The translations under genes and the position numbers were made by a program. A stretch of 64,000 nucleotides of DNA, from the IMG/VR virus record IMGVR_UViG_3300044716_000883, positions 1 to 64,000 of that record; one strand, written 5' to 3'. This stretch comes from a virus. Below, in pieces: positions 1 to 64,000 of the stretch (position 1 is the stretch's first letter; the number at the start of each line of letters is the position of its first letter). The notes beneath the pieces are model-generated. The model was given only the letters and a program-made list of their open reading frames with translations. It was not told the DNA's origin and did not search any database.

Positions 1-2
1 AC

Positions 3-188
3 TGTCAAGGAGATGAATATGGTGAATGGTATTCTGATTATAAATCAGCTGCATCAGTAGAGCGTATTGAAGCATTCATTAAATTAGGACGTCCTGATCC
101 TGTAGCATATGCTGACGAAACAGGTCCTGTAACATGGGAAGTAGCTAAGGCTCATGTAGAAAAAGTATTAGCTGAACACAATTCGTAA
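3..188 (+). CDS. queC: 7-cyano-7-deazaguanine synthase QueC, C-terminal fragment (5' partial)
   Basis: Frame 3 reads CQGDEYGEWYSDYKSAASVERIEAFIKLGRPDPVAYADETGPVTWEVAKAHVEKVLAEHNS*, matching the QueC C-terminal ER..AF...G..DP..Y motif; queE and folE follow. Confidence 0.8.
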   Translation, partial: CQGDEYGEWYSDYKSAASVERIEAFIKLGRPDPVAYADETGPVTWEVAKAHVEKVLAEHNS

Positions 189-207
189 ACAAAAATCAAA
201 TATAGTT

Positions 208-444
208 ATGAGTTATCAAACTAAAGTACGTGCGAACTACTTAAACCGCACAGCAAAATTAGCATTTTTTACTCACCGTCAAAAGCAAGGTGATTTAACA
301 AGATTATCAGAAGAAACTGATTACTCTGTTAGCCACTTGTCAAACATTACAAACGGTAGACGTAGAGTAAACGATACAATTGCTAACGCAATGTACATGT
401 TAACACGTCGTCGTGTAAAAAACACTGAATTCGCTCAAGCGTAA
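208..444 (+). CDS. small putative helix-turn-helix (XRE-like) DNA-binding protein
   Basis: LTRLSEETDYSVSHLSNITNGRR resembles an HTH; basic 78-aa protein. Confidence 0.5.
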   Translation: MSYQTKVRANYLNRTAKLAFFTHRQKQGDLTRLSEETDYSVSHLSNITNGRRRVNDTIANAMYMLTRRRVKNTEFAQA

Positions 445-451
445 TTCACCC

Positions 452-485
452 AACATCCACCCCTAAAAAGGTGGATGTTTTTTTA
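452..485 (+). terminator. intrinsic terminator
   Basis: AACATCCACC-CCTAAAAA-GGTGGATGTT followed by a T run. Confidence 0.85.
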
Positions 486-568
486 ATTTATTATTATGCA
501 TGAAGTATTACATATATTAGGACTGTGTGGAGATAAACATCCAAGCATTGCTGCTTTTATTTTAGAGT

Positions 569-592
569 GGCATAATTTTGGTCCTATATTTA
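569..592 (+). promoter_or_regulatory. class I promoter (GGCA-N12-TATATTTA) upstream of queE
   Basis: Same bipartite motif as about 30 other intergenic sites in the window. Confidence 0.6.
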
Positions 593-614
593 ATTATATA
601 AAAACATTATTCAA

Positions 615-1454
615 ATGAGTAAAATCGATCCACACAAACTACTAATCAGTAGTGATTTCTACACTGTGCAGGGTGAAGGTATTTCATCAGGCGTTCCTTC
701 ATACTTCGTACGTTTTGGTATTTGTAACCTAACTTGTGGTATGAGTAGAGCATTTACCAACCAATTAATGAAAGATAAGAACCTAGAAGACGGTGAAATC
801 TTCGAAGGTGATTTACATAAAGAAGGTAAAGCAACCTGGACTTGCGACAGTACATCTCAGTGGTTATGGAGAGGCGAAGATAAAGAATTCGATTATCTAA
901 TCAATCGTTGGAAAGAAGAAGGTGTATACGATTATATTAAAGATGGTTCTGTTCATATTATTTGGACTGGTGGTGAACCAACAATTAAAGGACACCAAGA
1001 ATCAATCGTTAACTTTACTAACTATTGGTTAAGTAGATATCTTGATAGAAATGATGTAACACCATTCTATGAAATTGAAACTAATGGCACAATTGTAATT
1101 GAAGAACCATTATTTAAAATGTTGGATCAAATCAACTGTTCACCTAAATTAAATAATTCAGGTATGACAGAGAAACAACGTATTGTTCCTGCTGCTATCA
1201 AGCGTATTATGGAACATAAGAACTATCAGTTTAAGTTCGTTATCAGCACAGAAGAAGATGTACAAGAATTATTCCGTGACTTCGTAGTACCATTTAATAT
1301 ACCGCTTAAAAACGTTGTTTGTATGCCTGGTTTAGACGATGCTGAGAATTTCGAAGAGCGTACTCAATTCTGTCTTGAAATGGCTAAAAAATATCGTTTC
1401 CGTGGTTTAACTAGATTGCATATTGCCGCTTGGAATAAAACATTAAATGTATAA
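615..1454 (+). CDS. queE: 7-carboxy-7-deazaguanine synthase QueE (radical SAM)
   Basis: FYTVQGEG, VRFGICNLTC...WTCDS, WTGGEP, EIETNGT, NCSPKL, FKFV, RLH motifs. Confidence 0.92.
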   Translation: MSKIDPHKLLISSDFYTVQGEGISSGVPSYFVRFGICNLTCGMSRAFTNQLMKDKNLEDGEIFEGDLHKEGKATWTCDSTSQWLWRGEDKEFDYLINRWKEEGVYDYIKDGSVHIIWTGGEPTIKGHQESIVNFTNYWLSRYLDRNDVTPFYEIETNGTIVIEEPLFKMLDQINCSPKLNNSGMTEKQRIVPAAIKRIMEHKNYQFKFVISTEEDVQELFRDFVVPFNIPLKNVVCMPGLDDAENFEERTQFCLEMAKKYRFRGLTRLHIAAWNKTLNV

Positions 1455-1455
1455 T

Positions 1456-1551
1456 ATGGAAGAATTAATTATATGGGGCTATGTCGTTATAGCTATATTA
1501 TCAGCATTCGGTGCTGTAAACATGATTAGACAAATCAATAAATTAAAGTAA
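1456..1551 (+). CDS. 31-aa single-TM micro-protein (not in ORF track)
   Basis: MEELIIWGYVVIAILSAFGAVNMIRQINKLK* fills the queE-folE gap. Confidence 0.5.
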   Translation: MEELIIWGYVVIAILSAFGAVNMIRQINKLK

Positions 1552-1562
1552 AAAATAAATAA

Positions 1563-2195
1563 ATGGAACTATTAAAAAAATCAAATGGTAATTTAGCTCG
1601 TACACCAGAAGAGATTGAGCAAATGATTAATAATGCATCTGAGGCGTATGCTCAGTTCCTTACAGCAGTGGGGTTTGATTACAAAGCGGATAGACAAACT
1701 GAAGATACACCTCGTCGTGTAGCTAAAGCGTGGTTAAAGGACTTAATCGTAGGTAGTATTAGTGATGAACCAAACATTACAGTATTCCCTAATGATGAAG
1801 GATATGATGGATTAGTAATCCAATCAGGTATCCCTATTGTTAGTATGTGTGCTCACCACAATTTAGCATTTACAGGATATGCTACTGTAGCATATGTTCC
1901 TGCTGAAAACGTTATTGGTTTAAGTAAATTAAATCGTATCGTTGAATGGTTTGGACGTAGACCACAAATGCAAGAGTCATTAACAACACAAATCCACGAT
2001 TATATTGCTAATAAAATGCAATGTGAATCAGTAGCAGTTAGTATTGCTTGTAAGCATACATGTTGCTCACATAGAGGTATTAAACACGGTTCTACTATGA
2101 CTACAAATAAGTTTAGTGGTGTGTTTATGGAAAAAGATAATTTAATTAGAGAAGAATTCTTACACGCGATTGAAGTAAATGGAACAAAATTCTAA
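1563..2195 (+). CDS. folE: GTP cyclohydrolase I
   Basis: DTPRRVAK, SMCAHH, IGLSKLNRIV, RPQMQESLT, HTCCSHRG motifs. Confidence 0.96.
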   Translation: MELLKKSNGNLARTPEEIEQMINNASEAYAQFLTAVGFDYKADRQTEDTPRRVAKAWLKDLIVGSISDEPNITVFPNDEGYDGLVIQSGIPIVSMCAHHNLAFTGYATVAYVPAENVIGLSKLNRIVEWFGRRPQMQESLTTQIHDYIANKMQCESVAVSIACKHTCCSHRGIKHGSTMTTNKFSGVFMEKDNLIREEFLHAIEVNGTKF

Positions 2196-2196
2196 T

Positions 2197-2589
2197 ATGA
2201 ACAAAAGATTTATTACCTGGGACTATATTGAGACTGCTGTGAATAACATAGCGTCTCAAATAGAATCCAGTGGGCTAGATATTCAATATATATTTGGAAT
2301 GCCTAGAGGAGGATTAATACCTGCTGTAATGTTATCTCATAAATTAAACATTCCATTATTTAAATTTGGAATGGTACTAGATAGTAAAGTACTAATAGTA
2401 GATGATATCTGCGATTCAGGACTAACATTACACAAGTATAATGTTCCAACAGCAACAATTCATACAAAAGAATCTGCATCCGTACAACCAACATTCCACT
2501 ACGAAGTAGTAGATAAAGATTGGATAGTTTATCCATGGGAAAGAGCAGATTCAAAAACAATACAAGATTATGCAACCAAAGGAGAGTAA
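2197..2589 (+). CDS. type I phosphoribosyltransferase (gpt-like)
   Basis: GMPRGGLIPA, PRPP-binding VLIVDDICDSGLTL, WIVYPWE; likely start is the ATG at 2197 rather than 2179. Confidence 0.85.
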   Translation: MNKRFITWDYIETAVNNIASQIESSGLDIQYIFGMPRGGLIPAVMLSHKLNIPLFKFGMVLDSKVLIVDDICDSGLTLHKYNVPTATIHTKESASVQPTFHYEVVDKDWIVYPWERADSKTIQDYATKGE

Positions 2590-2728
2590 AACAAATTGGC
2601 ATTTTTCAATTAGTTTCGCTAAATCATTAATCAGAATGGGTGCCTGTATTGGGCTTCTATTTAGTACTGGAATATTTGTTCTAGGAATGATAATAGCTGA
2701 AGTACTTGGAATTGTAGAAGAACTTTAA
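2570..2728 (+). CDS. 52-aa membrane protein (not in ORF track)
   Basis: MQPKESKTNWHFSISFAKSLIRMGACIGLLFSTGIFVLGMIIAEVLGIVEEL* fills the intergenic gap. Confidence 0.6.
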   Translation: MQPKESKTNWHFSISFAKSLIRMGACIGLLFSTGIFVLGMIIAEVLGIVEEL

Positions 2729-2740
2729 TAAATTTAAAAT

Positions 2741-3268
2741 ATGTTAAACGCAAAACAAATTGTAGACGAGGGTCTATTATTATTAGAAACAACACAAGGT
2801 AAACCGGCACAAGTAGGTTATGACTTATCACTTAAAGCAGTACAGAAAGTTGGTAATAAAATTGGTGGTAATTTTATAGCGGATGGTAAAATTGGTAAAG
2901 TACTAAAAGATAAAACTGAATTAACCACATATACCCCATTTGAATCTATCAAATTAGATGGTGCTGAAGGATGGTTATTATATGAAGGTGTATACGATAT
3001 TACATTTAATGAAGGTTGTAAAATACCTGATAATCGTGTAGCATTCATTAAGCAACGCTCATCATTATATCGTAACGGTGCAATTATCAACAGTCCTGTA
3101 TTTGACCCAGGATTTGAAACACAATATATGGGTACATTATTGTATGTTCATGAAACTATATTCATTGAAAAAGATGCTCGTGTAGCACAAATCTACTTCC
3201 ACGAATGTAATGGTGCTGAATTATACAATGGACAATGGCAAAATGATAAACAGAGAAATTCATTATAA
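2741..3268 (+). CDS. dcd: dCTP deaminase / trimeric dUTPase family protein
   Basis: AQVGYDLSL, QRSSLYRNG, VFDPGF, RVAQIYF motifs. Confidence 0.75.
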   Translation: MLNAKQIVDEGLLLLETTQGKPAQVGYDLSLKAVQKVGNKIGGNFIADGKIGKVLKDKTELTTYTPFESIKLDGAEGWLLYEGVYDITFNEGCKIPDNRVAFIKQRSSLYRNGAIINSPVFDPGFETQYMGTLLYVHETIFIEKDARVAQIYFHECNGAELYNGQWQNDKQRNSL

Positions 3269-3271
3269 TAA

Positions 3272-4990
3272 ATGGATAATCTAGTAAAAAAAGTTTTAGA
3301 TAGTGGGGGTTCTATTACCCCCCTACTAATACCCTCTGATTTAACAAACGGAACAGGTTTAATGAACCCATCAATATACGTTGATAAGGGTAAATTAATC
3401 CTTAATCTCCGTCACGTTAATTATACACTATATCACTGCGAAGGAGAACAATTATTTATTAATCGTTGGGGTCCCTTATCATACCTAAACCCAGAAAACG
3501 ATATCCACTTAAGAACAACAAATTGGCTTTGTGAGCTAAACGATGATCTAACAATTAAAAATTGGAACAAAGTAGATACATCAAAGCTTGATGTTGAGCC
3601 TGTTTGGGAATTTATTGGATTAGAAGATGGTAGATTGGTAAGGTGGGATGATAAACTATATTTGTGTGGTGTTAGAAGAGATACTAAAACTAATGGTGAG
3701 GGTAGAATGGAACTATCTGAACTAAAAAAACACAAAGAAGTAAAGCGTAGTAGAATAGAACCACCAAACGATCCAAACTCATACTGTGAGAAAAATTGGA
3801 TGCCTATTATTGATATGCCTTATCACTTTGTAAAATGGACTAATCCAACTGAAGTAGTAAAGGTAAATCCTGAAACTAATACTTCTGAAACAGTAGTATT
3901 AAAAGAAGGTGTAGGTGAATTTCAAAATTTAAGAGGTGGATCTCAAATTATTCCTTATGGTGATGATAGAATCTGTATTATTCATGAAGTAGATTTATGG
4001 AAAAATAAATTAGAACAAAGAGACGCTAAATATACTCATCGACTAGTAATATGGGATAAAGACTGGAATATAAAACACATCTCAGAACCTTTTAGTTTTA
4101 TGGGTGGTGAAATAGAATTCTGCTGTGGGTTAGCTAAATACCAAGACAATTTACTTATCACTTTTGGATTTCAAGATAATGCCGCTTATATATTGAAAAT
4201 GCCAATTACTTTTCTAGATAATTTTATTAGAAATAATAAAAAATTAAATGGACTTAAACTAGCTAATTGTATTAGTTTAGAAAGTTCAAAAGATAGACAG
4301 TCAAAAACAATAGACGAATTCTGTAAATTTGGAACTGATGTTAAAATAATACAAGCATATGATGGTAGAGTAACGGATTATCAAAATAATCCCACAGTTG
4401 AAGGACTATACCTACACCAAATGGATTCGGGAGCAATAGCAACTGTATTATCACACTTGAAAGCTATTAAAGATTGGTATAACACCACAAACGAAGATTA
4501 TGGTTTTTTTTGTGAAGATGATATGTTAATAAGCAATGCTAATAATTGGTTATTTAATTGGGATGATGTTATAAATAATTTACCTAAAGGTTGGAAAGCA
4601 ATACAACTTTCTGTTATTAAAGATATAAAAGAAAGTGATATGAAATTAAACATTAGAAAATGGGATAATTGGGCATGTGGTGCTTATATATTGAGTAGAA
4701 CTTATGTAAAAACAATAATAGATAAATATTATCCTAATGATAAATTTATATTAATAAATGATAATTTAATACCATTAGTTGAAAATATAATATACGGCGT
4801 TGAAAATAAAGACATCTACACATTACCTTTATTTACAGAAGATATTTCTTTTAAATCAACATTTTACCCAAAATTTATTGATACTGAATATAAAAATAGT
4901 CAAAAATCTAGTGCAGATTTTATAAAAAATTGGTGGGAAAAAATAGGCAAAACCAAAACAATTAAAGAATTATGCAAGATAGATTATTAA
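3272..4990 (+). CDS. fusion of a GH130/PH1107-like beta-propeller glycosidase and a GT25-like glycosyltransferase
   Basis: N-part has NPSI, GLEDGRL, EKNWMP, RGGSQ, EFCCGL, FGFQDN; C-part has SHLKAI, FFCEDD, CGAYILSR. Confidence 0.75.
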   Translation: MDNLVKKVLDSGGSITPLLIPSDLTNGTGLMNPSIYVDKGKLILNLRHVNYTLYHCEGEQLFINRWGPLSYLNPENDIHLRTTNWLCELNDDLTIKNWNKVDTSKLDVEPVWEFIGLEDGRLVRWDDKLYLCGVRRDTKTNGEGRMELSELKKHKEVKRSRIEPPNDPNSYCEKNWMPIIDMPYHFVKWTNPTEVVKVNPETNTSETVVLKEGVGEFQNLRGGSQIIPYGDDRICIIHEVDLWKNKLEQRDAKYTHRLVIWDKDWNIKHISEPFSFMGGEIEFCCGLAKYQDNLLITFGFQDNAAYILKMPITFLDNFIRNNKKLNGLKLANCISLESSKDRQSKTIDEFCKFGTDVKIIQAYDGRVTDYQNNPTVEGLYLHQMDSGAIATVLSHLKAIKDWYNTTNEDYGFFCEDDMLISNANNWLFNWDDVINNLPKGWKAIQLSVIKDIKESDMKLNIRKWDNWACGAYILSRTYVKTIIDKYYPNDKFILINDNLIPLVENIIYGVENKDIYTLPLFTEDISFKSTFYPKFIDTEYKNSQKSSADFIKNWWEKIGKTKTIKELCKIDY

Positions 4991-5523
4991 AAGCATATAT
5001 TAATAATCCAAAAGACAGTAATATTAACTTTGAACTTGGATGTGAATATGAAGATATAGGACAAACAGCATCCGCTGCTGGTTATTATCTTAGAAGCATA
5101 GAATTTGGAAATGATAATAATAGAATTTACGAAGCATTACTAAGAATAGCTTTATGTTTTGAAAAACAAGGCAATAGAGTATTTACTATAAAAGGTATAT
5201 TATTACGAGCAATATCGCTACTCCCAAAACGTCCTGAAGCATATTTCCTGCTTAGCAGAACATATGAACGAAATAAAGACTGGCAGGAAAGCTACACAAT
5301 GGCTATTATTGGATATACATTAGCAACAGATGAACCTAATACCATTACAGATGTAGAATATCCAAATAGGTGGGTATTCTTATTTGAACAAGCAGTAGCA
5401 GGGTGGTGGATTGGATTACACGATGAATCAATACGTTTATTTAAAACACTGTTTATGGAATACAAACTTACACCACTATACAAAAAAGCAGTAATGAATA
5501 ATCTTGATAATTTAGATAAGTAA
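4972..5523 (+). CDS. TPR-repeat protein
   Basis: Helical repeats AAGYYLRSIE, LLRAISLLPKRPEAYFLLS. Confidence 0.75.
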   Translation: MQDRLLKAYINNPKDSNINFELGCEYEDIGQTASAAGYYLRSIEFGNDNNRIYEALLRIALCFEKQGNRVFTIKGILLRAISLLPKRPEAYFLLSRTYERNKDWQESYTMAIIGYTLATDEPNTITDVEYPNRWVFLFEQAVAGWWIGLHDESIRLFKTLFMEYKLTPLYKKAVMNNLDNLDK

Positions 5524-5535
5524 TATTTATAGGTA
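5523..5535 (+). promoter_or_regulatory. class II motif ATATTTATAGGTA
   Basis: The same 13-mer occurs at 33322, and with one change at 47351; each is upstream of a gene start. Confidence 0.5.
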
Positions 5536-6245
5536 TGCCTATAACGTTTATTAATACATCAGGAGCTGGTAACTTTACATTAGTTAATAATAGTAATAGT
5601 GGAAGTTTTATTTTAAATTCATCTTTAACCACAACAAGCACCACAACAACCACCACCACTACATCACCTGGATCATTTAACTACACCCCAGGCACTTTCT
5701 TTGATGTATTTACTCAACAATCTGGTGTTTCTTCTAGTATTGGTATTAATACTAATAACGGAGCTTGGCAATTATTTTATGCTAACCAACCAGTAACAAT
5801 GTCTGCTGGTTCTGGAAATATTGGATTAGTACCTCATTCTAATGGTAGTAACTCATGGGCTTGGTATGTGGCTACTGGATCTGTAGATAACAGTACAGGT
5901 AGTTGGAGTACTGTAAGTACTATAACACCATCAAACTCATTTAGCTATACTGGTGGTACTTTAACAACATCATCACTTAACACCACTATCAGAATTCCAG
6001 CAAACAGATACTTCTTAATAGCTAACAGTGGTGGTCCATTCTATAGACAAGTTAGAGCATTAGCTAATAATAGAATAGGTAATGTTTCCGGATCAGCATT
6101 TGTAACAGCTATAAATAGAGTTGCTTTAGGTAACTGGCCTTCAGGTGGCACAACTACAATCCCAACACAATTCGGTGGTTCAGGCACAGGCTATACATTG
6201 TATACTGGGTCAGTACACGTAATGAGTGTTAAATTTACTCAATAA
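5535..6245 (+). CDS. Thr/Ser/Gly/Asn-rich beta-type protein with a poly-Thr linker (possible virion surface protein)
   Basis: TTTSTTTTTTTTSPG tract; almost no charged residues. Confidence 0.45.
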   Translation: MPITFINTSGAGNFTLVNNSNSGSFILNSSLTTTSTTTTTTTTSPGSFNYTPGTFFDVFTQQSGVSSSIGINTNNGAWQLFYANQPVTMSAGSGNIGLVPHSNGSNSWAWYVATGSVDNSTGSWSTVSTITPSNSFSYTGGTLTTSSLNTTIRIPANRYFLIANSGGPFYRQVRALANNRIGNVSGSAFVTAINRVALGNWPSGGTTTIPTQFGGSGTGYTLYTGSVHVMSVKFTQ

Positions 6246-6246
6246 A

Positions 6247-6278
6247 TTTGATTCTGTCAAGATAATATCTTATATTTA
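6247..6278 (+). promoter_or_regulatory. promoter TTTG-N20-TATATTTA with GTCA box, 4 nt upstream of the polymerase ATG
   Basis: Matches Bacteroidetes -33/-7 spacing and the class I motif (11-nt spacer). Confidence 0.65.
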
Positions 6279-6282
6279 AGGT

Positions 6283-8859
6283 ATGTATCAATCAATATTT
6301 TACGAGGGTAAACCCAACTATAAATTTCATTTACGCGACGATAAGAAAGGATGGACTGAATTTCAGTATACCATACCTCGCTTCGCTATTGACCCTAATG
6401 GTCAGTATCCAACATTAGATGGTAAACGAGCTAAAGCCGTTACCAAATATGAATGGAACGATAATCATCTATATGAGTCTGATATTGACAGACTAACCGC
6501 TGTATTAATTGATAAATACAAAGACAGCGATGATACCCCTGAATGGCAGAACATTATCTACTTCGATATTGAGTGTGAGATTGGGGGTGCCTTAACTACA
6601 GAATACATTAAGACAGCACCAATGAAGATTACTTCAATCTCATTGTACGATGCTACAGCTAAAAAATACTACTGTCTAATCTTAGACGAGAAAAAACAAT
6701 TAACGTCTATTGATGAAGAAGATAAGCAGGTTATACCGTGTGATGATGAAGAACAGTTATTACGCTTATTCCTTGACTTATGGGAATCAGTTGATCCAAC
6801 TATCATCACAGGATGGAATAGTGGATTCTTTGACGTTCCTTACCTGTATTATAGATTATGTAATGTACTAGGTAGAGATGAAGCTGCTCGTTTATCTCCA
6901 ATTCGTAAAATTAAATTTACTGAATGGGATCAAGCTCAACCTATTGAATTAGGAGGTATTAATCACTTAGATTATCTACTACTATACAAAAAGTATAATC
7001 CTAAAAACGAACCATCTTATAAATTAGGTGATATAGGAACTAAATACGTTAAATTAGGTAAGATTGAATATGAAGGTAATTTAGATCGTTTATTTAGAGA
7101 TGATGTAAATAAGTACATTGAGTATAATATTCGTGACGTTGAAATTATTATTGAATTAGAAAAGAAATTTAAATTCATAGAATTAACAGTTGCTATCTGT
7201 CATCTGTGCCACGTGCCTTATGAAATGATTTACTTATCAACTGTATTAAATGATGGTGCTATATTAACTTACCTAAAACGTAACAATATAGTATCACCAA
7301 ACAAACCAACTACTACTAATCCATCACTTAAGGAAGCATATGAAGAATATGCAGGTGGATATTTAAAAGACCCAGTACCAGGATTATATGAATGGGTTAT
7401 TGACTTAGACTTTACTTCACTTTATCCGTCTATTATTCGTTCTTTAAATATTGGTATTGAAACGTTCGTTGGGCGAATAGTAAATAGAGATAAATACGAT
7501 AATAACTGGACATTAGATGATTTACGACAAATGGATCCTAATGAAGTGATTACTATTGAAAAACTAACAGCAAAACAAACAACACAACAAGCAGCAGTTA
7601 AAGTAGGTACTCTACTATCATTAATTCAAGAAAATGGATGGTTATTAGCAGCATCAGGTGCTATGTTTAGAACAGATCGCTCATCAGTAGTATGTGAAGT
7701 ATTAACTGATTGGTTCAATAAACGTGTTGAATATAAGAATAAAATGAAGAAAGCATACAAATCAGGTGATGCTGTTAAAGGCGAATTCTATAATAGACGT
7801 CAACATGCTTATAAAATTAAATTGAATGACGTTTATGGTTGTTATGCTATTAATGGTTGGCGCTATACTGATGGTCATAAAATGATATCTAAAGCAATCA
7901 CATTAACTGGTCAACGTGTAACTCAAGAATCAATTAAGTTTGTAAATGAATGGATGAATGAAAAATTAGGTACTGAAGATAAAGATTATGTAGTTACATC
8001 TGATACTGACTCATTATTCATTCAATGTAAGGATCTAGTATTACAACGCTATCCTGAAACATCAACTAAGGACGAATACATTAAAGCAGTATTAGAAATT
8101 GCTACTGAAATACAAACAGCAGCAAATAATAATATTGATAGAGTAACTAGAGATTACTTTAATGTTGGTACACGTGATCATTACTTTGAGTTAAAGCAAG
8201 AAGTGATTATTGAACGGGGTTACTTTGCAGGTAAACGTCGTTATGCAATGTATATTGTAAATAAAGAAGGTGTTACTGTTGATGAATTAGATATGAAGGG
8301 TCTAGACCTAATGAAATCAAATATGACTCCAATGTATTCTAAATTTGGAGAGAAATTGATTCAAGACATTATGTTTGGTAAACCTAAACCAGAAATTGAT
8401 CAACAAATAATTGATTTTAAAAAATACGTTAAGGATATTCCTATTGATCAATTAGCTAAACCTACTGGAGTTAAAAATGTAGAGTCATATATTGAGCGTG
8501 CTCCTAGAACAGGTGAGATATTTAGTACATTGAAATTGAAATGTCCTATCAATGCTAAAGCAGCTATCTACTACAATGACTTACTTAAATTTAAGAAAGT
8601 ACAAAAGCAATATCCATTATTCACTGCTGGTGATAAGATGAAATACATTCAACTTAAAACTAATCCATATAACATCGATGTAATTGGATTTACAGGTAAT
8701 GATCCTGAAGTGATTAATAAATTAATTGAGGAATTTGCTGATAGAGAGGAGGGATTCGAATCAACACTACTAAATAAACTAAAAGGCATTTATGAAGATT
8801 TAGGATGGACATTCCCATCATTAAATGATAAGGTAAATAAATTCTTCAAATTTGTCTAG
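6283..8859 (+). CDS. family B DNA polymerase (T4 gp43-like) with 3'-5' exonuclease
   Basis: YFDIEC, TGWNSGFFD, YNIRDV, DLDFTSLYPS, KIKLNDVYG, TSDTDS, KRRY, KGLD motifs; no intein. Confidence 0.96.
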   Translation: MYQSIFYEGKPNYKFHLRDDKKGWTEFQYTIPRFAIDPNGQYPTLDGKRAKAVTKYEWNDNHLYESDIDRLTAVLIDKYKDSDDTPEWQNIIYFDIECEIGGALTTEYIKTAPMKITSISLYDATAKKYYCLILDEKKQLTSIDEEDKQVIPCDDEEQLLRLFLDLWESVDPTIITGWNSGFFDVPYLYYRLCNVLGRDEAARLSPIRKIKFTEWDQAQPIELGGINHLDYLLLYKKYNPKNEPSYKLGDIGTKYVKLGKIEYEGNLDRLFRDDVNKYIEYNIRDVEIIIELEKKFKFIELTVAICHLCHVPYEMIYLSTVLNDGAILTYLKRNNIVSPNKPTTTNPSLKEAYEEYAGGYLKDPVPGLYEWVIDLDFTSLYPSIIRSLNIGIETFVGRIVNRDKYDNNWTLDDLRQMDPNEVITIEKLTAKQTTQQAAVKVGTLLSLIQENGWLLAASGAMFRTDRSSVVCEVLTDWFNKRVEYKNKMKKAYKSGDAVKGEFYNRRQHAYKIKLNDVYGCYAINGWRYTDGHKMISKAITLTGQRVTQESIKFVNEWMNEKLGTEDKDYVVTSDTDSLFIQCKDLVLQRYPETSTKDEYIKAVLEIATEIQTAANNNIDRVTRDYFNVGTRDHYFELKQEVIIERGYFAGKRRYAMYIVNKEGVTVDELDMKGLDLMKSNMTPMYSKFGEKLIQDIMFGKPKPEIDQQIIDFKKYVKDIPIDQLAKPTGVKNVESYIERAPRTGEIFSTLKLKCPINAKAAIYYNDLLKFKKVQKQYPLFTAGDKMKYIQLKTNPYNIDVIGFTGNDPEVINKLIEEFADREEGFESTLLNKLKGIYEDLGWTFPSLNDKVNKFFKFV

Positions 8860-8882
8860 GCCAAATATTAATCATACATTCG
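8859..8882 (+). promoter_or_regulatory. class I promoter (GGCC-N12-TACATTCG)
   Basis: Bipartite motif with the ATG 4 nt after the box. Confidence 0.5.
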
Positions 8883-8886
8883 CGTT

Positions 8887-9225
8887 ATGAATTTATTAAA
8901 AGGTTTTATATTTGGTTTATTAGCCCAAATCGTTACATTTCTCCAACTACAAGGACAAATCAAATATGAATGGTTTAAAAATAACCCACTAATAGTAGCA
9001 TTTATGGGTGTACCAATATCACTACTATTTATGTACTCAGTACGTAATTTTGTAGCTGCTTATGATGGTCAAATATGGCCATCACGTTTGATCGGATTTG
9101 GTATTGGGGTAGTAGTATTTACAGTTATGTCTCATTATATGTTTAATGAACCTTTAACTCCTAAAACACTTACTTGTTTGAGCCTAGGAGTTGTCATAAT
9201 TTTAATTCAAATATTTTGGAAATAA
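8887..9225 (+). CDS. 4-TM membrane protein, possibly DMT/SMR-like
   Basis: Four hydrophobic segments; the end MFNEPLT..TLTCLSLGVVIILI resembles DMT C-termini. Confidence 0.45.
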   Translation: MNLLKGFIFGLLAQIVTFLQLQGQIKYEWFKNNPLIVAFMGVPISLLFMYSVRNFVAAYDGQIWPSRLIGFGIGVVVFTVMSHYMFNEPLTPKTLTCLSLGVVIILIQIFWK

Positions 9226-9226
9226 T

Positions 9227-9958
9227 ATGGAAAAACAGTTACTAACATCAGTCATCGAAAAATATTACTTAGGTGGTATTCACGATAAGGTAAAATGGAC
9301 AATTAAAGATAAGAAAGTACAAGTACTATTCACATCACAAACAAAGGATCTAGCAGGTTCAATTGAAGCACCTGACTTTGATATTGATGATTGTACTTTA
9401 GGTATCTATGACACAAATAAATTACTTAAATTAGTAAACATCACTAATCAATTCATTCAATTAAACGTTGAAACTAAAAACGGCACATCAACTAAATTAT
9501 CAATTGCTGATAATGAATATGATTTAGTTTACAATTTAGCTGATTTAAGGATGATGCCTACCGAAACAATGGTATTAGATGAAACACAAATTTCATTTGA
9601 TTACTCATTTGAAATTGATAGTGACTTTATAGAGCGCTATGGTAAGGCTAAAAAAGCATTAGGTAGTGATGAAGTAAAAGTACAAGCATTAATTAATAGT
9701 AGTGGTGATAAAGGTATTTACTTTACAATTGGTGGTAAAACATCACACGATAATAAAGTAGCATTTCAAACTAGTACATCTACATTTGAAATCCCATCAC
9801 CCGAATTTCTATATAATGCAGATTATCTATTAGAGATATTTGCTAATAATAAGGGAGCAGAAGGTGTAGGTTATTTTGATGAGAATGGTATTTTGAAACT
9901 AGAATTTACCGACGAAAAATCTATCAAAGCCTTATATTATCTCCCACCGAAGAACTAA
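9227..9958 (+). CDS. DNA polymerase sliding clamp (T4 gp45-like)
   Basis: 243 aa, LGIYDTNKLLKL motif, located between the polymerase and clamp loader genes. Confidence 0.75.
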   Translation: MEKQLLTSVIEKYYLGGIHDKVKWTIKDKKVQVLFTSQTKDLAGSIEAPDFDIDDCTLGIYDTNKLLKLVNITNQFIQLNVETKNGTSTKLSIADNEYDLVYNLADLRMMPTETMVLDETQISFDYSFEIDSDFIERYGKAKKALGSDEVKVQALINSSGDKGIYFTIGGKTSHDNKVAFQTSTSTFEIPSPEFLYNADYLLEIFANNKGAEGVGYFDENGILKLEFTDEKSIKALYYLPPKN

Positions 9959-10047
9959 TCCGTATATATTTATTAACGAGATACGACAGGTCTCAGTTAT
10001 GTATTATTATTAAACCGCTCACCTTAGGGGAGCACAAATGTAAAAAA

Positions 10048-10503
10048 ATGACACAAATACCTCGTGGATTTGAACATTGGGCATTAGACCCATTTGACAT
10101 CGTTTGGAAGAACTTCTTCGATTCAAACGCACAATTTAACACACTAGAAAACAAAATCAACTACCCAGTTGACATTTATGAAGTAGGAAACGATTTACGT
10201 TTCGAATTAGCAGTAGTAGGTCTCGATCAAGAAGACTTAGATATCCTAGTAGAAGGAGATACACTTAGAATTACACACGACAGAAAGAAAACAGATGACA
10301 CTCGCCCTTATATTCAAAGGGGTATTGCTAGACGCTCATTTGATTTAGCTTGGAAAGTAGCAAGCAAGTTTGACTTAAGTCAACTAACAGCTACAATGGA
10401 TAAGGGATTGTTAATCATTGATATCCCAATTTCGGAAGAAAAAGCACCTAAGAAAATAACAATCAATACTCCGCTTGAATTAAAAACAAGCAAGAAAAAA
10501 TAA
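10048..10503 (+). CDS. small heat-shock protein (Hsp20)
   Basis: YPVDIYE, FELAVVG, YIQRGIARRSF, ATMDKGLLII alpha-crystallin motifs. Confidence 0.93.
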   Translation: MTQIPRGFEHWALDPFDIVWKNFFDSNAQFNTLENKINYPVDIYEVGNDLRFELAVVGLDQEDLDILVEGDTLRITHDRKKTDDTRPYIQRGIARRSFDLAWKVASKFDLSQLTATMDKGLLIIDIPISEEKAPKKITINTPLELKTSKKK

Positions 10504-10505
10504 GT

Positions 10506-10536
10506 TTTGAAACTAAGAAGATCTGTCGTATCTTTA
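10506..10536 (+). promoter_or_regulatory. host-type promoter TTTG-N19-TATCTTTA upstream of groES
   Basis: Fits the Bacteroidetes TTTG-N19/21-TAnnTTTG layout with one mismatch. Confidence 0.5.
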
Positions 10537-10552
10537 TAAAACAATTTATAAT

Positions 10553-10846
10553 ATGAAAATAAAACCATTACACAATCACGTTGTGATTAAACAACAAGAC
10601 GAAACTGAAACAATGTACGGTAACATTGTAGTACCTGATTTAGGAAAAGAAAAACCACTTATGGGTGAAGTAGTAGCAGTAGGACCTGGTGTCTATTCTG
10701 TTACTGGAGAAGCATTTTTGGAAACCAAAATTCAAGTGGGTGAACTAGTAGTATTTCCTGCATTTGGAGGTACCAAAATGACTATTGAAGGTGAAGAATT
10801 CGTTGTTATGAAGGAACAAGATTTATTAGCAATTTTAGAAAAATAA
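10553..10846 (+). CDS. groES: co-chaperonin GroES
   Basis: MKIKPLHNHVVI, GEVVAVGPG, VGELVVF, FVVMKEQDLLAIL. Confidence 0.97.
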   Translation: MKIKPLHNHVVIKQQDETETMYGNIVVPDLGKEKPLMGEVVAVGPGVYSVTGEAFLETKIQVGELVVFPAFGGTKMTIEGEEFVVMKEQDLLAILEK

Positions 10847-10849
10847 ACT

Positions 10850-12475
10850 ATGAGTAAAATAATAAGTTTCGATCGTGAAGCAAAAGAAAAGCTTCAAAAA
10901 GGTATCGATAAAGTAAACAAAGCAGTATCCGTTACAATGGGTCCTTTTGGACGTAACGTGTTAATTGAAAAAGAACATGGTCAAGTAGTATCTACTAAAG
11001 ACGGTGTTACTGTAGCTAAAACAATCACATTGGAAGATCCAATTGAGAATATGGCTGCAACAGTAATTAAGCAAGCAGCATCAAAAACAGTAGATGCAGC
11101 AGGTGATGGTACTACAACATCAACAGTATTAGCTCATTCAATTGCAACTCAAGCATTAGAAGCAACATCGTATGCTTCAACAAATGCTACTCAAGTAAAA
11201 CGTGGTATTGAAGCTGCTGTTAAAGAAGTAGTTGCTGAATTAAAAACAATGTCAGTAGACATTACTAATGAAGAACAAATCAAGCAAATTGCTACATTAT
11301 CAGCAAATGGTGATACTGAGATTGGTGAATTAGTAGCTACTGCTATTGATAAAGTAGGTAGAGACGGAGTAGTAACTGTAGAAGAATCTCGTTCAGGTGA
11401 AACATCACTTGAAGTAGTAGAAGGCTTACAGTTTGATAGAGGTTATAAGTCACCTTACATGGTAACAGATAACAACTCAATGCAAGCAGTATTAACTGAT
11501 GCTTTAGTATTGTTATTTGATGGTAAAATTAGCGCTGTAAAGGATTTATTACCCATTCTAGAGCGTGTATCATCAGAAAACAAATCATTATTAGTTGTAG
11601 CTGAAGATATTGATGGTGAAGCGTTATCTACTCTTATTGTAAATAAAATGAGAGGTATCTTAAAGGTAGTAGCTGTTAAAGCACCTGACTTCGGTGAACG
11701 TAGAACATTAATCTTAGAAGATATCGCTGCTGTAACAGGTGGTACTTTAATTTCACCTACTAAAGGTATGAAATTAGATCGTTTCAATATGGAATGGTTC
11801 GGTAACGCTAGGACTGTTACTGTAGGTAAAGAAACAACTACAATTGTTGATGGTAAAGGTGATACAGCCAAAATTAATGAACGCATTTCAGAATTAAAAG
11901 CTCAAATCGAAGGATCTAATTCACCATACGAAATTGAACGTTTACAAGATCGTTTAGCTAAAATGATTGGTGGTGTAGCTATTATCAATGTAGGTGGTGG
12001 TACTGAAATCGAGATGAAAGAAAAGAAAGATCGTATTGATGATGCTTTACAAGCAACTAAAGCCGCATTAGAAGAAGGTATCTTACCTGGTGCTGGTGTA
12101 GCATTACTAAACGCTAGAAACTCAATCAGCAATAGAGACAATAATGATTTCGGTAAAGGTGGTCAAATAGTATTTAAAGCATGTGCTAAACCATTACAAC
12201 AAATCTTAAGTAATGCTGGTGAAGATTATCATCAATGGGCATCTCATTTAGATAAAGCTGTAAATAACAAGGTTGTACCTAATATTGGTGAAGAAAGATT
12301 AGTAGACGCATTTGAAGCAGGTATTATCGACCCAACTAAAGTAGTACGTTGCGCACTTGAAAATGCCGCTGCTGCTGCCGTTACCTTACTAATGACTGAA
12401 TGTGTTATCAATGATAAACCTGAAGATAAGAAAAAATCAGGTGGTGATTTTGATATGGCAGGATTAGGAATGTAA
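10850..12475 (+). CDS. groEL: chaperonin GroEL
   Basis: [46 protein letters not shown]; Gly/Met-containing tail. Confidence 0.98.
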
Positions 12476-12493
12476 TTTGATTAAAAATAAGTT

Positions 12494-13417
12494 ATGAACA
12501 AACAACATACTCTCTGGATTGAGAAATATAGATCAGAAACATTAGAACAATACATCGGCAATGATGCGGTTAAAGCCCGCATCGCCGATTGTATTGCTAA
12601 TAACGATATACCCCATTTCATCTTCGCTGGTAGCGCAGGGACAGGTAAGACTACCCTCGCGAAGTTAATTGTTAAGAACATCAAATGTGATTATCTTTAC
12701 ATTAACGCCAGTGACGAAAATGGAATTGACATCATTAGAGACAAAGTAAAAACATTTGCCTCTACGTCATCCTTCCAACCACTCAAGGTAGTCATATTGG
12801 ACGAGGCTGATTTCTTAACTCAACCCGCCCAAGCCGCACTTCGTAATTTGATTGAAGAGTATTCAATGGTAACTCGATTTGTACTTACTTGTAATTACAT
12901 TGAGCGTCTAATTGAGCCTCTTCAGTCTCGTTGCGAAATTCATATTTTAAAACCACCAACTAAATCTGCTGTTGCAAAACACATTTGCACTAACATTTTA
13001 GATGTTGAAGGTGTAACATATGATATCCAAGATGTAGCTAAGGTAATTAATGAACTATATCCTGACGTTCGCTCTATTATTAAAGTATTACAATCAAATG
13101 TTAAAGATAGTAAATTAACTATCACTACATTGGATGATAACTGGTGTAAACAATTAGTTCAAATACTAAATAAACGCGAGAAAAACGCTTGGTATCAAGT
13201 TAGACAACTAGTAGCTGACGCGCAAGTAGATGATTTTCAAACCGCTTATCGCTATATGTTTGACCACCTAGCTGACTTCAGTTACGGACACGATGCTGAA
13301 TTATCAGTTATATTAGATGATTTTATCTGGAGAGCAGGTGTAGTGCCAGATAAGGAAATTAACTTTGCAGCTGCAATAGCTAAAATATTAGACACAAATA
13401 AAAAACAAGTATTATAA
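12494..13417 (+). CDS. clamp loader ATPase subunit (T4 gp44/RFC-like)
   Basis: LWIEKYR, GSAGTGKTT, INASDENGID, ILDEAD, ALRNLIEE, LQSRC. Confidence 0.95.
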   Translation: MNKQHTLWIEKYRSETLEQYIGNDAVKARIADCIANNDIPHFIFAGSAGTGKTTLAKLIVKNIKCDYLYINASDENGIDIIRDKVKTFASTSSFQPLKVVILDEADFLTQPAQAALRNLIEEYSMVTRFVLTCNYIERLIEPLQSRCEIHILKPPTKSAVAKHICTNILDVEGVTYDIQDVAKVINELYPDVRSIIKVLQSNVKDSKLTITTLDDNWCKQLVQILNKREKNAWYQVRQLVADAQVDDFQTAYRYMFDHLADFSYGHDAELSVILDDFIWRAGVVPDKEINFAAAIAKILDTNKKQVL

Positions 13418-13662
13418 TGGATCAACAACAAATGAATCTAAACATCACTTTAGACAAAACAACACCAGTAGTATGTGATGAATGTGGTAGTGAGACATTC
13501 CATGAAGTAGTATTACTTCGTAAAGCATCTCGCTTCGTAACAGGAACAGCACAAGACGCTCTTATTCCTATCCCAGCATTTGCCTGTGTTAAATGTGGAC
13601 ACGTAAATGAAGATTTATTACCACCACAACTAAGGAAAAATGAAGATACTGAATCTATTTAA
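13417..13662 (+). CDS. zinc-ribbon protein
   Basis: CDEC...CVKC cysteine pairs. Confidence 0.6.
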   Translation: MDQQQMNLNITLDKTTPVVCDECGSETFHEVVLLRKASRFVTGTAQDALIPIPAFACVKCGHVNEDLLPPQLRKNEDTESI

Positions 13663-13888
13663 TAAACGTAAACGTGAAATAGAACGTTTAAATGTTGTTA
13701 TAGATAGGCTAATAGAAAGAAACGAACAACTTGAAAAATCAGTTCGCGTTATGAAAGCTGAAAGAGATCTATCAGAACGAGCATTAACAACAGCTAATAA
13801 AAACATACTTGATTTAACAAATGAAGTAGGTTATCTTAAAATGCAGGTTGATAATTCCAAAGACAAAAACGATTCAAGATACTATTAA
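13640..13888 (+). CDS. hypothetical coiled-coil protein
   Basis: Heptad-rich 82-aa ORF in the operon. Confidence 0.5.
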   Translation: MKILNLFNKRKREIERLNVVIDRLIERNEQLEKSVRVMKAERDLSERALTTANKNILDLTNEVGYLKMQVDNSKDKNDSRYY

Positions 13889-14259
13889 TGAATATATTCG
13901 ACCATATTAAGAATATCACAACCAATAAGGGACCATACTTAGGTGACGAAGGTTGGAATAACTGGATGATTAATCGTTATCTCAGTATGGACCCTGATTA
14001 CTGTGAGGTAGTTAATATTGTGCAAAAGAATACTTGGCAGATGAAAGGTGAGTACCTATACAACCTGTATAAGGACCTTATACCTCAACAATACAAGTAT
14101 CTAAAATATATTAAGGCTAAAAACAAGAAAGAATATAAAGTCGAACAAGTAGAAGCAGTAGCTATTTATTTTGAAGTTAGTAAGAAGGAAGCTAAGGAAT
14201 ATATTAGCATGTTACCTAAATCAGAAGTAGAAAATATAACAGCACAAATCAATGGATAA
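13888..14259 (+). CDS. clamp loader small subunit (T4 gp62-like)
   Basis: NNWMINRYLS...YLKYIKAK...YFEVSKKEAKEY pattern, close to the gp44-like gene. Confidence 0.65.
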   Translation: MNIFDHIKNITTNKGPYLGDEGWNNWMINRYLSMDPDYCEVVNIVQKNTWQMKGEYLYNLYKDLIPQQYKYLKYIKAKNKKEYKVEQVEAVAIYFEVSKKEAKEYISMLPKSEVENITAQING

Positions 14260-14464
14260 TAAATTAGATTCAGTAGTTACTGCAATTATAGAGCAATTCA
14301 CATCCCGAGCTAAAATGGGAAAGGCAAAGTACGGTGTTGACCTTGATCGTACTGATTTAACATTATTAGAATGGATTGAGCATGCTAAACAAGAACACAT
14401 GGATGCTATCCTATATTTAGAAAAAATTAAACAAGAAGTAAGTGGCCAAGGCAAAATCTACTGA
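14252..14464 (+). CDS. small MazG/all-alpha NTP-PPase-like protein
   Basis: GKAKYG...WIEHAKQEHMDAILYL, an EE..D-type metal helix. Confidence 0.45.
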   Translation: MDNKLDSVVTAIIEQFTSRAKMGKAKYGVDLDRTDLTLLEWIEHAKQEHMDAILYLEKIKQEVSGQGKIY

Positions 14465-15386
14465 GATAGAGCTCAAGATAAAGAATTATCAAGCACCAGA
14501 GATTAACCCTGCGTTTCATAAAACTGTATCCTATTCTCAATATTCAATGTGGGACAAATGTCCTTACCAATGGTATCTCACTTATGTAGAGAACAAGCAG
14601 CCATACCAAGCTAGTATTCATACTGTGTTTGGAACAGCATTTCATGAAACATTACAAGACTATATTACAGTAATGTATGAACAAAGTGGAGCTGCTGCTG
14701 ATAGAATGGATCTGATCACATTATTTCAAGACAAGTTTAGAGAAATATACGCTAAAGAATATAAAAAAGCAGGAGCACACTTCAGCAATGCTGGTGAAAT
14801 GAGTGAATTCTTTGATGATAGCGTAGCAATATTAAATTTCATAAAGAAAAACCGTAATAAACTATTTACCATACGTAAAATGCGCTTATTAGGTATAGAG
14901 ATACCTCTATTACTAAAAGTAGCAAATAACGTTTATTTAAAAGGTTTCATTGACTTTGTTTTGTATGATGAAGATCTAGATAAAGTTTACATATATGATA
15001 TCAAAACATCAACACGAGGCTGGAGCGATAAAGAAAAGAAAGACGATAGTAAAATTGCTCAAATCTTACTATACAAGGAATACTTTTCAAAACAATTTGG
15101 ATTTGACGTTGAAAAAATTGATGTTGAATTCTTTATTGTTAAACGCAGAATCTGGGAGCAATCAGAATATCCAATCCCAAGAACACAAAGCTTCAAACCA
15201 GCAAGTGGAAAGAATAAACGGAAATTAGCAGTAGATAGCTTTCAATCATTTATAAAGGATTGCTTTGATGAAGGTGGTAAGCCTCAAATGAAGTCGTACC
15301 TTAAAAATATAGGTGAGAGTAGCTGCAAATGGTGTCCTTACAGAGACAAACCAGAACTTTGCGATAAAGTTGCGTCCTCTATATAA
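14442..15386 (+). CDS. PD-(D/E)XK (RecB/Cas4-like) exonuclease
   Basis: SYSQ...CP, FGTAFHE, GFIDFV, IYDIKT, QILLY, CKWCPY. Confidence 0.88.
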   Translation: MAKAKSTEIELKIKNYQAPEINPAFHKTVSYSQYSMWDKCPYQWYLTYVENKQPYQASIHTVFGTAFHETLQDYITVMYEQSGAAADRMDLITLFQDKFREIYAKEYKKAGAHFSNAGEMSEFFDDSVAILNFIKKNRNKLFTIRKMRLLGIEIPLLLKVANNVYLKGFIDFVLYDEDLDKVYIYDIKTSTRGWSDKEKKDDSKIAQILLYKEYFSKQFGFDVEKIDVEFFIVKRRIWEQSEYPIPRTQSFKPASGKNKRKLAVDSFQSFIKDCFDEGGKPQMKSYLKNIGESSCKWCPYRDKPELCDKVASSI

Positions 15387-15416
15387 GCGTATATATTTAT
15401 ATCAAAATATAATATT

Positions 15417-15611
15417 ATGGGAAACAAAATGCAATTAACAAGCGTGAAAGTTCCTGAAGATTTATTTGAGCAATTTAAGATTGCATGTGTAAAGTACAAA
15501 TTTAGCGTACAAAAATTAACAGAACGCTCAATGTACTTATACCTAACAAATGATGACTTCAGAAAAACAATTCACAATCAACTAGACACACAATTTACAG
15601 GAAGTATTTAA
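15417..15611 (+). CDS. putative ribbon-helix-helix DNA-binding protein
   Basis: LTSVKV strand followed by two helices; 64 aa. Confidence 0.5.
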   Translation: MGNKMQLTSVKVPEDLFEQFKIACVKYKFSVQKLTERSMYLYLTNDDFRKTIHNQLDTQFTGSI

Positions 15612-15619
15612 ATTAGTTT

Positions 15620-17077
15620 ATGAAAGAAGGTTATATTCCACAAGAAAAACGTAAGAAAATCTTATTGTTATGTGACGACATTCGAATGACAAGTGGTATT
15701 TCCACTATGGCTCGTGAAATCGTTATTGGTACAGCCCATCATTATAATTGGGTTAATATTGGAGGTGCAATTACACATCCTGATAAAGGTAAAAGATTTG
15801 ACTTAAATGACGATACCAATAAACAAGCTGGTATTAGCGATGCAAGTGTTTATCTTTACCCAATTGATGGTTATGGCTCTCCAGAGCTTATTAGACAAAT
15901 GATAGAACTTGAAAAGCCAGATGCTATTATGATGTTTACAGATCCACGCTATTGGATTTGGTTATTTCAGATGGAGCATGAAATTAGGAAACAAATGCCT
16001 ATTATTTATTTAAACATTTGGGATGATTTACCTTATCCAATGTATAATAAATCGTATTATGAATCATGTGATGGTTTATTAGCTATTAGTAAACAAACAG
16101 AAAACATTAATCTAACAGTATTAGGTGATGTAGCTAAAGAGAAAGTAATTAAATATGTTCCTCACGGAATTAATGAAAAATTCTTCTTCCCAATCAAAAC
16201 AGAACACCCAGAATACTTAACACTACAAGAATTTAAAAAACGTTTATATGGAGAAGAAACATACGATTTTACTCTATTATATAATGCGCGTAACATCCGT
16301 CGTAAATCTGTTCCTGATTTGATGTTAGCATGGAAGATATTCATCGACCAACTACCAGAAGATAAGGCTAAGAAGTGTGCTTTAGTAATGCATACTCAAA
16401 GAATAGATGATAATGGAACTGACTTACCAGCAGTAAAGGATATGATGTTTGGTAACTTACCTCAGTATAAAATCATATTTGATGAAAGTAAGTACCCAAC
16501 AAACTTAATGAATTTACTTTACAACTCAGTAGATGGATGTGCTTTAATTTCATCTAATGAAGGATGGGGATTATCATTAACTGAAGCAATGATGTGTGGT
16601 AAACCTATTATCGCTACCGTAACAGGTGGTATGCAAGACCAAATGAGATTTGAAGACGAAAATGGTGAGTGGATTAAATTTACTTCTGAATTTGGATCAA
16701 ACCATAGAGGTAAATATAGAAAACATGGTAAATGGGCCTACCCAGTATTCCCATCTAACTTATCAATTGTTGGATCAGTACCAACACCATATATCTTTGA
16801 TGATAGAGCAGAACCATTTGATATTGCTACTGCTATTGCAGAACTTTATGCTACTAAAATGTATGGTCCTGAAGAATATGAAGAACAATGCAAAGCAGCT
16901 TATGAGTGGGTTACTTCAGACGAATCAATGATGTCAGCTAAATTAATGTCTAAAAATATCATTGATGGTATTGATGAAACATTTGATAAATGGGAGCCAA
17001 GATATGCTTATGAGATCATCAATGTAAAACCACTTGAACAACCTAAACACTTTGTAAAACACGTTATCGCAAAATAA
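15620..17077 (+). CDS. glycosyltransferase, GT4 family
   Basis: YVPHGI, RNIRRK, SSNEGWGLSLTEAMMCGKPII. Confidence 0.88.
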   Translation: MKEGYIPQEKRKKILLLCDDIRMTSGISTMAREIVIGTAHHYNWVNIGGAITHPDKGKRFDLNDDTNKQAGISDASVYLYPIDGYGSPELIRQMIELEKPDAIMMFTDPRYWIWLFQMEHEIRKQMPIIYLNIWDDLPYPMYNKSYYESCDGLLAISKQTENINLTVLGDVAKEKVIKYVPHGINEKFFFPIKTEHPEYLTLQEFKKRLYGEETYDFTLLYNARNIRRKSVPDLMLAWKIFIDQLPEDKAKKCALVMHTQRIDDNGTDLPAVKDMMFGNLPQYKIIFDESKYPTNLMNLLYNSVDGCALISSNEGWGLSLTEAMMCGKPIIATVTGGMQDQMRFEDENGEWIKFTSEFGSNHRGKYRKHGKWAYPVFPSNLSIVGSVPTPYIFDDRAEPFDIATAIAELYATKMYGPEEYEEQCKAAYEWVTSDESMMSAKLMSKNIIDGIDETFDKWEPRYAYEIINVKPLEQPKHFVKHVIAK

Positions 17078-17078
17078 T

Positions 17079-18377
17079 ATGAAACCACTAATAGTTATAA
17101 GCTGCCCAATCGATACATTTTCAGGATATGGAGCAAGAAGTAGAGATATAGTATTATCAATCATCAAATCTGAAAAATATGAGGTAAAAGTATTACCTCA
17201 AAGATGGGGTAGTACACCTTGGGGATTCTTAGAAGAAGGAAACCCTAATCACAAATTAATGAAAGATTGTCTATTGAGTTCACCTCAATTACCAAAGCAA
17301 CCAGACATATGGATGCAAATTACAGTACCAAACGAATTTCAACCACTTGGAAAATTCAATATTGGCGTTACAGCAGGTATTGAAACTACATTATGCGATG
17401 CTACTTGGATTGAGGGTGTTAATAGAATGAATTTAACACTAGTATCTTCAAATCATGCTAAAAAGGTATTCGAAAATTCAGCATTTGAAAAACGTAATAC
17501 TCAAACACAACAAGTAGAGGCTGTAATAAAATTAGAATCACCAGTAGAAGTATTATTTGAAGGTGCTGATACTAATATCTATAAAAAATTAGATAAAGTA
17601 GAAGGTGATTTAAGTGATTCTTTAAGTATTATTAAGGAAGAATTCAACTATCTGTTTGTAGGACATTGGTTACAAGGTATTACTGGTCAAGATAGAAAAG
17701 ATGTAGGTATGTTAGTTAAAACATTCCTTGAAACATTTAAAAATAAAAAACAACGCCCTGGTTTAATTCTAAAAACATCAAGTGCTACTCCATCTGTAAT
17801 GGATAGAGAAGAAATACTAGATAAAATTAGAATTATTGAAGAAGAAGTAGGTGGTGATATACCTAATATTTACTTAGTACATGGTGAATTAACTAACGAT
17901 GAAATGAACGAGTTATATAACCACCCTAAAGTAAAAGCACACGTATCATTTGCTAAAGGTGAAGGATTCGGTAGACCACTACTTGAAGCATCAATTTCAG
18001 GCAAACCAGTAATTGCTCCTAACTGGAGCGGACACACAGATTTTCTAGATGCTGAAATGTCAACATTATTACCTGGAAATTTAACCCAAATACACGGATC
18101 GGCAGTAGTAAAAAACATGTTGCTTCCTGAAAGTAGCTGGTTTACAGTTGATTATAGTACAGCTTCTAATACATTAGTAGACGTCTATAAAAACTATAAA
18201 AAGTATACTGATGGGGCAAAGAGACAATCATACCGTTCACGTACTGAATTTAGTCTAGATAAAATGTCTGAAAAATTAATCAGCATATTAGAAACAAAAG
18301 TACCTGTAAAAGTAGAATTTAAGTTACCTCAGTTAAAGAAAATCGAATTACCTAAACTAAAGAAAGATGACAAGTAA
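17079..18377 (+). CDS. glycosyltransferase, GT4 family
   Basis: SGYGARSR, KGEGFGRPLLEASISGKPVIAPNWSGH. Confidence 0.88.
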   Translation: MKPLIVISCPIDTFSGYGARSRDIVLSIIKSEKYEVKVLPQRWGSTPWGFLEEGNPNHKLMKDCLLSSPQLPKQPDIWMQITVPNEFQPLGKFNIGVTAGIETTLCDATWIEGVNRMNLTLVSSNHAKKVFENSAFEKRNTQTQQVEAVIKLESPVEVLFEGADTNIYKKLDKVEGDLSDSLSIIKEEFNYLFVGHWLQGITGQDRKDVGMLVKTFLETFKNKKQRPGLILKTSSATPSVMDREEILDKIRIIEEEVGGDIPNIYLVHGELTNDEMNELYNHPKVKAHVSFAKGEGFGRPLLEASISGKPVIAPNWSGHTDFLDAEMSTLLPGNLTQIHGSAVVKNMLLPESSWFTVDYSTASNTLVDVYKNYKKYTDGAKRQSYRSRTEFSLDKMSEKLISILETKVPVKVEFKLPQLKKIELPKLKKDDK

Positions 18378-18609
18378 AGAATTTGTTATTTGGTTAAAAG
18401 GATTCACTGAAGGAGTTCACGATTTTAACGTGACTCCTAAACAGTGGGATTTACTAAAGGAAAAATTAGCAGAAGTAAATGACCATCCATATTCAATATC
18501 TGTAGGAATAGGTGGGTTTGGAACTACTAGTACAGGTACTATATATACAACTGGTAGTGGAGCTTGGCATTATACCAACACAACACAAAATTTAGATAAC
18601 AATGAATGA
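18367..18609 (+). CDS. hypothetical protein
   Basis: Co-oriented ORF overlapping its neighbours. Confidence 0.55.
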   Translation: MTSKEFVIWLKGFTEGVHDFNVTPKQWDLLKEKLAEVNDHPYSISVGIGGFGTTSTGTIYTTGSGAWHYTNTTQNLDNNE

Positions 18610-19003
18610 GAAATTAACGATATGCCCTAGATGTGGTGGTGACGCATGTCACGAAGCATCAAATGAAAAACTTACTGTTTGGAGTTGCTTCGGATGTGGA
18701 TTTACATCTAACTCAACTATGGTAGAAGGTAATCTACAAGAAGTAGAAGCAGTAGTACCTCAATTATACAAAGATTTAAAATTTAAAGATGCAAACGGAT
18801 ACTATTGGTATCCTAACACAGTAATTCTAGAAGACAAATCAATGGTGTTTGGTGATGGTAAATCAACTGAAGATTGGAAATGGGCAGCTGTGCAGTCTAA
18901 AGACGGTAAGGCAGACATGACTACAAAACAAGAATACGAACAATACGACTTTATGGAAGCCCTAGATTATGTAGGTTTCTTTAAGTATGCCCAACAACAA
19001 TAA
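18602..19003 (+). CDS. zinc-ribbon protein
   Basis: CPRC...CFGC. Confidence 0.6.
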   Translation: MNEKLTICPRCGGDACHEASNEKLTVWSCFGCGFTSNSTMVEGNLQEVEAVVPQLYKDLKFKDANGYYWYPNTVILEDKSMVFGDGKSTEDWKWAAVQSKDGKADMTTKQEYEQYDFMEALDYVGFFKYAQQQ

Positions 19004-19616
19004 TATGCCCTCAATCAGTTATGCAATCACAGCTTGTAATGAGCATGTTGAGTTAGATCGTTTATTAGATCAACTAACATCATCTATTAGAGATGAAGAT
19101 GAAATAGTAGTACAAATGGATTTTACTGCTACCGATGAAGTAAAAGATGTAGTTAACAAATATAAGTTAATGAATTACTTTCATCCATTAAATGGTGATT
19201 TCGCTACATTCAAGAATAATCTTAGTAGCCTATGTACCAAAGATTACATATTCCAGATTGATGCTGATGAATATCCACACCCAGAATTGGTGCCATTATT
19301 GCCATCTATATTAGAGGCAAACGATGATACTGATGTATTTCTAGTTCCTAGAATTAATACAGTAGAGGGCTTAACTGAACAACATATTAAACAATGGGGA
19401 TGGAATGTTGATTACCATAATAGAGTTAACTTCCCCGATTACCAATGGCGCGTTTGGAAAAACGTATCTACAATCAAATGGATAAATAAAGTACATGAGC
19501 GTTTAGATGGATTTGGATTATATACTAATTTTCCTCCATTAGAAGAAATGTGTTTATATCATCCTAAAGATATAGCAAGGCAAGAAAAACAAAATGCATT
19601 TTATGACCAAATTTAA
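18987..19616 (+). CDS. glycosyltransferase, GT2 family
   Basis: ISYAITACNE, FATFKN, YIFQIDADE, PDYQWR, KVHE. Confidence 0.85.
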   Translation: MPNNNNMPSISYAITACNEHVELDRLLDQLTSSIRDEDEIVVQMDFTATDEVKDVVNKYKLMNYFHPLNGDFATFKNNLSSLCTKDYIFQIDADEYPHPELVPLLPSILEANDDTDVFLVPRINTVEGLTEQHIKQWGWNVDYHNRVNFPDYQWRVWKNVSTIKWINKVHERLDGFGLYTNFPPLEEMCLYHPKDIARQEKQNAFYDQI

Positions 19617-19645
19617 AATTGGAAAAGTAGTATAAATAAATAAAA

Positions 19646-20296
19646 ATGTTTAAAAACAATTTATCCGAGCCTGAAGTTATTCGCAATTTAACTAGTACCG
19701 TTAAACGATTTGATTTAATTAACTACTTAATTGAAAAATATAAAGTTATTAATTACTTAGAAATTGGAGTATTTAAAGGGGAAAACATTAGAGAAATTAA
19801 AGCACCACATAAAGATGGGGTTGACCCAGGAGTTGAAGGTTACGTACCACCTGAGGTAAACTATCCAATGACATCAGATGATTTCTTTGAATTAATTAAA
19901 GGACATGATGAAATTAAATATGATCTTATTTTTATAGATGGTCTACATCATGCTGATCAAGTAGCTAAAGATATTCAAAACGCTCTTAATCATATTGTAG
20001 ATGGTGGATTTATATTATTACATGATTGTAATCCTGCAAGCTATGATGCTCAGCTAGTACCAAGAGAAACTATCGCCTGGAACGGTGATACTTGGAAAGC
20101 TTTTGTTGATTTTAAAGCACATTACCCTAAAATGCAATGTAATGTTGTTGATACTGACTTTGGAGTTGGTGTTATTAAAGTAGGAGACAAAACATCTACT
20201 TATCAACAAGAAATATGGACCTGGAAGAGATTTGAATCTAATAAAAAAGAATTATTAAATCTAATATCAGTAGATGAATTTAAAGCAACTTATTAA
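19646..20296 (+). CDS. class I SAM-dependent methyltransferase (Methyltransf_24-like)
   Basis: YLEIGV, DLIFIDGLH, GGFILLHD. Confidence 0.85.
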   Translation: MFKNNLSEPEVIRNLTSTVKRFDLINYLIEKYKVINYLEIGVFKGENIREIKAPHKDGVDPGVEGYVPPEVNYPMTSDDFFELIKGHDEIKYDLIFIDGLHHADQVAKDIQNALNHIVDGGFILLHDCNPASYDAQLVPRETIAWNGDTWKAFVDFKAHYPKMQCNVVDTDFGVGVIKVGDKTSTYQQEIWTWKRFESNKKELLNLISVDEFKATY

Positions 20297-21071
20297 TAAA
20301 TCAATATATGGTACTATAGGATATATTTCATCTCAGGATGACTTAAACCTATTAGAACAATATATTTCATATAATTTACCTGTATTAAAGGAATTTAAAC
20401 AGATAATAGTTGCTACTAACTATAAGGATAATTCATTAGCCTCTAAAAACAATGAATTATGGAGTAAATATTTTTCTAATTGTGTTTGTCTTGATTCTAA
20501 AATAAACAGAGGACATACTCTAGGAACAGCTGATTTAGATAATATAGTATTTGATTATTGCAAAAAAAATAATGAAGAATGGTTATGCAAATCAGCAAAC
20601 GACGTTATTATAAACGAAAGTATACTAACAAAAGAAATTGATGAAGCTGATTTTTATTATTTAGGTGGGATTGGATTTTCAGGATTAAATGATTATAATT
20701 TTGATTTTGAAAAAATATTTAAAGAAGTATTTTATCCTCAAACAAATTTTTATTTTATAAACGTTAGTAAAACCGATTACTTAAACAGCAAACAGGATTT
20801 GAATGATGCTTACACATTAACTCAAACAACACCTAATTATAACGGACGAATATTTGATTACATTGAAGGATTTTGCTGTGAACAAATTTTAAGACAATGT
20901 GTTGAGCGAAATAATCTCACTACATTACCTCTATTATCAAAAGAAGAATATTTTACTTTACTAGAAGTAGTAAAACAATATAATGTACATGATGGTAGCC
21001 ATAAAAATATAATGATGAGTGGAGTTTGCCATTTTCATTTCGCAGAACAACCAATAATAGAAATTAATTAA
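20274..21071 (+). CDS. hypothetical protein in the glycan cluster (possible divergent glycosyltransferase)
   Basis: RGHTLG..DLD and KSANDVI resemble GT-A elements; mainly a context call. Confidence 0.35.
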   Translation: MNLKQLINKSIYGTIGYISSQDDLNLLEQYISYNLPVLKEFKQIIVATNYKDNSLASKNNELWSKYFSNCVCLDSKINRGHTLGTADLDNIVFDYCKKNNEEWLCKSANDVIINESILTKEIDEADFYYLGGIGFSGLNDYNFDFEKIFKEVFYPQTNFYFINVSKTDYLNSKQDLNDAYTLTQTTPNYNGRIFDYIEGFCCEQILRQCVERNNLTTLPLLSKEEYFTLLEVVKQYNVHDGSHKNIMMSGVCHFHFAEQPIIEIN

Positions 21072-21073
21072 CA

Positions 21074-21928
21074 ATGATATTCATAACAACATTTACAGAA
21101 GAAATATATAATATATGTGGTAGAAACCTACTTAAATCATTTATTGAAACTAAAAACTCAGAAACACATCAATTATATGTATTCTTTGAAAATGAAAGTG
21201 ATTTATATACTGAATACTATCCTGAATGGTTATTAGAATGGGCTAATGAACCTAGTATAGTAATAGCTAATCTAATGAACTATGAGTACGATAATAAAAA
21301 AATAATACCATATGTTGATGAAGCATTAGGACCTAAAATATCATTTACAGATGAATATAGCAGCCCTAGAAGTGTTAAATGGTTTAGACCAGTAGCTGCT
21401 ATGCAATATGCTTATGAAATATTAGGAAACCAAAACTTCAGCTCAATAGATTCCGATTGCTTATTTATAAATAAAGTTGAAGAATCATTTTTCGATTCTA
21501 TATTATCTGAATATAATGTTGCTTTCCTAGGTAGAGAGAATTTTAAATTAATGAGACATGGAGGGTATGCTCCTGATGGAAATTATGTTCATACCAATAC
21601 CGTTGAAGCAACTAAAAAAGATACTCACACTGAAACAGGATATTTAGGATTCAACATGAATAAAGAAGGTACTGCTGAGTTTATAAAAAGAAACTTCGAG
21701 TATTGGACAAAACAAGATATTCTAAACTTGGAGTTCAAAACAGATTGTCATACCTTCGACGCAACAAGAAAAGAATTACCATTGAGTTACAATAATCTAT
21801 GTGAACCTATGGGTGAATTATCTCCTATTGGAAGTAGAGTTATTGAAGCATCGGTACTAGGCAGCTTTATGATTCACCATAAAGGTACCATAGGGCCTAT
21901 TCTATACCAGAAAAATTTATTAAAATAA
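21074..21928 (+). CDS. GT-A fold nucleotide-sugar transferase
   Basis: IDSDC DxD motif, ETGYLGFN, DCHTFD. Confidence 0.6.
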   Translation: MIFITTFTEEIYNICGRNLLKSFIETKNSETHQLYVFFENESDLYTEYYPEWLLEWANEPSIVIANLMNYEYDNKKIIPYVDEALGPKISFTDEYSSPRSVKWFRPVAAMQYAYEILGNQNFSSIDSDCLFINKVEESFFDSILSEYNVAFLGRENFKLMRHGGYAPDGNYVHTNTVEATKKDTHTETGYLGFNMNKEGTAEFIKRNFEYWTKQDILNLEFKTDCHTFDATRKELPLSYNNLCEPMGELSPIGSRVIEASVLGSFMIHHKGTIGPILYQKNLLK

Positions 21929-23001
21929 TGATACCTATTTCAATTCCATATTTGTATGAAGAGGATAAGCAATTAGCAATTAAAGCCATTCAAGATGGAT
22001 TTATAGCTAATGGTAAACAAATTAGTGAGTTTGAAGAAAAATTTGCTAGTTATTGTAATAGAAAATACGGTGTTACTTGTAGTAATGGTACTGTTGCCTT
22101 ATATTTAGCTATTAAAGCGCTTAACTTACCTGAGGGTAGTGAGGTAATATTACCTTCAATGACTATAATGTCTTGTTTAACTGCTATTGTGGAAAACAAT
22201 TTAACACCTGTATTCTGTGATATTAATCCAATAACATGGAATGTTGATATTGAATCAGTAAGAAATAAAATAACACCAAATACTTCAGCTTTAATCGTAG
22301 TAGATACTTACGGCTTAACTGTAAATGTAGATGAAATTAATAAATTAAAACAAGATTATCCTAATATTAAAGTTATTGAAGATGCTTCAGAAGCACACGG
22401 TAGCAATTATAAGGGAATAAAAGCAGGATCTGTTGGAGATATTAGTACATTTTCATTCTATGCTAATAAAATTATTACTACTGGTGAAGGCGGAATGGTA
22501 TTAACTGATGATGAAGAAACATACCAACATCTATTAATGTTAAGAAATCTTAACTTCACCAACAGAAAAAAATATATCCATTCAGATGCAGGATGGAACT
22601 TCAGACTAACGAATCTACAATGTTGTTTAGGTTTAGGTCAACTACAAAATATAGATAAAACAATTGAACATAGAAGAAGAATAGCTGAAAGATATAATAA
22701 CAATTTAAGTCACGTTCATATTCAATTACCCTTTGAAGATAAAGATAATTACAACGTGTACTGGTATTACTCAATCTTAGTTAAGTCAAATCACAATAAT
22801 GTACTTAAAGCATTAGATGAAAACAGTATTGATTATAGACATTTCTTCTACCCATTGCATCTACAACCATTCATAAAAACTAATGTCTTACTCCCTACAT
22901 CTCAGTATGTATCAGGACAGGGATTGATTCTACCTACATTCACTGAATTAACTAATAATCAAATAGACTTCATATCTGAAGTAATATTAAAACAACTATG
23001 A
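21928..23001 (+). CDS. DegT/DnrJ/EryC1/StrS sugar aminotransferase (perosamine synthase-like)
   Basis: SNGTVALYLA, IEDASEAHG, FSFYANKIITTGEGG, GWNFRLTNLQ. Confidence 0.93.
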   Translation: MIPISIPYLYEEDKQLAIKAIQDGFIANGKQISEFEEKFASYCNRKYGVTCSNGTVALYLAIKALNLPEGSEVILPSMTIMSCLTAIVENNLTPVFCDINPITWNVDIESVRNKITPNTSALIVVDTYGLTVNVDEINKLKQDYPNIKVIEDASEAHGSNYKGIKAGSVGDISTFSFYANKIITTGEGGMVLTDDEETYQHLLMLRNLNFTNRKKYIHSDAGWNFRLTNLQCCLGLGQLQNIDKTIEHRRRIAERYNNNLSHVHIQLPFEDKDNYNVYWYYSILVKSNHNNVLKALDENSIDYRHFFYPLHLQPFIKTNVLLPTSQYVSGQGLILPTFTELTNNQIDFISEVILKQL

Positions 23002-23495
23002 AACTAAATCTAGCATCAGGACATATGTATCTAGAAGGATACGTTAATATAGATAATAAATCAATGTATCATGGGAATATGATGGTTGATAAGGAAGCGG
23101 ACATATTTACCTTAGAATGGGAAGATAATACTGTAGATGAAATAATTTTATCTCATTTTGCTATGTATATCCCATATCAAGAAATGGAAATACTTCTAAA
23201 AAGATGGTTGGGATGGCTAAAAGAAGGTGGTAAATTGATAATAGAAACAGGAAATGTAAAATCCATAGCTCAACATATACTAAGCAATAACGACCCAAAT
23301 GAAATAAATGGTAGTAATGGTGTAATGCAGTTATTCGGATGGGAAACAACAGCAGGTCATAAATGGGCTTGGTGTCCTGAGACTTTAGGTGACCTAATGA
23401 ATAAAGCAGGGTTTAAAGATATTGATGCTTATGAAGGATATTTTCATAATAACCCAAAAAGAGACTTTTTAATAACAGGAACAAATAAAAAATAA
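22998..23495 (+). CDS. SAM-dependent methyltransferase (type 11-like)
   Basis: KLNLASG, YVNID, LKEGGKLII. Confidence 0.8.
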   Translation: MKLNLASGHMYLEGYVNIDNKSMYHGNMMVDKEADIFTLEWEDNTVDEIILSHFAMYIPYQEMEILLKRWLGWLKEGGKLIIETGNVKSIAQHILSNNDPNEINGSNGVMQLFGWETTAGHKWAWCPETLGDLMNKAGFKDIDAYEGYFHNNPKRDFLITGTNKK

Positions 23496-23496
23496 A

Positions 23497-24456
23497 ATGA
23501 GAAAAGTACAAAATTCAAATGTATGTGTAATTGGAGGGGCTGGTTTTATTGGCTCTCATCTAGTTGATTACTTAGTAGAAGAAAAAAACTGTAATGTAAT
23601 TGTACTAGATAATTTAATTACTGGTCAAACCAAAAACATTAACTCTAAAGCTAAATTTATTTGGCATGATATTAGAGACAATGAGAATGAATTAGCTAGA
23701 ATATTAAAAGAAAATAGTATTGAATATGTTTTCAACTACGCTGCTGAACCTTACATTCCAGAGTGTTTTGAGCGTCCAATGCATTTCTTTGATATTAATG
23801 CCACTTCAGTATTAAGAGTATTAAATGCATGTCAAACAGCAGGTATTAAAGCCCTATTACAAGTATCTTCAGCCGAAATTTACGGTGATATGAAGGGTAA
23901 AATTAAAGAAAACGATCCTGTAGAACCACACTCAACATACGGTGTTTCTAAATTAGCAGCAGATGGCTTAGTACAAGTAAGATGGAAAGAAGCTGAAGTA
24001 CCAGCTATTGCTTTAAGACAATTCAATTGTGTAGGTGAAAGGGAAACTCACGAATATGTTATTCCTGAAATTATCAGCCAATTAGCTGAATCTAATGTAG
24101 TTAACCTAGGTAATAATTCATTCAGAGATTTCTTATATGCTGGTGATGCTGTTAGAATGGCTGTTGAATTATTAGAAAAAGGACAATTTGGTGAAGTATA
24201 TAACATGGGTAGTGAAGATGGAATTCAAATCTACGACTTAGCTAATTTAATTGGTAAGTTAATAGGCCACTCTGAAATTATTATTAATGTTGATCAAGCT
24301 AGAATTCGCCCTTGGGAAATCTGGCACTTACAATCAGACAATACTAAACTATATTCAGTAATTGAATCTAAATCAATAACAAGTTTAGAAGATGCTTTAG
24401 ATAAAACTATTAAGTATTATTATAACAATGGAAAAAAATGGAATTGGGTTAAATAA
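23497..24456 (+). CDS. NAD-dependent sugar epimerase/dehydratase
   Basis: GGAGFIG, SSAEIYG, YGVSK, RDFLY. Confidence 0.92.
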   Translation: MRKVQNSNVCVIGGAGFIGSHLVDYLVEEKNCNVIVLDNLITGQTKNINSKAKFIWHDIRDNENELARILKENSIEYVFNYAAEPYIPECFERPMHFFDINATSVLRVLNACQTAGIKALLQVSSAEIYGDMKGKIKENDPVEPHSTYGVSKLAADGLVQVRWKEAEVPAIALRQFNCVGERETHEYVIPEIISQLAESNVVNLGNNSFRDFLYAGDAVRMAVELLEKGQFGEVYNMGSEDGIQIYDLANLIGKLIGHSEIIINVDQARIRPWEIWHLQSDNTKLYSVIESKSITSLEDALDKTIKYYYNNGKKWNWVK

Positions 24457-25051
24457 CATCCATCCTACGTCCATAATAGGCCCTAATGTAGTGTTAGGAA
24501 ATAACAATTACATAGGGCCTTTTTGTTATATTGTAGGGGATACTATTATTGGAGATAATAATAGATTCGAAGCGTATTGCTCCGTAGGTACTCCTGCTGA
24601 ACATAAAGGTTATTTTGAATCATTAACAGGTAAAACTGTTATTGGAAATAACAATATATTTAGAGAATACATCTCTATACATCAAGGCACAGAAAAAACT
24701 ACTATATTAGGTGATAATATAATAATGCAAAGAAATAGTCATCTTGGCCACGACAGTATTGTAGAAAATTTAACATCATTATCTTGTAATGTTATTATTG
24801 GTGGGTTTTCTTATGTTATGGAAGGAGTTAACTTTGGATTAGGGAGTATATGCCATCAACGAAGTATAATAGGTGCTTATACTATGATAGGAATGGGATG
24901 TATAATAACAAAAACATCTAAAATAGAACCAGGAAAAGTGTATGTGGGGGCCCCTGCCGTTTATTTAAAAGATAATACATTTGGTTTAGAAAAACATAAT
25001 GTTAGTAATGATTATTTCGAATCACTAATAGAGAAATATAATAACTTATGA
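24428..25051 (+). CDS. hexapeptide-repeat acyltransferase, LpxA-like
   Basis: IHPTSII, IGNNNIFREYISIHQGT, SHLGHD; left-handed beta-helix repeats. Confidence 0.8.
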   Translation: MEKNGIGLNNIHPTSIIGPNVVLGNNNYIGPFCYIVGDTIIGDNNRFEAYCSVGTPAEHKGYFESLTGKTVIGNNNIFREYISIHQGTEKTTILGDNIIMQRNSHLGHDSIVENLTSLSCNVIIGGFSYVMEGVNFGLGSICHQRSIIGAYTMIGMGCIITKTSKIEPGKVYVGAPAVYLKDNTFGLEKHNVSNDYFESLIEKYNNL

Positions 25052-25914
25052 TAAGAAAAATATCATATATTCAAAACATGCATGCTGGTGGGACAGAAAC
25101 AAGAATTTCTCGTAATTTAATACCTGAATTCAATAAAAGAGGTATTGATTTAGTAATTAATGATTGTGATAATGAATGTGAATTTATACTTTCAATAAAT
25201 GGACTTAGCCATTTATTTCAAATTAAGGCAATTAGTGATAAATACCCAACTAAAAAAGTAATAGTATATGTTTGGGATTTATATCCTTGGACTGAATATG
25301 TTAAAGGATATGATTGGATAAATGCAAAGGAAATAGTAGAAATATGGGTACCATCAAATGAAGTAGCTTTAAGATTAAATGAAATATATGATGTCCCTAC
25401 ATCTAAAGTAAAAGTAATTAAATGTTATACTGAATTCTTTGAAGATGTTGATAATGTATCTTCCAATAGGGACTATGTTTATCATTTTGCTAGGGATTAT
25501 AAAGATCCAAACTTTAAATTTACAGACAAAGCATGTGACTCTTTAAATATACCTTATATAAGAAGTGCTCATAATTTAGATTTTGAAAAGTATAAAGATA
25601 CTATTTTAAGATCCTCATTTCTGGTTACTGAATATATGGAAGCGTCAACTGGAGGACTAACACTAATAGAAGGATATTACCACGGCAAAAATGTCTTAAT
25701 ATCTGACTCTATATACCAGGGAGCAAGAGATTACTTTGGAGATCGAGCATATTACTTTAAAGATGGTGATATAGAAGATTTTAAATCTAAAGTAAAAATG
25801 TTGTGGGAATTAAAAGAAGACATAGATTTACAAGATAGAAAACAATTCTGTCAGCAATATACAATAGAAGGTATGATGGACAGAATAATAGAAAGACTTA
25901 ACTTATTAAAATGA
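25048..25914 (+). CDS. glycosyltransferase, GT-B/GT4-like
   Basis: EASTGGLTLIEGYYHGKNV, YYFKDGDIEDF. Confidence 0.7.
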   Translation: MIRKISYIQNMHAGGTETRISRNLIPEFNKRGIDLVINDCDNECEFILSINGLSHLFQIKAISDKYPTKKVIVYVWDLYPWTEYVKGYDWINAKEIVEIWVPSNEVALRLNEIYDVPTSKVKVIKCYTEFFEDVDNVSSNRDYVYHFARDYKDPNFKFTDKACDSLNIPYIRSAHNLDFEKYKDTILRSSFLVTEYMEASTGGLTLIEGYYHGKNVLISDSIYQGARDYFGDRAYYFKDGDIEDFKSKVKMLWELKEDIDLQDRKQFCQQYTIEGMMDRIIERLNLLK

Positions 25915-26870
25915 AACATATCTATTATATAAATGAATTGGGTTTTTCACCTGGAAACCATCAATTTGATCTTCATCGTCTACCACAGGCATATATAGAA
26001 TTATTTCCATGGTATTGCCTTGGATGGGAAAACATTGATCAAATACAAGGAGAAAATAATATTATAATTGTTCAGTCTCCATGTAGTGATGAACTTAATA
26101 AATTAAATAAGTTACTTTCTATAATTGATAATAATACAGTATTTATAAATCAAGAATCAAATATATTTGACTGGTTTGATTGGGATGGTCCCACACAACA
26201 AGCATATATTGAATGTTTGTCTAAATGTAGAGCCTTCTGCTACCATAGTGAACATGATAAAGATGTGATGAAAATATTTACTAATAACTTTGTCAAATAC
26301 CCAGGATGTATAAACATATCAGTAGATCAACCTAAGAAGTTTAACGAAGGTGACTATGTAGTTATTCCAAATCCTATAAAAAGATATCAGAGAGGAATGA
26401 TATCACATAAGATAGCTCAATCATTTATCAAGAACGTTCCTATATATTCAATGGCCTATAATAGACCAAAAACAACAGAACTATTGGCTTTCCCTGATGT
26501 TTATAAATTAGAAGGAATAACAATATCAAATAGAATGAATTTAAATGAATGGCTACAGTTCATATATAATGCTAAATTTGGAATTGATATTCATCGTGAA
26601 TTTTCAGGAGGAAATTGCTCTTTGGAATTCGGATCTTTGGGCGTACCTTTAATAGGTAACATTAATTTAGATACACAGCGTGATATATTCCCTGACTTAT
26701 CATTTGAATTTAATAATTACGACGGAATTAAAAATGCAATTAATTTACTCCTAAATGATAAAGATTTCTTTGAAGAGGTAAGTAATAAAGCATTAACTAA
26801 CACTAAAGAAAAATATAATAGTCAAACAGTAGTTGAAAACTTTAAACAAGAAATAAATAAATTTTTATGA
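25911..26870 (+). CDS. glycosyltransferase, GT-B-like
   Basis: C-terminal EFGSLGVPLIG...LLNDKDFFEEV pattern. Confidence 0.6.
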   Translation: MKHIYYINELGFSPGNHQFDLHRLPQAYIELFPWYCLGWENIDQIQGENNIIIVQSPCSDELNKLNKLLSIIDNNTVFINQESNIFDWFDWDGPTQQAYIECLSKCRAFCYHSEHDKDVMKIFTNNFVKYPGCINISVDQPKKFNEGDYVVIPNPIKRYQRGMISHKIAQSFIKNVPIYSMAYNRPKTTELLAFPDVYKLEGITISNRMNLNEWLQFIYNAKFGIDIHREFSGGNCSLEFGSLGVPLIGNINLDTQRDIFPDLSFEFNNYDGIKNAINLLLNDKDFFEEVSNKALTNTKEKYNSQTVVENFKQEINKFL

Positions 26871-27715
26871 GAGTATTAGTAACAGGAGGTGCCGGGTTTG
26901 TAGGTACCAATCTAATTAAACGATTACTAAAAGAAGGACATGAAGTAATATCAATTGATAATTACAAAACTGGATTCAAAGATAACCACCAACCAGGAGC
27001 AACATATATTTCCTTTGATATCAGAAATATTACAGATTATTCAGCTTGGGGTCCAATTGATGTAATATACCATTTAGCTGCTATAGCTAGAATACAACCA
27101 TCATTTAAAGATCCAATTGATTACTTTACAACTAATGCTAATAGTACTTTACTTATAGCTCAATACTGTGCCAAAAACAATGTACCCTTAGTATACGCTG
27201 GAAGTAGCTCACACCACTCAGGTAAACTCAAAAATCCATATACATTCAGTAAGGATGTAGGTGAGGAAATTATTAATCTATATCAAATTCATTTTGGATT
27301 AAAAGCATCAACAACTCGTTTCTATAATGTTTATGGTCCTCATCATTTGAAAGAAGGTGGATATTGTACTCTGATTGGTAAATGGGAAAAAGCAATTGAA
27401 GATGGTAATTCATTAACAATATATGGTGATGGTACTAAACGTAGAGATTTTACTCATATTGATGATATTGTAGACGCTTTAGTATTAATAAACGAAAAAC
27501 AAGCTTGGGGGAATGTGTTTGAATTAGGTAGAGGTAAAAACTACTCTATTAAAGACATAGCTGATATGTTTGGTAAAGATATTGTATATGAAGATAATAA
27601 ACCAGGTGAAGCTGATGTTACTTTATGTGATTACAGTGTTGCTAATTCAATATTAGGATGGGAACCAACAATTAACATTGAAGATTATATTAAAGATTAC
27701 TTATGCAAAAAATAA
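26867..27715 (+). CDS. NAD-dependent sugar epimerase/dehydratase
   Basis: GGAGFVG, YTFSK, RFYNVYGP, GDGTKRRDFTH. Confidence 0.93.
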   Translation: MRVLVTGGAGFVGTNLIKRLLKEGHEVISIDNYKTGFKDNHQPGATYISFDIRNITDYSAWGPIDVIYHLAAIARIQPSFKDPIDYFTTNANSTLLIAQYCAKNNVPLVYAGSSSHHSGKLKNPYTFSKDVGEEIINLYQIHFGLKASTTRFYNVYGPHHLKEGGYCTLIGKWEKAIEDGNSLTIYGDGTKRRDFTHIDDIVDALVLINEKQAWGNVFELGRGKNYSIKDIADMFGKDIVYEDNKPGEADVTLCDYSVANSILGWEPTINIEDYIKDYLCKK

Positions 27716-28875
27716 CATTTGTATTACCTAGTAGAAATAATTTAGAATTTCTTCAACTAGCATATAAATCGATTCGCAATTTAGAAACTAAACATGAAGT
27801 ATTAGTTTTAGATGATGCTAGTATAGATGGTACTCAAGAGTGGATTAAATCACTTAATGATGAGGATTTAATCACATACCACAATCCAGGACCAGAACGT
27901 ATTGGTATTGTAGGTATGTTTGATAAAGGCATTGAAATGGCTAGAACAGAAATTATATTTGCATTTCACGCTGATATGGTAGCTGCACCTAAATTAGATG
28001 AAAATATATTAAAACATCTAAAACCAGGAGTAGTAGTAAGTGCAACTAGAATAGAACCACCACTTCACCCTCCAGGAGTAGAAAAAATAACTCAAGATTT
28101 TGGAGTTGAAGATAATGAATTTAAATGGAATGAATTTAATGAATTTTGTTTAAAAACAATTGAAGAAAATAAAGATAAAACAACAGAAGGTATATTTGCT
28201 CCATGGTGTATGTATAAATCTGATTTTCTAGGACATGATGAATTATTTGCTCCTCAATCTAAAGAAGACAGTGATCTATTTAATCGCTTTGTATTAAGTG
28301 GATATAAAGTAATACAATCATGGGATGGTTTAGTTTATCACTTTACAAGTAGAGGTAGTAGATTTAATAAGCATGTTGGTGGTGGTGCTGGTAAAAATAG
28401 CAATGAATGGCTTTATACTACAACTAAAAACGGTAGAAATTTCATTCGCAAATGGGGACATTTTGTTAAGCATGATCCATACATGAAACCAATTATACCT
28501 AACAAATATAACATTGGATTTGCAGTACATAATTGCAGTTATGAATTACTCAGTGCATTAGAACCATGGTGTGACAGGATCTATATTGATAATGATTCAT
28601 TTATTTCTCGCTATGTAAATGAAGAACAACCAAATACGACTATGGATCTATTAACGAGAGTCATGAATATAAAATCTCAAAACCCAACAGATTATGATGA
28701 TGTAATAGTTGAATTTGATGCTACTAAACTAACACAACAAAGCTATCAATTAATTCAACAACTCCCAGAAATACTAACAGAATCAGGTGAAATAGGTGTA
28801 TTTGAACTAGACATATTTAATATAGCAATTAGCAGTTTAGAATTACACACACCAAAATTACTTTGTAAGTCATAA
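27703..28875 (+). CDS. glycosyltransferase, GT2 family, with a C-terminal extension
   Basis: VLDDASIDGT, FHADM, EDSDLFNR, VYHFTSRG. Confidence 0.85.
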   Translation: MQKITFVLPSRNNLEFLQLAYKSIRNLETKHEVLVLDDASIDGTQEWIKSLNDEDLITYHNPGPERIGIVGMFDKGIEMARTEIIFAFHADMVAAPKLDENILKHLKPGVVVSATRIEPPLHPPGVEKITQDFGVEDNEFKWNEFNEFCLKTIEENKDKTTEGIFAPWCMYKSDFLGHDELFAPQSKEDSDLFNRFVLSGYKVIQSWDGLVYHFTSRGSRFNKHVGGGAGKNSNEWLYTTTKNGRNFIRKWGHFVKHDPYMKPIIPNKYNIGFAVHNCSYELLSALEPWCDRIYIDNDSFISRYVNEEQPNTTMDLLTRVMNIKSQNPTDYDDVIVEFDATKLTQQSYQLIQQLPEILTESGEIGVFELDIFNIAISSLELHTPKLLCKS

Positions 28876-28907
28876 AATGGGTCTTATATTTATCAAAAAA
28901 TACGTCT

Positions 28908-29444
28908 ATGAGAGAGCGTCGTTCCAAACTAGATCCGTTAAGTCGCATTATAACATTGGGTGATATAGAATGTGAAACAGTTAATGAAATAATACAAGAT
29001 ATATATGAGATTAATGAAGAGGACGCTAAAAAACAAACAGTAGAACCAATAAAGCTCATTATCAACTCATTTGGTGGGGAAGTATTTAGTGGATTGGCCT
29101 TAATTGATGTAATTGATACTTCGCAGACTCCAATCCACACTATATGTCACGGTACGGCAATGTCCATGGCTCTAATAGTATATGCTGCTGGACATGTTAG
29201 ATATGCGAGTAAATACTCGACATTCATGTACCATGAAGCGGCATATGAAATAGAAGGTAAAGTAGCATTCCATAAACAGGAATTAAAAGAAACAGAGCGT
29301 ATTGATAAAATATGTGATGCCTATTTAATATCTAAAACCAAATTAACAGACAAAGTATTAAAACCCCATAGAGACAGACAAGCAGAATGGTATTTCGATG
29401 TGAAAGTCGCGCAAAGATATGGGTTAGTAGATGAAATTTTATAA
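28908..29444 (+). CDS. clpP: ClpP-like protease subunit
   Basis: LIINSFGGEV, GTAMSMA (catalytic Ser), FMYHE (His), AQRYGLVDEI. Confidence 0.8.
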   Translation: MRERRSKLDPLSRIITLGDIECETVNEIIQDIYEINEEDAKKQTVEPIKLIINSFGGEVFSGLALIDVIDTSQTPIHTICHGTAMSMALIVYAAGHVRYASKYSTFMYHEAAYEIEGKVAFHKQELKETERIDKICDAYLISKTKLTDKVLKPHRDRQAEWYFDVKVAQRYGLVDEIL

Positions 29445-29466
29445 TATTTATACGTAAACATAAACA

Positions 29467-29769
29467 ATGGCAATTAGTCCTAAACTTAGAGTAGATGTAA
29501 ATCATAACCCAACTAAAAAGGGTGTTAAAGTACAATTCGTATTACCTCAAGAACTTGAAGGTGATGCTAAAGCAACTGCTACTCAGAAATTACAAGCAAA
29601 ATTAAACCAAGGATTATCTCAGTATAATCTAACAGTAAGCCAAGACACGGACGTTCCTTATTCAAATGTAATTGGATTTTTAATTCCAATCGCTGATATC
29701 AAATTGTTTATTAAAAACGCTATTAGTGGAACTGCAGAAGCAGCCCCAGAAGAAGAGCCAAAAGCATAA
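29467..29769 (+). CDS. hypothetical protein
   Basis: ORF preceded by an ATATTTATA motif. Confidence 0.55.
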   Translation: MAISPKLRVDVNHNPTKKGVKVQFVLPQELEGDAKATATQKLQAKLNQGLSQYNLTVSQDTDVPYSNVIGFLIPIADIKLFIKNAISGTAEAAPEEEPKA

Positions 29770-29775
29770 TCTAAA

Positions 29776-30078
29776 ATGAAGCGCAAAATACCAGTATTCA
29801 GAGTGAGTGTTCAACCTGGTGCTGATTATAGTCAGCTAGAAGAGCATCCAGGAGTTAAAGAAGTAGTAATAGAAGAGGTTATTGTTGCAATTAAAGAAGC
29901 TATCAAAACTAAAAAAACAAGCATATCTTTATTTGAAGTAGCAAATTCAGGTTATTATATTGAACTAAAGAAAGAGCAGTTTAAATCGTCCCTAGAAAGT
30001 GCTTTAGAATATTTTCTTGAAAAAGAAGAATATAATAGATGTGCTGAATGTAGAGACTTGATTAACAAAATAAATTAA
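29776..30078 (+). CDS. hypothetical protein with a C-terminal UVR-like helical motif
   Basis: LEKEEYNRCAECRDLI; apparent paralog of 32612..32944. Confidence 0.5.
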   Translation: MKRKIPVFRVSVQPGADYSQLEEHPGVKEVVIEEVIVAIKEAIKTKKTSISLFEVANSGYYIELKKEQFKSSLESALEYFLEKEEYNRCAECRDLINKIN

Positions 30079-30081
30079 GTT

Positions 30082-30501
30082 ATGAAAAATGAAGGTGAGC
30101 AACACGCTCAAGGGGTTAAATCATCTCTTGAGGGTATAATGGGTGCAGATTTATCTCTTAAACGCAAACGCAAGACAGAAAGAGACATCAATCGAGAAAC
30201 ATTTGAGAAAATAATACTAGCCCTAGAAAAGGCAAGTGTTAGATCATCTATTATTGGAGGTGATTTTCAATTAGATTTCACTGAATATGATGAAACATTT
30301 TACGAGATAATTGATAACTTAATACTAATGCACTTTGGTAAGGAAGCATCTGAAATTATATTCTTCTACGTTTATGAACGAATAAATCCAGATGGTAGTG
30401 TTAACGCATTAGCCGATGTAGACGGAAATGTAGTTCCAATGAATGGACCTTCAGACCTATGGGAATTAATTCAGTTCATGAAAAATAAGAAAAGCAAATA
30501 A
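30082..30501 (+). CDS. hypothetical protein
   Basis: Co-oriented ORF. Confidence 0.55.
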   Translation: MKNEGEQHAQGVKSSLEGIMGADLSLKRKRKTERDINRETFEKIILALEKASVRSSIIGGDFQLDFTEYDETFYEIIDNLILMHFGKEASEIIFFYVYERINPDGSVNALADVDGNVVPMNGPSDLWELIQFMKNKKSK

Positions 30502-31103
30502 TGCCATTACGTAAAGTATATAGTAGAGATGATATTCTCAGAGCAATGCGCTACACGAAATCAAATCGTGCAGCAGCTAAATATTTGGGATGTTCATACC
30601 AACACTATAAACCGTATGCTAAGTTATATAGGGTTGATGAAAATGACCATACTTCGTCTACATTATTTGATGCTCATAAAAACCAATGTGGTAAAGGTAT
30701 TCCTAAATTCCTACCTAATAGACGTAAGGAACCAAATGTTAAAAACATAATTGAAACAGGTACTGGATGGGAATCGTTTACACCTGAAAAAATTAAAGCA
30801 AGATTAGTTGCTGAAGGTTATTTAAAGGAAGAATGTTACGCTTGTGGATTCTGTGAACGTCGAGTTACAGACTACAAAATGCCGTTACTACTTAATTTTA
30901 AAGATGGTTACAAGAACAACTATCTATTAGATAACTTAGAATTGTTATGTTATAACCACTATTACCTATTAGTAGCTGACCCACTAACACCAGATCAAGT
31001 ACGTCACATTGAAGATAATACAGGTGTTAGAGCAGTAGCGCACGACTGGGACCTAGATGAAGCCGCTTTAGAGAACATGAAAGCATTAGGATTGTTGGAT
31101 TAG
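30501..31103 (+). CDS. HNH-fold protein with degenerate catalytic residues and an N-terminal HTH
   Basis: SNRAAAKYLGCSY helix; CYACG...LNFKDGYKNNYLLDNLELLCYNHY. Confidence 0.7.
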   Translation: MPLRKVYSRDDILRAMRYTKSNRAAAKYLGCSYQHYKPYAKLYRVDENDHTSSTLFDAHKNQCGKGIPKFLPNRRKEPNVKNIIETGTGWESFTPEKIKARLVAEGYLKEECYACGFCERRVTDYKMPLLLNFKDGYKNNYLLDNLELLCYNHYYLLVADPLTPDQVRHIEDNTGVRAVAHDWDLDEAALENMKALGLLD

Positions 31104-31125
31104 GCAAAATAAAGTCGTACATTTA
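31103..31125 (+). promoter_or_regulatory. class I promoter (GGCA-N11-TACATTTA) upstream of the tRNA region
   Basis: Bipartite motif. Confidence 0.6.
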
Positions 31126-31145
31126 CGGTATAAATAAATAAAAAT

Positions 31146-31439
31146 ATGAGTTACGAATTAGCACAAAAATACGCTGACTTTCAAATTCCAAAGGAAATTA
31201 AACAAGCGTACAAATCAGGAGTACAACTAGCTGGATCATTAGGATTTACTAAGATGATGATGTTCGCAAATGAAAATCAAATCACAAACGATGATATTGA
31301 TTATTACATGAACAGAAAACCTCAAAGACAAGAAGACGAGACAGTAGAACAAATGAAAGTACGAGGTAAATTCTCACAAGCATTATATAAGTACAGAGCA
31401 TATTTGTACGATTATTCAGTATACGAAAACCAAAATTAA
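31146..31439 (+). CDS. hypothetical protein
   Basis: ORF after a promoter motif. Confidence 0.55.
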   Translation: MSYELAQKYADFQIPKEIKQAYKSGVQLAGSLGFTKMMMFANENQITNDDIDYYMNRKPQRQEDETVEQMKVRGKFSQALYKYRAYLYDYSVYENQN

Positions 31440-31444
31440 TAAAC

Positions 31445-31666
31445 ATGGGACAGTATTTTCAAGTAAAAGTACAATTTTCTGATATCGATGATAAAGGAAA
31501 GGTAAAAAAGGAAAACATTGCATATTTAGTCGACGCGCAGTCAGTAACTGAGGCAGAAGCTAGAGTAGTAAAATTCCTGACAGATGAAGATGAAACTAAC
31601 TTTGAAGTTAAAGCAGCATCTGAATCTAAAATTGCTCAAGTAATTGTTGCTGATTCAGCAGAATAA
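31445..31666 (+). CDS. DUF4494 family protein
   Basis: YFQVKV...YLVDAQSVTEAEARV matches the Bacteroidetes DUF4494 YLVDAxSxTEAEAR motif. Confidence 0.75.
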   Translation: MGQYFQVKVQFSDIDDKGKVKKENIAYLVDAQSVTEAEARVVKFLTDEDETNFEVKAASESKIAQVIVADSAE

Positions 31667-31672
31667 CCAGCA

Positions 31673-31744
31673 GCTCAGTTCGACTAAGGGTTAGGTCACA
31701 TCCCTTTCACGGATGTAATACGGGTTCGAATCCCGTACTGAGTA
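31673..31744 (+). tRNA. tRNA-Glu (TTC)
   Basis: Acceptor GCTCAGT/ACTGAGT, anticodon arm CATCC-CTTTCAC-GGATG, T loop TTCGAAT; no encoded CCA. Confidence 0.9.
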
Positions 31745-31749
31745 CACAC

Positions 31750-31825
31750 TCCAGAATAGCTCAGCAGGTAGAGCAACTGATTTGTAATCAGTAGGTCGCA
31801 AGTTCGATTCTTGTTTCTGGATCCA
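31750..31825 (+). tRNA. tRNA-Thr (TGT)
   Basis: TCCAGAA/TTCTGGA, CTGA-TTTGTAA-TCAG, encoded CCA. Confidence 0.92.
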
Positions 31826-31925
31826 AGCCGAATCGTAATCGGAAAACCAAGTGCAAAAGCTCAACCACGGCCGTGGAAGCACAGGCTAACGACCTAATAT
31901 GAGCCAGGTATAGGGGTGCTATACC
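31826..31925 (+). ncRNA. unassigned structured RNA between tRNA-Thr and tRNA-Ser
   Basis: Several short GC helices, including a 7-bp GGTATAG/CTATACC stem; no family recognised. Confidence 0.35.
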
Positions 31926-31929
31926 AAAT

Positions 31930-32016
31930 GGAAGCTTGCCAGAGTGGTTGAATGGAACGGTCTTGAAAACCGTCATACTGGAAACGGTATCTGGGGTTCG
32001 AATCCCTGAGCTTCCG
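31930..32016 (+). tRNA. tRNA-Ser (TGA)
   Basis: GGAAGCT/AGCTTCC, ACGGT-CTTGAAA-ACCGT, long variable arm, G73. Confidence 0.92.
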
Positions 32017-32021
32017 CAAAC

Positions 32022-32092
32022 TGCCCTTTAGTATAACGGTAGTACGACAGTTTTTGGTACTGTTTGTTGAGGTTCGAATCCTTGAGGGGCAA
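32022..32092 (+). tRNA. tRNA-Gln (TTG)
   Basis: TGCCCTT/AGGGGCA, ACAGT-TTTTGGT-ACTGT, GGTTCGAATCC. Confidence 0.88.
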
Positions 32093-32123
32093 CATTAGAT
32101 TATTATCTTAAAAATAAAAAATT

Positions 32124-32351
32124 ATGTTTTGGACAATTTACGCAATAAGCGTTATTTATTGCTTTTATCAATTAGTAAAACGCTACAGAGCAACTGACTT
32201 AAGAGGTGGTGGATTAGATTCAGCCCCAGGATTAGATGGAGTTATGGTACTTTTCCTAGCACCAGTATTAGCTGTAGTTGACGTTACTTTAACTTGGATA
32301 AGAATTTATAAAGAAGCTGAAGAAGCAAGACGAAGAAACAATACACTGTAG
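32124..32351 (+). CDS. small 2-TM membrane protein within the tRNA cluster
   Basis: Two hydrophobic segments; its stop overlaps the 5' end of the tRNA-like RNA. Confidence 0.55.
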   Translation: MFWTIYAISVIYCFYQLVKRYRATDLRGGGLDSAPGLDGVMVLFLAPVLAVVDVTLTWIRIYKEAEEARRRNNTL

Positions 32352-32505
32352 GGTGGCGGAATAGAGGTAGCTCCTCGTGGCAGACGTGCCCTCTCGTCTA
32401 GGGGGTGCTGATCAGAGACAGATGTAAGATATGGGTTGACCACAAAGCCGGCTTATTTGTCTTACATTGAATCGCAGCGTGCTGGTTCAACCCCAGCCCC
32501 TACAG
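32347..32505 (+). ncRNA. 159-nt tRNA-like RNA with a D-loop hairpin insertion and a 75-nt variable arm
   Basis: Acceptor TGTAGGG/CCCTACA plus G73; Leu-type D arm; anticodon arm CCCTC-TCGTCTA-GGGGG; T arm GCTGG-TTCAACC-CCAGC. Confidence 0.7.
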
Positions 32506-32510
32506 CAAAT

Positions 32511-32596
32511 GCCTTGGTGGTGAAATAGGTAGACACGCAGGACTTAAAATCCTGTTCGCAGCAATGCGAGTGCGAGTTCGATTCTCGCCTGAGGCA
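32511..32596 (+). tRNA. tRNA-Leu (TAA)
   Basis: GCCTTGG/CTGAGGC, CAGGA-CTTAAAA-TCCTG, variable arm, A73. Confidence 0.92.
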
Positions 32597-32611
32597 CAAA
32601 TAATTATATAC

Positions 32612-32944
32612 ATGGCATGTCACTGCTTATACTTGAAAAATTCAGATGAATTTTACTCATTATTAAAGAGTAGAGATTCAGATATGATCATGAAGATGGT
32701 CAAATGTGTACTTAGTGCAGCTAAACGAAATAAAAAAACCATCGATATATTTGATATCACGTTCAAAAATACAGATGGTTTGATTTTTACTATTGATAAA
32801 TCGCAGTATACCGAATTATTAAGCAACTGCCTAAACGATCTAATCGCACTTGAAGAATACGAATTGTGCGCTGAGATCAAGAAATTTATTGATAAGAAAT
32901 CAAAAAGTAAAAAATCAGGGGATGTCCAGGTATTTGATCTATAA
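32612..32944 (+). CDS. hypothetical protein with a UVR-like C-terminal motif
   Basis: ALEEYELCAEIKK; the track start at 32564 lies inside tRNA-Leu so 32612 is preferred; the last 27 nt overlap the tmRNA. Confidence 0.55.
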   Translation: MACHCLYLKNSDEFYSLLKSRDSDMIMKMVKCVLSAAKRNKKTIDIFDITFKNTDGLIFTIDKSQYTELLSNCLNDLIALEEYELCAEIKKFIDKKSKSKKSGDVQVFDL

Positions 32945-33283
32945 TCTGGAGGTAGTACCACACGCGGACAAAGCATGAATGTCCTTAAACCCTTGCGAAA
33001 CAATAACTGTAGAATTATCTACTATGACCTTCGACGACATGATGTCTTTCGTAGGTGCGAACGAGTACGCATTAGCGGCTTAATTAGCGTCGGGTGTAAC
33101 ATCCTAGGAACAGAAGTTACAAGCAGTTTACCCAAACGTTAAATGGGTTGGTGGAACGCTATACTAACCATATGGCCCCAATTCTTTTGGAACAGTAGTA
33201 AGATTAAACTGTTAAACTAAGCGTGTGAGACGTTGGTATTATTGTTCGTTATAGAGACACCGGTTCGACTCCGGTCATCTCCA
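32918..33283 (+). ncRNA. ssrA: tmRNA
   Basis: GGGGATG/CATCTCC acceptor with G3:U70 and A73; T arm ACCGG-TTCGACT-CCGGT; tag ORF 33009-33083 VELSTMTFDDMMSFVGANEYALAA* after ATAACT. Confidence 0.93.
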
Positions 33284-33290
33284 CAACTTA

Positions 33291-33317
33291 AAGCAACCGT
33301 AACTGGTTGCTTTTTTT
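33291..33317 (+). terminator. intrinsic terminator after the tmRNA
   Basis: AAGCAACCG-TAAC-TGGTTGCTT followed by a T run. Confidence 0.85.
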
Positions 33318-33353
33318 CATCATATTTATAGGTAACCATTATAAATTAAAAAG

Positions 33354-34004
33354 ATGAAACAAAAAATTAGTGCTATCGCCATAGGCATGCGCGACAAATT
33401 AGTACTGGGTTTTTTTATGCTTGTTGGAGTCATTATTATGGCTGCCCTAGTAGCTCAGTTGTACTTCGTATATTGTGAGATTTTCAAATCACACGAAGAA
33501 AACCTACAAATGGTTAATGAAATTAACTGGAAAATTGACGGTAGGTGGAAAAACGACCCAAACAACATTTGGTATAACGCAGATGAACATATCTGGGTTC
33601 AAAGCGTAACTAACAAAGTAGTTATCGGTAAATTAGCAGGTAACCGCAACTTAGAGTTCGGTGTTAAAAACGTACTAGAAGAGTACTTACAAGAAAAAGG
33701 ATTAAACCTATCCCCAGATGCTGAACAAAAAATTAAAGTAGAAATCATTTATTTAGATGTTTTAACTACTAAGAAAAATGTGTCTGTATTTCATAAAAAC
33801 GAACAAGAAGTCGTTATTCGCTTAAAAGGTATACTATACAAAGACGGTATTAAAGAGAAAGAGGTAATAGTTGAAGAATCATCATCTGAAATCTCTATGT
33901 CAACTCTAATAGTAGATGAAGGTGGTAAATTCAACCAAACAAGCTTAAGTAATGCACTTAAGAAGGGTTGTGATAAATTAATCACAAAACTATTAGAAAA
34001 ATAA
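33354..34004 (+). CDS. membrane-anchored CsgG/LpoB-like alpha/beta protein
   Basis: N-terminal TM; C-terminal KFNQTSLSNALKK parallels KFNQSTVSIATKK of 39877. Confidence 0.45.
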   Translation: MKQKISAIAIGMRDKLVLGFFMLVGVIIMAALVAQLYFVYCEIFKSHEENLQMVNEINWKIDGRWKNDPNNIWYNADEHIWVQSVTNKVVIGKLAGNRNLEFGVKNVLEEYLQEKGLNLSPDAEQKIKVEIIYLDVLTTKKNVSVFHKNEQEVVIRLKGILYKDGIKEKEVIVEESSSEISMSTLIVDEGGKFNQTSLSNALKKGCDKLITKLLEK

Positions 34005-35633
34005 ATGAAAAAACTATTACTAATTATTGGGATACTAATAGTATCCATAACAACTAATGCTCAGATAGTTGTAAACCAATCTATTTCTGCTGGACCTTAT
34101 AAAGTAGGTGATACAGTTACTGTAACTTATACAGTTGATAAGGGTATAACTAAACCACGTTATTTCTGGTTAAGATACCAATTTAACAATAAGGCTTTAA
34201 CTTATTTATCAACTACATTCTCACAGGGTAGTCAAGCTCAAACATTCTATACTGGTTGGACTAACTATAGATTTACACCTAAATCAAATATAAGCGATAC
34301 ATCGCTGTATGGTCAGTATCAAGCTACACCTTGGTCGTATGCTGTAAACGCAGATTGGAATGTTGGACAATTAGCAATCCAAAGAGCAGACAGAAGTATA
34401 GATGGTATAATAGCAACTCAAAGATATATTCTTAAAGACCAAAATGTATATGAGAATTTTCATGATTTAGATTTATCATATGCGTTAGACAGTGCAACTG
34501 GTAATAATATTCCGTTTGTTAGAACAACTGCTGTTCCTTTATCAATTACTGGAGTAAGTGGTAATACATCTTTCTTTAAAGTAAGAGTATTATTTCCATC
34601 TGGATACAATATCAGTGATCATTCAGTTCAGTTAATGAGATTAAAAACTGATGGTAGTGGTGATATTGATTGGTCACAACAACCAATTTTACAGAAAGCA
34701 TTAGATGCTAGTGGTGAGGCTATATTCACAACAGGTGTTAAAGTTGGTGATTCGTTAGGTGTATTCGTTGGAAACGCATCATCTAAAAGCTGGATGAATA
34801 ATGTAATAACTGTATCAGATGCATATAGAGCATTTTTAGGACATTCTCAAACTGATATAGCAGGTAATAGTACATTCTTTACAAGACCTACACTTGAAAG
34901 AAGAATTGGTAATGTGACTAGAAACGATATGACATTTACTGAAGCAGATGCTTATTATTCATTTGCACACGTAATGGGAATTGATGTATCTGCTAATGCT
35001 TTCATTCCAACATCAACATCTACATCTTGGAGATGGCATAGTGGATTATTAAATCAAAGTTGGTTAGATGGTACTTCAAGATATAGAGTGTATATTACTC
35101 AACCTGCACAAACAGTAGATGCTGTATTTGCTTGGGGTGGTGACTTAGATTGGTCACATTCATCTCATCCTGATACAATCGCTGCAAGAATATCAAGTGG
35201 TGTATTTACAAATAGTACAGGTGAAACTATAAAAATTGGTACTATGTCTTACAAAGCACCAGTACTAGAGAAAGCAACATTAAGTTTAACCTCAGCAATT
35301 GAAAATAACAAAGTAACATTATCAGCAAACTTAACTAAAGCGGATTTAGCTGGTTTAGAAGTAATTATGCAATATGATAGTACTAAATTAACATTAACAG
35401 ATGTTATATTTGATGCTGGTAGCACAATTACAAATTTCTCAACACACAATGATGGTAGATTAACATTTGGTTCTATTGATCAATTAAAGACAGCTAGAAT
35501 TAAAGTTGGTACTCCATATAAATTAATATTCACGCCTAAAGTACCTTTAAGTAACACTGCAGGTTTATTCTATACAGTATTAGCAGATGCAGTTGATGCG
35601 ACTGGTAAAAAGATAGAATTAATAGTTGAATAG
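34005..35633 (+). CDS. secreted cohesin / dockerin-like / cohesin protein
   Basis: Signal peptide TNA|Q; cohesin-like GDTVTVT...YQFNNKALTY and AGLEVIMQYDSTKLTL; dockerin-like ITVSDAY...FTEADAY...WGGDLD. Confidence 0.65.
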   Translation: MKKLLLIIGILIVSITTNAQIVVNQSISAGPYKVGDTVTVTYTVDKGITKPRYFWLRYQFNNKALTYLSTTFSQGSQAQTFYTGWTNYRFTPKSNISDTSLYGQYQATPWSYAVNADWNVGQLAIQRADRSIDGIIATQRYILKDQNVYENFHDLDLSYALDSATGNNIPFVRTTAVPLSITGVSGNTSFFKVRVLFPSGYNISDHSVQLMRLKTDGSGDIDWSQQPILQKALDASGEAIFTTGVKVGDSLGVFVGNASSKSWMNNVITVSDAYRAFLGHSQTDIAGNSTFFTRPTLERRIGNVTRNDMTFTEADAYYSFAHVMGIDVSANAFIPTSTSTSWRWHSGLLNQSWLDGTSRYRVYITQPAQTVDAVFAWGGDLDWSHSSHPDTIAARISSGVFTNSTGETIKIGTMSYKAPVLEKATLSLTSAIENNKVTLSANLTKADLAGLEVIMQYDSTKLTLTDVIFDAGSTITNFSTHNDGRLTFGSIDQLKTARIKVGTPYKLIFTPKVPLSNTAGLFYTVLADAVDATGKKIELIVE

Positions 35634-35634
35634 T

Positions 35635-37908
35635 ATGAAACAAATATTAGTTACATTATTCTTATTGATATCATTTTTAGGGTTCGGACAGAGTGTATCT
35701 GCTCCGGACTCTAAATCGTTCTTACCTTCTACAGCAGGGCAAGATGCTAGTGGGTTTAGTTTAAGTGGTTTTAGCTCAACTGCTAATTTACTAGCATCAA
35801 TCAGTTTAGTTAATCCACCAACTGGTACAACATTTAACCTAACTACAACAACAGGTCTAACCGCAGCAAGTGGATTCACTTTAGCAGGTAATAAAACTCG
35901 TTTAGTGGTAACAGGAACAATGGCTAATATCAATACGGCATTAGCATCTCTAAAAGTAAACACAGGTTCGGTAAGAGGTAATGTTCAATTATCGGTAGCA
36001 GCAACTGTAAACCCAACTGGTTTCTTTTACAATGGAACAAACGGACACTTTTATAGACCAATATCAACAACGGCAACTTATACAGGAGCAAGAGCGGCCG
36101 CTGAATTAACAACATTCAAAGGCCAGCAAGGATATTTAGTAACAATAACTTCAGCCGATGAAGATGCTTTTATTTTTAATAATGTACCACAAGGTAATAT
36201 TTGGTTTGCATTAACCGATGAAGCAAGTGAAGCAAGATGGACAATTGATGCAGGTCCTGAAAAAGGAACTTTAATTAAAATCAATAATGGTCAATTAAAT
36301 GGAAACATACCAGGTCAATACAATAACTGGGCACCTGGTGAACCGAACAATAGTGGTAATGAAGATTACGCAGTAACTAAATGGAGTGGTGGTTCTCAAT
36401 GGAATGATTTACCAAATGGTTTTTGGAATCCTTATGTAATTGAATATGGAACTTGGACTAATCCTGATGATGCTACATTCACTGAATTCTATACTAATAG
36501 TGTAACACACTCAAATGGTGAAGTATTAACAGCACGCTTTAATTTTGATTTTGGAGGTAATGTAGATGAAACTAGATTCTCAACTAAAGCAAATACATTT
36601 GTAAACAATACTTGGAATGAAGTAAGTAGTATAACTAGACCATTAAGTGGTTTAGGTAAAGTGGATGCAACGAGCCTATTAGATACCCTAAAAGTTAATG
36701 ATGGTATTAAAGCAACTATAGTACCAGGACAAGTAGAATGGTCACTTATAAACCCATATGAAACATCAAGAAACGGACATAGATTGCAAATCGATGAAAG
36801 AGTATTTAGTGGGACTGGTATTAACTTAAACACAGTAAAATATGTAAAGTTATTTGATATATACGAAGGTCCAATCGCACCAATGGATTTTAATGGATGG
36901 TGGAAACAATGGGTAGTACCTGGAAATGTTAATTTGGCTAGTAAAGTAACAGCAAGTTCATTTCAAAATAATATACGATTACAAGATGGGTGGTATGCAT
37001 TTAGAGCAGATTATTCATTTGCACCAAATACAATGTTTAAACAACATGGTATTGAATTAACAACTAATCAAACTGATTTAAATACATTATATAATAGTAT
37101 AGTAACTGTATCAGATGTGTTTATAGCATTTAAAGAATTATCAAATGGTGGTATATTCGGAAATGAAACTGGTAATGAGTTTGCGTATGGTATTCAATAT
37201 ATGAATGCTGATGTTGATGGCAATGGTGTATTCAATGAAGCAGATACTTATAGACTATTACAACATTTAACAGGAGTAAAATCACTTACAGAATATTCAA
37301 CATTAACGTACTTAATGAAATTGTATGGTAAATCGGATTACGACGCTATAACTAAATCAAATTGGAATACACAGTTTAACTATACAAGAAATTTATACCC
37401 ATTCAGCCTAAATACAGGTACACTTAACAACACTTACAATATAGATGTAACTTGGGTTGGTGATGTAAACTTATCCCACTCAGCAATACCTGCTTCAAAT
37501 AACGTAACAATTATGTCTGTAGGTACTACATCTGTACCAAATGAAATTAACGCTTCAATTGTTACTGAGGTAAGTGATAAAATATATGCTTACATTACTT
37601 TAGACCCACTACAACAACAAGTAGTGGGAACCCAATTCCAATTAAATTATGATAATTCAGTATTGAAATTTGAAGGTGTAGAATTTAAAACTAAGGGTAG
37701 TCCAATGAACTATGGTACTAATAAAAATAGCTTTATAAATTTAGGCTCACTAATTAGTGATGGTAGTACTACATTAGATAATACTACTGAATATAAAATA
37801 ACATTCACATCAACAACTAAACTTGATAATATATTAGGTTTAATATCAATAGGTGCTACTGATGCCGTTAATAAAGCAGGCGTACAATTAAAAGTTAAAG
37901 TAAAATAA
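35635..37908 (+). CDS. secreted C-type lectin / dockerin / cohesin protein
   Basis: Signal peptide GFG|Q; CTLD GHFY...YLVTITSADE...NWAPGEPNN...WND; ADVDGNGVFNEAD Ca loop; VGTQFQLNYDNSVL cohesin-like. Confidence 0.75.
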   Translation: MKQILVTLFLLISFLGFGQSVSAPDSKSFLPSTAGQDASGFSLSGFSSTANLLASISLVNPPTGTTFNLTTTTGLTAASGFTLAGNKTRLVVTGTMANINTALASLKVNTGSVRGNVQLSVAATVNPTGFFYNGTNGHFYRPISTTATYTGARAAAELTTFKGQQGYLVTITSADEDAFIFNNVPQGNIWFALTDEASEARWTIDAGPEKGTLIKINNGQLNGNIPGQYNNWAPGEPNNSGNEDYAVTKWSGGSQWNDLPNGFWNPYVIEYGTWTNPDDATFTEFYTNSVTHSNGEVLTARFNFDFGGNVDETRFSTKANTFVNNTWNEVSSITRPLSGLGKVDATSLLDTLKVNDGIKATIVPGQVEWSLINPYETSRNGHRLQIDERVFSGTGINLNTVKYVKLFDIYEGPIAPMDFNGWWKQWVVPGNVNLASKVTASSFQNNIRLQDGWYAFRADYSFAPNTMFKQHGIELTTNQTDLNTLYNSIVTVSDVFIAFKELSNGGIFGNETGNEFAYGIQYMNADVDGNGVFNEADTYRLLQHLTGVKSLTEYSTLTYLMKLYGKSDYDAITKSNWNTQFNYTRNLYPFSLNTGTLNNTYNIDVTWVGDVNLSHSAIPASNNVTIMSVGTTSVPNEINASIVTEVSDKIYAYITLDPLQQQVVGTQFQLNYDNSVLKFEGVEFKTKGSPMNYGTNKNSFINLGSLISDGSTTLDNTTEYKITFTSTTKLDNILGLISIGATDAVNKAGVQLKVKVK

Positions 37909-38243
37909 TGAAAAAATTACTATTCATATTATTACTATTATCAGCTTGTAAAAAGGTAGACGTACCACCACAACCACCAACGGTACAGGATATATTCAGC
38001 GTTGCTGAATCTACTGTGTCTAATGGTGGAGATATTTACTTTGATTTGAAAGCAGCAGGTACATATACCTTAACAATGTTAGACCAAACCCAAAACGTAA
38101 TCACAAGGGAGCGTATTAGTGGTAAAGTTGGCCAAAACAAATTAAAAATATACACTAGTTCGCTACCAGTTAAATATTTATATCTAGTACTGGAAGACCA
38201 ATCCCGTACTCAAATAGGTAAAACCGCCATTAAAATTAATTAA
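37908..38243 (+). CDS. lipoprotein consisting of a T9SS C-terminal-domain-like module
   Basis: Lipobox LSAC; YTLTMLDQTQNVI...GQNKLKIYTSSLP...YLVL...TAIKIN. Confidence 0.6.
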   Translation: MKKLLFILLLLSACKKVDVPPQPPTVQDIFSVAESTVSNGGDIYFDLKAAGTYTLTMLDQTQNVITRERISGKVGQNKLKIYTSSLPVKYLYLVLEDQSRTQIGKTAIKIN

Positions 38244-38254
38244 AGATGAACGCA

Positions 38255-38620
38255 ATGAAGAAAATATTAGCAGTTGCAGCTATCCTATTTGTAGGATGTA
38301 CTAAAGTGGATGTACCAACACCACAACCCCCAGTAACAAACGCTGAATTAAAAATAACTAGCGCAGTAGGTATTAAATTACAATCACCATTCGTAACAAA
38401 CGAAGTTGCTATGAATGTTAAAAGTGATGTAGCGCAGTCAGTTACAATTAGAATATTTGATATCTCAAACAGAGTAGTATCAAAAGAAACAGTAAACGTA
38501 ATCGTTGGTGATAATATCTTAAAAGTATACACATCAGCATTACCACCATCAGCGTACAGAATTGGATTATTCGATGCTAATGGTAATCAATTAGGAATCA
38601 CAGATTTTAACAAACTATAA
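38255..38620 (+). CDS. lipoprotein consisting of a T9SS C-terminal-domain-like module
   Basis: Lipobox FVGC; SPF...VTIRIFDISNRVV...GDNILKVYTSALPPSAYRI; paralog of 37908. Confidence 0.65.
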   Translation: MKKILAVAAILFVGCTKVDVPTPQPPVTNAELKITSAVGIKLQSPFVTNEVAMNVKSDVAQSVTIRIFDISNRVVSKETVNVIVGDNILKVYTSALPPSAYRIGLFDANGNQLGITDFNKL

Positions 38621-38632
38621 AAATTAAATAAC

Positions 38633-38941
38633 ATGTCAGAAGAAGTAGAACAAGAATCAACTGGTAAATCGTTTAAAAACATTATCATTGGTCTAGTTAG
38701 TACAGTTACACTAGGTGTAGGTGGATTTATTACTAACAAATTAACAGGTGGTGGTGATGAAGCAGCTCCTGCACCAGCAGCAGCTCCAGTAATTAACATT
38801 ACTAACAGCAACCAACAACAACAAGCAGCAGGTGGTAAAACTGTAATCATTAAAGAGAAAGCAGCAGAACCAGCTAAACCAGCAGCTCCAGTTAAGAAAA
38901 AAGACGGTGACGAATTTAAAGAAAAAGAACCACAGTGGTAA
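38633..38941 (+). CDS. single-TM protein with Ala/Pro/Gln linkers
   Basis: One TM, then AAPAPAAAP and QQQQ tracts. Confidence 0.55.
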   Translation: MSEEVEQESTGKSFKNIIIGLVSTVTLGVGGFITNKLTGGGDEAAPAPAAAPVINITNSNQQQQAAGGKTVIIKEKAAEPAKPAAPVKKKDGDEFKEKEPQW

Positions 38942-38958
38942 TTTATAAAAAATAAAGT

Positions 38959-39567
38959 ATGCAACCAAATACAGGATTTAGAGAACTATTAAATAAAATG
39001 ATGTCCCGCAGATGGTACATCACAGCTATGGTATTAGGTGGATTCATTGTAATCATTGCTGGTATATTCGCAGCAATCAGTTTACAAACACCAATGGCCG
39101 CAGCATGGAAAGAATTATTAATGTTATTATTAGGTGCCTTCATTGGTAGCTATGGTAAAATCATCGACTACTGGTTCAGTGATACTGACAAAGATAAAAT
39201 GTTAGTACAGAAAATGGATGAAGAAGATGGTGTAGCACTAGGTAGTGTTAATGACATTAAAGAATCAAACAAACCATTTACTCCATTAATTCCAGATGCT
39301 TTCGTAGCAGGTGCAGCAGCCGCTAGAGATTTAGCTGTAGTTGAAAACAAACAAAACTTTGAATTAGCTGCTGATCAACAAGAACATGATCAAAAGTTAG
39401 AAGCTGACCAACAAGAGCACGAGCAGGAAATGGCTAAATTAAAATTAGAACACGAACTTAAAGCACATAGATATTGCGAACATGAATGGGGTGACTCAGA
39501 CAATGATGGTGAACTAGAATGCCAAAAATGTGGTCTATTAAAAGATGCTTACGACGAATCTCACTAA
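38959..39567 (+). CDS. 2-TM membrane protein with a coiled coil and C-terminal Cys/His cluster
   Basis: Two TMs, a duplicated ADQQEH motif, CEH...CQKC. Confidence 0.55.
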   Translation: MQPNTGFRELLNKMMSRRWYITAMVLGGFIVIIAGIFAAISLQTPMAAAWKELLMLLLGAFIGSYGKIIDYWFSDTDKDKMLVQKMDEEDGVALGSVNDIKESNKPFTPLIPDAFVAGAAAARDLAVVENKQNFELAADQQEHDQKLEADQQEHEQEMAKLKLEHELKAHRYCEHEWGDSDNDGELECQKCGLLKDAYDESH

Positions 39568-39585
39568 CCATTAAAAATTAAAAGT

Positions 39586-39825
39586 ATGAATTTCAAACAG
39601 TGGGTTATTGATCTATTCAAAGATGAAAGAGGATCAACTTCAGTAAAACCGGTTATCGCGTTTGTAGGTGCAATGTTTTTATGTGTAACAATGATGTTAA
39701 ATTCATTTTCACATGCAGATTTTGCTCCATCAGCAGAACTAGTAAATGCAGTAATGATTATTACTGGTATTGGAATGGGTGCTGATACATTTGACAAATT
39801 CTCTCATAAAAAGAAAGAAGATTAA
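39586..39825 (+). CDS. small 2-TM protein (holin-like topology)
   Basis: Two TMs and a charged C-tail KKKED. Confidence 0.45.
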   Translation: MNFKQWVIDLFKDERGSTSVKPVIAFVGAMFLCVTMMLNSFSHADFAPSAELVNAVMIITGIGMGADTFDKFSHKKKED

Positions 39826-39835
39826 AAACAAAACT

Positions 39836-39861
39836 AAAGGGAACTTCGGTTCCCTTTTTTT
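39836..39861 (+). terminator. intrinsic terminator with a UUCG loop
   Basis: AAAGGGAAC-TTCG-GTTCCCTTT followed by a T run. Confidence 0.9.
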
Positions 39862-39876
39862 AAATCAAATTTATGT

Positions 39877-40593
39877 ATGAAAAATTTATTAATATTATTA
39901 GGTCTATTACTGACCATAAGTGCGGGTGCCCAAACTGTCGGATCAACGAAGACAGAGCAGTACAAAGCTTCATTCGAAACCAAAATAGACATTAGTCAAT
40001 TTTTAAATTATGAAGGCAAAACAATACCGATTCAGATTCTCAAATGCGGTATTGGTGATGATCTTTATGAGCAATATCCTGAACTCAAAGAAAAGAAAGT
40101 GGGTTTGGGTGTGGCTAACATCACGCTTGAATATCTTGAAAATCTTAACCGCTTTACATTTACAGAAGATAAAACAGAAATTAAAAACAGAATGGTAAAG
40201 CAATTCCAAGCATCACAAGCTGGAATTAGCCAAGATAAATTAGATGGTAGAGGTAAGATTAGATTAGCTCATTACTTCGTTGAAATTGAAGTATACGATT
40301 GGTCAGTTTCAGATGACGAAGAAGTAAACTTAAAAGACGGAGTTAAAAATACAATGGTTACACGTTTAGGCTTACAAGTACGCTTTACAGATGCTGAAAC
40401 AGGAGAAATTATAGCAGCATCTGGTTTAGGTGAAGCTAAAACAACAAGAGAATTAACATTATTATCTGACGCAACAATAGATCCAGTTAAATTTAATCAA
40501 TCAACAGTTAGTATTGCGACTAAAAAAGCATTAGACATTGCTTGTGCTCGTATATTACCTCGTATGATTAAAAAGGGTGTATTTCCAAACTAA
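39877..40593 (+). CDS. secreted CsgG/HfaB-family protein
   Basis: Signal peptide AGA|Q; EYLENLNRFTFTE, AHYFVEIEVYD, LQVRFTDAETGEII motifs. Confidence 0.7.
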   Translation: MKNLLILLGLLLTISAGAQTVGSTKTEQYKASFETKIDISQFLNYEGKTIPIQILKCGIGDDLYEQYPELKEKKVGLGVANITLEYLENLNRFTFTEDKTEIKNRMVKQFQASQAGISQDKLDGRGKIRLAHYFVEIEVYDWSVSDDEEVNLKDGVKNTMVTRLGLQVRFTDAETGEIIAASGLGEAKTTRELTLLSDATIDPVKFNQSTVSIATKKALDIACARILPRMIKKGVFPN

Positions 40594-40598
40594 TTAAA

Positions 40599-40706
40599 AT
40601 GGGAACAAAAGCAAAAAAGAAAAGAGCAATGAGATCTAGAAAATCTGGACTTAAAACAGTAGCTCAAATAAGCAAAAATTTAGCAATCCTTTCAAAACTA
40701 AAGTAG
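40599..40706 (+). CDS. 35-aa highly basic micro-protein (not in ORF track)
   Basis: MGTKAKKKRAMRSRKSGLKTVAQISKNLAILSKLK* fills the gap exactly. Confidence 0.5.
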   Translation: MGTKAKKKRAMRSRKSGLKTVAQISKNLAILSKLK

Positions 40707-40707
40707 T

Positions 40708-41535
40708 ATGAAAAACTTATTATTTTTATTAGTATTTCTTCCAACATTAGCTTTATCACAAGTTAGCACTTGGAGAGGTGCTACGTCAACACCTAGAGTA
40801 TCAACACAATCATTTCAACAATCAACTCCACAGCGAAATGTTAGTAGCTGGAGAAACGAATCACCAAGAGAATTTAATAGACCTGCAAGAACAAGATCAG
40901 GCTCAAATATTATTGTTAATGATCCTTGGTTAGGTAATAACTGGGGTTGGGGATGGAATAGATGGGATATGTGGGGTGCACCAGCATTTGGTTGGAACTT
41001 TTGGCAACCAATGTGGTACTGGAATGATTGGGGTTATAGACAACCTGCAAGAATCTATGTATATGATAATGGCAAGAGAGATACTATTAAAGGCAAAAAA
41101 CCAATTATCAGCTTTGGTATTCAGGGAACAACAGATGATCAAGTGGGTGGTTTCTTTACAATAGGAAATAAAGGATACTTTATAGTAGAATATACAGCAA
41201 GTAATCTAAGAGATAACTCAACATTCTTTCCTTTTGGAAATATAGCTCAAGTTGATTTTCCAATGGTAAACGACTTAGTTCAAAGACAGAGCTTTTATGT
41301 TGGTGTAGGTAAGCGAATTAAAAGAACAGGTATCCATATGATGATTGGAACTGTAAGTGAAGACGCTAAATGGAGAGGTAAAGATGATTTAGGTTACATA
41401 ACATTTCCTAAGTACTTAGATAGATTTACAACAGTAAAAATAGGTGCACTACACGACTATAAAAATTTTACAATAAAGTTTGATTATGACCCAATAATCA
41501 ATAATAGAACTTTTGGATTGGGTGTTAATTTCTAA
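40708..41535 (+). CDS. secreted protein with a Trp/Gly/Asn-rich linker and predicted outer-membrane beta-barrel
   Basis: Signal peptide ALS|Q; alternating-strand pattern; ends FGLGVNF (BAM beta-signal type). Confidence 0.65.
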   Translation: MKNLLFLLVFLPTLALSQVSTWRGATSTPRVSTQSFQQSTPQRNVSSWRNESPREFNRPARTRSGSNIIVNDPWLGNNWGWGWNRWDMWGAPAFGWNFWQPMWYWNDWGYRQPARIYVYDNGKRDTIKGKKPIISFGIQGTTDDQVGGFFTIGNKGYFIVEYTASNLRDNSTFFPFGNIAQVDFPMVNDLVQRQSFYVGVGKRIKRTGIHMMIGTVSEDAKWRGKDDLGYITFPKYLDRFTTVKIGALHDYKNFTIKFDYDPIINNRTFGLGVNF

Positions 41536-41536
41536 A

Positions 41537-42988
41537 ATGAAAAAATGGTTAGTAAGTATATTATTAATCGTTATATGTTTATTCGCTAAGATAGCGAACG
41601 GACAAGTTTACACTCAAACATTCATTGACAAATGCACTGGTCAAACCAAAGTAGCTACAACTACAATGGTTAACGGAAACGCTATCGTTTCATTCTATGG
41701 TCAAATTAAGACATTTACTCCAGCGCAAGTAACAAACGGAGAATTACAAGCTTGGCTTCAAGCAACGTATGTATCCTACAATTCACTAGCATGTCCAGTA
41801 TCAACTCCCGTAGTAACACAGACAGTGACTCAGGCAGTGTCGCAGGCAGCATCACAAGCAGCATCATCAGCAGCAAGCTCAGCAGCGTCATCAGCCGCTT
41901 CATCAGCAGCCTCAAGCGCAGCAAGTGGAGCAGCTTCAGGAGCAGCAAGCGGAGCCGCAAGTGGAGCAGCATCAAGCGGAGCAGCAGCTTCAAGTGGCGC
42001 TTCAGCCTCAAGCGGTACAGCAGCATCCTCGAGTGGATCTTCATCCCAATCATCATCGGGTTCGTCCTCGTCTTCATCTTCTGGTTCGTCATCCTCATCT
42101 GGGGAATCGTCTTCATCAAGCTCATCTGGAAGCAGCAAAAGCGAAAGCAAATCAGAGACAAAATCAGAATCAAAGAGCGAATCTAAATCTGAAAGTAAAA
42201 GCGAATCTAAAGAAGAAAAGAAATCAGAAACTAAAGAGGAAAAAAAAGAGGAGAAGAAAGAAGAATCTAAAGAGGAAAAAAAGGAAGAGAAAAAAGAAGA
42301 TAAGAAAGAAGACAAAAAGGATGATAAGAAACAAGCCAAAATGAATCCTATAATGATAGGTTCAGATCTAACTGTAGCACAAAATCCTACAGGTGGATTC
42401 ACACCAATCATATCATTAAGTATGTCTCAAGCATCTGCTACAGGCGAATCAAGTTGGGGTATATCAAGTATGGTATGGGCTGATTTAAAGTCATTCGCTT
42501 TATCTGCGAATAAAAGCGATATGAACTTTAAGAACGGAGTACTCAAATCAATAGATGCTTATTCATATACCGTTGCTTACGTCGCAGGTACGCATATGAC
42601 TTTTGGTGGTTATACTCACATTATACCACATCCAAAATATGGTACGTTCGGCTATAACTTATCTGTTATTAATATTAAATTGAAAGAAGCTGTTGGTTAC
42701 TCATATTCAATGATGTCATCAACAACAGCATTCTGGACTAAACCATATCAAATAAGCAGAAAATCAACATTATCTCCAGGTGTATTCTTAATGGCGTCGC
42801 CATACACGTACAACAGCAAATCAGGCAGTACATGGAATTACAATGTAATGGGTTTGGTGGGCACAGGATATAGTTTTAAATTGAGTAAACGATTTGGGTT
42901 TAATATTGACTATAAAGCAAGCTTATCAACAGTACCAGGTACACCAATACTTAGCTTCTTCCTTGTAGGTTCAAGATTACAACTATAA
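41537..42988 (+). CDS. secreted protein with Ser/Ala and Glu/Lys low-complexity stalk and predicted C-terminal beta-barrel
   Basis: Signal peptide ANG|Q; SAAS/GAAS and KEEK repeats; amphipathic strands ending FLVGSRLQL. Confidence 0.6.
   Translation: MKKWLVSILLIVICLFAKIANGQVYTQTFIDKCTGQTKVATTTMVNGNAIVSFYGQIKTFTPAQVTNGELQAWLQATYVSYNSLACPVSTPVVTQTVTQAVSQAASQAASSAASSAASSAASSAASSAASGAASGAASGAASGAASSGAAASSGASASSGTAASSSGSSSQSSSGSSSSSSSGSSSSSGESSSSSSSGSSKSESKSETKSESKSESKSESKSESKEEKKSETKEEKKEEKKEESKEEKKEEKKEDKKEDKKDDKKQAKMNPIMIGSDLTVAQNPTGGFTPIISLSMSQASATGESSWGISSMVWADLKSFALSANKSDMNFKNGVLKSIDAYSYTVAYVAGTHMTFGGYTHIIPHPKYGTFGYNLSVINIKLKEAVGYSYSMMSSTTAFWTKPYQISRKSTLSPGVFLMASPYTYNSKSGSTWNYNVMGLVGTGYSFKLSKRFGFNIDYKASLSTVPGTPILSFFLVGSRLQL
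41849..42330 (+). repeat. low-complexity coding repeats (A-A-S, S-S-G, K-S-E-S, K-E-E-K)
   Basis: Imperfect 12-nt repeats such as GCAGCATCA and GAAAAGAAA within the CDS; boundaries approximate. Confidence 0.7.
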
Positions 42989-42998
42989 ATTTGGGTTG

Positions 42999-43021
42999 GG
43001 CAAAATTTTAACGTATATTTA
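42999..43021 (+). promoter_or_regulatory. class I promoter (GGCA-N11-TATATTTA; TTTG 20 nt upstream of the box)
   Basis: Bipartite motif plus host-type -33 element. Confidence 0.65.
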
Positions 43022-43056
43022 TTCTCGCTTAATTAATTAACAAAAACACAATTATT

Positions 43057-43218
43057 ATGAAAAAAGCAACATTAGTATTCGTAGTAGCATTAACATTAGC
43101 TGCTTGCGGAACTGGAAACACTGAGACTGTAGCAACTGATTCAACTGCTGTGTCTGCTGATACTACTGCTGTAGTAGCTGCTGACTCGACGAGTGTTGAT
43201 TCAACTACTACTAAGTAA
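43057..43218 (+). CDS. 53-aa lipoprotein with four D-(S/T)-T O-glycosylation sequons (not in ORF track)
   Basis: MKKATLVFVVALTLAAC|GTGNTETVATDSTAVSADTTAVVAADSTSVDSTTTK*. Confidence 0.75.
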   Translation: MKKATLVFVVALTLAACGTGNTETVATDSTAVSADTTAVVAADSTSVDSTTTK

Positions 43219-43224
43219 TGATCG

Positions 43225-43247
43225 TGGCCTGTCTTTTGGACGGGCCA
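43225..43247 (+). terminator. GC-rich hairpin, probable terminator
   Basis: TGGCCTGTC-TTTTG-GACGGGCCA; weak T tail. Confidence 0.55.
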
Positions 43248-43270
43248 ACTTTCTGCTTTAAATTAACATT

Positions 43271-43636
43271 ATGTATAAGATTAAGAACAAAATAAGACAA
43301 ATACGTAAATTAATACGTTGGATACCTATCTTATGGAGAGATAGAGATTGGGATTATTATTTTGTTTATGAAATATTAAAACAAAAATTAATTGATACTG
43401 AAAAGTATATTCGTAGAGATGGTTTACATGTATTTAATGAGCACGATGCTGATAGTATTAAAACAGCAATCGAAATGATAGAGAAAGTACAAACTGAATA
43501 TCATCTTGATAAATACTTATCAGAAGCAACTGAGTGGACTACTGAGGGAATGAATAAAGCTATAAAGGATCATAATAAAGCTAAACAAGAATTATTCAAA
43601 TATCTAAACAATAACATTGAAAAATGGTGGGACTAG
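43271..43636 (+). CDS. hypothetical phage protein
   Basis: Co-oriented ORF with an A-rich leader. Confidence 0.6.
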   Translation: MYKIKNKIRQIRKLIRWIPILWRDRDWDYYFVYEILKQKLIDTEKYIRRDGLHVFNEHDADSIKTAIEMIEKVQTEYHLDKYLSEATEWTTEGMNKAIKDHNKAKQELFKYLNNNIEKWWD

Positions 43637-43854
43637 GTAAAAAATGTATTAAATGTTTACGTTGGTATCCTAAATTTATGTTTAGAAAGGATGGTAGGGT
43701 ATACCAAGTTGCAACTGAATTAGGTAAAGTTAGAACATGTAGAATATGTTCTTGGAAAGAATCAGGTAGAGATAGTGTTGTAAGATGGAATGGAACTAAA
43801 TTTGAAGTTGTAACTTTAACATTAAAGCAACGAATTAAAGAATTATTAGGATGA
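43624..43854 (+). CDS. small CxxC...CxxC protein
   Basis: CIKC...CRIC. Confidence 0.5.
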   Translation: MVGLGKKCIKCLRWYPKFMFRKDGRVYQVATELGKVRTCRICSWKESGRDSVVRWNGTKFEVVTLTLKQRIKELLG

Positions 43855-43991
43855 TAGCACTAATTATATCAATTGCAGTAGCAACTATTATATCTATACT
43901 TTGGGTTAGAGGTATAGATAACATGAAACAAAATCCTGACTATAAGGGATACGATTTATTTGATGAAGAAGATAAAAACAATATAATATGA
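43851..43991 (+). CDS. 46-aa single-TM protein (not in ORF track)
   Basis: MIALIISIAVATIISILWVRGIDNMKQNPDYKGYDLFDEEDKNNII*; ATGA overlaps at both ends. Confidence 0.55.
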   Translation: MIALIISIAVATIISILWVRGIDNMKQNPDYKGYDLFDEEDKNNII

Positions 43992-44248
43992 AACAATACA
44001 TTAGCCCAATATTAACAGCATGCTCATTAATTGCCCTGTTAACAACAATTTACTTTCAGAATGAAAGAGTTAATCAATTTAAATTTGAAGTAAAAACATT
44101 AAAATCAACAGCAGATAGTTTACACGATGAATTATTTATTAGACACGTTATAAATGAAAGATACGAGTTATCTCTAGATCATTTACAGAAAGTAAATCCA
44201 AATGCTGCTCTTGAGTTTGTAAATTTTATGAACCACGAGACTGAATAG
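43988..44248 (+). CDS. TM plus coiled-coil hypothetical protein
   Basis: N-terminal hydrophobic helix. Confidence 0.55.
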   Translation: MKQYISPILTACSLIALLTTIYFQNERVNQFKFEVKTLKSTADSLHDELFIRHVINERYELSLDHLQKVNPNAALEFVNFMNHETE

Positions 44249-44283
44249 TATCACTTCCTAATTAGCGTATATTTATATATGCT

Positions 44284-44511
44284 ATGATACGATACGCTAA
44301 ACATAATAATAAAGAATACATCGTAATAGATAGCTCGTTTGAAATTAACGGGCTAAAATCCCCACTGCACGTTCAAATTAATATTAATGGTTTTACTCAA
44401 GAGGAAAAAGACTTACTGTATAAAACATCTGCAGTAGCTTTTAATCGTCACATCAATTTCTCTAAAAAACCTACAGTAGCTCCTAAGAAACCTTGGTGGA
44501 ATATTTGGTGA
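44284..44511 (+). CDS. hypothetical protein
   Basis: Preceded by CGTATATTTATA; ends KPWWNIW. Confidence 0.5.
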   Translation: MIRYAKHNNKEYIVIDSSFEINGLKSPLHVQININGFTQEEKDLLYKTSAVAFNRHINFSKKPTVAPKKPWWNIW

Positions 44512-44512
44512 A

Positions 44513-44535
44513 GGCAAAACAATAGCTTAGATTTA
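44513..44535 (+). promoter_or_regulatory. class I promoter (GGCA-N11-TAGATTTA)
   Basis: ATG 4 nt after the box. Confidence 0.6.
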
Positions 44536-44539
44536 AGCT

Positions 44540-45340
44540 ATGAAATTAGTAGTAATAGGCGATATTCATGGTCGTGATATATGGAAACAAATCGTAGCTA
44601 AAGAGCACGACGATACAGATGAATTTATATTTGTAGGTGATTACTTTGATTCATTTACAGTTAAAGGTCTAGACCAAATAAATAACTTTCTAGACATTAT
44701 TGATTTCAGAAACACATCTATATACCATAAAGTAACATTATTAATTGGTAACCACGATTATCATTATTACCCAGGTATTGAGGATAATGGCACCTCAGGC
44801 TACCAAACATTAATGGCGCCATCAATCAAACACGTAGTAAGCGAAAATAAACAATATCTACAAGCAGCTTATCAAGTTGACGAATTTGTTTTTACACACG
44901 CTGGATTAAGTAGTGAATGGTTAGATGATAATATTGTAATGTGGGATGTACCTAATTTAGCAATGTATGTTAATGATTTATTCTATTATCAACCTCAAAA
45001 ATTAGCTTATCGTTCATATAAACAAGTTGGAGATAAAGTATATGGAGTTGGTGGTTATGGTAATGAAACATTTCAGGGTCCACTTTGGATCAGACCTAAA
45101 GCATTAATGGCTGCTAATAAGTCTACTCAAGACGGTAAACTTACTAATAAAGAAACCCTTAAAAACCATATCATTCAGGTAGTAGGACATACACCACAAG
45201 ATACAATTGATATTAAAGGTAAATCTACTGGCGGTAGATATTACTTCATAGACACACTTGAATATGGACAAAATCAATATTTGGTGATCAAAGATGGAGT
45301 CGTATCTTTAGGAGAATTAAATAATAAAGATGAAAAGTAA
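44540..45340 (+). CDS. calcineurin-like metallophosphoesterase
   Basis: GDIHG, GDYFD, GNHD, THAG, VGHT. Confidence 0.92.
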   Translation: MKLVVIGDIHGRDIWKQIVAKEHDDTDEFIFVGDYFDSFTVKGLDQINNFLDIIDFRNTSIYHKVTLLIGNHDYHYYPGIEDNGTSGYQTLMAPSIKHVVSENKQYLQAAYQVDEFVFTHAGLSSEWLDDNIVMWDVPNLAMYVNDLFYYQPQKLAYRSYKQVGDKVYGVGGYGNETFQGPLWIRPKALMAANKSTQDGKLTNKETLKNHIIQVVGHTPQDTIDIKGKSTGGRYYFIDTLEYGQNQYLVIKDGVVSLGELNNKDEK

Positions 45341-45950
45341 ATTCTACATCAAGGATAAACGAACACTAAAACAGAAACTAACTGACTTTGGTCATAGTAT
45401 GTTGTTCTGGAGGGGTAGAAAGAAAGGTATGATTCATACTAGGAATATTACTTGGAATGATATTAGAGCTGTATTCTTCCCTAAGAACTTCTATGAAAAA
45501 TATCATTACTTAGGATCAGTTCCATATAATAAGTTAGGTCCTATTTTTGAAGCAATGGAGCCGTTAGTAATCTTTATGGATTATAAAGCAAAGCCTTGGT
45601 GGTGTCCTAGATGGTTTCTTAGATTCTTACATTTGTTTGGTGATGATAATTCAATAGTGAGAGTTAGGAATAGGTTTCTAAGCAATCTAAAATGCAAAAT
45701 CACAGGACACATTGCAATGATGGACTACAAAACCAAATGGACTGATTATGATTTAAGAATATCAGTTGTAGGAAATAGGCAAGTACAAAATTTAACTGAT
45801 GCTATTGAAGCTAGATACTATGAAGTAGGTTATAGAACAGACCTTGCAGATCAAATCAAAAAATTAGATCCAGATACGGTATATAATAGTGGTTATACAA
45901 TTAGTAGTATGAAAGCAGAATTAATGAGATTAGGACATGAAGAATATTAA
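45330..45950 (+). CDS. hypothetical protein
   Basis: 206-aa co-oriented ORF. Confidence 0.6.
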   Translation: MKSKFYIKDKRTLKQKLTDFGHSMLFWRGRKKGMIHTRNITWNDIRAVFFPKNFYEKYHYLGSVPYNKLGPIFEAMEPLVIFMDYKAKPWWCPRWFLRFLHLFGDDNSIVRVRNRFLSNLKCKITGHIAMMDYKTKWTDYDLRISVVGNRQVQNLTDAIEARYYEVGYRTDLADQIKKLDPDTVYNSGYTISSMKAELMRLGHEEY

Positions 45951-45965
45951 ACCAAAATATTTGAA

Positions 45966-46274
45966 ATGAAACGAGAAGATAAAAATAAGTTAATATTAAA
46001 GGAACTGATTGATAAGATGTTTGAGATGGCAGGACACGATCTTAAATTTGAAGATGTAGAAGATAGAAAGGATAATTGGTTTCAACAATACACAATGACT
46101 GAGGCTCAAAATGAGGAGTGGAGGGATTGGGGTATTAAATTAATAATGAAAAAGCGACGTTATAATAGGTACTTAGCAGATCGCGAAATGAGAATGTTAG
46201 ATTTATATTGTGGACTAAAAATATCAGATTCAAAATATGACACCAAAAGAAAAAGCAATAGAAATAGTAAATAA
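45966..46274 (+). CDS. hypothetical protein
   Basis: Co-oriented ORF. Confidence 0.55.
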   Translation: MKREDKNKLILKELIDKMFEMAGHDLKFEDVEDRKDNWFQQYTMTEAQNEEWRDWGIKLIMKKRRYNRYLADREMRMLDLYCGLKISDSKYDTKRKSNRNSK

Positions 46275-46467
46275 ATACATGAGTATAAGAAGTATTAATT
46301 TACATGATCATTCAATAATATACTTACTACAACATAAACAGTGTGCATTGGTAGCAGTAGATGAGATAATAAAAGCAACAAAAGGATATTCATATGTAGT
46401 GGGATATGATATGTTGAGTCACGATATCTATTGGGAAGATGTAAAACAAGAAATAGAAAACCTATGA
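46237..46467 (+). CDS. hypothetical protein
   Basis: Co-oriented ORF (MTPKEKA...). Confidence 0.55.
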   Translation: MTPKEKAIEIVNKYMSIRSINLHDHSIIYLLQHKQCALVAVDEIIKATKGYSYVVGYDMLSHDIYWEDVKQEIENL

Positions 46468-46667
46468 CAGGTAAAAAACAACCTAAACGCAACTGGTTCA
46501 TTGTAATGAACTCACAACTAGAATACTTTTGTGGATTAATGTATGGTGGTCAGTTAGTATGGAGTAGTGATTACAACGAAGCAAAACCACTAGACGACGA
46601 ACGCAAATTTAGAACGTTACAAATGCTTTGTATGGGCGAGGAACTAGTCTTAGATTATATTAAATAA
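46464..46667 (+). CDS. hypothetical protein
   Basis: Likely start at an ATGA overlap (track start 46431). Confidence 0.5.
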   Translation: MTGKKQPKRNWFIVMNSQLEYFCGLMYGGQLVWSSDYNEAKPLDDERKFRTLQMLCMGEELVLDYIK

Positions 46668-46673
46668 GTAGTT

Positions 46674-46862
46674 ATGGAAGACGAATATATGAAACGCGTT
46701 CGAGAACGCTTCTATAAACAGGTAAGAGAAACAAATTGGGGAGCTGGTGATGAGAAAGTATGTAAACCTAGAGGCCGCAAACCAAAACAATACACTAGAC
46801 CAGATTCAGTCCCTTATAAATCACTAAACGATATAAAACAATCTAAATACAATTGGCTATGA
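46674..46862 (+). CDS. small basic protein with PRGRKP motif
   Basis: Co-oriented ORF. Confidence 0.5.
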   Translation: MEDEYMKRVRERFYKQVRETNWGAGDEKVCKPRGRKPKQYTRPDSVPYKSLNDIKQSKYNWL

Positions 46863-47143
46863 GTAGTATCAGTATAGACGTAGACATTGATGATATCATC
46901 TGGGGAATGGGCTCTTATGATAGAAGAGAATTCTTTAAATCAATGCAAGATGAAGGTTACATTTCTAAATCATGTATCATTACAAAGGATGGTGAAGTTA
47001 AAGCAGCAGGCCATATAGAACGAAATAAAATAGCTGAAAGTAATGATGATTTTAACAAAGCGCTACAAATATTATTTGGTAGGGGTTGGCTGTTAACTAA
47101 GGAACAAGAACAATATGTAATTGAACTAGCAAAACGATTCTAA
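46853..47143 (+). CDS. hypothetical protein
   Basis: Co-oriented ORF. Confidence 0.5.
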   Translation: MAMSSISIDVDIDDIIWGMGSYDRREFFKSMQDEGYISKSCIITKDGEVKAAGHIERNKIAESNDDFNKALQILFGRGWLLTKEQEQYVIELAKRF

Positions 47144-47144
47144 T

Positions 47145-47339
47145 ATGGAAAATAAGTATAAGTTACTACCTCACAATTATTTCGGATTTGAATTATTCGA
47201 AGAAGTATTTAAAGTAATTAATGAGCGTGGTTATCAACACGATGATCAAATGTTTAAAGCTGGTGTAGCAAGCGCCGAAGCTGCAGTTAGACGTTTACGT
47301 GAAGAATACTACGAAGCGATCTCAACCACTCCGTTCTAG
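47145..47339 (+). CDS. hypothetical protein
   Basis: Co-oriented ORF. Confidence 0.5.
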   Translation: MENKYKLLPHNYFGFELFEEVFKVINERGYQHDDQMFKAGVASAEAAVRRLREEYYEAISTTPF

Positions 47340-47362
47340 TAGAGTTATGGATATTTATAGGC

Positions 47363-47995
47363 ATGAAGAAATGCCTAATATCCCTACTATTAACATTAGT
47401 AGCAGTTATATCTTATAGTCAAGATGTAGTTACATTAACACACAAGTCGTATACAACACATTATAGTAAGTCAAAACACTATCCAGTTAAGGTAGAGTGG
47501 TGGGTTACTAGAGCAAATTTAACATGTGCTGTTAAAGCCAAGCGTGGTGATAAATTTATAGCTGATCCTAAATTACCAGCCGAAACAAATTTACAAGCAG
47601 ATTATACAGGTCAAGGATTCGATCGTGGACACAATTTCCCAGCAGCAGACGCTGCTTGTGATCAAGTGGCAAACGACGAATCATTTTATTTTAGTAACAT
47701 GACCGCTCAATACCCAGCACTCAATCGTGGTGATTGGAAAGCATTAGAAACATTAGTACGCGACTACGCTATTAAAGAAGATTCAGTACACGTTTGGTGT
47801 GGGTCAGTAGGTGTAGCTAAGAAAATTGGTACAACATCAGTTCCAACACAGTGTTGGAAAGTAATATACTTCAAGAAATCAAACGAATGGATGGCTTTCT
47901 TATTTGATAACAATACAAGTAAAGCAGACGGACTTAAGAATAATGAAGCAACATTAGCTGATATTGAAAAATTAACTGGCTTTAAATTTAAGTAA
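47363..47995 (+). CDS. secreted sugar-non-specific DNA/RNA endonuclease (NucA/EndA family)
   Basis: Signal peptide SYS|Q; FDRGHNFPAA, FSNMTAQYPALNRGDWKALE, VPTQCWKVI. Confidence 0.92.
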   Translation: MKKCLISLLLTLVAVISYSQDVVTLTHKSYTTHYSKSKHYPVKVEWWVTRANLTCAVKAKRGDKFIADPKLPAETNLQADYTGQGFDRGHNFPAADAACDQVANDESFYFSNMTAQYPALNRGDWKALETLVRDYAIKEDSVHVWCGSVGVAKKIGTTSVPTQCWKVIYFKKSNEWMAFLFDNNTSKADGLKNNEATLADIEKLTGFKFK

Positions 47996-47999
47996 AACA

Positions 48000-48398
48000 A
48001 TGTTTACCCCAAACCACTTACACCTATTAGTGAAAGGTTATATCACTAACCCCCCAAAATCAGAAGAAACTTTAAATATTTGGTTTCGAGAATTAGTAAA
48101 TAAAGTAGGAATGGTTGTTGTCGCAGGACCAACTTCAGTTTATGTTAATGAACCTGGAAATGAGGGCATAACAGGAACCGTAACTTTAGCTACATCACAT
48201 GCTTCAATTCACGTGTGGGATGCTTTAGAATTACCTATGTTCCAATTTGATTTATATAGTTGTTCAGATTTTACTCCTGAACAAGTACTAAATCACATCG
48301 ATGAGAATTTCTCATTACAATCAGCAACATGGCAGTTCATAGATAGGAATAGCGATGATTTCAAGTTGATTGATAGTGGGAAGTGGAAGGCAGAGTAA
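48000..48398 (+). CDS. speD: S-adenosylmethionine decarboxylase proenzyme-like protein
   Basis: GITGTVTLATSHASIHVW, FDLYSC. Confidence 0.8.
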   Translation: MFTPNHLHLLVKGYITNPPKSEETLNIWFRELVNKVGMVVVAGPTSVYVNEPGNEGITGTVTLATSHASIHVWDALELPMFQFDLYSCSDFTPEQVLNHIDENFSLQSATWQFIDRNSDDFKLIDSGKWKAE

Positions 48399-48429
48399 TG
48401 GTCGTAGATTTACGTCAAATAAATAAATA

Positions 48430-48636
48430 ATGGCAATACAAACTAGAGACGAAGCACAAGACAAATTCAGTAGAAGAGTAGACAAAACATTATTTAAAAA
48501 GAAAAAACATGTGCCATTGAGCCAAGAGTCATGGGATGACTTGAGTCGTAGAGGTGCATCGTTGGCTGAGCAGGAAGAGTGGATTAAATTGAGACGTAGA
48601 CAAAAAGAACGAGAAGACAACATTAAAAATAGCTAA
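48430..48636 (+). CDS. small basic hypothetical protein
   Basis: Follows a class I promoter. Confidence 0.55.
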   Translation: MAIQTRDEAQDKFSRRVDKTLFKKKKHVPLSQESWDDLSRRGASLAEQEEWIKLRRRQKEREDNIKNS

Positions 48637-48637
48637 G

Positions 48638-48832
48638 ATGACAACCAACACAGAGTTAGAACTTAAATGCCTTAAAATTGAGGCAATGGTTAGAGCAATG
48701 GTAATGAATGGCGTTACGGATAATCGAAAGTTAGTTGACGCTGTTAGCAACTATTACCCACCACTATCAGCATGGGAACAAGAAATGTTCAGTGAAGCGA
48801 TTATATACGCAAAGTATGGAGTCCTAAATTAG
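48638..48832 (+). CDS. hypothetical protein
   Basis: Co-oriented ORF. Confidence 0.5.
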   Translation: MTTNTELELKCLKIEAMVRAMVMNGVTDNRKLVDAVSNYYPPLSAWEQEMFSEAIIYAKYGVLN

Positions 48833-48889
48833 GGCAGGCAGGGTAGATAGTGTAGATTTAAGTATTATAAAAAATTAAAATAAAAGGTT

Positions 48890-49636
48890 ATGACTTACAG
48901 TATTGAAAGAATCAAGGAATTAGCACCGTCAGTATTTACAACTGAAAAAGCTTCACATTTAACGGATAAATATATCCAAACTCCTACAATTAGAGTAGTA
49001 GAAGATTTAATGAACTTAGGTTGGGAAGTAACTAAAGCCCAAGAGGTTAAAGCTCGTAAGAATAAGGGCTTCCAAAAACACTTGTTAGTGTTTCGTCATC
49101 CTGAAATCACAATTAAGGGTGCAAATGGAGATGATTCATTCCCTCAAATCCTATTAACCAACTCACATGACGGTAAAGCCGCATTTAACTTTAGAGTGGG
49201 TATCTTCAGAATGGTATGTAGTAATGGATTGGTAATTAGCGATGCTGATTTCGGAGTGATGTCTATTAGACATATGAATTATACCTTCGAATCATTGCAA
49301 TCTAAAGTTGCTGAAATGATTAGTAAGTTACCTGGATTAGTTCAGAAAATTAACTTATTCAAATCAACTCAGTTGACTGAAGCTCAAATGAATGAGTTTG
49401 CTACTAAAGCATCTGAATTGAGAACTAAGCAACGTGTTAATATTATGGACATGCTTACTCCAACACGTGCTGAAGATCAAGGTAATGATCTATGGGTTGT
49501 ATTCAATCGTATCCAAGAGAAAGTGTTAGGTGGTTCATACACATATGGTGGCCGTAAGGCTAGATCAGTAAAGAACTTCCAACAGGATATTAAATTAAAC
49601 GAACAATTGTTCGAATTAGCTGAAGCATATCTTTAA
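48890..49636 (+). CDS. DUF932/DUF945 family protein
   Basis: ILLTNSHDG, GIFRMVCSNG, DLWVVFNRIQE, LNEQLFELA. Confidence 0.85.
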   Translation: MTYSIERIKELAPSVFTTEKASHLTDKYIQTPTIRVVEDLMNLGWEVTKAQEVKARKNKGFQKHLLVFRHPEITIKGANGDDSFPQILLTNSHDGKAAFNFRVGIFRMVCSNGLVISDADFGVMSIRHMNYTFESLQSKVAEMISKLPGLVQKINLFKSTQLTEAQMNEFATKASELRTKQRVNIMDMLTPTRAEDQGNDLWVVFNRIQEKVLGGSYTYGGRKARSVKNFQQDIKLNEQLFELAEAYL

Positions 49637-49693
49637 TTTTGAAAGGTGGGGGTGTCAAAGCCCTCACCTTATATTTATCTAAATAAATAAGTT

Positions 49694-49903
49694 ATGAACG
49701 AATCATATCAAGAAGAAATAGATAAACTAATAGCTAAGTTTTCATTAGCAATACTAGCCGAATTAGGACATAAATTACCTATGGACCAAGTCAAATCACT
49801 AGCTAAAGCAATAACAGTGGTTGCTATGGAGGAATTGGATAAGGAAGAATATGAAACCCATTTTTGGATGGAAGCAAGGGAATATTATACAAATCAAAAA
49901 TAA
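49694..49903 (+). CDS. hypothetical protein
   Basis: Follows a class I promoter. Confidence 0.55.
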   Translation: MNESYQEEIDKLIAKFSLAILAELGHKLPMDQVKSLAKAITVVAMEELDKEEYETHFWMEAREYYTNQK

Positions 49904-49908
49904 AAGTT

Positions 49909-50187
49909 ATGAGAGTTATAGCAATTAGAGATAGTTACTTTAGTGATGGTAAAACATTAACTGATTTAGCTATTCATAAAGGTTCAGTCTACCACGTAAC
50001 AGAGACGTACTTCAAACCAGGAAAGCATTATTTCCAAGATACGGGAAGTTATTATCCAAACGGTGTTGGCTTCTACAGGTTATTAGAACAAACAGGTTCA
50101 CATGTTGAAGATATGTTCCTTGAATTACCTGATGATCTATTTGAAACTGAAACTGAAACTGAAGAAATACAATATGAACGAAAATAA
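49909..50187 (+). CDS. hypothetical protein
   Basis: Likely start after the AAAAGTT leader (track start 49864). Confidence 0.5.
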   Translation: MRVIAIRDSYFSDGKTLTDLAIHKGSVYHVTETYFKPGKHYFQDTGSYYPNGVGFYRLLEQTGSHVEDMFLELPDDLFETETETEEIQYERK

Positions 50188-50482
50188 AAACGAAATACAT
50201 TTAATACATTTAGGATTTGGTTCACATCTAAACGTTCAAACGTCACAACTAGTATCAATTAACGAAACACTAATATTGATTAATGGAGCTAAAGACCCAA
50301 TTGAATTAAACGTTAAAATCGAAGCGGACTTTAACAGTATACCTTCAGAATACCATGAAATATTCTTAAACATGTTAACGTCTAAATATAGTAACAAAGC
50401 ATCATTTGGTGATAATCCGTTCTCAGTATGTCAACCCAAACCGAAACGCAAATGGTACCAGCTTTGGAAGGCGAAGTACTAA
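50174..50482 (+). CDS. hypothetical protein
   Basis: Likely start 50174 (track 50102); ends RKWYQLWK. Confidence 0.5.
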   Translation: MNENKNEIHLIHLGFGSHLNVQTSQLVSINETLILINGAKDPIELNVKIEADFNSIPSEYHEIFLNMLTSKYSNKASFGDNPFSVCQPKPKRKWYQLWKAKY

Positions 50483-50512
50483 GCGTACATTGACGTTATA
50501 AAATTAAAGGTT

Positions 50513-50869
50513 ATGTCAGTTATAGTAGGAGGCGACAAGATAATTGTCCATAGTTACATTCCACCAATTGTGTTTACAGACCCAATTAAATCAGATAAGC
50601 GTTTCGTTATTGCTGATGGTAAATGGACTGAAATACCATTTCATTTAGGCCAAAAACACATCATACATTTCAAGAAAGAGTATAAAAACTCTAAAAACGA
50701 AGCGTTCAAAAACACATTTGAACAGGAAGTAGATGGCAGTAAAGGTAAGAAGTATACAGTTAAAAATGAAGATGATAGATGGAGCTGTACTTGCCCTGCA
50801 TTTGGTTGGTCAGGTAATAGTGGATGTAAACACATTAAACAAGTAAAAGCTGATAACGGATGGAACTAA
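50513..50869 (+). CDS. SWIM zinc-finger protein
   Basis: YTV...WSCTCPAF...CKHI. Confidence 0.75.
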   Translation: MSVIVGGDKIIVHSYIPPIVFTDPIKSDKRFVIADGKWTEIPFHLGQKHIIHFKKEYKNSKNEAFKNTFEQEVDGSKGKKYTVKNEDDRWSCTCPAFGWSGNSGCKHIKQVKADNGWN

Positions 50870-51297
50870 AAGATAAAATTGAAACATACACCCCAACAAA
50901 ATACAATCCGTATTACTGGTGGAGGCGTTTTAAGGGTAGAGAAACACTTCATAAGTATCAGCCACTTAAAGATAAAATAGTAAATGGCGATTACGAACCA
51001 AGTGATTATCATTGGTGGATGTTATGGGAGGATGAATTAGAACAGGAATCATTATCTAAAATAACTGATGTAGGTAAACAACACGAAGCAAGATGTTTAT
51101 TTGGGGAGCGTAGACGTAGATTAATAAATGACTTTGAAAAAGACGAAGCCAAAATATTAGAGGCAATGTATAAGGATTTCTGGTTAGCATTTAGAATGAA
51201 ACGAGATGAAGTTGAAGATGAAATGTTCAATTTCGATGGTACGTTGCTTGAATTCTATCATTATATTTATAGTAAAAAGAAACAAAATGGAAATTAA
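50860..51297 (+). CDS. hypothetical protein
   Basis: Co-oriented ORF. Confidence 0.55.
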   Translation: MELKDKIETYTPTKYNPYYWWRRFKGRETLHKYQPLKDKIVNGDYEPSDYHWWMLWEDELEQESLSKITDVGKQHEARCLFGERRRRLINDFEKDEAKILEAMYKDFWLAFRMKRDEVEDEMFNFDGTLLEFYHYIYSKKKQNGN

Positions 51298-51505
51298 AGA
51301 CATTCTTAGTGAATTAATTACAGTAGCTACCTCAGCATTAAATGAACGTGGTGTACCTGAAAACTTCGATTTGGAAGACTTCATTGACACATTAGAAAGT
51401 TACTACAGTGAACTAGATGAAATAAGTGAATTCGTTTACATTGATGATAAAGACGAATACGATTTCAGTGATGATGGAGATGATTATTATAGAGGGCAAG
51501 ATTAA
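51287..51505 (+). CDS. small acidic protein
   Basis: Likely start 51287 (track 51206); Asp/Glu-rich. Confidence 0.5.
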   Translation: MEIKDILSELITVATSALNERGVPENFDLEDFIDTLESYYSELDEISEFVYIDDKDEYDFSDDGDDYYRGQD

Positions 51506-51537
51506 GGTTATATATTCACGTTATAAAAATTAAAGTT

Positions 51538-51798
51538 ATGTCAAGAAATAATGAACGCGTATTAAGCGATCAAATGATTTCAGATATCAAAGATTCAATT
51601 TTCATTGATTTGGTAAATGAACCTGATTCAGTATATCACTTAGTAGATGATGTTATGAATGCTTATTTAACTAATGATTGGAGTACAATTAAGGAAACCA
51701 TGACTGAAATTATTGAAGCCACAGAAGACGATATCTTACTAACACTGAATATGGAATTAGCAGAAGACGCATTTAATCAAGCAGAGAATGGTAATTAA
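51538..51798 (+). CDS. small acidic protein
   Basis: Follows a class I promoter. Confidence 0.55.
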   Translation: MSRNNERVLSDQMISDIKDSIFIDLVNEPDSVYHLVDDVMNAYLTNDWSTIKETMTEIIEATEDDILLTLNMELAEDAFNQAENGN

Positions 51799-51955
51799 AT
51801 TGATATTGATTTGGTTTGCATGTGTAGCATTATTTGGAATAACAGCACTTACAATGGTATTATTAACAGGCTATTTGGGTGGTAAACCAAAATCAAATAA
51901 ATTTAGGAAGTGGTGGAGTGCAAATGTAGTGGATTTAGATAATTTATATCATTAA
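51788..51955 (+). CDS. 55-aa TM protein (not in ORF track)
   Basis: MVIKLILIWFACVALFGITALTMVLLTGYLGGKPKSNKFRKWWSANVVDLDNLYH*. Confidence 0.5.
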   Translation: MVIKLILIWFACVALFGITALTMVLLTGYLGGKPKSNKFRKWWSANVVDLDNLYH

Positions 51956-52022
51956 GATATAAGTTGGTTGGGCAAAATAAGAGTTGTAGATTTAAGTATA
52001 TTAAAATTAAAAAATTAAAGTT

Positions 52023-52403
52023 ATGGCTACAAGATCATTGATTGCAAAACAAACAAACGACGGTTACAAAGCGGTTTATTGTCATTGGGATGGTTACCCT
52101 TCACACAATGGAGCTGTATTAGTAGAAAACTACAATACACCAATAATGGCAGATAATTTATTAGCACTTGGAGATTTAAGTTCTTTAGATGTAACACTTC
52201 AAACAACTAAAGCATACCATAGAGATATGGGTCGCGATTATGAAGCAGCTGACTTTGTAAAGACATTCAGTGAGTTAAAGCAATTTGGAAAAGAATGTTG
52301 GGCTGATTACATTTACATATATAATAACGAATTAGAATGGGATTGCTATAATTCACAAGGCGTCCTATTAAATATATTAACCGATAATTTAATAACGGTT
52401 TAA
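52023..52403 (+). CDS. conserved phage hypothetical protein (MATRS...YCHWDGYP type)
   Basis: Recurrent phage motif YCHWDGYP...LGDLSSL; function unknown. Confidence 0.65.
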   Translation: MATRSLIAKQTNDGYKAVYCHWDGYPSHNGAVLVENYNTPIMADNLLALGDLSSLDVTLQTTKAYHRDMGRDYEAADFVKTFSELKQFGKECWADYIYIYNNELEWDCYNSQGVLLNILTDNLITV

Positions 52404-52439
52404 AGAGGGTTCATACTTTTAATTTTTAATGGTTAGATT

Positions 52440-52461
52440 GAGCTGGGTTTCTACCCGGCTC
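52440..52461 (+). terminator. GC hairpin, possible terminator
   Basis: GAGCTGGGT-TTCT-ACCCGGCTC; poor T tail. Confidence 0.4.
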
Positions 52462-52519
52462 TCTCGCTGCTTGGGAGGCAGAATAATAGTCGTAGATTCA
52501 CGTTATAAAATTATTAAGT

Positions 52520-52771
52520 ATGCCATATGTAGATCTAGAAAGTGTTAATAAAAACACAATAGTAAGTGATTTAAAATCAGTAATTGGTAAGAGAGTATCA
52601 CAAAACCAATCACCAACACTCGTAGCCAAATTAATTAAAGTTGGTAAAGTAAATTGCGTATTCGAATCAGTAGAATCCGATTTCAAATTATCTACTTTAG
52701 CACCTGGATATAAGGTAGGAGTGCAATATAAAGTACCTACACAATTCGCTTGGAACTCGTTCTTCTACTAG
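52520..52771 (+). CDS. hypothetical protein
   Basis: Follows a class I promoter. Confidence 0.55.
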   Translation: MPYVDLESVNKNTIVSDLKSVIGKRVSQNQSPTLVAKLIKVGKVNCVFESVESDFKLSTLAPGYKVGVQYKVPTQFAWNSFFY

Positions 52772-52822
52772 GGAGGGCGGGGTTCGAATCGTAGATTTAA
52801 GTATATTAAAAAATTAAAAGTT

Positions 52823-53035
52823 ATGAATACAGTTGAAACAATGAAATTTACAAAACGCGATTTAGTGTATTTAGACACAATTGAACAAGCTTGGGATGGT
52901 AGTGAATTAAAGATTGAAGATGGTGATGTTAGGATATGGCTTAACCCACGTGAAAATAGAGCATACGATGGTGACTATACCCTCGAAACACGAATCAATG
53001 GTAAATGGTCCCAAACCAAATGTTACTTTGAATAG
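52823..53035 (+). CDS. hypothetical protein
   Basis: Follows a class I promoter. Confidence 0.55.
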   Translation: MNTVETMKFTKRDLVYLDTIEQAWDGSELKIEDGDVRIWLNPRENRAYDGDYTLETRINGKWSQTKCYFE

Positions 53036-53085
53036 GCAAAACAACAACCGTAGATTTAAGTATATTAAAAATAAAAATAAAAGTT

Positions 53086-53964
53086 ATGAGTAAACAAATT
53101 ATCCTAGATGCATTAGCAGCACAATTTGCAGTTAAGCAAAATGAATTCACACAATACGATACAACAGTATATCAACCAGCATTAGCCGAACTGAATAAGA
53201 CTGTCAGTGATTGGTTCAGTATGGTATTAGACTTAAATCCATACCGCCTTACATTCAATGGTGATTATGTAGAAATTACTCCATCAGATGAAGGTAAATG
53301 GCATAGCATGATTACTATTAAAAGAAATTCAGGTTGGGGTATTGAAAAAGATACATATTCCATTGATTACAGAAGCGGTTATGGTAAAGCAGAAAATCAA
53401 ACTGACATGTACTACCTAACTACATTAGGTAAAGTAGCACAGAACATTGACTTGATAGTTGAAAATATGAAGTCTGAATGGAAACCAACACATCAATCGA
53501 TTTACAAGCCATATTATGAACTAAGTAATGAATTAGGTAAATTAGAGAGTGAAATAAATGGAGTTAAACAAGATATTCACAATGATAAACGTGAAGTATA
53601 TAAAGCACCAGGATTCGAACATACAGTAACATCTCAGCTTGCTTGTAAAATGAACTACGATACTAATGAATATGAATTAAAAACAGTACCGTATACAATT
53701 AGATTAGAGACAGGAAGTGGTAAGTGGGATTACATGTGGGTTAACTCATATAAAGTAATTGGACCTGCTAAATATAGAAAAATAGCTATACAAGTTAAAC
53801 GTAATGAAGGTGATGAGCGTTGGGAAGATATTGAAGTTAAAGGCGAATTCTTCGATCAATTCATCGCAGAGGTATATAATTGGGAAACTAGATTGAGAGA
53901 GAAGCGTGACGAAGACGAAACTAAACGCTACAATAAGTTCGTTGAGGCAAAGCAAACAGCATAG
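53086..53964 (+). CDS. hypothetical protein
   Basis: 292-aa ORF after a class I promoter. Confidence 0.65.
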   Translation: MSKQIILDALAAQFAVKQNEFTQYDTTVYQPALAELNKTVSDWFSMVLDLNPYRLTFNGDYVEITPSDEGKWHSMITIKRNSGWGIEKDTYSIDYRSGYGKAENQTDMYYLTTLGKVAQNIDLIVENMKSEWKPTHQSIYKPYYELSNELGKLESEINGVKQDIHNDKREVYKAPGFEHTVTSQLACKMNYDTNEYELKTVPYTIRLETGSGKWDYMWVNSYKVIGPAKYRKIAIQVKRNEGDERWEDIEVKGEFFDQFIAEVYNWETRLREKRDEDETKRYNKFVEAKQTA

Positions 53965-53988
53965 ATTCACGTTATAAAATTAATAAGT

Positions 53989-54198
53989 ATGAGTTTAACA
54001 ATTGAGGATTTAAAGACAATCAGAATCGGATTAAATAAAGTAGCATTCAGCGATAGAAATAATATACTTGAAACAATGAAGAATGTAGATGCAATGTTAG
54101 CAGAGCATAATTTAAAGTTCGAAATGGAAGCTAGACCAAAACGTAAATGGCAGCGTGACACTATTTACGACTATGTATTTAACCCTATAAATAACTAA
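53989..54198 (+). CDS. hypothetical protein
   Basis: Follows a class I promoter. Confidence 0.55.
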   Translation: MSLTIEDLKTIRIGLNKVAFSDRNNILETMKNVDAMLAEHNLKFEMEARPKRKWQRDTIYDYVFNPINN

Positions 54199-54199
54199 T

Positions 54200-54475
54200 A
54201 TGAAAACGTTTAACGATTTAGAATTCAAACAAGACATACAACGAGGACTAAACGCAGCTCGAATCATGTTCGATAATGGATACGGAGCGAGTGTAGTAAT
54301 AGGACCACACACATACGGTGGTGAAGATGGATTATATGAATTAGCCGTTATTTTAGGTAGTGATGGTAAATTAACATACGATACACCTGTAACAGATGAT
54401 GTTGAAGGATATCTAACAGAAGATGATGTGACTAAATTACTAGAACAAATACAGAACCTAGAAATAGCACCATAA
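54200..54475 (+). CDS. conserved phage hypothetical protein (FDNGYGASV...GLYELAV type)
   Basis: Recurrent phage motif; function unknown. Confidence 0.65.
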   Translation: MKTFNDLEFKQDIQRGLNAARIMFDNGYGASVVIGPHTYGGEDGLYELAVILGSDGKLTYDTPVTDDVEGYLTEDDVTKLLEQIQNLEIAP

Positions 54476-54592
54476 AATTCAGCTTAAGCTTTATGGCTCA
54501 CACACCACATATATAAATACGTATATACGATCCAATATGAATAGATTCATACCATGGTACCCAATTAACGAAGTAATTAAAACGAAGGATAG

Positions 54593-54841
54593 ATGATACT
54601 AATGCTAATATACCCACTTGGATTCTTAATAACGTTAACGTTCTTCAAATACTTTGGAAAGCGAATCGGATTCGATTATGATAATGAAGAAAAAACATAT
54701 GCCGACTATGGCGATTGGGAGAGTAATGAAGAGGCATATTTCGGATTCGCAACAATGTGGTTCATGATAGTACCAGTATTAATCGCAGTTGGATTATGTA
54801 AGGGACTATACATGATTAGTAAATGGTATTTAAAATTATAG
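54593..54841 (+). CDS. 2-TM membrane protein
   Basis: Two hydrophobic segments. Confidence 0.55.
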   Translation: MILMLIYPLGFLITLTFFKYFGKRIGFDYDNEEKTYADYGDWESNEEAYFGFATMWFMIVPVLIAVGLCKGLYMISKWYLKL

Positions 54842-54845
54842 ATAG

Positions 54846-55190
54846 ATGGATAGCAATATTATAGAACGTTTAGAACGTATCGAAACGAAACTAGATGCAG
54901 TAATTAAGGCAATGTATGATTATGATGAAGGTACGTTGCATTGTGAATACAGTGGATTACCATCAGTTGAAGCATATAGCGACGAGGCGTATGGAGAATC
55001 ATCATTCGAAGCGTTTATAGATAACGAAGAAGAACTAAATAGACGAATGGACATTATAGGACAGAACGGTAATGAAGGAATACACTACGTGACGAACGAG
55101 GAAGCGGATGAAGATGCTATTAATACTCAGCCTAAACAAAAACGGTATTACAAAAATAAACGTAGTAAACGTAGCGAAAATAAAAAATAA
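54846..55190 (+). CDS. acidic hypothetical protein with a basic tail
   Basis: Co-oriented ORF. Confidence 0.55.
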   Translation: MDSNIIERLERIETKLDAVIKAMYDYDEGTLHCEYSGLPSVEAYSDEAYGESSFEAFIDNEEELNRRMDIIGQNGNEGIHYVTNEEADEDAINTQPKQKRYYKNKRSKRSENKK

Positions 55191-55235
55191 GGCAGAGTAG
55201 TAGTCGTATATTCATGGTATAAAAATTAATGATAG

Positions 55236-55442
55236 ATGAAAACAGCAATGCAAGAATTAATTGATGAACTAAAACTTATTGAGGCTTATCCTATGTCACC
55301 TTTAGTATTAAGAATGGCTAATGATTTACTTGAAAAAGAAAAACAGCAGATAATACAAGCAGCATACGAATTTATGGGAACTAACTTCGATTCTAATATG
55401 GGTAGAGCGGAATTATATTATAACGAAAAATATAAAAATTAA
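55236..55442 (+). CDS. hypothetical protein
   Basis: Follows a class I promoter. Confidence 0.55.
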   Translation: MKTAMQELIDELKLIEAYPMSPLVLRMANDLLEKEKQQIIQAAYEFMGTNFDSNMGRAELYYNEKYKN

Positions 55443-55447
55443 GGATA

Positions 55448-55750
55448 GTGGAAGGTAAAATAGATAGATGTCAACATTGTGGTGAGGATAAAGCAGATTG
55501 TTATTACGGGTTTATAGCAATGACAATCCCAATTCCCGAAGCCGAAGCATTAATTGATAAATGGGGTAGAGCCAATTGGTGGGAGAATTTAGAGCGAATC
55601 GATCTAACAGATGATGAAATGAAGGAATTAGATGGTTTAAATACATACGATCAATTATTAAACACAGTAAGTAGAGGAGTTCAATGTAATGATTGTGCTA
55701 AAAAAGAAGACGAGTTATATAAAATATATTATAATAATAAAAAACGATAG
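55448..55750 (+). CDS. CxxC...CxxC protein
   Basis: CQHC...CNDC; GTG start. Confidence 0.5.
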   Translation: MEGKIDRCQHCGEDKADCYYGFIAMTIPIPEAEALIDKWGRANWWENLERIDLTDDEMKELDGLNTYDQLLNTVSRGVQCNDCAKKEDELYKIYYNNKKR

Positions 55751-55753
55751 ACA

Positions 55754-55993
55754 GTGGCAGACTTCTCAAAACAATGGTGTGATATAAATGACCCGGATAT
55801 GCCGAGCGATTTCTGTATTGACGAAATATTCAATGGATTGAGCGAAAACTCGTATGTAAATTATATATGTGAAGGATTTGGATTTGATGCGATCGGGAAT
55901 ATAAATGGTGAGTTGATGGTGTCAATGCCGACTGGATCACATCAATTCAAGTGGATAACGTACGATGAACTGATAAATAAGCATAGGGGGTAG
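55754..55993 (+). CDS. hypothetical protein
   Basis: MADFSKQWC...CEGFG; GTG start. Confidence 0.5.
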   Translation: MADFSKQWCDINDPDMPSDFCIDEIFNGLSENSYVNYICEGFGFDAIGNINGELMVSMPTGSHQFKWITYDELINKHRG

Positions 55994-56032
55994 TGGGGGA
56001 TAGAGATACTCAGGATAATAAAATAAAATGAT

Positions 56033-56254
56033 ATGAATATGAAGAATCTAAAGAACATGTTGACGAATGAGAGAAGAAATGAAGTGGCAGCATTATTAAC
56101 AGTGTTATTCTGTTTGGGGTATGCGGCTCTATTAGTGAATGAAACAGCACGTGTTGTGATGGAATATACTTTAGTTGGGATGATAGGTGTAATGGCTGTG
56201 TGGTTTATATTTTCTATGATTAAGGATGTATTGGAGCAATTAGGCAAACGATAG
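56033..56254 (+). CDS. 2-TM membrane protein
   Basis: Two hydrophobic segments. Confidence 0.55.
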   Translation: MNMKNLKNMLTNERRNEVAALLTVLFCLGYAALLVNETARVVMEYTLVGMIGVMAVWFIFSMIKDVLEQLGKR

Positions 56255-56632
56255 AATGCATGCGTTTTTTTGCGCGTTAAATGCGCAAGTAACGCGCTTT
56301 TTTTATCACAACGAACATGAGTTTTTTTGTTGCAATGGGTGGATAACTACACAATGTAGGGAACTACGGATAGTAGTACTACCTATACTAACGTTTTTAG
56401 TGTGATAGTATATGACATGATGTTGCTGTATGGGGATAGGGTGTTGCGACCCGACCAGTTTTTTTTCTTGCCACTCCACCTCCTTTTTATCGACGAAATA
56501 TATACTACTTTTTTTAGTCGATACTAATTTGTGTAGTACTAAGTTTTTTAGTAAAATTGTTTTTGTTGCAGCAAGGTTTTTTTCTTAATTTTTAACCAAT
56601 TTCTTTTTTTTCTTGAAAATTTTTTTTTCTGA
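56255..56632. other. non-coding T-tract region, candidate origin or architectural site
   Basis: About 380 nt with no credible ORF and many T5-T9 runs. Confidence 0.3.
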
Positions 56633-56660
56633 GGCAGAATTAGGGATGTAGATTTACGTC

Positions 56661-57305
56661 ATGAAAATTATAGATAAACCATTAATAGTTGGAGGTGTTC
56701 AGTTGGGTGTTTTTCAAGCATACACCGACATCGAACCAGAACTAATCGCTACGGAATACCGTTCCCGTGTTTTACCCGCTCCTTTTTTTTATGAAAAGCG
56801 GTTGTTTTTTTATTTAGTTAAACGACACGAGCCGGGACAGAATAAGTTTTTTCCTAATGGTGGATTTGAGGTACGCGACGAGAGTGGTGGACTGAGATGT
56901 TATGATTTGGATCAGGTTATTATACATCCAGCCGTAATTAAACATAAGAAGACATTAGACAAAATGCACCGCACCGCGGAGAAAATTGCTAAGCAGAAAG
57001 AACGCGACGCGAAGCGTAGCGCTAAACCGAAACCGGAATCAACAGGGAAACGGGGTAGACCAGCACTAGACCCAGCACTTAAGGCAGCACGCGACGCCGA
57101 GAAAATAGCTAAATCGGAACGTAGTGGTGGTAAACGTGGCCGTCCAAAATCAGATAAAACACCAATCGTTAAGGCTAAAACAGGGGGTAAACGCGGCCGA
57201 CCAAAAGTAAGCGACGCTGTTATTGCGAGTCGTGTTGCAGCGAAAGCAGCGACTCGTGTCCGTACAGGGGGTAAACGTGGACGACCTAAATCAAATCGTA
57301 GGTAG
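56661..57305 (+). CDS. protein with four AT-hook (KRGRP) motifs
   Basis: GKRGRPA and three GGKRGRPK motifs in a basic C-terminal half. Confidence 0.75.
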   Translation: MKIIDKPLIVGGVQLGVFQAYTDIEPELIATEYRSRVLPAPFFYEKRLFFYLVKRHEPGQNKFFPNGGFEVRDESGGLRCYDLDQVIIHPAVIKHKKTLDKMHRTAEKIAKQKERDAKRSAKPKPESTGKRGRPALDPALKAARDAEKIAKSERSGGKRGRPKSDKTPIVKAKTGGKRGRPKVSDAVIASRVAAKAATRVRTGGKRGRPKSNRR

Positions 57306-57350
57306 GCCAAATTGTGTTCATATATTTGTGTTACACAAAAATTAAAATAT

Positions 57351-57524
57351 ATGCCAAAAGAATTAGACGAAGAACTAACACAACTAAACTACATGGAAAA
57401 GTTAGCTATTATCAATGCTAATGTTAAACATTTGGTTGACTACTACGATGACAACAATATGATGGATATGATTCCTGATTATGTTTGGGGTTACATTCTT
57501 AAAATTGAAAAATATAGTAAATAA
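57351..57524 (+). CDS. hypothetical protein
   Basis: Likely start 57351 after the promoter (track 57312). Confidence 0.5.
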   Translation: MPKELDEELTQLNYMEKLAIINANVKHLVDYYDDNNMMDMIPDYVWGYILKIEKYSK

Positions 57525-57577
57525 TTTGAAGCGGGGCAAAACCCGCTTCTTATATTTACGTTATAAAATTAATAAGT

Positions 57578-57733
57578 ATGTATAGTTTAAAATGTGATTA
57601 TTACGGAGCCGAATTTACCTGCATTGGTGATTTGATTGCTCATATTATGATTTCAGGTATGGATCCTGATTATGAAATTACTAAAGATGGTAAATCGATA
57701 GGTCAAAAAGCCATTGATTATATTTCATTTTAG
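57578..57733 (+). CDS. 51-aa hypothetical protein (not in ORF track)
   Basis: MYSLKCDYYGAEF...IDYISF* between two class I promoters. Confidence 0.55.
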   Translation: MYSLKCDYYGAEFTCIGDLIAHIMISGMDPDYEITKDGKSIGQKAIDYISF

Positions 57734-57784
57734 TGGGGTGGGGCAGGACCCAATTCATATCTTCATGTTATAAAATTAAAAAAT

Positions 57785-58003
57785 ATGAAAGAATTAAGTA
57801 AAAGAAGTAAAAAAATTGTAGATAATTGTATTATTAAAATTTATAATAATGAATTAAGTATAGGTGAAGTATATAATAAATGTGTTAAATATTATGGGAA
57901 TAGTGCATTTTGTTATTTTATAGATGAATTAGAAAGATTAAATATGTGTTATATAAGTGAAGGTATATTAGAAGAAAATAATAGATGTGATTGGAAAAAT
58001 TAA
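57785..58003 (+). CDS. hypothetical protein
   Basis: Follows a class I promoter; very AT-rich. Confidence 0.5.
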   Translation: MKELSKRSKKIVDNCIIKIYNNELSIGEVYNKCVKYYGNSAFCYFIDELERLNMCYISEGILEENNRCDWKN

Positions 58004-58064
58004 TTAAATAAAATAGGGTGGGGCAAAACACAATTTATATCTTCACGTTATAAAATTAATAGTT

Positions 58065-58289
58065 ATGATAACATTTGAACAATTAAAAGGCATATTATGT
58101 CAGGGCGAAGTAGAAATACAATACGATAATGAAGTACCTGATTCTGTTATTGGTGAAACAGAAAATAAATTTGAAAGGGCAAATACGTTGCTCGACCTAG
58201 TTAACATTTATGAAGATATGGGTTATGAAACACACACTGCCCATGAAGTAATTGTTAATACTATGATGCAATTAGCAACATTAGATTAG
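58065..58289 (+). CDS. hypothetical protein
   Basis: Follows a class I promoter. Confidence 0.55.
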   Translation: MITFEQLKGILCQGEVEIQYDNEVPDSVIGETENKFERANTLLDLVNIYEDMGYETHTAHEVIVNTMMQLATLD

Positions 58290-58338
58290 GCAGCGTTTCG
58301 TTTATATATTTACGTTACACAATTAAAAATTAAAAAAT

Positions 58339-58653
58339 ATGAAAGTTACACAAACGTTATTAATGGTTATGGTCGAAGTTCCGGTCCAAGTAGGTGAATT
58401 AAAATGTAAAGCACAAATGCAAGTTTGTAGAACACTTGGCACATTAAATGAGCCCAATGAAGGGGAAGATGAAATTGAATTTGCAGATATAAGTGATATT
58501 ACATATATGGGCATACCAATTGAAGGTTATAATAATTGGAGAAAGTTTAAGCAATTTCATTTGGAAATGGGAATTGATTGGGACAAGGCCCTTGCCCAAA
58601 AAATAAATGAAATGACAAATGATATTATAGAAGAAGTTAATGTAAGTTACTAA
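58339..58653 (+). CDS. hypothetical protein
   Basis: Follows a class I promoter. Confidence 0.55.
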   Translation: MKVTQTLLMVMVEVPVQVGELKCKAQMQVCRTLGTLNEPNEGEDEIEFADISDITYMGIPIEGYNNWRKFKQFHLEMGIDWDKALAQKINEMTNDIIEEVNVSY

Positions 58654-58718
58654 GTAAAAATGAGGCGGGGCAAAACCCGCTTCATACATTTACGGTACAC
58701 AAATAAAAATTAAAAGTT

Positions 58719-58922
58719 ATGAAATTAGAATTAGCGATTACAAAGGAAAGAGTACCTTACTTAGTAGAAGAATTAGGTGAAGATCGTATTGAAGTTAGAG
58801 AATACAATGACAACCAAGATTTAATCATATTTGAAGTGAATGATGGTATGGATGTATTATGTATATTTCATGCTGGGATTAGGTTTGGTAGTGATAGTAT
58901 GAGAAACGCTGTAGTGAGATAA
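58719..58922 (+). CDS. hypothetical protein
   Basis: Follows a class I promoter. Confidence 0.55.
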   Translation: MKLELAITKERVPYLVEELGEDRIEVREYNDNQDLIIFEVNDGMDVLCIFHAGIRFGSDSMRNAVVR

Positions 58923-58990
58923 TTAGTCGAGGCAGAATTAAGTTCCGATATTTACAATACACAAATAATAAATAAATAAAACAAAAGGTT

Positions 58991-59245
58991 ATGTCAAAAA
59001 GTACAACAGTAAAAAACACAGGTAAAAGAGGTCGTCCAACAGTAAGTAATTCAGCTCGTCAAGCGCGTTTAGCAGCAAGAGCGGCTCGCGTAGCAGCGGG
59101 TGGTGAAGTAAAGCGTGGTAGACCCGCTAGTCAAGGTTCAGCACGTCAAGCGAAATTAGCAGCTCAAGCAGCTAGAATCGCAGCTGGTGAAACGATTAAG
59201 CGTGGTCGCCCAGCAAAAGCATTGATCGTTGAATCAGTAGCTTAA
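58991..59245 (+). CDS. HMGA-like small protein with three AT-hooks
   Basis: Three KRGRP motifs separated by SARQA.LAA.AAR.AAG helices. Confidence 0.75.
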   Translation: MSKSTTVKNTGKRGRPTVSNSARQARLAARAARVAAGGEVKRGRPASQGSARQAKLAAQAARIAAGETIKRGRPAKALIVESVA

Positions 59246-59299
59246 TTAAAGTGGGTGGGGCGTAGCTCCACCCATATATTTACCACACAAATAAAAGTT

Positions 59300-59485
59300 A
59301 TGATAAATATACTAATAGAATTTCTATTTGGGGTTAAAGTCGTGGGTGAACCAATCAACATGGAATATGGCGTTGAGCAACCTAAACGCACCGTACAACC
59401 TCCGTCTAAGTTACCCGAGTTCGAATGGTGTCAACACGTACGATTCGGAAGCCTACACAACGTAGTGCAACGCGTCCACTTGTAG
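59300..59485 (+). CDS. hypothetical protein
   Basis: Likely start 59300 (track 59255). Confidence 0.45.
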   Translation: MINILIEFLFGVKVVGEPINMEYGVEQPKRTVQPPSKLPEFEWCQHVRFGSLHNVVQRVHL

Positions 59486-59528
59486 GGCAATGTCCCGTTC
59501 ATATATTCACGGTATAAAATTAAATGAT

Positions 59529-59816
59529 ATGAATAAGAAAGAAATTAAGAACATGATTACAAGGACAGTATGTCAGTTCGTTAGTGATTTAGGTTACAGT
59601 GTTGACGATGATGGGTTTCATGGTTCATTAACATTCCAAAAACACGGCTCATCAATTGATGATTCAATCGAATGGAATCGTAGTTACCAAGATGCAATAT
59701 GCCTTAATTGGGCGAGCGATGAAGCTAAAGCCGATTGTGAGGCGATTAACGAGTATATGAAATCAATAATCATATATTGGGAAGCTCAATATACACCGAA
59801 ACGTGCCGTGGCATAG
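59529..59816 (+). CDS. hypothetical protein
   Basis: Likely start 59529 (track 59490). Confidence 0.5.
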   Translation: MNKKEIKNMITRTVCQFVSDLGYSVDDDGFHGSLTFQKHGSSIDDSIEWNRSYQDAICLNWASDEAKADCEAINEYMKSIIIYWEAQYTPKRAVA

Positions 59817-59846
59817 TTCGGTTCGTATATTCACGGTATAAAATTA

Positions 59847-60095
59847 ATGAGTATGAAACAAAAGATGATTAAAGCGTACCACATCGAGCATGATGGATGC
59901 TATAGTAACATAGTAGTAATCAACACACATAAAGAACACGTTGATAATTACCACACTACGTTCTTCAAATTAGCAGACGCTAAACGTGAGTTATTGAGTA
60001 GCCTAAAGTTACATATAGATGAATACACATATGCTGCTAAACGTATTAGAGCGATTAATAACGAAACAGTACCTCAACGCGCTACGGCAGAGTAA
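59847..60095 (+). CDS. hypothetical protein
   Basis: Follows a class I promoter. Confidence 0.55.
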   Translation: MSMKQKMIKAYHIEHDGCYSNIVVINTHKEHVDNYHTTFFKLADAKRELLSSLKLHIDEYTYAAKRIRAINNETVPQRATAE

Positions 60096-60134
60096 CAATC
60101 GTATATTCACGTCATGATAAAATTAAAACGTATG
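60090..60134 (+). repeat. 45-nt direct repeat copy 1 (promoter plus leader)
   Basis: Matches 60589..60633 with 2 mismatches. Confidence 0.85.
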
Positions 60135-60332
60135 AAACAAACAGTAAGTAAAACAGGTGCTGCGTTATTAGCAGTATGGGCAGTAGTAATGGTAGCAGTA
60201 ATAGTAATTGGAGCTGGATCAGACGGTCCGATTGATGGCCCTGAACTCATTAACGCATGGACGTTCTACGGGTTCGTATTAGGTTTACCTACAATATCAG
60301 TTGCAATGATGAGATGGGGTGGTCAGAAATAA
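60114..60332 (+). CDS. 2-TM membrane protein
   Basis: Two TMs; alternative start at 60132. Confidence 0.55.
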   Translation: MIKLKRMKQTVSKTGAALLAVWAVVMVAVIVIGAGSDGPIDGPELINAWTFYGFVLGLPTISVAMMRWGGQK

Positions 60333-60363
60333 ACACATATATTCACGTCATAATAATAATGAT

Positions 60364-60594
60364 ATGAAACAAATAACAACACAACCAGTAGTAACATTTC
60401 AAGTAGGTGATCGCGTTCAATTCAACAGATCAATTAACGATCGAGGTATGAGTATGTGGTTAAACACTGAGTACGGTATCATAATTAAAATGAACAAAGT
60501 AACGGCGTTAGTTAAAACACAAACCGCAACGTGGAAAATAGACATAGATGAATTAACTCAATATGTTGATCCATTTAGCGGTTGGGCTGAGTAA
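60364..60594 (+). CDS. small SH3/KOW-like beta protein
   Basis: FQVGDRVQF...GIIIKMNKVTALVK; likely start 60364 (track 60319). Confidence 0.4.
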   Translation: MKQITTQPVVTFQVGDRVQFNRSINDRGMSMWLNTEYGIIIKMNKVTALVKTQTATWKIDIDELTQYVDPFSGWAE

Positions 60595-60633
60595 CGATCA
60601 TATATTCACGTCATGATAAAATTAAAACGTATG
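60589..60633 (+). repeat. 45-nt direct repeat copy 2
   Basis: GAGTAACGATCATATATTCACGTCATGATAAAATTAAAACGTATG. Confidence 0.85.
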
Positions 60634-60825
60634 GAATTAACATTACAAGAGTTAAATGAAGTGTATTACAGCTTAAATGTATTACTAAACGACAAAGATT
60701 CACATTTCGTTAATGTGGATGTAGTAACTAACCTGATAGATAAAATCGGTGATGAGATTGGACGTCTAGCTATGGATGAAGTAAATGAGGAAATAAACGA
60801 ATTAAAATTAACAGGTAAACTATAA
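60613..60825 (+). CDS. hypothetical protein
   Basis: Alternative start at 60631. Confidence 0.5.
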   Translation: MIKLKRMELTLQELNEVYYSLNVLLNDKDSHFVNVDVVTNLIDKIGDEIGRLAMDEVNEEINELKLTGKL

Positions 60826-60832
60826 TTAAAGT

Positions 60833-60988
60833 ATGAACACAAACGAATTAAAAGAACAACTACAACAGGACTTATTAAGTCTATTAGATGGAATGGGTAT
60901 TGAAGATACATTATCACCTAGTGATTATGAAAACCTCAAAAACGAAGTATGTGATATAGTAATTACTAACGTTAATAAATTAAAATAA
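60833..60988 (+). CDS. 51-aa acidic protein (not in ORF track)
   Basis: MNTNELKEQLQQDLL...VNKLK*. Confidence 0.5.
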   Translation: MNTNELKEQLQQDLLSLLDGMGIEDTLSPSDYENLKNEVCDIVITNVNKLK

Positions 60989-60995
60989 CCAGAGT

Positions 60996-61202
60996 ATGAA
61001 CGTAAACGAATTAATGAACATGAATGATATGTACTATGTAGGTAACATATACGATGTTGATGGTGATGGATGGGTATCGAAAGCGGAAGCACAAGCGATA
61101 TTAAATGAGATAGGCATGGGTGATGATAACTCAGGCGGATACGGTGACGAGTCACCAGATGAATACAAGCGCATGATGGCTACCGTGGGAATTAAAATCT
61201 AA
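60996..61202 (+). CDS. small acidic protein with an EF-hand-like loop
   Basis: DVDGDGWVSKAE. Confidence 0.45.
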   Translation: MNVNELMNMNDMYYVGNIYDVDGDGWVSKAEAQAILNEIGMGDDNSGGYGDESPDEYKRMMATVGIKI

Positions 61203-61480
61203 TGGGCATGATGCTCGGGCATACAAAGTTCTGAAGGATCGGGTCGCTAGCGGTTGTTAGCGTCCCGATAGCGGTCTGACGACGGAATGCTCCCATGATA
61301 ATTGCGGTCCATCGACGGGCCGTGGTTGCGCACAAAAAAGCTATGGGGATTTTCAACTCGCACACGATCTCTACGCCCCGACAGTATATACGCATATCCC
61401 CCATATTTATACCCGCATTTTCATTTAACCCATTTTGGAACCACTTGCGAAAACCTCAAAATCTCTTTTAAACAAAATTT
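61203..61480. other. GC-rich structured non-coding island
   Basis: Hairpins at 61238-61269 and 61301-61326; switch to C-rich sequence near 61370. Confidence 0.4.
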
Positions 61481-61483
61481 TTT

Positions 61484-61657
61484 ATGTCGAAAAAGTATAT
61501 ACAGGATTCATTGATGTTAACTAAAGAAGCATTCATCGAAGCGGCGTTACGTCAACAAACCGCGGAAGCCGCGCAATACGGATTAACACTTGATGAATGG
61601 CAACAAGCAATAATGAGTGGATCAGTTGTTCAGGCAAAACCTCCATCGGATATTTAA
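61484..61657 (+). CDS. 57-aa hypothetical protein (not in ORF track)
   Basis: MSKKYIQDSLMLTKEAFIEAALRQQ...PPSDI*. Confidence 0.5.
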   Translation: MSKKYIQDSLMLTKEAFIEAALRQQTAEAAQYGLTLDEWQQAIMSGSVVQAKPPSDI

Positions 61658-61675
61658 CCAAACAAATAAAAGGTT

Positions 61676-61873
61676 ATGGAAATGTTCTTATTTTACGTGT
61701 TATTCAGCGGATTATTCATCGCTGGGTTCGTCAGTATACGCGAACACGAAAACAATCATCGTCACACACTACTTGATCTATCAATTAACTTTATCGGTGG
61801 TATATTATTCGGTTGGTTAATGCTACCGATAGTTGTAATAATTTATTTAGGACAAATTCGATTAAAAAAATAG
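61676..61873 (+). CDS. 2-TM membrane protein
   Basis: Two hydrophobic segments. Confidence 0.55.
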   Translation: MEMFLFYVLFSGLFIAGFVSIREHENNHRHTLLDLSINFIGGILFGWLMLPIVVIIYLGQIRLKK

Positions 61874-61891
61874 TTTAAAACCACAAATCAA

Positions 61892-62062
61892 ATGAAATTA
61901 ACTAATATCTTACTAGTTTTATTAGGTCATATGGCCTTAATTTACCTTCATCGCTATCGTATGTCTGTCGTTGGAATTAGCCCATTACAATTTATGGGAT
62001 TTATGCTATTACACGCGATATGGCATTTCTTTACTGCTAAACGTGCGTATATACGTATCTAA
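61892..62062 (+). CDS. 56-aa membrane protein (not in ORF track)
   Basis: MKLTNILLVLLGHMALIYLH...AKRAYIRI*. Confidence 0.5.
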   Translation: MKLTNILLVLLGHMALIYLHRYRMSVVGISPLQFMGFMLLHAIWHFFTAKRAYIRI

Positions 62063-62137
62063 AGATTGGTGTTGGTAGCCACAAGACTATAATAGGGAGC
62101 GATGGCTTATTGCTGTTTGATATATTTATTGTAAACA

Positions 62138-62851
62138 ATGGCTACATTCAAAATAAAACTAGAAGACAAAGCTGCTTTTCTTAATCAAATGGAAAAAGCA
62201 GATGTTGAATTAAATACCAATCAAATGGTAGATAATGAGTTTAAGGGATATTTTGAAGTGACTATTGACGAACCAAAACAATTACAAATAGCTAAAGGTA
62301 TTTTAAAACAATCTCCAAAAATTAACACCATAAAAGAAATGGAAAATAACAAGAAAAAAATGACTAAAGACGAATTAAAAGAAATGGTTCGTCAAGAATT
62401 ACAAGCTGTATTAGCTGAAAAGAAAAAAGTTAAAGACGAAGACAAAGAAAAATTAGACGAGAACGAAGAAATTCTAGAAGAATCTCCTGCAGTTGAAATT
62501 TTATCTATCTTAGCTGGTGTTGCTGGTTTAGGTTTAGGTAGTGCGGCTATTATGAAAGCACAAGATGTTTTAAAAGCTAAAAAGCCAGAATTATTTAAGA
62601 AATTACAAGGTATCAGCGGTGCAATTGGTAAAGCAGATCCTTCTAAAAACTTAGAAGAAACTGAAGTAATTGAAGAATCTCCAGTAATGGATATCTTAGG
62701 TGTTTTAGCAGGTGTAGGTGGTTTAGGGTTAGGCAGTGCTGCTATCATGAAGTTACAAGATAAAATCAAACAAAAGAATCCAGAATTATACGCAAAATTA
62801 CAAAAGGCAAGTAGCGCTATTGGTGCAGCTGATCCTTCTAAGAAATTGTAA
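62138..62851 (+). CDS. putative internal head protein with a duplicated glycine-zipper module
   Basis: MTKDELKEMVRQEL motif; two ~60-aa repeats EESP...LAGV.GLGLGSAAIMK...ADPSK.L. Confidence 0.45.
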   Translation: MATFKIKLEDKAAFLNQMEKADVELNTNQMVDNEFKGYFEVTIDEPKQLQIAKGILKQSPKINTIKEMENNKKKMTKDELKEMVRQELQAVLAEKKKVKDEDKEKLDENEEILEESPAVEILSILAGVAGLGLGSAAIMKAQDVLKAKKPELFKKLQGISGAIGKADPSKNLEETEVIEESPVMDILGVLAGVGGLGLGSAAIMKLQDKIKQKNPELYAKLQKASSAIGAADPSKKL

Positions 62852-62876
62852 TAATTCACACATAATATAGAAAAGT

Positions 62877-62908
62877 AGGGTATCTTGAAAAAGATGCCCT
62901 TTTTCTTT
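62877..62908 (+). terminator. intrinsic terminator with a GAAA loop
   Basis: AGGGTATCTT-GAAA-AAGATGCCCT followed by TTTTCTTT. Confidence 0.85.
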
Positions 62909-62945
62909 GGAGGTATAAAATCCCCTTCGTAACTTCCACCTACGC

Positions 62946-63003
62946 GGGTTGGGAAAAAGGGAATGGGGGAAATGGGAAAAACGGCGAGGGGTTGGGGAAC
63001 GGG
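62946..63003 (+). other. G-quadruplex-prone tract (8 runs of 3 or more G)
   Basis: GGGTTGGGAAAAAGGGAATGGGGGAAATGGGAAAAACGGCGAGGGGTTGGGGAACGGG. Confidence 0.6.
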
Positions 63004-63035
63004 AAAGCACATATATTTATATATAAACATATATT

Positions 63036-63233
63036 ATGAGATACAAAAATAACGTATTAGATAAATTAACACAATTAGAATCTACTATTACTAAAATTCA
63101 ATTCCAAGTAAATAGAGGAATGGATCAAGATCAAATTTTAGAGTCTATTGAAGATTTAAAAGAACAAGTAGAAAAAACACGTGAAATGATTTCTTTAGAA
63201 GGAGATGATTTTGCACAACAATTCGCTAGATAA
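63036..63233 (+). CDS. small coiled-coil protein
   Basis: Preceded by CATATATTTATA. Confidence 0.55.
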   Translation: MRYKNNVLDKLTQLESTITKIQFQVNRGMDQDQILESIEDLKEQVEKTREMISLEGDDFAQQFAR

Positions 63234-63235
63234 TT

Positions 63236-63508
63236 ATGTGGTTAACATTATTAATTGTACATATTGTTGAGTTAGCTGTAGTTGGTGGTATATTACTAAT
63301 TAGACGTAATGCTGCGCTTGAAAAAGCAGTTGTTGAACAACGTCAATATATTGATGCTATTAGTATTATAATTGCTAATTCGGATGCTAAATTAAAGGAA
63401 TTAGATATTCAAGGTGCATTTGAAGCAGATGATGAAGTAGGAACATTCTTTAATAATTTAAAGGAAATCCAAACCATCATAAGTGATTTTAATAATTCTA
63501 GAAACTAG
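63236..63508 (+). CDS. TM plus coiled-coil protein
   Basis: N-terminal hydrophobic helix; GAFEADDEVG. Confidence 0.55.
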   Translation: MWLTLLIVHIVELAVVGGILLIRRNAALEKAVVEQRQYIDAISIIIANSDAKLKELDIQGAFEADDEVGTFFNNLKEIQTIISDFNNSRN

Positions 63509-63540
63509 TTTGGTTACGTAACTTTCCTTCCATATATTGG
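63509..63540 (+). promoter_or_regulatory. host-type promoter TTTG-N20-TATATTGG upstream of the sigma gene
   Basis: Fits Bacteroidetes -33/-7 spacing. Confidence 0.55.
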
Positions 63541-63561
63541 GAGTAAAATTAGGAAATCACT

Positions 63562-64000
63562 ATGTCATATTATGATAATTACGGTGCTGATATTTTCGCC
63601 GATGATGATAAATTAGCACTTACTAAACGAGGTAAACCGCGTAAGCGTAAACCAAAAGAACCTCGTATTTATTTCACTCAAGATACTGAAGACGCTATTG
63701 TAGAATATTTAGCTTGTATTGATCAAGCTGAACGTAATCGCATTTATAACGACCGTATTGAATATGGTTTTTATAAACTGTCCGAAAACATTATCCATAC
63801 ATTTAAGTTCTACTACACTGATACTGATACTATTGAGGAATTAAAGCACGAGGTAATTACATTCCTACTCGAAAAACTCCACTTATATAAACCTGAGAAG
63901 GGTAAAGCATTCTCTTATTTTGGTACTATTGCCAAACGCTATCTTATTGTATATAATGAAAATAACTACAAGAAACTTCAAGAAAAAGTTGATGTAGATG
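63562..64000 (+). CDS. phage RNA polymerase sigma factor (T4 gp55-like), 3' partial; not in ORF track
   Basis: Reads IYFTQDTEDAIVEY...YKLSENII...EELKHEVITFLLEKLHLYKPEKGKAFSYFGTIAKRYL, a sigma region-2 pattern. Confidence 0.7.
   Translation, partial: MSYYDNYGADIFADDDKLALTKRGKPRKRKPKEPRIYFTQDTEDAIVEYLACIDQAERNRIYNDRIEYGFYKLSENIIHTFKFYYTDTDTIEELKHEVITFLLEKLHLYKPEKGKAFSYFGTIAKRYLIVYNENNYKKLQEKVDVD

Follow-up and report, generated by a model that had tools for sequence, protein, structure and literature searches.

A tRNA-shaped RNA with a giant variable arm in Bacteroidota and their phages, a candidate off-ribosome carrier of aspartate or asparagine

Off the ribosome, tRNAs are known to serve in cell-wall synthesis (tRNA-Gly), in haem synthesis (Glu-tRNA) and in the synthesis of amide amino acids (tRNA-Asn and tRNA-Gln). 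Among RNAs that mimic tRNAs, the bacterial Y RNA YrlA ends in a Ro-binding stem, its 'acceptor' being closed, and Y RNA-like RNAs also occur in some phages. In the indirect pathway, tRNA-Asn is a cofactor of a non-discriminating AspRS and of GatCAB (PMC1635274). Amidation by bacterial GatCAB is promoted by a U1-A72 pair, and in tRNA-Asp an enlargement of the D loop, U20A, is an antideterminant for this enzyme (PMC1635274). In phages, the stable RNAs C and D of T4 (rnaC and rnaD) lie within a large myovirus tRNA cluster and are of unknown function (PMC3014915, PMC9697503), while the mining of metagenomes revealed allo-tRNAs in bacteria and phages (PMC5389517). We found no description in the literature of the RNA family reported here; a catalogue of structured RNAs in viruses mentions a candidate overlapping a tRNA-Asp call (PMC10690425).

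The RNA gene was found in the window, that is, the whole stretch of 64,000 nt analysed (positions 1 to 64,000 of the lake phage record IMGVR_UViG_3300044716_000883). It spans 159 nt, from U1 through the discriminator G73 (32347–32505, + strand), and combines a complete tRNA cloverleaf with a D-loop hairpin and a structured 72-nt arm replacing the variable loop. A single copy is present in the 179-kb phage genome. Its features are the following.

32347–32353, + strand: 5′ strand of the acceptor stem, UGUAGGG, pairing with 32498–32504
32356–32387, + strand: D arm with a 3-bp stem, GCG/CGU, whose pairs covary, and with A14 and A15 in the loop
32364–32376, + strand: 13-nt hairpin GAGG-UAGCU-CCUC inserted in the D loop before G18G19
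32379–32380, + strand: equivalent of G18G19 in the D loop
32389–32405, + strand: anticodon-like arm with a 5-bp stem, CCCUC/GGGGG (compensatory changes in 5/5 pairs), and a 7-nt loop, UCGUCUA
32396–32398, + strand: G34, U35 and C36, in a loop that in the window also has C33, U37 and A38
32407–32478, + strand: giant variable arm, 72 nt, whose helices covary
32432–32444, + strand: arm tip hairpin Ha, U-GGG-UUGA-CC-A-C-A, the most conserved block of the arm
32445–32454, + strand: arm tip hairpin Hb, AAGCCGGCUU, a perfect palindrome without spacer
32481–32497, + strand: T arm, GCUGG-UUCAACC-CCAGC, with the canonical GGUUCRANYCC T-loop signature
32498–32506, + strand: 3′ strand of the acceptor stem, CCCUACA, followed by G73 (32505) and C74 (32506); CCA is not encoded

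The element retains an intact tRNA core, with U8 and A14, A15 paired to U48, G18G19 and the T loop, and its acceptor and T stems have the standard 7/5 geometry. The arm, closed by GCTG/CAGC, consists of a 4-bp base helix, a bulge, a 3-bp helix, an internal loop (GAGACAG/UGAA) that is conserved, a 10-bp helix formed by ATGTAAGATA and TGTCTTACAT, and a branched tip. The acceptor, T and D arms, the D hairpin, the TCGTCTA loop and the arm helices described in a first-pass annotation of this DNA are all present in the sequence; the large arm is there as well, with boundaries at 32407–32478 in place of the 32406–32480 given previously. In the predicted fold, a U32-A38 pair could shrink the anticodon-like loop of the window copy to 5 nt. 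Since the fold of the single sequence is not significant (z = −1.18, with 18 of 200 shuffles folding equally well or better), we relied on comparative data.

At least 98 distinct relatives were identified in IMG/VR phage contigs, more than 120 of which carry the family, and in Bacteroidota, 45 contigs from genomes and MAGs hold 59 copies that score 89–151 bits with the covariance model (CM); of the Bacteroidota genomes sampled, roughly one in ten harbours the RNA. The counts below refer to 99 examined phage copies and the 59 bacterial copies, 158 in all. Against a CM built from 70 relatives, the window copy scores 135.2 bits (E = 3.6e-37) over the full length of the model. Covariation was measured on a MAFFT alignment of 70 sequences made without fitting to the structure, in which 97.5% of the cells pair, versus 40–54% with slid partners, and 31 of the 41 pairs show changes on both sides, values that none of 500 shuffles reached. 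Within the arm, such two-sided changes concern 3/4 pairs of the base helix, 3/3 of the 3-bp helix and 8/10 of the 10-bp helix. Three of the five T-stem pairs covary, G53-C61 and G52-C62 being invariant, and acceptor pairs 3 to 7 covary freely, unlike pairs 1-72 and 2-71. The arm ranges from 45 to 110 nt across the family. Bacterial copies may be duplicated in tandem (two or three copies, some without the arm motif). Outside Bacteroidota, DNA-pattern matches in Streptomyces, Acidobacteriota and others were rejected as chance, with no family-level CM match, and two weak CM matches (29–33 bits over about 71 nt) resemble ordinary tRNAs. By comparison with these relatives, the element is a real member of a large, uncatalogued RNA family kept by Bacteroidota and their phages. 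The preserved pairing from which the first-pass annotation had argued is supported by the CM and by the alignment, and the relatives clearly do not look like a normal tRNA with random, non-compensated insertions.

This family escapes the standard tools. ARAGORN made no call on the element at default settings, and no Rfam match was obtained on it either at the gathering threshold or at E ≤ 10, the RF00005 tRNA model included. Six bacterial loci likewise gave no Rfam match at the gathering threshold, and a blastn search with the region as query returned generic tRNA matches only among 50,697 deposited phage genomes. The lack of an Rfam match on the element at E ≤ 10, together with ends that form a normal acceptor stem, speaks against the Y-RNA-like scaffold suggested previously. 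An intron-containing or interrupted tRNA gene, from which the arm would be removed to yield a normal tRNA, had also been put forward, and ARAGORN, run with the intron option and a lowered threshold, can indeed be forced to a tRNA-Gln(UUG) with a 74-nt 'intron'. The D and anticodon stems of this forced fold are poor, however, and the covarying helices contradict it; these helices include those of the arm, which moreover holds the most conserved sequence of the RNA. Neither group I/II features nor an Rfam intron match were found, excision of the arm at its base would leave 3 nt as variable loop and a GUC loop that still has U37, and short bacterial paralogues still retain a 45-nt arm. We therefore regard splicing of the arm as barely credible.

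Other candidates were considered and rejected. A tmRNA has a tRNA-Ala-like domain devoid of an anticodon arm, together with a conserved tag reading frame; here, a tag was proposed only by ARAGORN at a 70% threshold, in a call itself marked 'not identified'; its frame is broken by 1–2-nt indels in the arm across the family, and the covarying helices contradict a pseudo-tmRNA as they do the forced tRNA-Gln. Indels of 1–2 nt also rule against a reading frame in the arm (GAC CAC AAA ... UGA). The would-be core of a hammerhead or hairpin ribozyme, an idea drawn from GUC and CUGAUCA...GA, is not conserved across the family. With regard to the surroundings of the element, a genuine tmRNA was found 400 nt downstream of it.

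The anticodon-like loop combines strict and unusual positions. Canonical tRNAs carry a purine at position 37. In this family, that position is nearly always a pyrimidine, U in 92/99 phage and 59/59 bacterial copies (151/158), next to a G34-U35-C36 triplet invariant in all 158 copies. Position 38 is C in 92 of the 99 phage copies and in all 59 bacterial ones, and base 33 departs from U (C, A or G) in 39/99 phage versus 5/59 bacterial copies. The window copy, with C33 and A38, is an atypical member of the family, its UCGUCUA loop type being found in just 4 of 98 relatives. An unusual tRNA-Asp that decodes GAY codons on the ribosome, its arm being a tolerated or regulatory appendage, would account for the intact core, the 5-bp anticodon stem, the 7-nt loop, the invariant GUC and C74, as well as for U33 in 54/59 bacterial copies; the phage itself encodes neither another tRNA-Asp nor a tRNA-Asn, and GAU and GAC are frequent in its genome. 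The pyrimidine at position 37 and the variable base 33 argue against such a decoder, and 14 phage loci already carry a canonical tRNA-Asp. In addition, the G1-C72 pair strictly conserved in bacterial tRNA-Asp is replaced by U1-A72 (PMC9976931), and a second, regulator-linked tRNA-Asp with a 45–110-nt arm is without precedent. We give this tRNA-Asp reading little weight: the near-universal U37 and the non-U33 of 39/99 phage copies make routine decoding by the family unlikely, and the RNA probably works off the ribosome. Strong covariation, along with positions 33 and 37 unfit for an anticodon loop, is in agreement with the earlier proposal of a functional, non-decoding, tRNA-shaped RNA under selection.

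With regard to origin, the best canonical match of the family CM is a Bacteroidota tRNA-Leu(GAG), at about 50–56 bits, with the same GUGGCGGAAUUGGCAGAC D arm, which bears out the Leu-type D arm recognised in the first-pass annotation. To judge from this resemblance, the body of the element derives from a class II tRNA-Leu. Its surroundings and ends are also tRNA-like. Other tRNAs are present in 67 of 98 phage loci, where the element often lies less than 300 nt from canonical tRNA genes on the same strand. Upstream of U1, position −1 is U in 79/98 and C in 17/98, and position −2 is A in 91/98, while G73 is followed by C74 in 98/98 relatives; likewise, each of the 460 canonical tRNAs predicted in these loci ends in C or CCA. 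From this leader and from an encoded C74 without the rest of CCA, we infer a tRNA-like maturation. In phage loci, no coupling between the RNA and a protein neighbour was apparent, as different families occupy the place upstream of it: in 33 loci, the gene for a 75-aa two-helix membrane protein stops at the RNA or shortly before it, and in 17 loci that for a 170-aa protein does.

As for the amino acid, a substrate of LeuRS was rejected, A73 being absent and the invariant G73 being a LeuRS antideterminant (PMC9976931). Serine deserves more attention, as a tRNA-Leu body with G73, G2-C71 and a long arm could be read by SerRS, leaving GUC for another partner. The bacterial serine identity set comprises G73, C72, G2-C71, R4-Y69, C11-G24 and a large variable region (PMC9976931); the C2-G71 pair of tRNA-Leu, which the family replaces by G2-C71, is a SerRS antideterminant, and A73 of human tRNA-Leu is listed as another (PMC9976931), while G73 would keep LeuRS away. 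After tRNA-Leu, the next canonical matches of the CM are tRNA-Ser, that of T4 at 32 bits and the window's own at 21 bits, and tRNA-Ser is the commonest upstream neighbour of the RNA (25 phage loci). On the other hand, position 72 is A, not C, in all copies, and pair 4-69 is R-Y in just 51 of 70 sequences (A-U 49, C-G 17, G-C 2, U-A 2). SerRS ignores the anticodon, so that a second reader would have to be invoked to explain why G34-U35-C36 and C38 are conserved; the arm has a base of 4 bp followed by a bulge, whereas tRNA-Ser arms form a continuous helix; and the AsnC and GatB context described below has no obvious link with serine. Serine charging is, in our opinion, rather unlikely.

We tentatively prefer a reading in which the RNA would be processed and charged like a tRNA, by AspRS, perhaps then amidated by GatCAB, and would act as an off-ribosome carrier, the phage copy being an auxiliary gene. 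The starting point is a full L-shaped tRNA core of class II tRNA-Leu descent, whose variable loop has evidently grown into the branched 72-nt arm. RNase P cleavage and 3′ finishing, as in the neighbouring tRNAs, would produce a CCA end, and proteins would then read the invariant U1-A72, G2-C71, G73 and G34-U35-C36, along with the usual C38. AspRS appears to be the best-fitting reader and would load aspartate. The bacterial aspartate identity set consists of G73, G10, G34, U35, C36 and C38, with G2-C71 as a minor determinant (PMC9976931). At the level of sequence, G73, G34, U35 and C36 are present in the window copy and invariant in the family, pair 2-71 is G-C in 69/70 sequences, whereas G10, found in the window copy, is only partly conserved, in 42/70 sequences (34 G-C and 8 G-U). 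In E. coli, G1-C72 helps AspRS to place the 3′ end (PMC9976931); the family has U1-A72 instead, which weighs against this reader. Given C33 and A38, reading by proteins is a weaker step for the window copy than for the family.

In a further step, GatCAB could convert the loaded aspartate to asparagine, with U1-A72, found in 70/70 sequences, as a positive determinant; the 5′ UGU and 3′ ACAG are present in all 59 bacterial copies except one cut by a contig end. With regard to the D-loop antideterminant of this enzyme, most phage copies have a D-loop hairpin, and that of the window copy, in a class II D loop, is located elsewhere than 20A. As a class II enzyme, AspRS comes in from the side of the variable loop, so that the 72-nt arm could clash with it. 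Decoding would be prevented by the combination of U37, a variable base 33 and the bulky arm. The exit of asparagine from a non-decoding carrier lacks an explanation in this model.

The bacterial context points in the same direction, towards asparagine. In 35 of the 45 bacterial loci, a regulator of about 156 aa is encoded upstream in divergent orientation, at a median of 175 nt from the RNA; no other neighbour, downstream genes included, is conserved in these 45 loci. Its best NCBIfam match is AsnC, with 157–179 bits versus 48–56 bits for Lrp. Orthologues of this regulator (at least 53% identity) are present in 16 of 151 sampled Bacteroidota genomes, and the RNA in 15 of these 16. In Bacteroidota, this divergent AsnC-like regulator would control the RNA gene and so link it to asparagine metabolism. 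Each of the 14 sampled genomes in which the RNA match is clear also has GatB, an outcome with a chance probability of about 0.07; GatB occurs in 126/151 overall, so that this association is not discriminating. AsnRS and GlnRS are present in all five RNA-bearing genomes tested, which means that GatCAB is not needed there for Asn-tRNA or Gln-tRNA in translation. AsnB shows a mixed pattern, scoring above its family cut-off in 3/5 RNA-bearing genomes, in which the carrier would not be the only route to asparagine. One genome has neither the RNA nor GatB; there, the AsnC-like gene is divergent from the gene for the asparagine synthase AsnB. AsnA, found in 4/151 Bacteroidota genomes, is too rare to inform.

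The same pairing with an amino-acid-responsive regulator, which is tight, would also suit a regulatory tRNA mimic, whose charge state or binding to a synthetase, GatCAB or the AsnC-like protein would signal asparagine or aspartate status without any amino acid being passed on. Its stand-alone gene, with no conserved gene downstream, and its highly conserved arm motif, which resembles a protein- or RNA-binding site, are compatible with this role. However, the data name no target or partner, the purpose of a signal is obscure for phage copies devoid of the regulator, and the tandem duplicates of bacteria would suit a substrate whose dosage matters no less than a sensor. We consider such a sensor unlikely.

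In the window, the phage copy has no AsnC-like regulator and sits in the phage tRNA cluster. The phage genome, of 33% G+C, encodes neither an asparagine synthase nor a class IIb synthetase, and Asn represents 6.9% of its residues. Under the preferred carrier model, the phage copy would supply the same carrier while an asparagine-hungry phage infects.

Phage and bacterial copies nevertheless differ in several respects. The D-loop insert is optional, being present in 63/99 phage copies versus 2/59 copies from bacterial genome bins; inserts vary in length and sequence but remain hairpins, and 46% of them are spacer-less palindromes, versus 5% of shuffles. At the arm tip, the Hb site is a perfect palindrome of at least 8 nt in 81% of distinct phage copies, versus 8% of shuffles, with 24 different palindromic sequences, whereas Hb palindromes are near background in bacterial copies. 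The GGGUNGACCAC block is common to both: it is invariant in phage copies, although the pattern by which these were gathered already contained it, and was found in 47 of the 59 bacterial copies, which were retrieved by the CM. The closing pair of Ha covaries (G-C in 36, U-A in 29).

Phage tRNAs can counter tRNA-targeting defences. The systematic differences in base 33, D-loop hairpins and tip palindromes would fit a changed job in phages, such as that of a decoy or sponge, a nuclease decoy having been among the suggestions of the first-pass annotation. It would mimic the anticodon arm of tRNA-Asp, or of GUN tRNAs in general, and so titrate a host anticodon nuclease or some other defence or enzyme directed at tRNAs, while a different job may fall to the host copy. 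Yet in none of the loci examined does a nuclease or defence gene accompany the RNA. U1-A72, G2-C71, G73 and C74, which an anticodon-loop decoy would not need, are equally strict in phage and host, and the conserved arm motif is common to both RNAs. A decoy thus seems improbable to us. Returning to the AspRS/GatCAB/AsnC non-decoding carrier, a more speculative and somewhat doubtful extension is that phages would have captured it and that the palindromic tip and D loops of their copies could join two or more carriers through loop-loop kissing. The kissing carriers could, for example, match the two sites of a dimeric class II synthetase. In such a scheme, the RNA gene would fill the niche of an asparagine synthetase gene, and the phage RNA would be an 'auxiliary metabolic gene'.

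If the carrier model is true, Bacteroidota, a widespread phylum, and their phages use a tRNA-derived RNA with its own regulator as a metabolic cofactor and not as a decoder; the few tRNAs known to act off the ribosome would gain another member, and phages an RNA-only auxiliary metabolic gene. The family is abundant, yet genomes and viromes carry no annotation for it, since neither ARAGORN nor Rfam detects it. It shows in nature how far the tRNA variable region can expand (45–110 nt, branched) with the core fold kept, and gives a handle both on the role of GatCAB in bacteria that already have AsnRS and GlnRS and on that of the non-tRNA stable RNAs encoded among phage tRNA genes, T4 RNA C and D for example.

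Compared with known systems, the family is structurally closest to class II tRNA-Leu (RF00005), with which it shares the GUGGCGGAAUUGGCAGAC D arm, the 3-bp D stem, A15-U48, the T arm, a helical extra arm, a 3′ end with C74 only and, for the family member, a place among the tRNA genes of the phage. It differs by G73 in place of A73, by U1-A72 and G2-C71 in place of G1-C72 and C2-G71, by its GUC/U37 loop and by a branched-tip arm of 45–110 nt versus about 15 nt. The 3′ 92 nt of T4 rnaC align to the family CM with 16 bits, with a cloverleaf, a 7-bp acceptor and a canonical T arm; this match is weak and limited to generic tRNA features, and homology is not claimed. Unlike the family, rnaC has a 5′ extension and lacks the GUC loop, the GGGUNGACCAC motif, U1-A72 and G73. 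Allo-tRNAs (Mukai et al. 2017, PMC5389517) are similarly non-standard, with long variable arms and mismatched identity and anticodon. Their acceptor/T geometry is 8/4 or 9/3, their arms are ordinary and they are proposed decoders, whereas the family has a 7/5 geometry, a larger arm and a loop unfit for decoding. YrlA also couples a tRNA-like D/T-loop core to an extra protein-binding module, but the family RNA has its ends in a normal acceptor stem followed by G73-C74. In the loci examined, neither a Ro/Rsr nor an RtcB gene was seen close to the RNA; its neighbours in phages are tRNA genes or small ORFs, and in bacteria the AsnC-like gene.

A possible functional parallel is tRNA-Asn of the indirect pathway. 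That tRNA delivers its product to the ribosome, which the family RNA probably does not. The family has C36, as in the Asp anticodon, instead of U, a class II body with a giant arm, and U37 versus the A37 listed for asparagine identity (PMC9976931). The two RNAs have in common U1-A72, G73 and G34-U35; the family occurs in GatB-bearing genomes, and its association with an AsnC-like regulator points to asparagine.

The sole tRNA cluster of the phage genome (complete, 179,381 bp, with direct terminal repeats and 33% G+C) harbours a 159-nt tRNA-like RNA with a giant variable arm, referred to below as the element.

Gene order of the tRNA cluster
First four genes: tRNA-Glu, tRNA-Thr, tRNA-Ser and tRNA-Gln, in that order
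32124–32351, + strand: 75-aa ORF, between tRNA-Gln and the element
32347–32505, + strand: the element, after the 75-aa ORF
32511–32597: tRNA-Leu(UAA), after the element
32612–32944, + strand: 110-aa ORF without Pfam match, between tRNA-Leu(UAA) and the tmRNA
32918–33284, + strand: tmRNA (ARAGORN tag ANEYALAA)

Two hydrophobic helices are predicted in the product of the 75-aa ORF, which has no Pfam match and whose TAG stop falls within the opening five bases of the element (CTG TAG, 32346–32351). In 33 related phage loci its homologues end no more than a few bases from the RNA, and in other phages this slot is occupied by other protein families. The 110-aa ORF overlaps the 5' end of the tmRNA by 27 nt. 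The tRNA-Thr/tRNA-Ser spacer (31826–31929, + strand) measures about 100 nt, versus about 5 nt for the other spacers of the cluster, and yielded no call by ARAGORN, Rfam or the family covariance model.

Read from its sequence, the element possesses a 7-bp acceptor stem followed by G73, a core with U8, G9, a 3-bp D stem and the equivalents of A14, A15 and G18G19, a D-loop insert forming a 13-nt hairpin, an anticodon-like arm (5-bp stem, loop UCGUCUA), a 72-nt variable arm and a canonical T arm; every part listed in the first-pass annotation is thus present. Neither ARAGORN (default settings) nor Rfam (gathering threshold, or E ≤ 10) called it. Since its single-sequence thermodynamic fold is no better than that of shuffles (z = −1.18), the evidence for the element comes from its relatives. 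The first ten were taken from loci around homologues of the protein adjoining it, and a pattern scan of IMG/VR (arm motif plus T loop) matched at least 120 contigs, from which at least 98 distinct full-length phage copies of 141–176 nt were extracted. In a MAFFT alignment of 70 phage copies, fitted to no structure, standard pairs occupy 97.5% of cells, versus 40–54% after a shift of the 3' partners by 1–3 columns; both sides change in 31 of 41 pairs, and none of 500 shuffles reached the observed pairing values. Covariation supports all the helices drawn in the earlier annotation, as well as a 3-bp helix within the arm and the pair that closes the small tip hairpin (36 sequences with G-C, 29 with U-A). 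The covariance model built from 70 family sequences scores the element at 135 bits (E = 4e-37) and identifies it as the only copy carried by the phage. The element is a phage copy of this family.

Outside the family, the best matches of the model are class II tRNAs. Bacteroidota tRNA-Leu(GAG) reaches about 50–56 bits with an identical D arm, so that the arm was rightly described as Leu-type at the outset; tRNA-Ser scores 32 bits for that of T4 and 21 bits for the window's own. Because of these matches, the family is, as far as its sequence goes, a tRNA-Leu derivative with an altered discriminator (A73 to G), first two acceptor pairs and loop.

With regard to conservation, all 70 aligned sequences have U-A at pair 1-72 and 69 of them have G-C at pair 2-71, while pairs 3-7 vary freely; G73 and the triplet G34-U35-C36 are invariant. 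Among the matches listed, the base after G73 is C in all 98 phage copies, CCA is not encoded, and the leader carries U (79) or C (17) at −1 and A (91) at −2; each of the 460 canonical tRNAs predicted in these phage loci likewise ends in C or CCA. In 99 phage copies among the matches listed, positions 37 and 38 are U and C in 92 each, and position 33 is U in 60, C in 34, A in four and G in one. The loop of the window copy (C33, A38) is of a rare type. At the base of the arm are 4 covarying base pairs; beyond a bulge follow a 3-bp helix, a conserved internal loop and about 10 bp of further helix. The arm ends in a branched tip that carries the block N-GGGUNGACCAC-N', to which phage copies add a second hairpin. 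From the conserved leader, C74, acceptor end, GUC and loop pattern, we infer that the RNA would be matured like the neighbouring tRNAs and gain CCA, that its acceptor end and GUC triplet are probably read by proteins, and that the anticodon-like loop is apparently not built for decoding.

Among the hits of the same pattern over one genome per prokaryote species, the family model confirmed at least 59 bacterial copies at 89–151 bits in at least 45 contigs, all from Bacteroidota among the matches listed (Pedobacter, Dyadobacter, Spirosoma, Arcicella, Flectobacillus, Chitinophagaceae, Saprospiraceae and Cytophagales). Outside Bacteroidota, nothing that the pattern hit matched the model at family level, and these hits were discarded as chance; Rfam, at its gathering threshold, made no call on the bacterial copies in six loci. 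The RNA is clear in 14 of 151 evenly sampled Bacteroidota genomes, with a divergent copy in one more. The RNA is repeated in tandem, as two or three copies, in several genomes; some of the repeats are short (108–122 nt) and keep the GUC loop and the arm base without the GGGUNGACCAC tip; the upstream copy of Pedobacter (108–114 nt) has a simple 45-nt arm and likewise lacks the GGGUNGACCAC tip.

Tandem RNA copies in bacterial loci
L255: 5197–5310 and 5386–5530
L227: 3384–3941
L264: 10–518
L249: 4108–4521
L283: 5419–5771

The D-loop hairpin occurs in 63 of 99 phage copies versus 2 of 59 from bacterial genome bins (among the matches listed), and a non-U base 33 is frequent in phage copies. Among the matches listed, the tip hairpin is a spacer-less perfect palindrome in 81% of distinct phage copies versus 8% of shuffles, with at least 24 different sequences (e.g., AAGCCGGCUU, GCUUGCAAGC and GCCGGCCGGC), and D-loop inserts are palindromic in 46% versus 5%. 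Bacterial copies lie near background; their hairpins, of GNRA or UUCG type, flank the motif on its opposite side. Since a hairpin needs no self-complementary loop, the palindromes point to possible intermolecular loop–loop pairing or a DNA-level origin of the inserts. Common to a phage subgroup (loci L083, L086, L091, L112, L138, L159 and others) is a conserved D-loop hairpin of 21 nt, GGGUUGUCUCAGUUAUGACCC, whose loop repeats GUCUC, the pentamer at anticodon-like positions 34–38.

In 35 of 45 bacterial loci among the matches listed, a gene for a protein of about 156 aa lies divergently upstream of the RNA (median distance 175 nt), and no other conserved neighbour was found in these 45 loci. 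The protein belongs to the Lrp/AsnC family; its best NCBIfam match is AsnC (157–179 bits, below the equivalog cut-off of 227), with Lrp at 48–56 bits. Orthologues (at least 53% identity) are present in 16 of the 151 genomes, 15 of which have the RNA, and both genes are adjacent and divergent in ten of these 15. Distant relatives (39–47% identity) occur in genomes without GatB, with unrelated neighbours in all but one. In locus L367 (G119:C1), from a Bacteroidota genome without RNA or GatB, an AsnC-like gene (1495–1941, − strand) is divergent from an AsnB-type asparagine synthase (2060–3438, + strand), which takes the position held by the RNA elsewhere. In locus L330 (G075:C6), also from a Bacteroidota genome, a class IIb aminoacyl-tRNA synthetase gene (1864–3147, − strand; Pfam tRNA-synt_2), probably the housekeeping LysRS, is followed some 210 nt downstream by the RNA in the same orientation (1501–1650, − strand), and the AsnC-like gene of this genome is on another contig.

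Bacterial Asp identity resides in G73, G10, G34, U35, C36 and C38, with G2-C71 as a minor determinant (PMC9976931). U1-A72 enables bacterial GatCAB to amidate Asp on tRNA-Asn, a reaction that G1-C72 and U20A prevent on tRNA-Asp (PMC1635274). By these published determinants, the family joins Asp anticodon marks to an Asn/Gln-type acceptor end, and its bacterial genes sit beside an AsnC-like regulator. As the most economical mechanism, we tentatively propose that AspRS would load the RNA and GatCAB would amidate it, away from the ribosome; in its general form, a charged tRNA-like RNA working off the ribosome is fairly probable. Of the 151 genomes, 126 have GatB, among them every one of the 14 in which the RNA is clear; this is consistent but not discriminating. 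As AsnRS and GlnRS are both present in five of five RNA-bearing genomes tested, GatCAB is not needed there for translational Asn-tRNA or Gln-tRNA. AsnA occurs in 4 of the 151 genomes, none with the RNA. The phage genome has five tRNA genes, none for Asp or Asn, and neither AsnB nor a class IIb synthetase was found in it; Asn accounts for 6.9% of the residues encoded by its long ORFs. Against the carrier stand the loss of G1-C72 in the family, a giant arm that may clash with a class II synthetase, the presence of AsnB in some RNA-bearing genomes (above cut-off in 3 of 5), and A38 and C33 in the window copy. Rival readings take the RNA to be charged by SerRS, to decode as an unusual tRNA, to act as a decoy or as a regulatory mimic, or to contain an intron. 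The functional non-decoding tRNA mimic proposed in the first-pass annotation stands in part, upheld by covariation and a loop unsuited to decoding; its three named options (nuclease decoy, Y-RNA-like scaffold, intron-containing precursor) find no support.

High interest attaches to the family as a whole, of which the window element is one phage copy. Rfam has no family covering the element, and no description of the family was found in the literature searched; a 2023 catalogue of structured RNAs from viruses may list it. The closest analogues in kind are RNA C and RNA D of phage T4, stable RNAs of its tRNA cluster whose function is not known (PMC3014915, PMC9697503). The 3' 92 nt of T4 rnaC (L202, NC_000866, 2910–3001, − strand) align weakly to the family model (16 bits) as a cloverleaf that includes an extra arm; CGGAACG/CGUUUCG makes up its 7-bp acceptor stem and CCGGG-UUCGAAU-CCCGG its T arm.

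Follow-up and report, generated by a model that had tools for sequence, protein, structure and literature searches.

Positions 33354-43247 of the window, by which we mean the whole 64,000-nucleotide stretch of DNA analysed here, hold a co-oriented block of 12 genes (g01 to g12) and a conserved 35-aa basic micro-ORF, all on the + strand. The record from which the window is taken is a 179 kb phage genome with terminal repeats and genes for a T4-like polymerase, terminase, portal and sheath, in agreement with the phage origin assumed in an earlier note made from the sequence alone; at this genome size it is not the jumbo phage which that note supposed. It is a large lake-water phage, and its hosts are Flavobacterium-type bacteria. 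The gene positions given previously were correct, and the 14 consecutive genes counted at the time come to 13 when the micro-ORF is included. The features of the block and its surroundings are the following:

32918-33284: tmRNA gene, upstream of the block
33290..33313, + strand: terminator-like hairpin ending the upstream tmRNA/tRNA block (10-bp stem, then a T run)
33322..33329, + strand: late-type promoter-like motif ATATTTAT, 24 nt before the start of g01
33354..34004, + strand: g01, membrane-anchored protein (N-terminal transmembrane, TM, segment) with a Lipoprotein_16/YajG-like domain, possibly of the LptE/CsgG superfold
34005..35633, + strand: g02, secreted protein combining a dockerin-like segment with a cohesin-like domain at its C-terminus (signal peptide, Q20, Pfam Cohesin E 0.003)
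35626..37908, + strand: g03, secreted protein with an N-terminal beta domain, C-type lectin, variable middle, dockerin-like segment and cohesin (profiles, Foldseek)
37908..38243, + strand: g04, small lipoprotein, paralogue of g05 (lipobox LSAC)
38246..38620, + strand: g05, small lipoprotein, probably a beta-sandwich (lipobox VGC)
38633..38941, + strand: g06, bitopic membrane protein with a Pro/Ala/Lys-rich tail (from sequence)
38959..39567, + strand: g07, protein with two TM segments, a juxtamembrane block that is invariant, and a cluster of Cys and His
39586..39825, + strand: g08, two-TM protein of 79 aa whose tail is charged; only its shape is holin-like
39836..39857, no strand assigned: bidirectional hairpin in the g08-g09 gap (9-bp stem, T runs on both strands)
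39877..40593, + strand: g09, CsgG-family protein with a signal-peptidase-I leader and no lipobox (AF2 model, Foldseek, VIA-align)
40599..40706, + strand: very basic 35-aa micro-ORF filling the g09-g10 gap
40708..41535, + strand: g10, secreted protein whose N-terminal half is rich in Trp, Gln and Arg and whose beta-rich C-terminal half ends in Phe
41513..42988, + strand: g11, signal peptide, 85-aa head, low-complexity stalk and 215-aa probable outer-membrane barrel (alignment of 28 relatives)
43015..43022, + strand: second ATATTTAT motif, before g12
43057..43218, + strand: g12, 53-aa lipoprotein with four Bacteroidota-type O-glycosylation sequons (lipobox AAC)
43225..43247, + strand: terminator-like hairpin closing the block (10-bp stem, 6 GC pairs)
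47363..47995, + strand: exported EndoG/NUC1-like nuclease, loosely associated with the block (signal peptide then Gln, DRGH motif)

A crude signal-peptide/TM scan over the genes of the 179-kb phage found an N-terminal signal peptide, lipobox or membrane segment in 12 of the 12 block genes and in 31 of the 230 others. This enrichment is far beyond chance, and the claim that almost all products are exported or membrane-bound extends, on the same scan, to every one of the 12. The Gln noticed at +1 in five signal peptides is real: it directly follows the hydrophobic leader and does not vary within any of the five aligned families (Q20 in g02, Q22 in g03, Q19 in g09, Q18 in g10 and Q23 in g11). The block fits the Bacteroidota Q-rule, according to which substrates of signal peptidase I carry Gln at +1 (PMC5837995), and by the position of this residue g02, g03, g09, g10 and g11 are predicted Q-rule substrates. 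Searches of the window's 12 proteins in PHROGs, NCBIfam and Pfam returned no family above threshold, and megablast of the block against GenBank phages gave no match.

The "class II motif" described ahead of the locus corresponds to ATATTTAT at 33322, which follows the tmRNA gene and the hairpin at 33290-33313. The + strand of the phage genome carries 53 copies of this motif and the - strand 7 (about 22 expected), and the motif stands before the terminase, portal, tail fibre, sheath and baseplate hub genes as well as before g01, a position retained in 20 of 41 distinct relatives. Judged by this promoter-like motif, the block is probably expressed late. A further copy inside g04, at 38174, is kept in relatives; since it overlaps the conserved residues K-Y-L-Y-L, it was rejected as a promoter. 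A weak hint of transcription comes from contigs of two wetland metatranscriptomes and two cDNA libraries with 90-99% identity to g02, g03, g07, g09, g10 and g11, although these contigs are short, derive from relatives of the phage and may reflect DNA carry-over; gaps in their coverage carry no information.

Distribution of the block among related phages

The gene order of the block recurs in more than 40 uncultured phage contigs, and a reduced module is found in the cultured Flavobacterium phage immuto, the closest cultured relative (terminase 54% identity, gp017 versus g09 54% identity). The comparison of synteny proposed in the earlier note identifies the block as a conserved unit in these contigs and, in reduced form, in immuto, in whose record a lectin and a cohesin protein are already annotated. 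A tblastn search of 50,697 phage records with g09 matched immuto alone. The same note had named an intact bacterial operon as one finding that would speak against it; of 301 host-family genomes sampled, just 2 contained the g09 family, each on a contig bearing module neighbours, which argues that the block is not an ordinary host operon.

Relatives carry accessory genes inserted in their modules, 65 of 109 of which are exported. One relative's module includes a gene resembling those of TonB-dependent receptors, in which Plug and barrel domains score above cut-off; it is an occasional insert rather than a core gene. The EndoG/NUC1-like nuclease of the window is preceded by the late motif at 47351 and is homologous to immuto gp012 (E 3e-13), which lies directly upstream of the immuto module.

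Lectin, cohesin and lipoprotein components

The lectin domain of g03 matched the PDB lectins CEL-I, mannose-binding protein and mincle at E 1.6e-5 in a PDB profile search, and its EPN (239-241) and WND (259-261) motifs are invariant in 28 relatives. Its score against the C-type lectin family PF00059 is 21.3 bits, below the cut-off of 22.6, and that of the immuto homologue is 57 bits; the AF2 model of g03 is poor in this domain. From the EPN/WND motifs, the lectin is predicted to be intact and of the Ca-type sugar-binding kind. It is the most conserved part of g03 (0.88), not the most variable, and no sign of a reverse transcriptase was seen in the block; for these two reasons, the idea of the lectin as a DGR target was dropped.

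At the C-terminus of g03, nearly every one of the ~45 best Foldseek matches is a cohesin module; target TM reaches 0.69 and rmsd is 2.4-3.6 Å over about 135 residues, which supports a cohesin fold in the model. The Cohesin family PF00963 is above its cut-off of 24.1 bits in immuto gp015 and in the homologue on contig L058, appears as a precomputed hit on close relatives of g03, and reaches 22.3 and 18.1 bits in the window's proteins. A homologue search with the g03 C-terminus recovered only fragments from the same phage family. The second protein, g02, is a paralogue, its residues 250-542 matching g03 473-760 (hhalign 99.4%, E 1e-21); it bears five D-S/T-x sequons, and its profile found nothing meaningful in the PDB. 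The lectin and cohesin calls of the earlier note are thereby upheld, and what weakens in its pair of cohesin/dockerin proteins is the dockerin part: the g03 segment alone gives E 0.007 and 17 bits against Pfam Dockerin_1 PF00404, below the cut-off of 22.9. In common with cohesin-dockerin assemblies, g03 has its C-terminal cohesin fold; upstream of it lies a helical stretch that contains a single canonical D-x-D-x-N-G-x-F-x-x-x-D calcium loop (g03 529-540), the first g03 repeat and both g02 repeats being degenerate. In contrast to cellulosome-type and non-cellulosomal assemblies, the cohesin and dockerin-like parts of g03 share one chain with this single canonical calcium loop, and the setting is a phage of a Gram-negative host with no enzymes attached. 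Complex prediction for the g03 dockerin-like segment with the g02/g03 cohesin regions scored 0.01, the partner's own fold being uncertain, a result that speaks neither for nor against binding.

Among the lipoproteins, g04 matches the g05 family with hhalign 99.1% and E 2e-18. Both had been described as T9SS-CTD-like, a view that finds no support in comparison with the true CTDs of sister modules: the profile probability was below 5% with misregistered alignments, so the resemblance is one of residue pattern only. The weak matches of g05 are to DUF3244 (E 0.006) and to a T9SS type A tail (E 0.09), and its profile found nothing meaningful in the PDB. The sequon-rich lipoprotein of the earlier note is indeed present as g12, with its four D-S/T-x sequons in 53 residues; it hits the NCBIfam PG1828-family lipoprotein at E 1e-5, below cut-off.

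True T9SS sorting domains do occur in related modules. In immuto (gp015) and in the L047-L051 group, the cohesin protein (631 aa in L051) ends in a Por_Secre_tail above the Pfam cut-off, as type A cargo does, and from this domain the sister modules are predicted to route their cohesin protein via the host type IX secretion system, which argues for a cell-surface destination. The phage studied here differs in that no type A sorting domain (PF18962 / TIGR04183) was found in the whole phage at E 0.01, and the lack of this domain in its own g02 and g03 counts against the reading of an envelope and surface module.

The exported lectin and cohesin proteins might instead meet virions after lysis, bind glycosylated virion proteins and act as adhesins. 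Such a virion add-on would suit the heavy investment of the phage in glycan synthesis, with glycosyltransferases at 15.6-29 kb of the window, and the promoter-like motif that the block has in common with structural genes. However, the membrane-embedded g06-g11 would be unneeded, the sorting domains of sister modules point to attachment to cells, and we know of no tailed-phage virion part that is assembled outside the cell. We regard this explanation as highly improbable.

Bacteroidota polysaccharide loci combine surface glycan-binding lipoproteins with TonB-dependent transporters, and a comparable glycan-binding outer-membrane apparatus could serve as auxiliary nutrient capture, feeding the infected cell. 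The intact sugar-binding motifs of the lectin, the surface-type lipoproteins and the receptor-like gene in one relative's module are in line with this. Nevertheless, neither a SusD-like protein nor a glycoside hydrolase or transporter was found in the window's block, the receptor gene is not core, and a late promoter motif is ill-suited to metabolic support. We regard nutrient capture as improbable.

The CsgG-family protein and the other membrane proteins

The AF2 model of g09 (pLDDT 73.5) matched CsgG in Foldseek at E 7e-7 and probability 1.0, and in VIA-align at Z 11.6-11.8 over 157-178 residues; at Z 11.8 the rmsd is 3.9-4.1 Å over 157-175 residues. This Z exceeds that of the next family, Cj1090c (Z 10.5), by 1.3 and that of PelC by 2.5; PelC, LptE and TraT scored lower, at Z 7-9. 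The best viral match of the model is an annotated phage CsgG. What counts against the assignment is that g09 gave no hit to Pfam CsgG PF03783 at E 0.1. A bacterial homologue with 36% identity over 95% of the length does carry this family (28.6 bits, cut-off 20.8), as do distant relatives reached by the g09 profile (E 3e-34 and 7e-24), whose contigs are too short to inform on gene context. By fold and transitive homology, g09 is confirmed as a member of the CsgG family.

CsgG, the channel of type VIII secretion within the LptE/PelC/TraT fold group, is nonameric and 36-stranded with a constriction loop, works with the partners CsgE, CsgF and CsgA, and lets only unfolded chains pass. The CsgE, CsgF and CsgA families had no hit in the block. 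In contrast to CsgG, g09 is about 30 residues shorter and has a signal-peptidase-I leader, ending ..SAGA before the invariant Gln, in place of a lipobox; there is no Cys near the cleavage site and hence no lipid anchor. With a mean column identity of 73%, g09 ranks near the top of the block in conservation. The basic micro-protein is likewise real, since its 35-aa ORF directly follows g09 in seven relatives (L036, L005, L023, L024, L029, L025 and L032) with 57-97% identity.

Of the two CsgG-like proteins originally proposed, g09 thus stands and g01 is only suggested, by a C-terminal KFNQ-S/T motif common to both (hhalign E 5e-4, probability 32%). Against PF03923, g01 reaches 24.6 bits with a cut-off of 25, and this family is found on 19-52% of members in its sister Atlas clusters; its anchor is a TM segment, not a lipobox, and its profile found nothing meaningful in the PDB. 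The bitopic g06 is kept in 39 loci and as gp016 in immuto. Invariant positions of g07 comprise the run W50-G91 together with C173, H175, C188 and C191, and the consensus of its relatives contains DxDGDG loops. The short g08 has a mean column identity of 82% across 13 relatives, with weak PHROG matches to families of unknown function. Comparison of g07 with g08 rejected the idea that they are paralogues.

Two beta-barrels had also been predicted. For g11 a barrel is weakly suggested, as its C-terminal domain gave weak OMP_b-brl, OMP_b-brl_2, DUF5777 and Porin_4 hits in 5 of 27 members (best E 0.004), and the profile of this domain found nothing meaningful in the PDB. Its 85-aa head has two invariant Cys, and the stalk of 110-230 aa passes from Ala/Ser to Ser, then Ser-Glu-Lys, then Glu-Lys. 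The g10 protein, optional in relatives and found in 14 loci, ends in GVNF; it links to OMP barrels at 0.88-0.89 in Atlas, which is a lead only, and had no hit in Pfam or the PDB. No relationship was detectable between the putative barrels of g10 and g11.

These membrane proteins could also be read as an egress or lysis accessory, in which the CsgG-like pore, g07, g08, g01, g06 and the outer-membrane proteins would time lysis or breach the outer membrane, the lectin, the cohesin proteins and the nearby exported nuclease acting on debris. Buchholz et al. proposed lysis control or outer-membrane breach for the CsgG/CsgF of phage Melnitz, a hypothesis with which this reading agrees (PMC9004378). 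The late-type motif on the block speaks for it, as do the size and shape of g08, which are those of a class II holin, and the exported EndoG-like nuclease, linked to the module in immuto and 4 kb downstream here. Furthermore, on contig L058 the module begins directly after the endolysin gene, a position that counts against surface installation and fits a lysis role. In the present phage, however, the endolysin homologue lies 27 kb from the block (69808-70401), holin or spanin families match no block gene, known lysis cassettes need far fewer than twelve genes, and the two large lectin/cohesin proteins with conserved sugar-binding residues would have no obvious role. We consider a lysis function unlikely.

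A putative surface module and its closest analogues

On balance, we lean towards a clade-conserved, probably late module through which phage proteins are placed in the cell envelope and exposed at the surface of infected Flavobacterium-type hosts. According to this surface-installation reading, g09 would form an oligomeric outer-membrane ring or channel, and g11, joined by g10 where present, would sit in the same membrane as barrels, g11 holding a small disulfide-bonded head on a long flexible stalk. The inner-membrane proteins g01, g06, g07 and g08 may anchor or assemble the complex, and the lipoproteins g04, g05 and g12 could form a sugar-binding layer on the cell surface together with the cohesin-ended g02 and g03. 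Such a layer might stick an infected cell, or the debris it leaves, to particles or to host cells nearby, or it might mask the surface glycans of the dying cell and thereby keep progeny or rival phages from adsorbing to it; we rank these two purposes about equal.

A more specific and speculative version, which we hold possible but doubtful, is a self-contained phage surface-display system in which the CsgG-type ring and the stalked barrel would anchor a calcium-dependent cohesin/dockerin lectin lattice on the dying cell, tying the cell or its debris to the sugars of neighbours or acting as a masking coat. If this were true, progeny would be released beside new hosts, and "sibling capture" would be achieved by structural means; as a sugar-masking coat, the lattice would instead keep progeny from adsorbing to debris.

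No description of the whole module was found in the literature searched, and yet the earlier statement that no equivalent has been described is too strong: phage CsgG/CsgF clusters and phage Q-rule proteins are published, and the immuto lectin and cohesin are annotated. The closest published analogue is the pelagimyophage CsgG/CsgF cluster. Clusters of this type, of unknown function, occur in pelagimyophages (HTVC008M group) and in the Methylophilales phage Melnitz, with cell aggregation ("sibling capture") and lysis control as the published guesses (PMC7029224, PMC9004378). They resemble the present block in belonging to T4-like aquatic myophages, in consisting of a small operon for exported products with a CsgG-fold outer-membrane protein at its centre, and in having no recognisable curli subunits. 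The module described here, compared with them as a whole, differs in having no CsgF or CsgE homologue and a g09 of a separate CsgG subfamily, in being three times larger and in having Bacteroidota as hosts. Its additional components are a C-type lectin, proteins of cohesin/dockerin-like type, the paralogous lipoproteins and a barrel protein on a stalk, joined in sister versions by T9SS cargo.

Other mobile-element products sent to the host envelope, where they change the surface, include the T5 Llp, a phage surface-exclusion lipoprotein, and its plasmid counterpart TraT, which has a CsgG-like fold in common with g09 (Z 7.5 in VIA-align). Phages are known to change the surface of their hosts through individual proteins, for example exclusion lipoproteins or enzymes that modify the O-antigen; whereas Llp, TraT and the Q-rule exported proteins of Porphyromonas gingivalis phages are single small proteins, the block encodes a multi-protein module with predicted sugar-binding parts, and a dozen exported proteins would represent a far more elaborate intervention at the host surface. 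Flavobacteria are major degraders of algal polysaccharide, and the module is widespread in their lake and marine phages, so it may affect the spread of infection on particles and in blooms. It provides a second, richer case for asking why aquatic myophages carry CsgG genes, and it is experimentally reachable, as phage immuto and its host are in culture. Q-rule exported proteins with Gln+1 signal peptides, as in this block, are also produced by phages of Porphyromonas gingivalis (PMC10367356).

Layout of the block and its setting in the phage

The virus record is a complete genome of 179,381 bp with direct terminal repeats, the window being its first 64 kb, and all of its long ORFs lie on the + strand. 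Genes for a T4-type DNA polymerase, a clamp loader, GroEL and many glycosyltransferases lie within the window, while those for terminase, portal, tail fibre, sheath and baseplate hub lie beyond it on the same record. An earlier note had spoken of a jumbo phage; at 179 kb the genome is large, but not jumbo. Among cultured phages the nearest relative is Flavobacterium phage immuto (54% identical in the large terminase), grown on Flavobacterium sp. LMO8. The same DNA as in the window is present in lake-water metagenomes from more than 10 studies.

At positions 33354-43247, 12 closely spaced + strand genes (g01 to g12, in order) and one basic micro-ORF form a block with the following landmarks.

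33290-33313, terminator hairpin preceding the block, after five tRNA genes and a tmRNA gene
40599-40706, very basic micro-ORF of 35 aa without export signal, filling the gap between g09 and g10
43225-43247, hairpin closing the block

A simple hydrophobicity scan assigned an N-terminal signal peptide, lipobox or membrane segment to all 12 block genes, against 31 of 230 elsewhere in the phage. Such a run of exported genes cannot be due to chance, confirming the block of exported and membrane genes noticed earlier. Lipoboxes are carried by g04, g05 and g12, the last of which also has four D-S/T-x sequons within 53 residues. The five signal peptides said to expose Gln at +1 were likewise borne out: in g02, g03, g09, g10 and g11, Gln directly follows the hydrophobic leader, and it is invariant in all five families (alignments of 13-29 relatives). 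This is the Q-rule of Bacteroidota (PMC5837995; PMC10653852), seen earlier in proteins of Porphyromonas gingivalis phages (PMC10367356). The micro-ORF is kept directly 3' of g09 in seven relatives, with 57-97% identity and conservative substitutions.

Directly upstream, the window carries the five tRNA genes (Glu, Thr, Ser, Gln, Leu) and the tmRNA gene at 31673-33284; the tmRNA gene itself (32918-33284) specifies the tag peptide ANEYALAA. ORF calls at 32564-32944 and 32975-33142 overlap these tRNA/tmRNA genes and are probably spurious. Shortly after the block ends, at 43851-44248, two small genes overlap each other: one product, of 46 aa, starts with a TM segment and has an acidic tail, and the other, of 86 aa, combines a lipobox-like leader with a helical C-terminus. 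The arrangement resembles that of spanin or holin genes; no family could be assigned to the pair.

Component proteins

The protein g09 (238 aa) is among the most conserved of the block (mean column identity 73%). The AF2 model (pLDDT 73.5) has CsgG as best match (Foldseek E 7e-7; VIA-align Z 11.8 over 157-178 residues), followed by PelC, LptE and TraT at Z 7-9, and among viral proteins the top match is a phage protein annotated as CsgG. The g09 sequence itself lies below the reach of the Pfam CsgG model, but a chromosomal protein of Ignavibacteriales, 36% identical to it, passes with 28.6 bits (cut-off 20.8), as do distant relatives from the g09 profile search. Since CsgG is the best structural match and homologues pass the Pfam model, g09 is a divergent member of the CsgG family, although CsgG is a lipoprotein and g09 is not. 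The earlier note had counted two CsgG-like proteins. For g09 this holds; for g01, which combines a membrane anchor with a near-threshold match to Lipoprotein_16/YajG and has a weak C-terminal motif in common with g09, such a relationship is plausible. In one distant g09 relative, P0215 (519 aa; metagenome contig L069:843-2402), a caspase-like Peptidase_C14 domain is part of the same chain.

Five parts can be distinguished in g03 (760 aa). A beta-rich N-terminal domain is followed by a C-type lectin, whose profile matches CEL-I, mannose-binding protein and mincle with E values as low as 1.6e-5. Its EPN and WND motifs do not vary among relatives, so that the sugar-binding site is intact and the lectin proposed for this cohesin protein is upheld; from the EPN motif, ligands of the mannose/GlcNAc/glucose type are predicted. 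After a more variable middle domain comes a helical segment in which one calcium loop is canonical and which matches Dockerin_1 weakly, and the structure model of the C-terminal domain matches almost exclusively cohesin modules. Of the cohesin/dockerin pairing read from the sequence earlier, the cohesin fold thus stands, while the dockerin assignment is weak. The last 290 residues are common to g02 and g03 (hhalign 99.4%). Further upstream, at 15620-28875, the window contains a long stretch of glycosyltransferase, aminotransferase and GtrB-like genes, apparently a heavy investment of the phage in glycans, which may be linked to the lectin of the block.

Among the remaining proteins, g04 and g05 are paralogous small lipoproteins, and g06, g07 and g08 are small membrane proteins. 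In the g07 family (window 38959-39567 and relatives), 40 juxtamembrane residues that follow the second TM segment are invariant, as is a C-x-H...C-x-x-C cluster; repeated D-x-D-G-D-G calcium-loop-like motifs occur in most relatives, but hardly in the g07 of the window. In g11, a small head holding two invariant cysteines is followed by a low-complexity stalk of 110-230 residues, composed first of Ala/Ser, next of Ser, then of Ser-Glu-Lys and finally of Glu-Lys, and by a C-terminal domain of 215 residues with scattered weak matches to outer-membrane barrel families. No family could be assigned to g10.

Conservation of the module and the search for a host operon

A search with g03 recovered 54 viral loci, more than 40 of which keep the order g01-g02-g03-g04-g05-g06-g07-(g08)-g09-(g10)-g11, g10 being optional, with protein identities of 45-95%; the module is conserved across the clade. 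Accessory genes, of which 65 of 109 are exported, occupy fixed insertion points in the modules of relatives. A recurrent secreted protein of 297 aa, absent from the window, lies between g03 and g04 (L010:13157-14050, homologues in about 15 loci) and ends in ..GTNFQF, a typical outer-membrane C-terminus. Inside another module (L005:15774-18032), a TonB-dependent-receptor-like gene, with Plug and OMP_b-brl_3 both above the Pfam cut-off, is followed by a lipoprotein of 400 aa.

A shorter layout (L047-L051) and the module of immuto (gp013 lectin, gp015 cohesin, gp016, gp017, gp018, gp019) have a common core of a g01-like protein, lectin, cohesin, g06, g09 and g11. Behind the cohesin domain, gp015 of immuto and an L051 protein of 631 aa carry a T9SS type A sorting domain that scores above the Pfam cut-off, so these sister modules encode T9SS cargo. 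Among the versions examined, those with the cohesin-T9SS fusion (immuto, L047-L051) are without g04/g05-type lipoproteins, whereas those with cohesin-ended proteins (the window, L058) possess them. The alternation is suggestive; direct profile comparison of the lipoproteins with the T9SS sorting domain shows no link.

An intact locus serving as an ordinary bacterial operon, the outcome that would have counted against a phage system, is not what the genome searches returned. A pattern scan with the g09 alignment across 185,579 species genomes gave seven loci, all in metagenome-assembled genomes; five carry further module genes, among them L058, which has tail-fibre and endolysin genes on its flanks. 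The only clearly chromosomal match (L063) is a CsgG-like gene alone in an unrelated context. In 301 sampled genomes from the family of a Flavobacterium bin carrying the module, the g09 profile matched two, both with module neighbours, and among 50,697 GenBank phage records matches were confined to immuto phages.

Expression, possible roles and published counterparts

The octamer ATATTTAT, the "class II motif" said earlier to precede the locus, is located 24 bases before g01. In the whole phage it is strongly strand-biased (53 occurrences on the + strand, 7 on the - strand, about 22 expected), mostly 4-40 nt ahead of start codons. The genes it precedes are terminase, portal, tail fibre, sheath, baseplate hub and about 30 others, and 20 of 41 distinct relatives have it ahead of g01 as well. 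We regard it as a candidate late (structural-gene) promoter element of this phage group and, because it precedes both structural genes and g01, the block is probably expressed late. RNA-library contigs matching several block genes give a weak hint of transcription.

Late timing would also suit a role in lysis or egress, the main rival reading, as would the endolysin gene adjoining the module in L058 and the linkage of an exported EndoG/NUC1-like nuclease. The latter, encoded at 47363-47995 with a signal peptide followed by Gln, a DRGH motif and the late motif at 47351, is homologous (E 3e-13) to gp012, directly upstream of the immuto module, and may be a loosely linked module member. However, no block gene matches any lysis family, and the endolysin homologue of this phage lies 27 kb from the block. 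On the surface-assembly reading, g09 would form an outer-membrane ring, g11 and g10 would be anchored as barrels, and g02 and g03 would make up a sugar-binding layer on the cell surface. Adhesion or aggregation, and receptor masking of the dying cell, would rank about equally as biological purposes. The interpretation given earlier, a lectin-tipped scaffold, is partly supported: the component list of the block is fairly solid, while its function is one we infer. For such a layer g02 and g03 would have to cross the outer membrane, yet a CsgG-type pore gives passage to unfolded chains only and this phage encodes no T9SS domain anywhere.

The earlier note knew of no described equivalent, but phage-encoded CsgG-type envelope clusters have been published, the closest being the CsgG/CsgF clusters of pelagimyophages (PMC7029224) and phage Melnitz (PMC9004378), and the block is of this general kind. 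Those phages are likewise aquatic and T4-like, without curli subunits, and the function of their clusters is unknown. Only the CsgG-fold component is common to both, the present module adding lectin, cohesin/dockerin-like, lipoprotein and stalked-barrel parts and a T9SS link. The literature search found no paper combining Flavobacterium phage, lectin and cohesin; the GenBank record of immuto already names a lectin and a cohesin protein.
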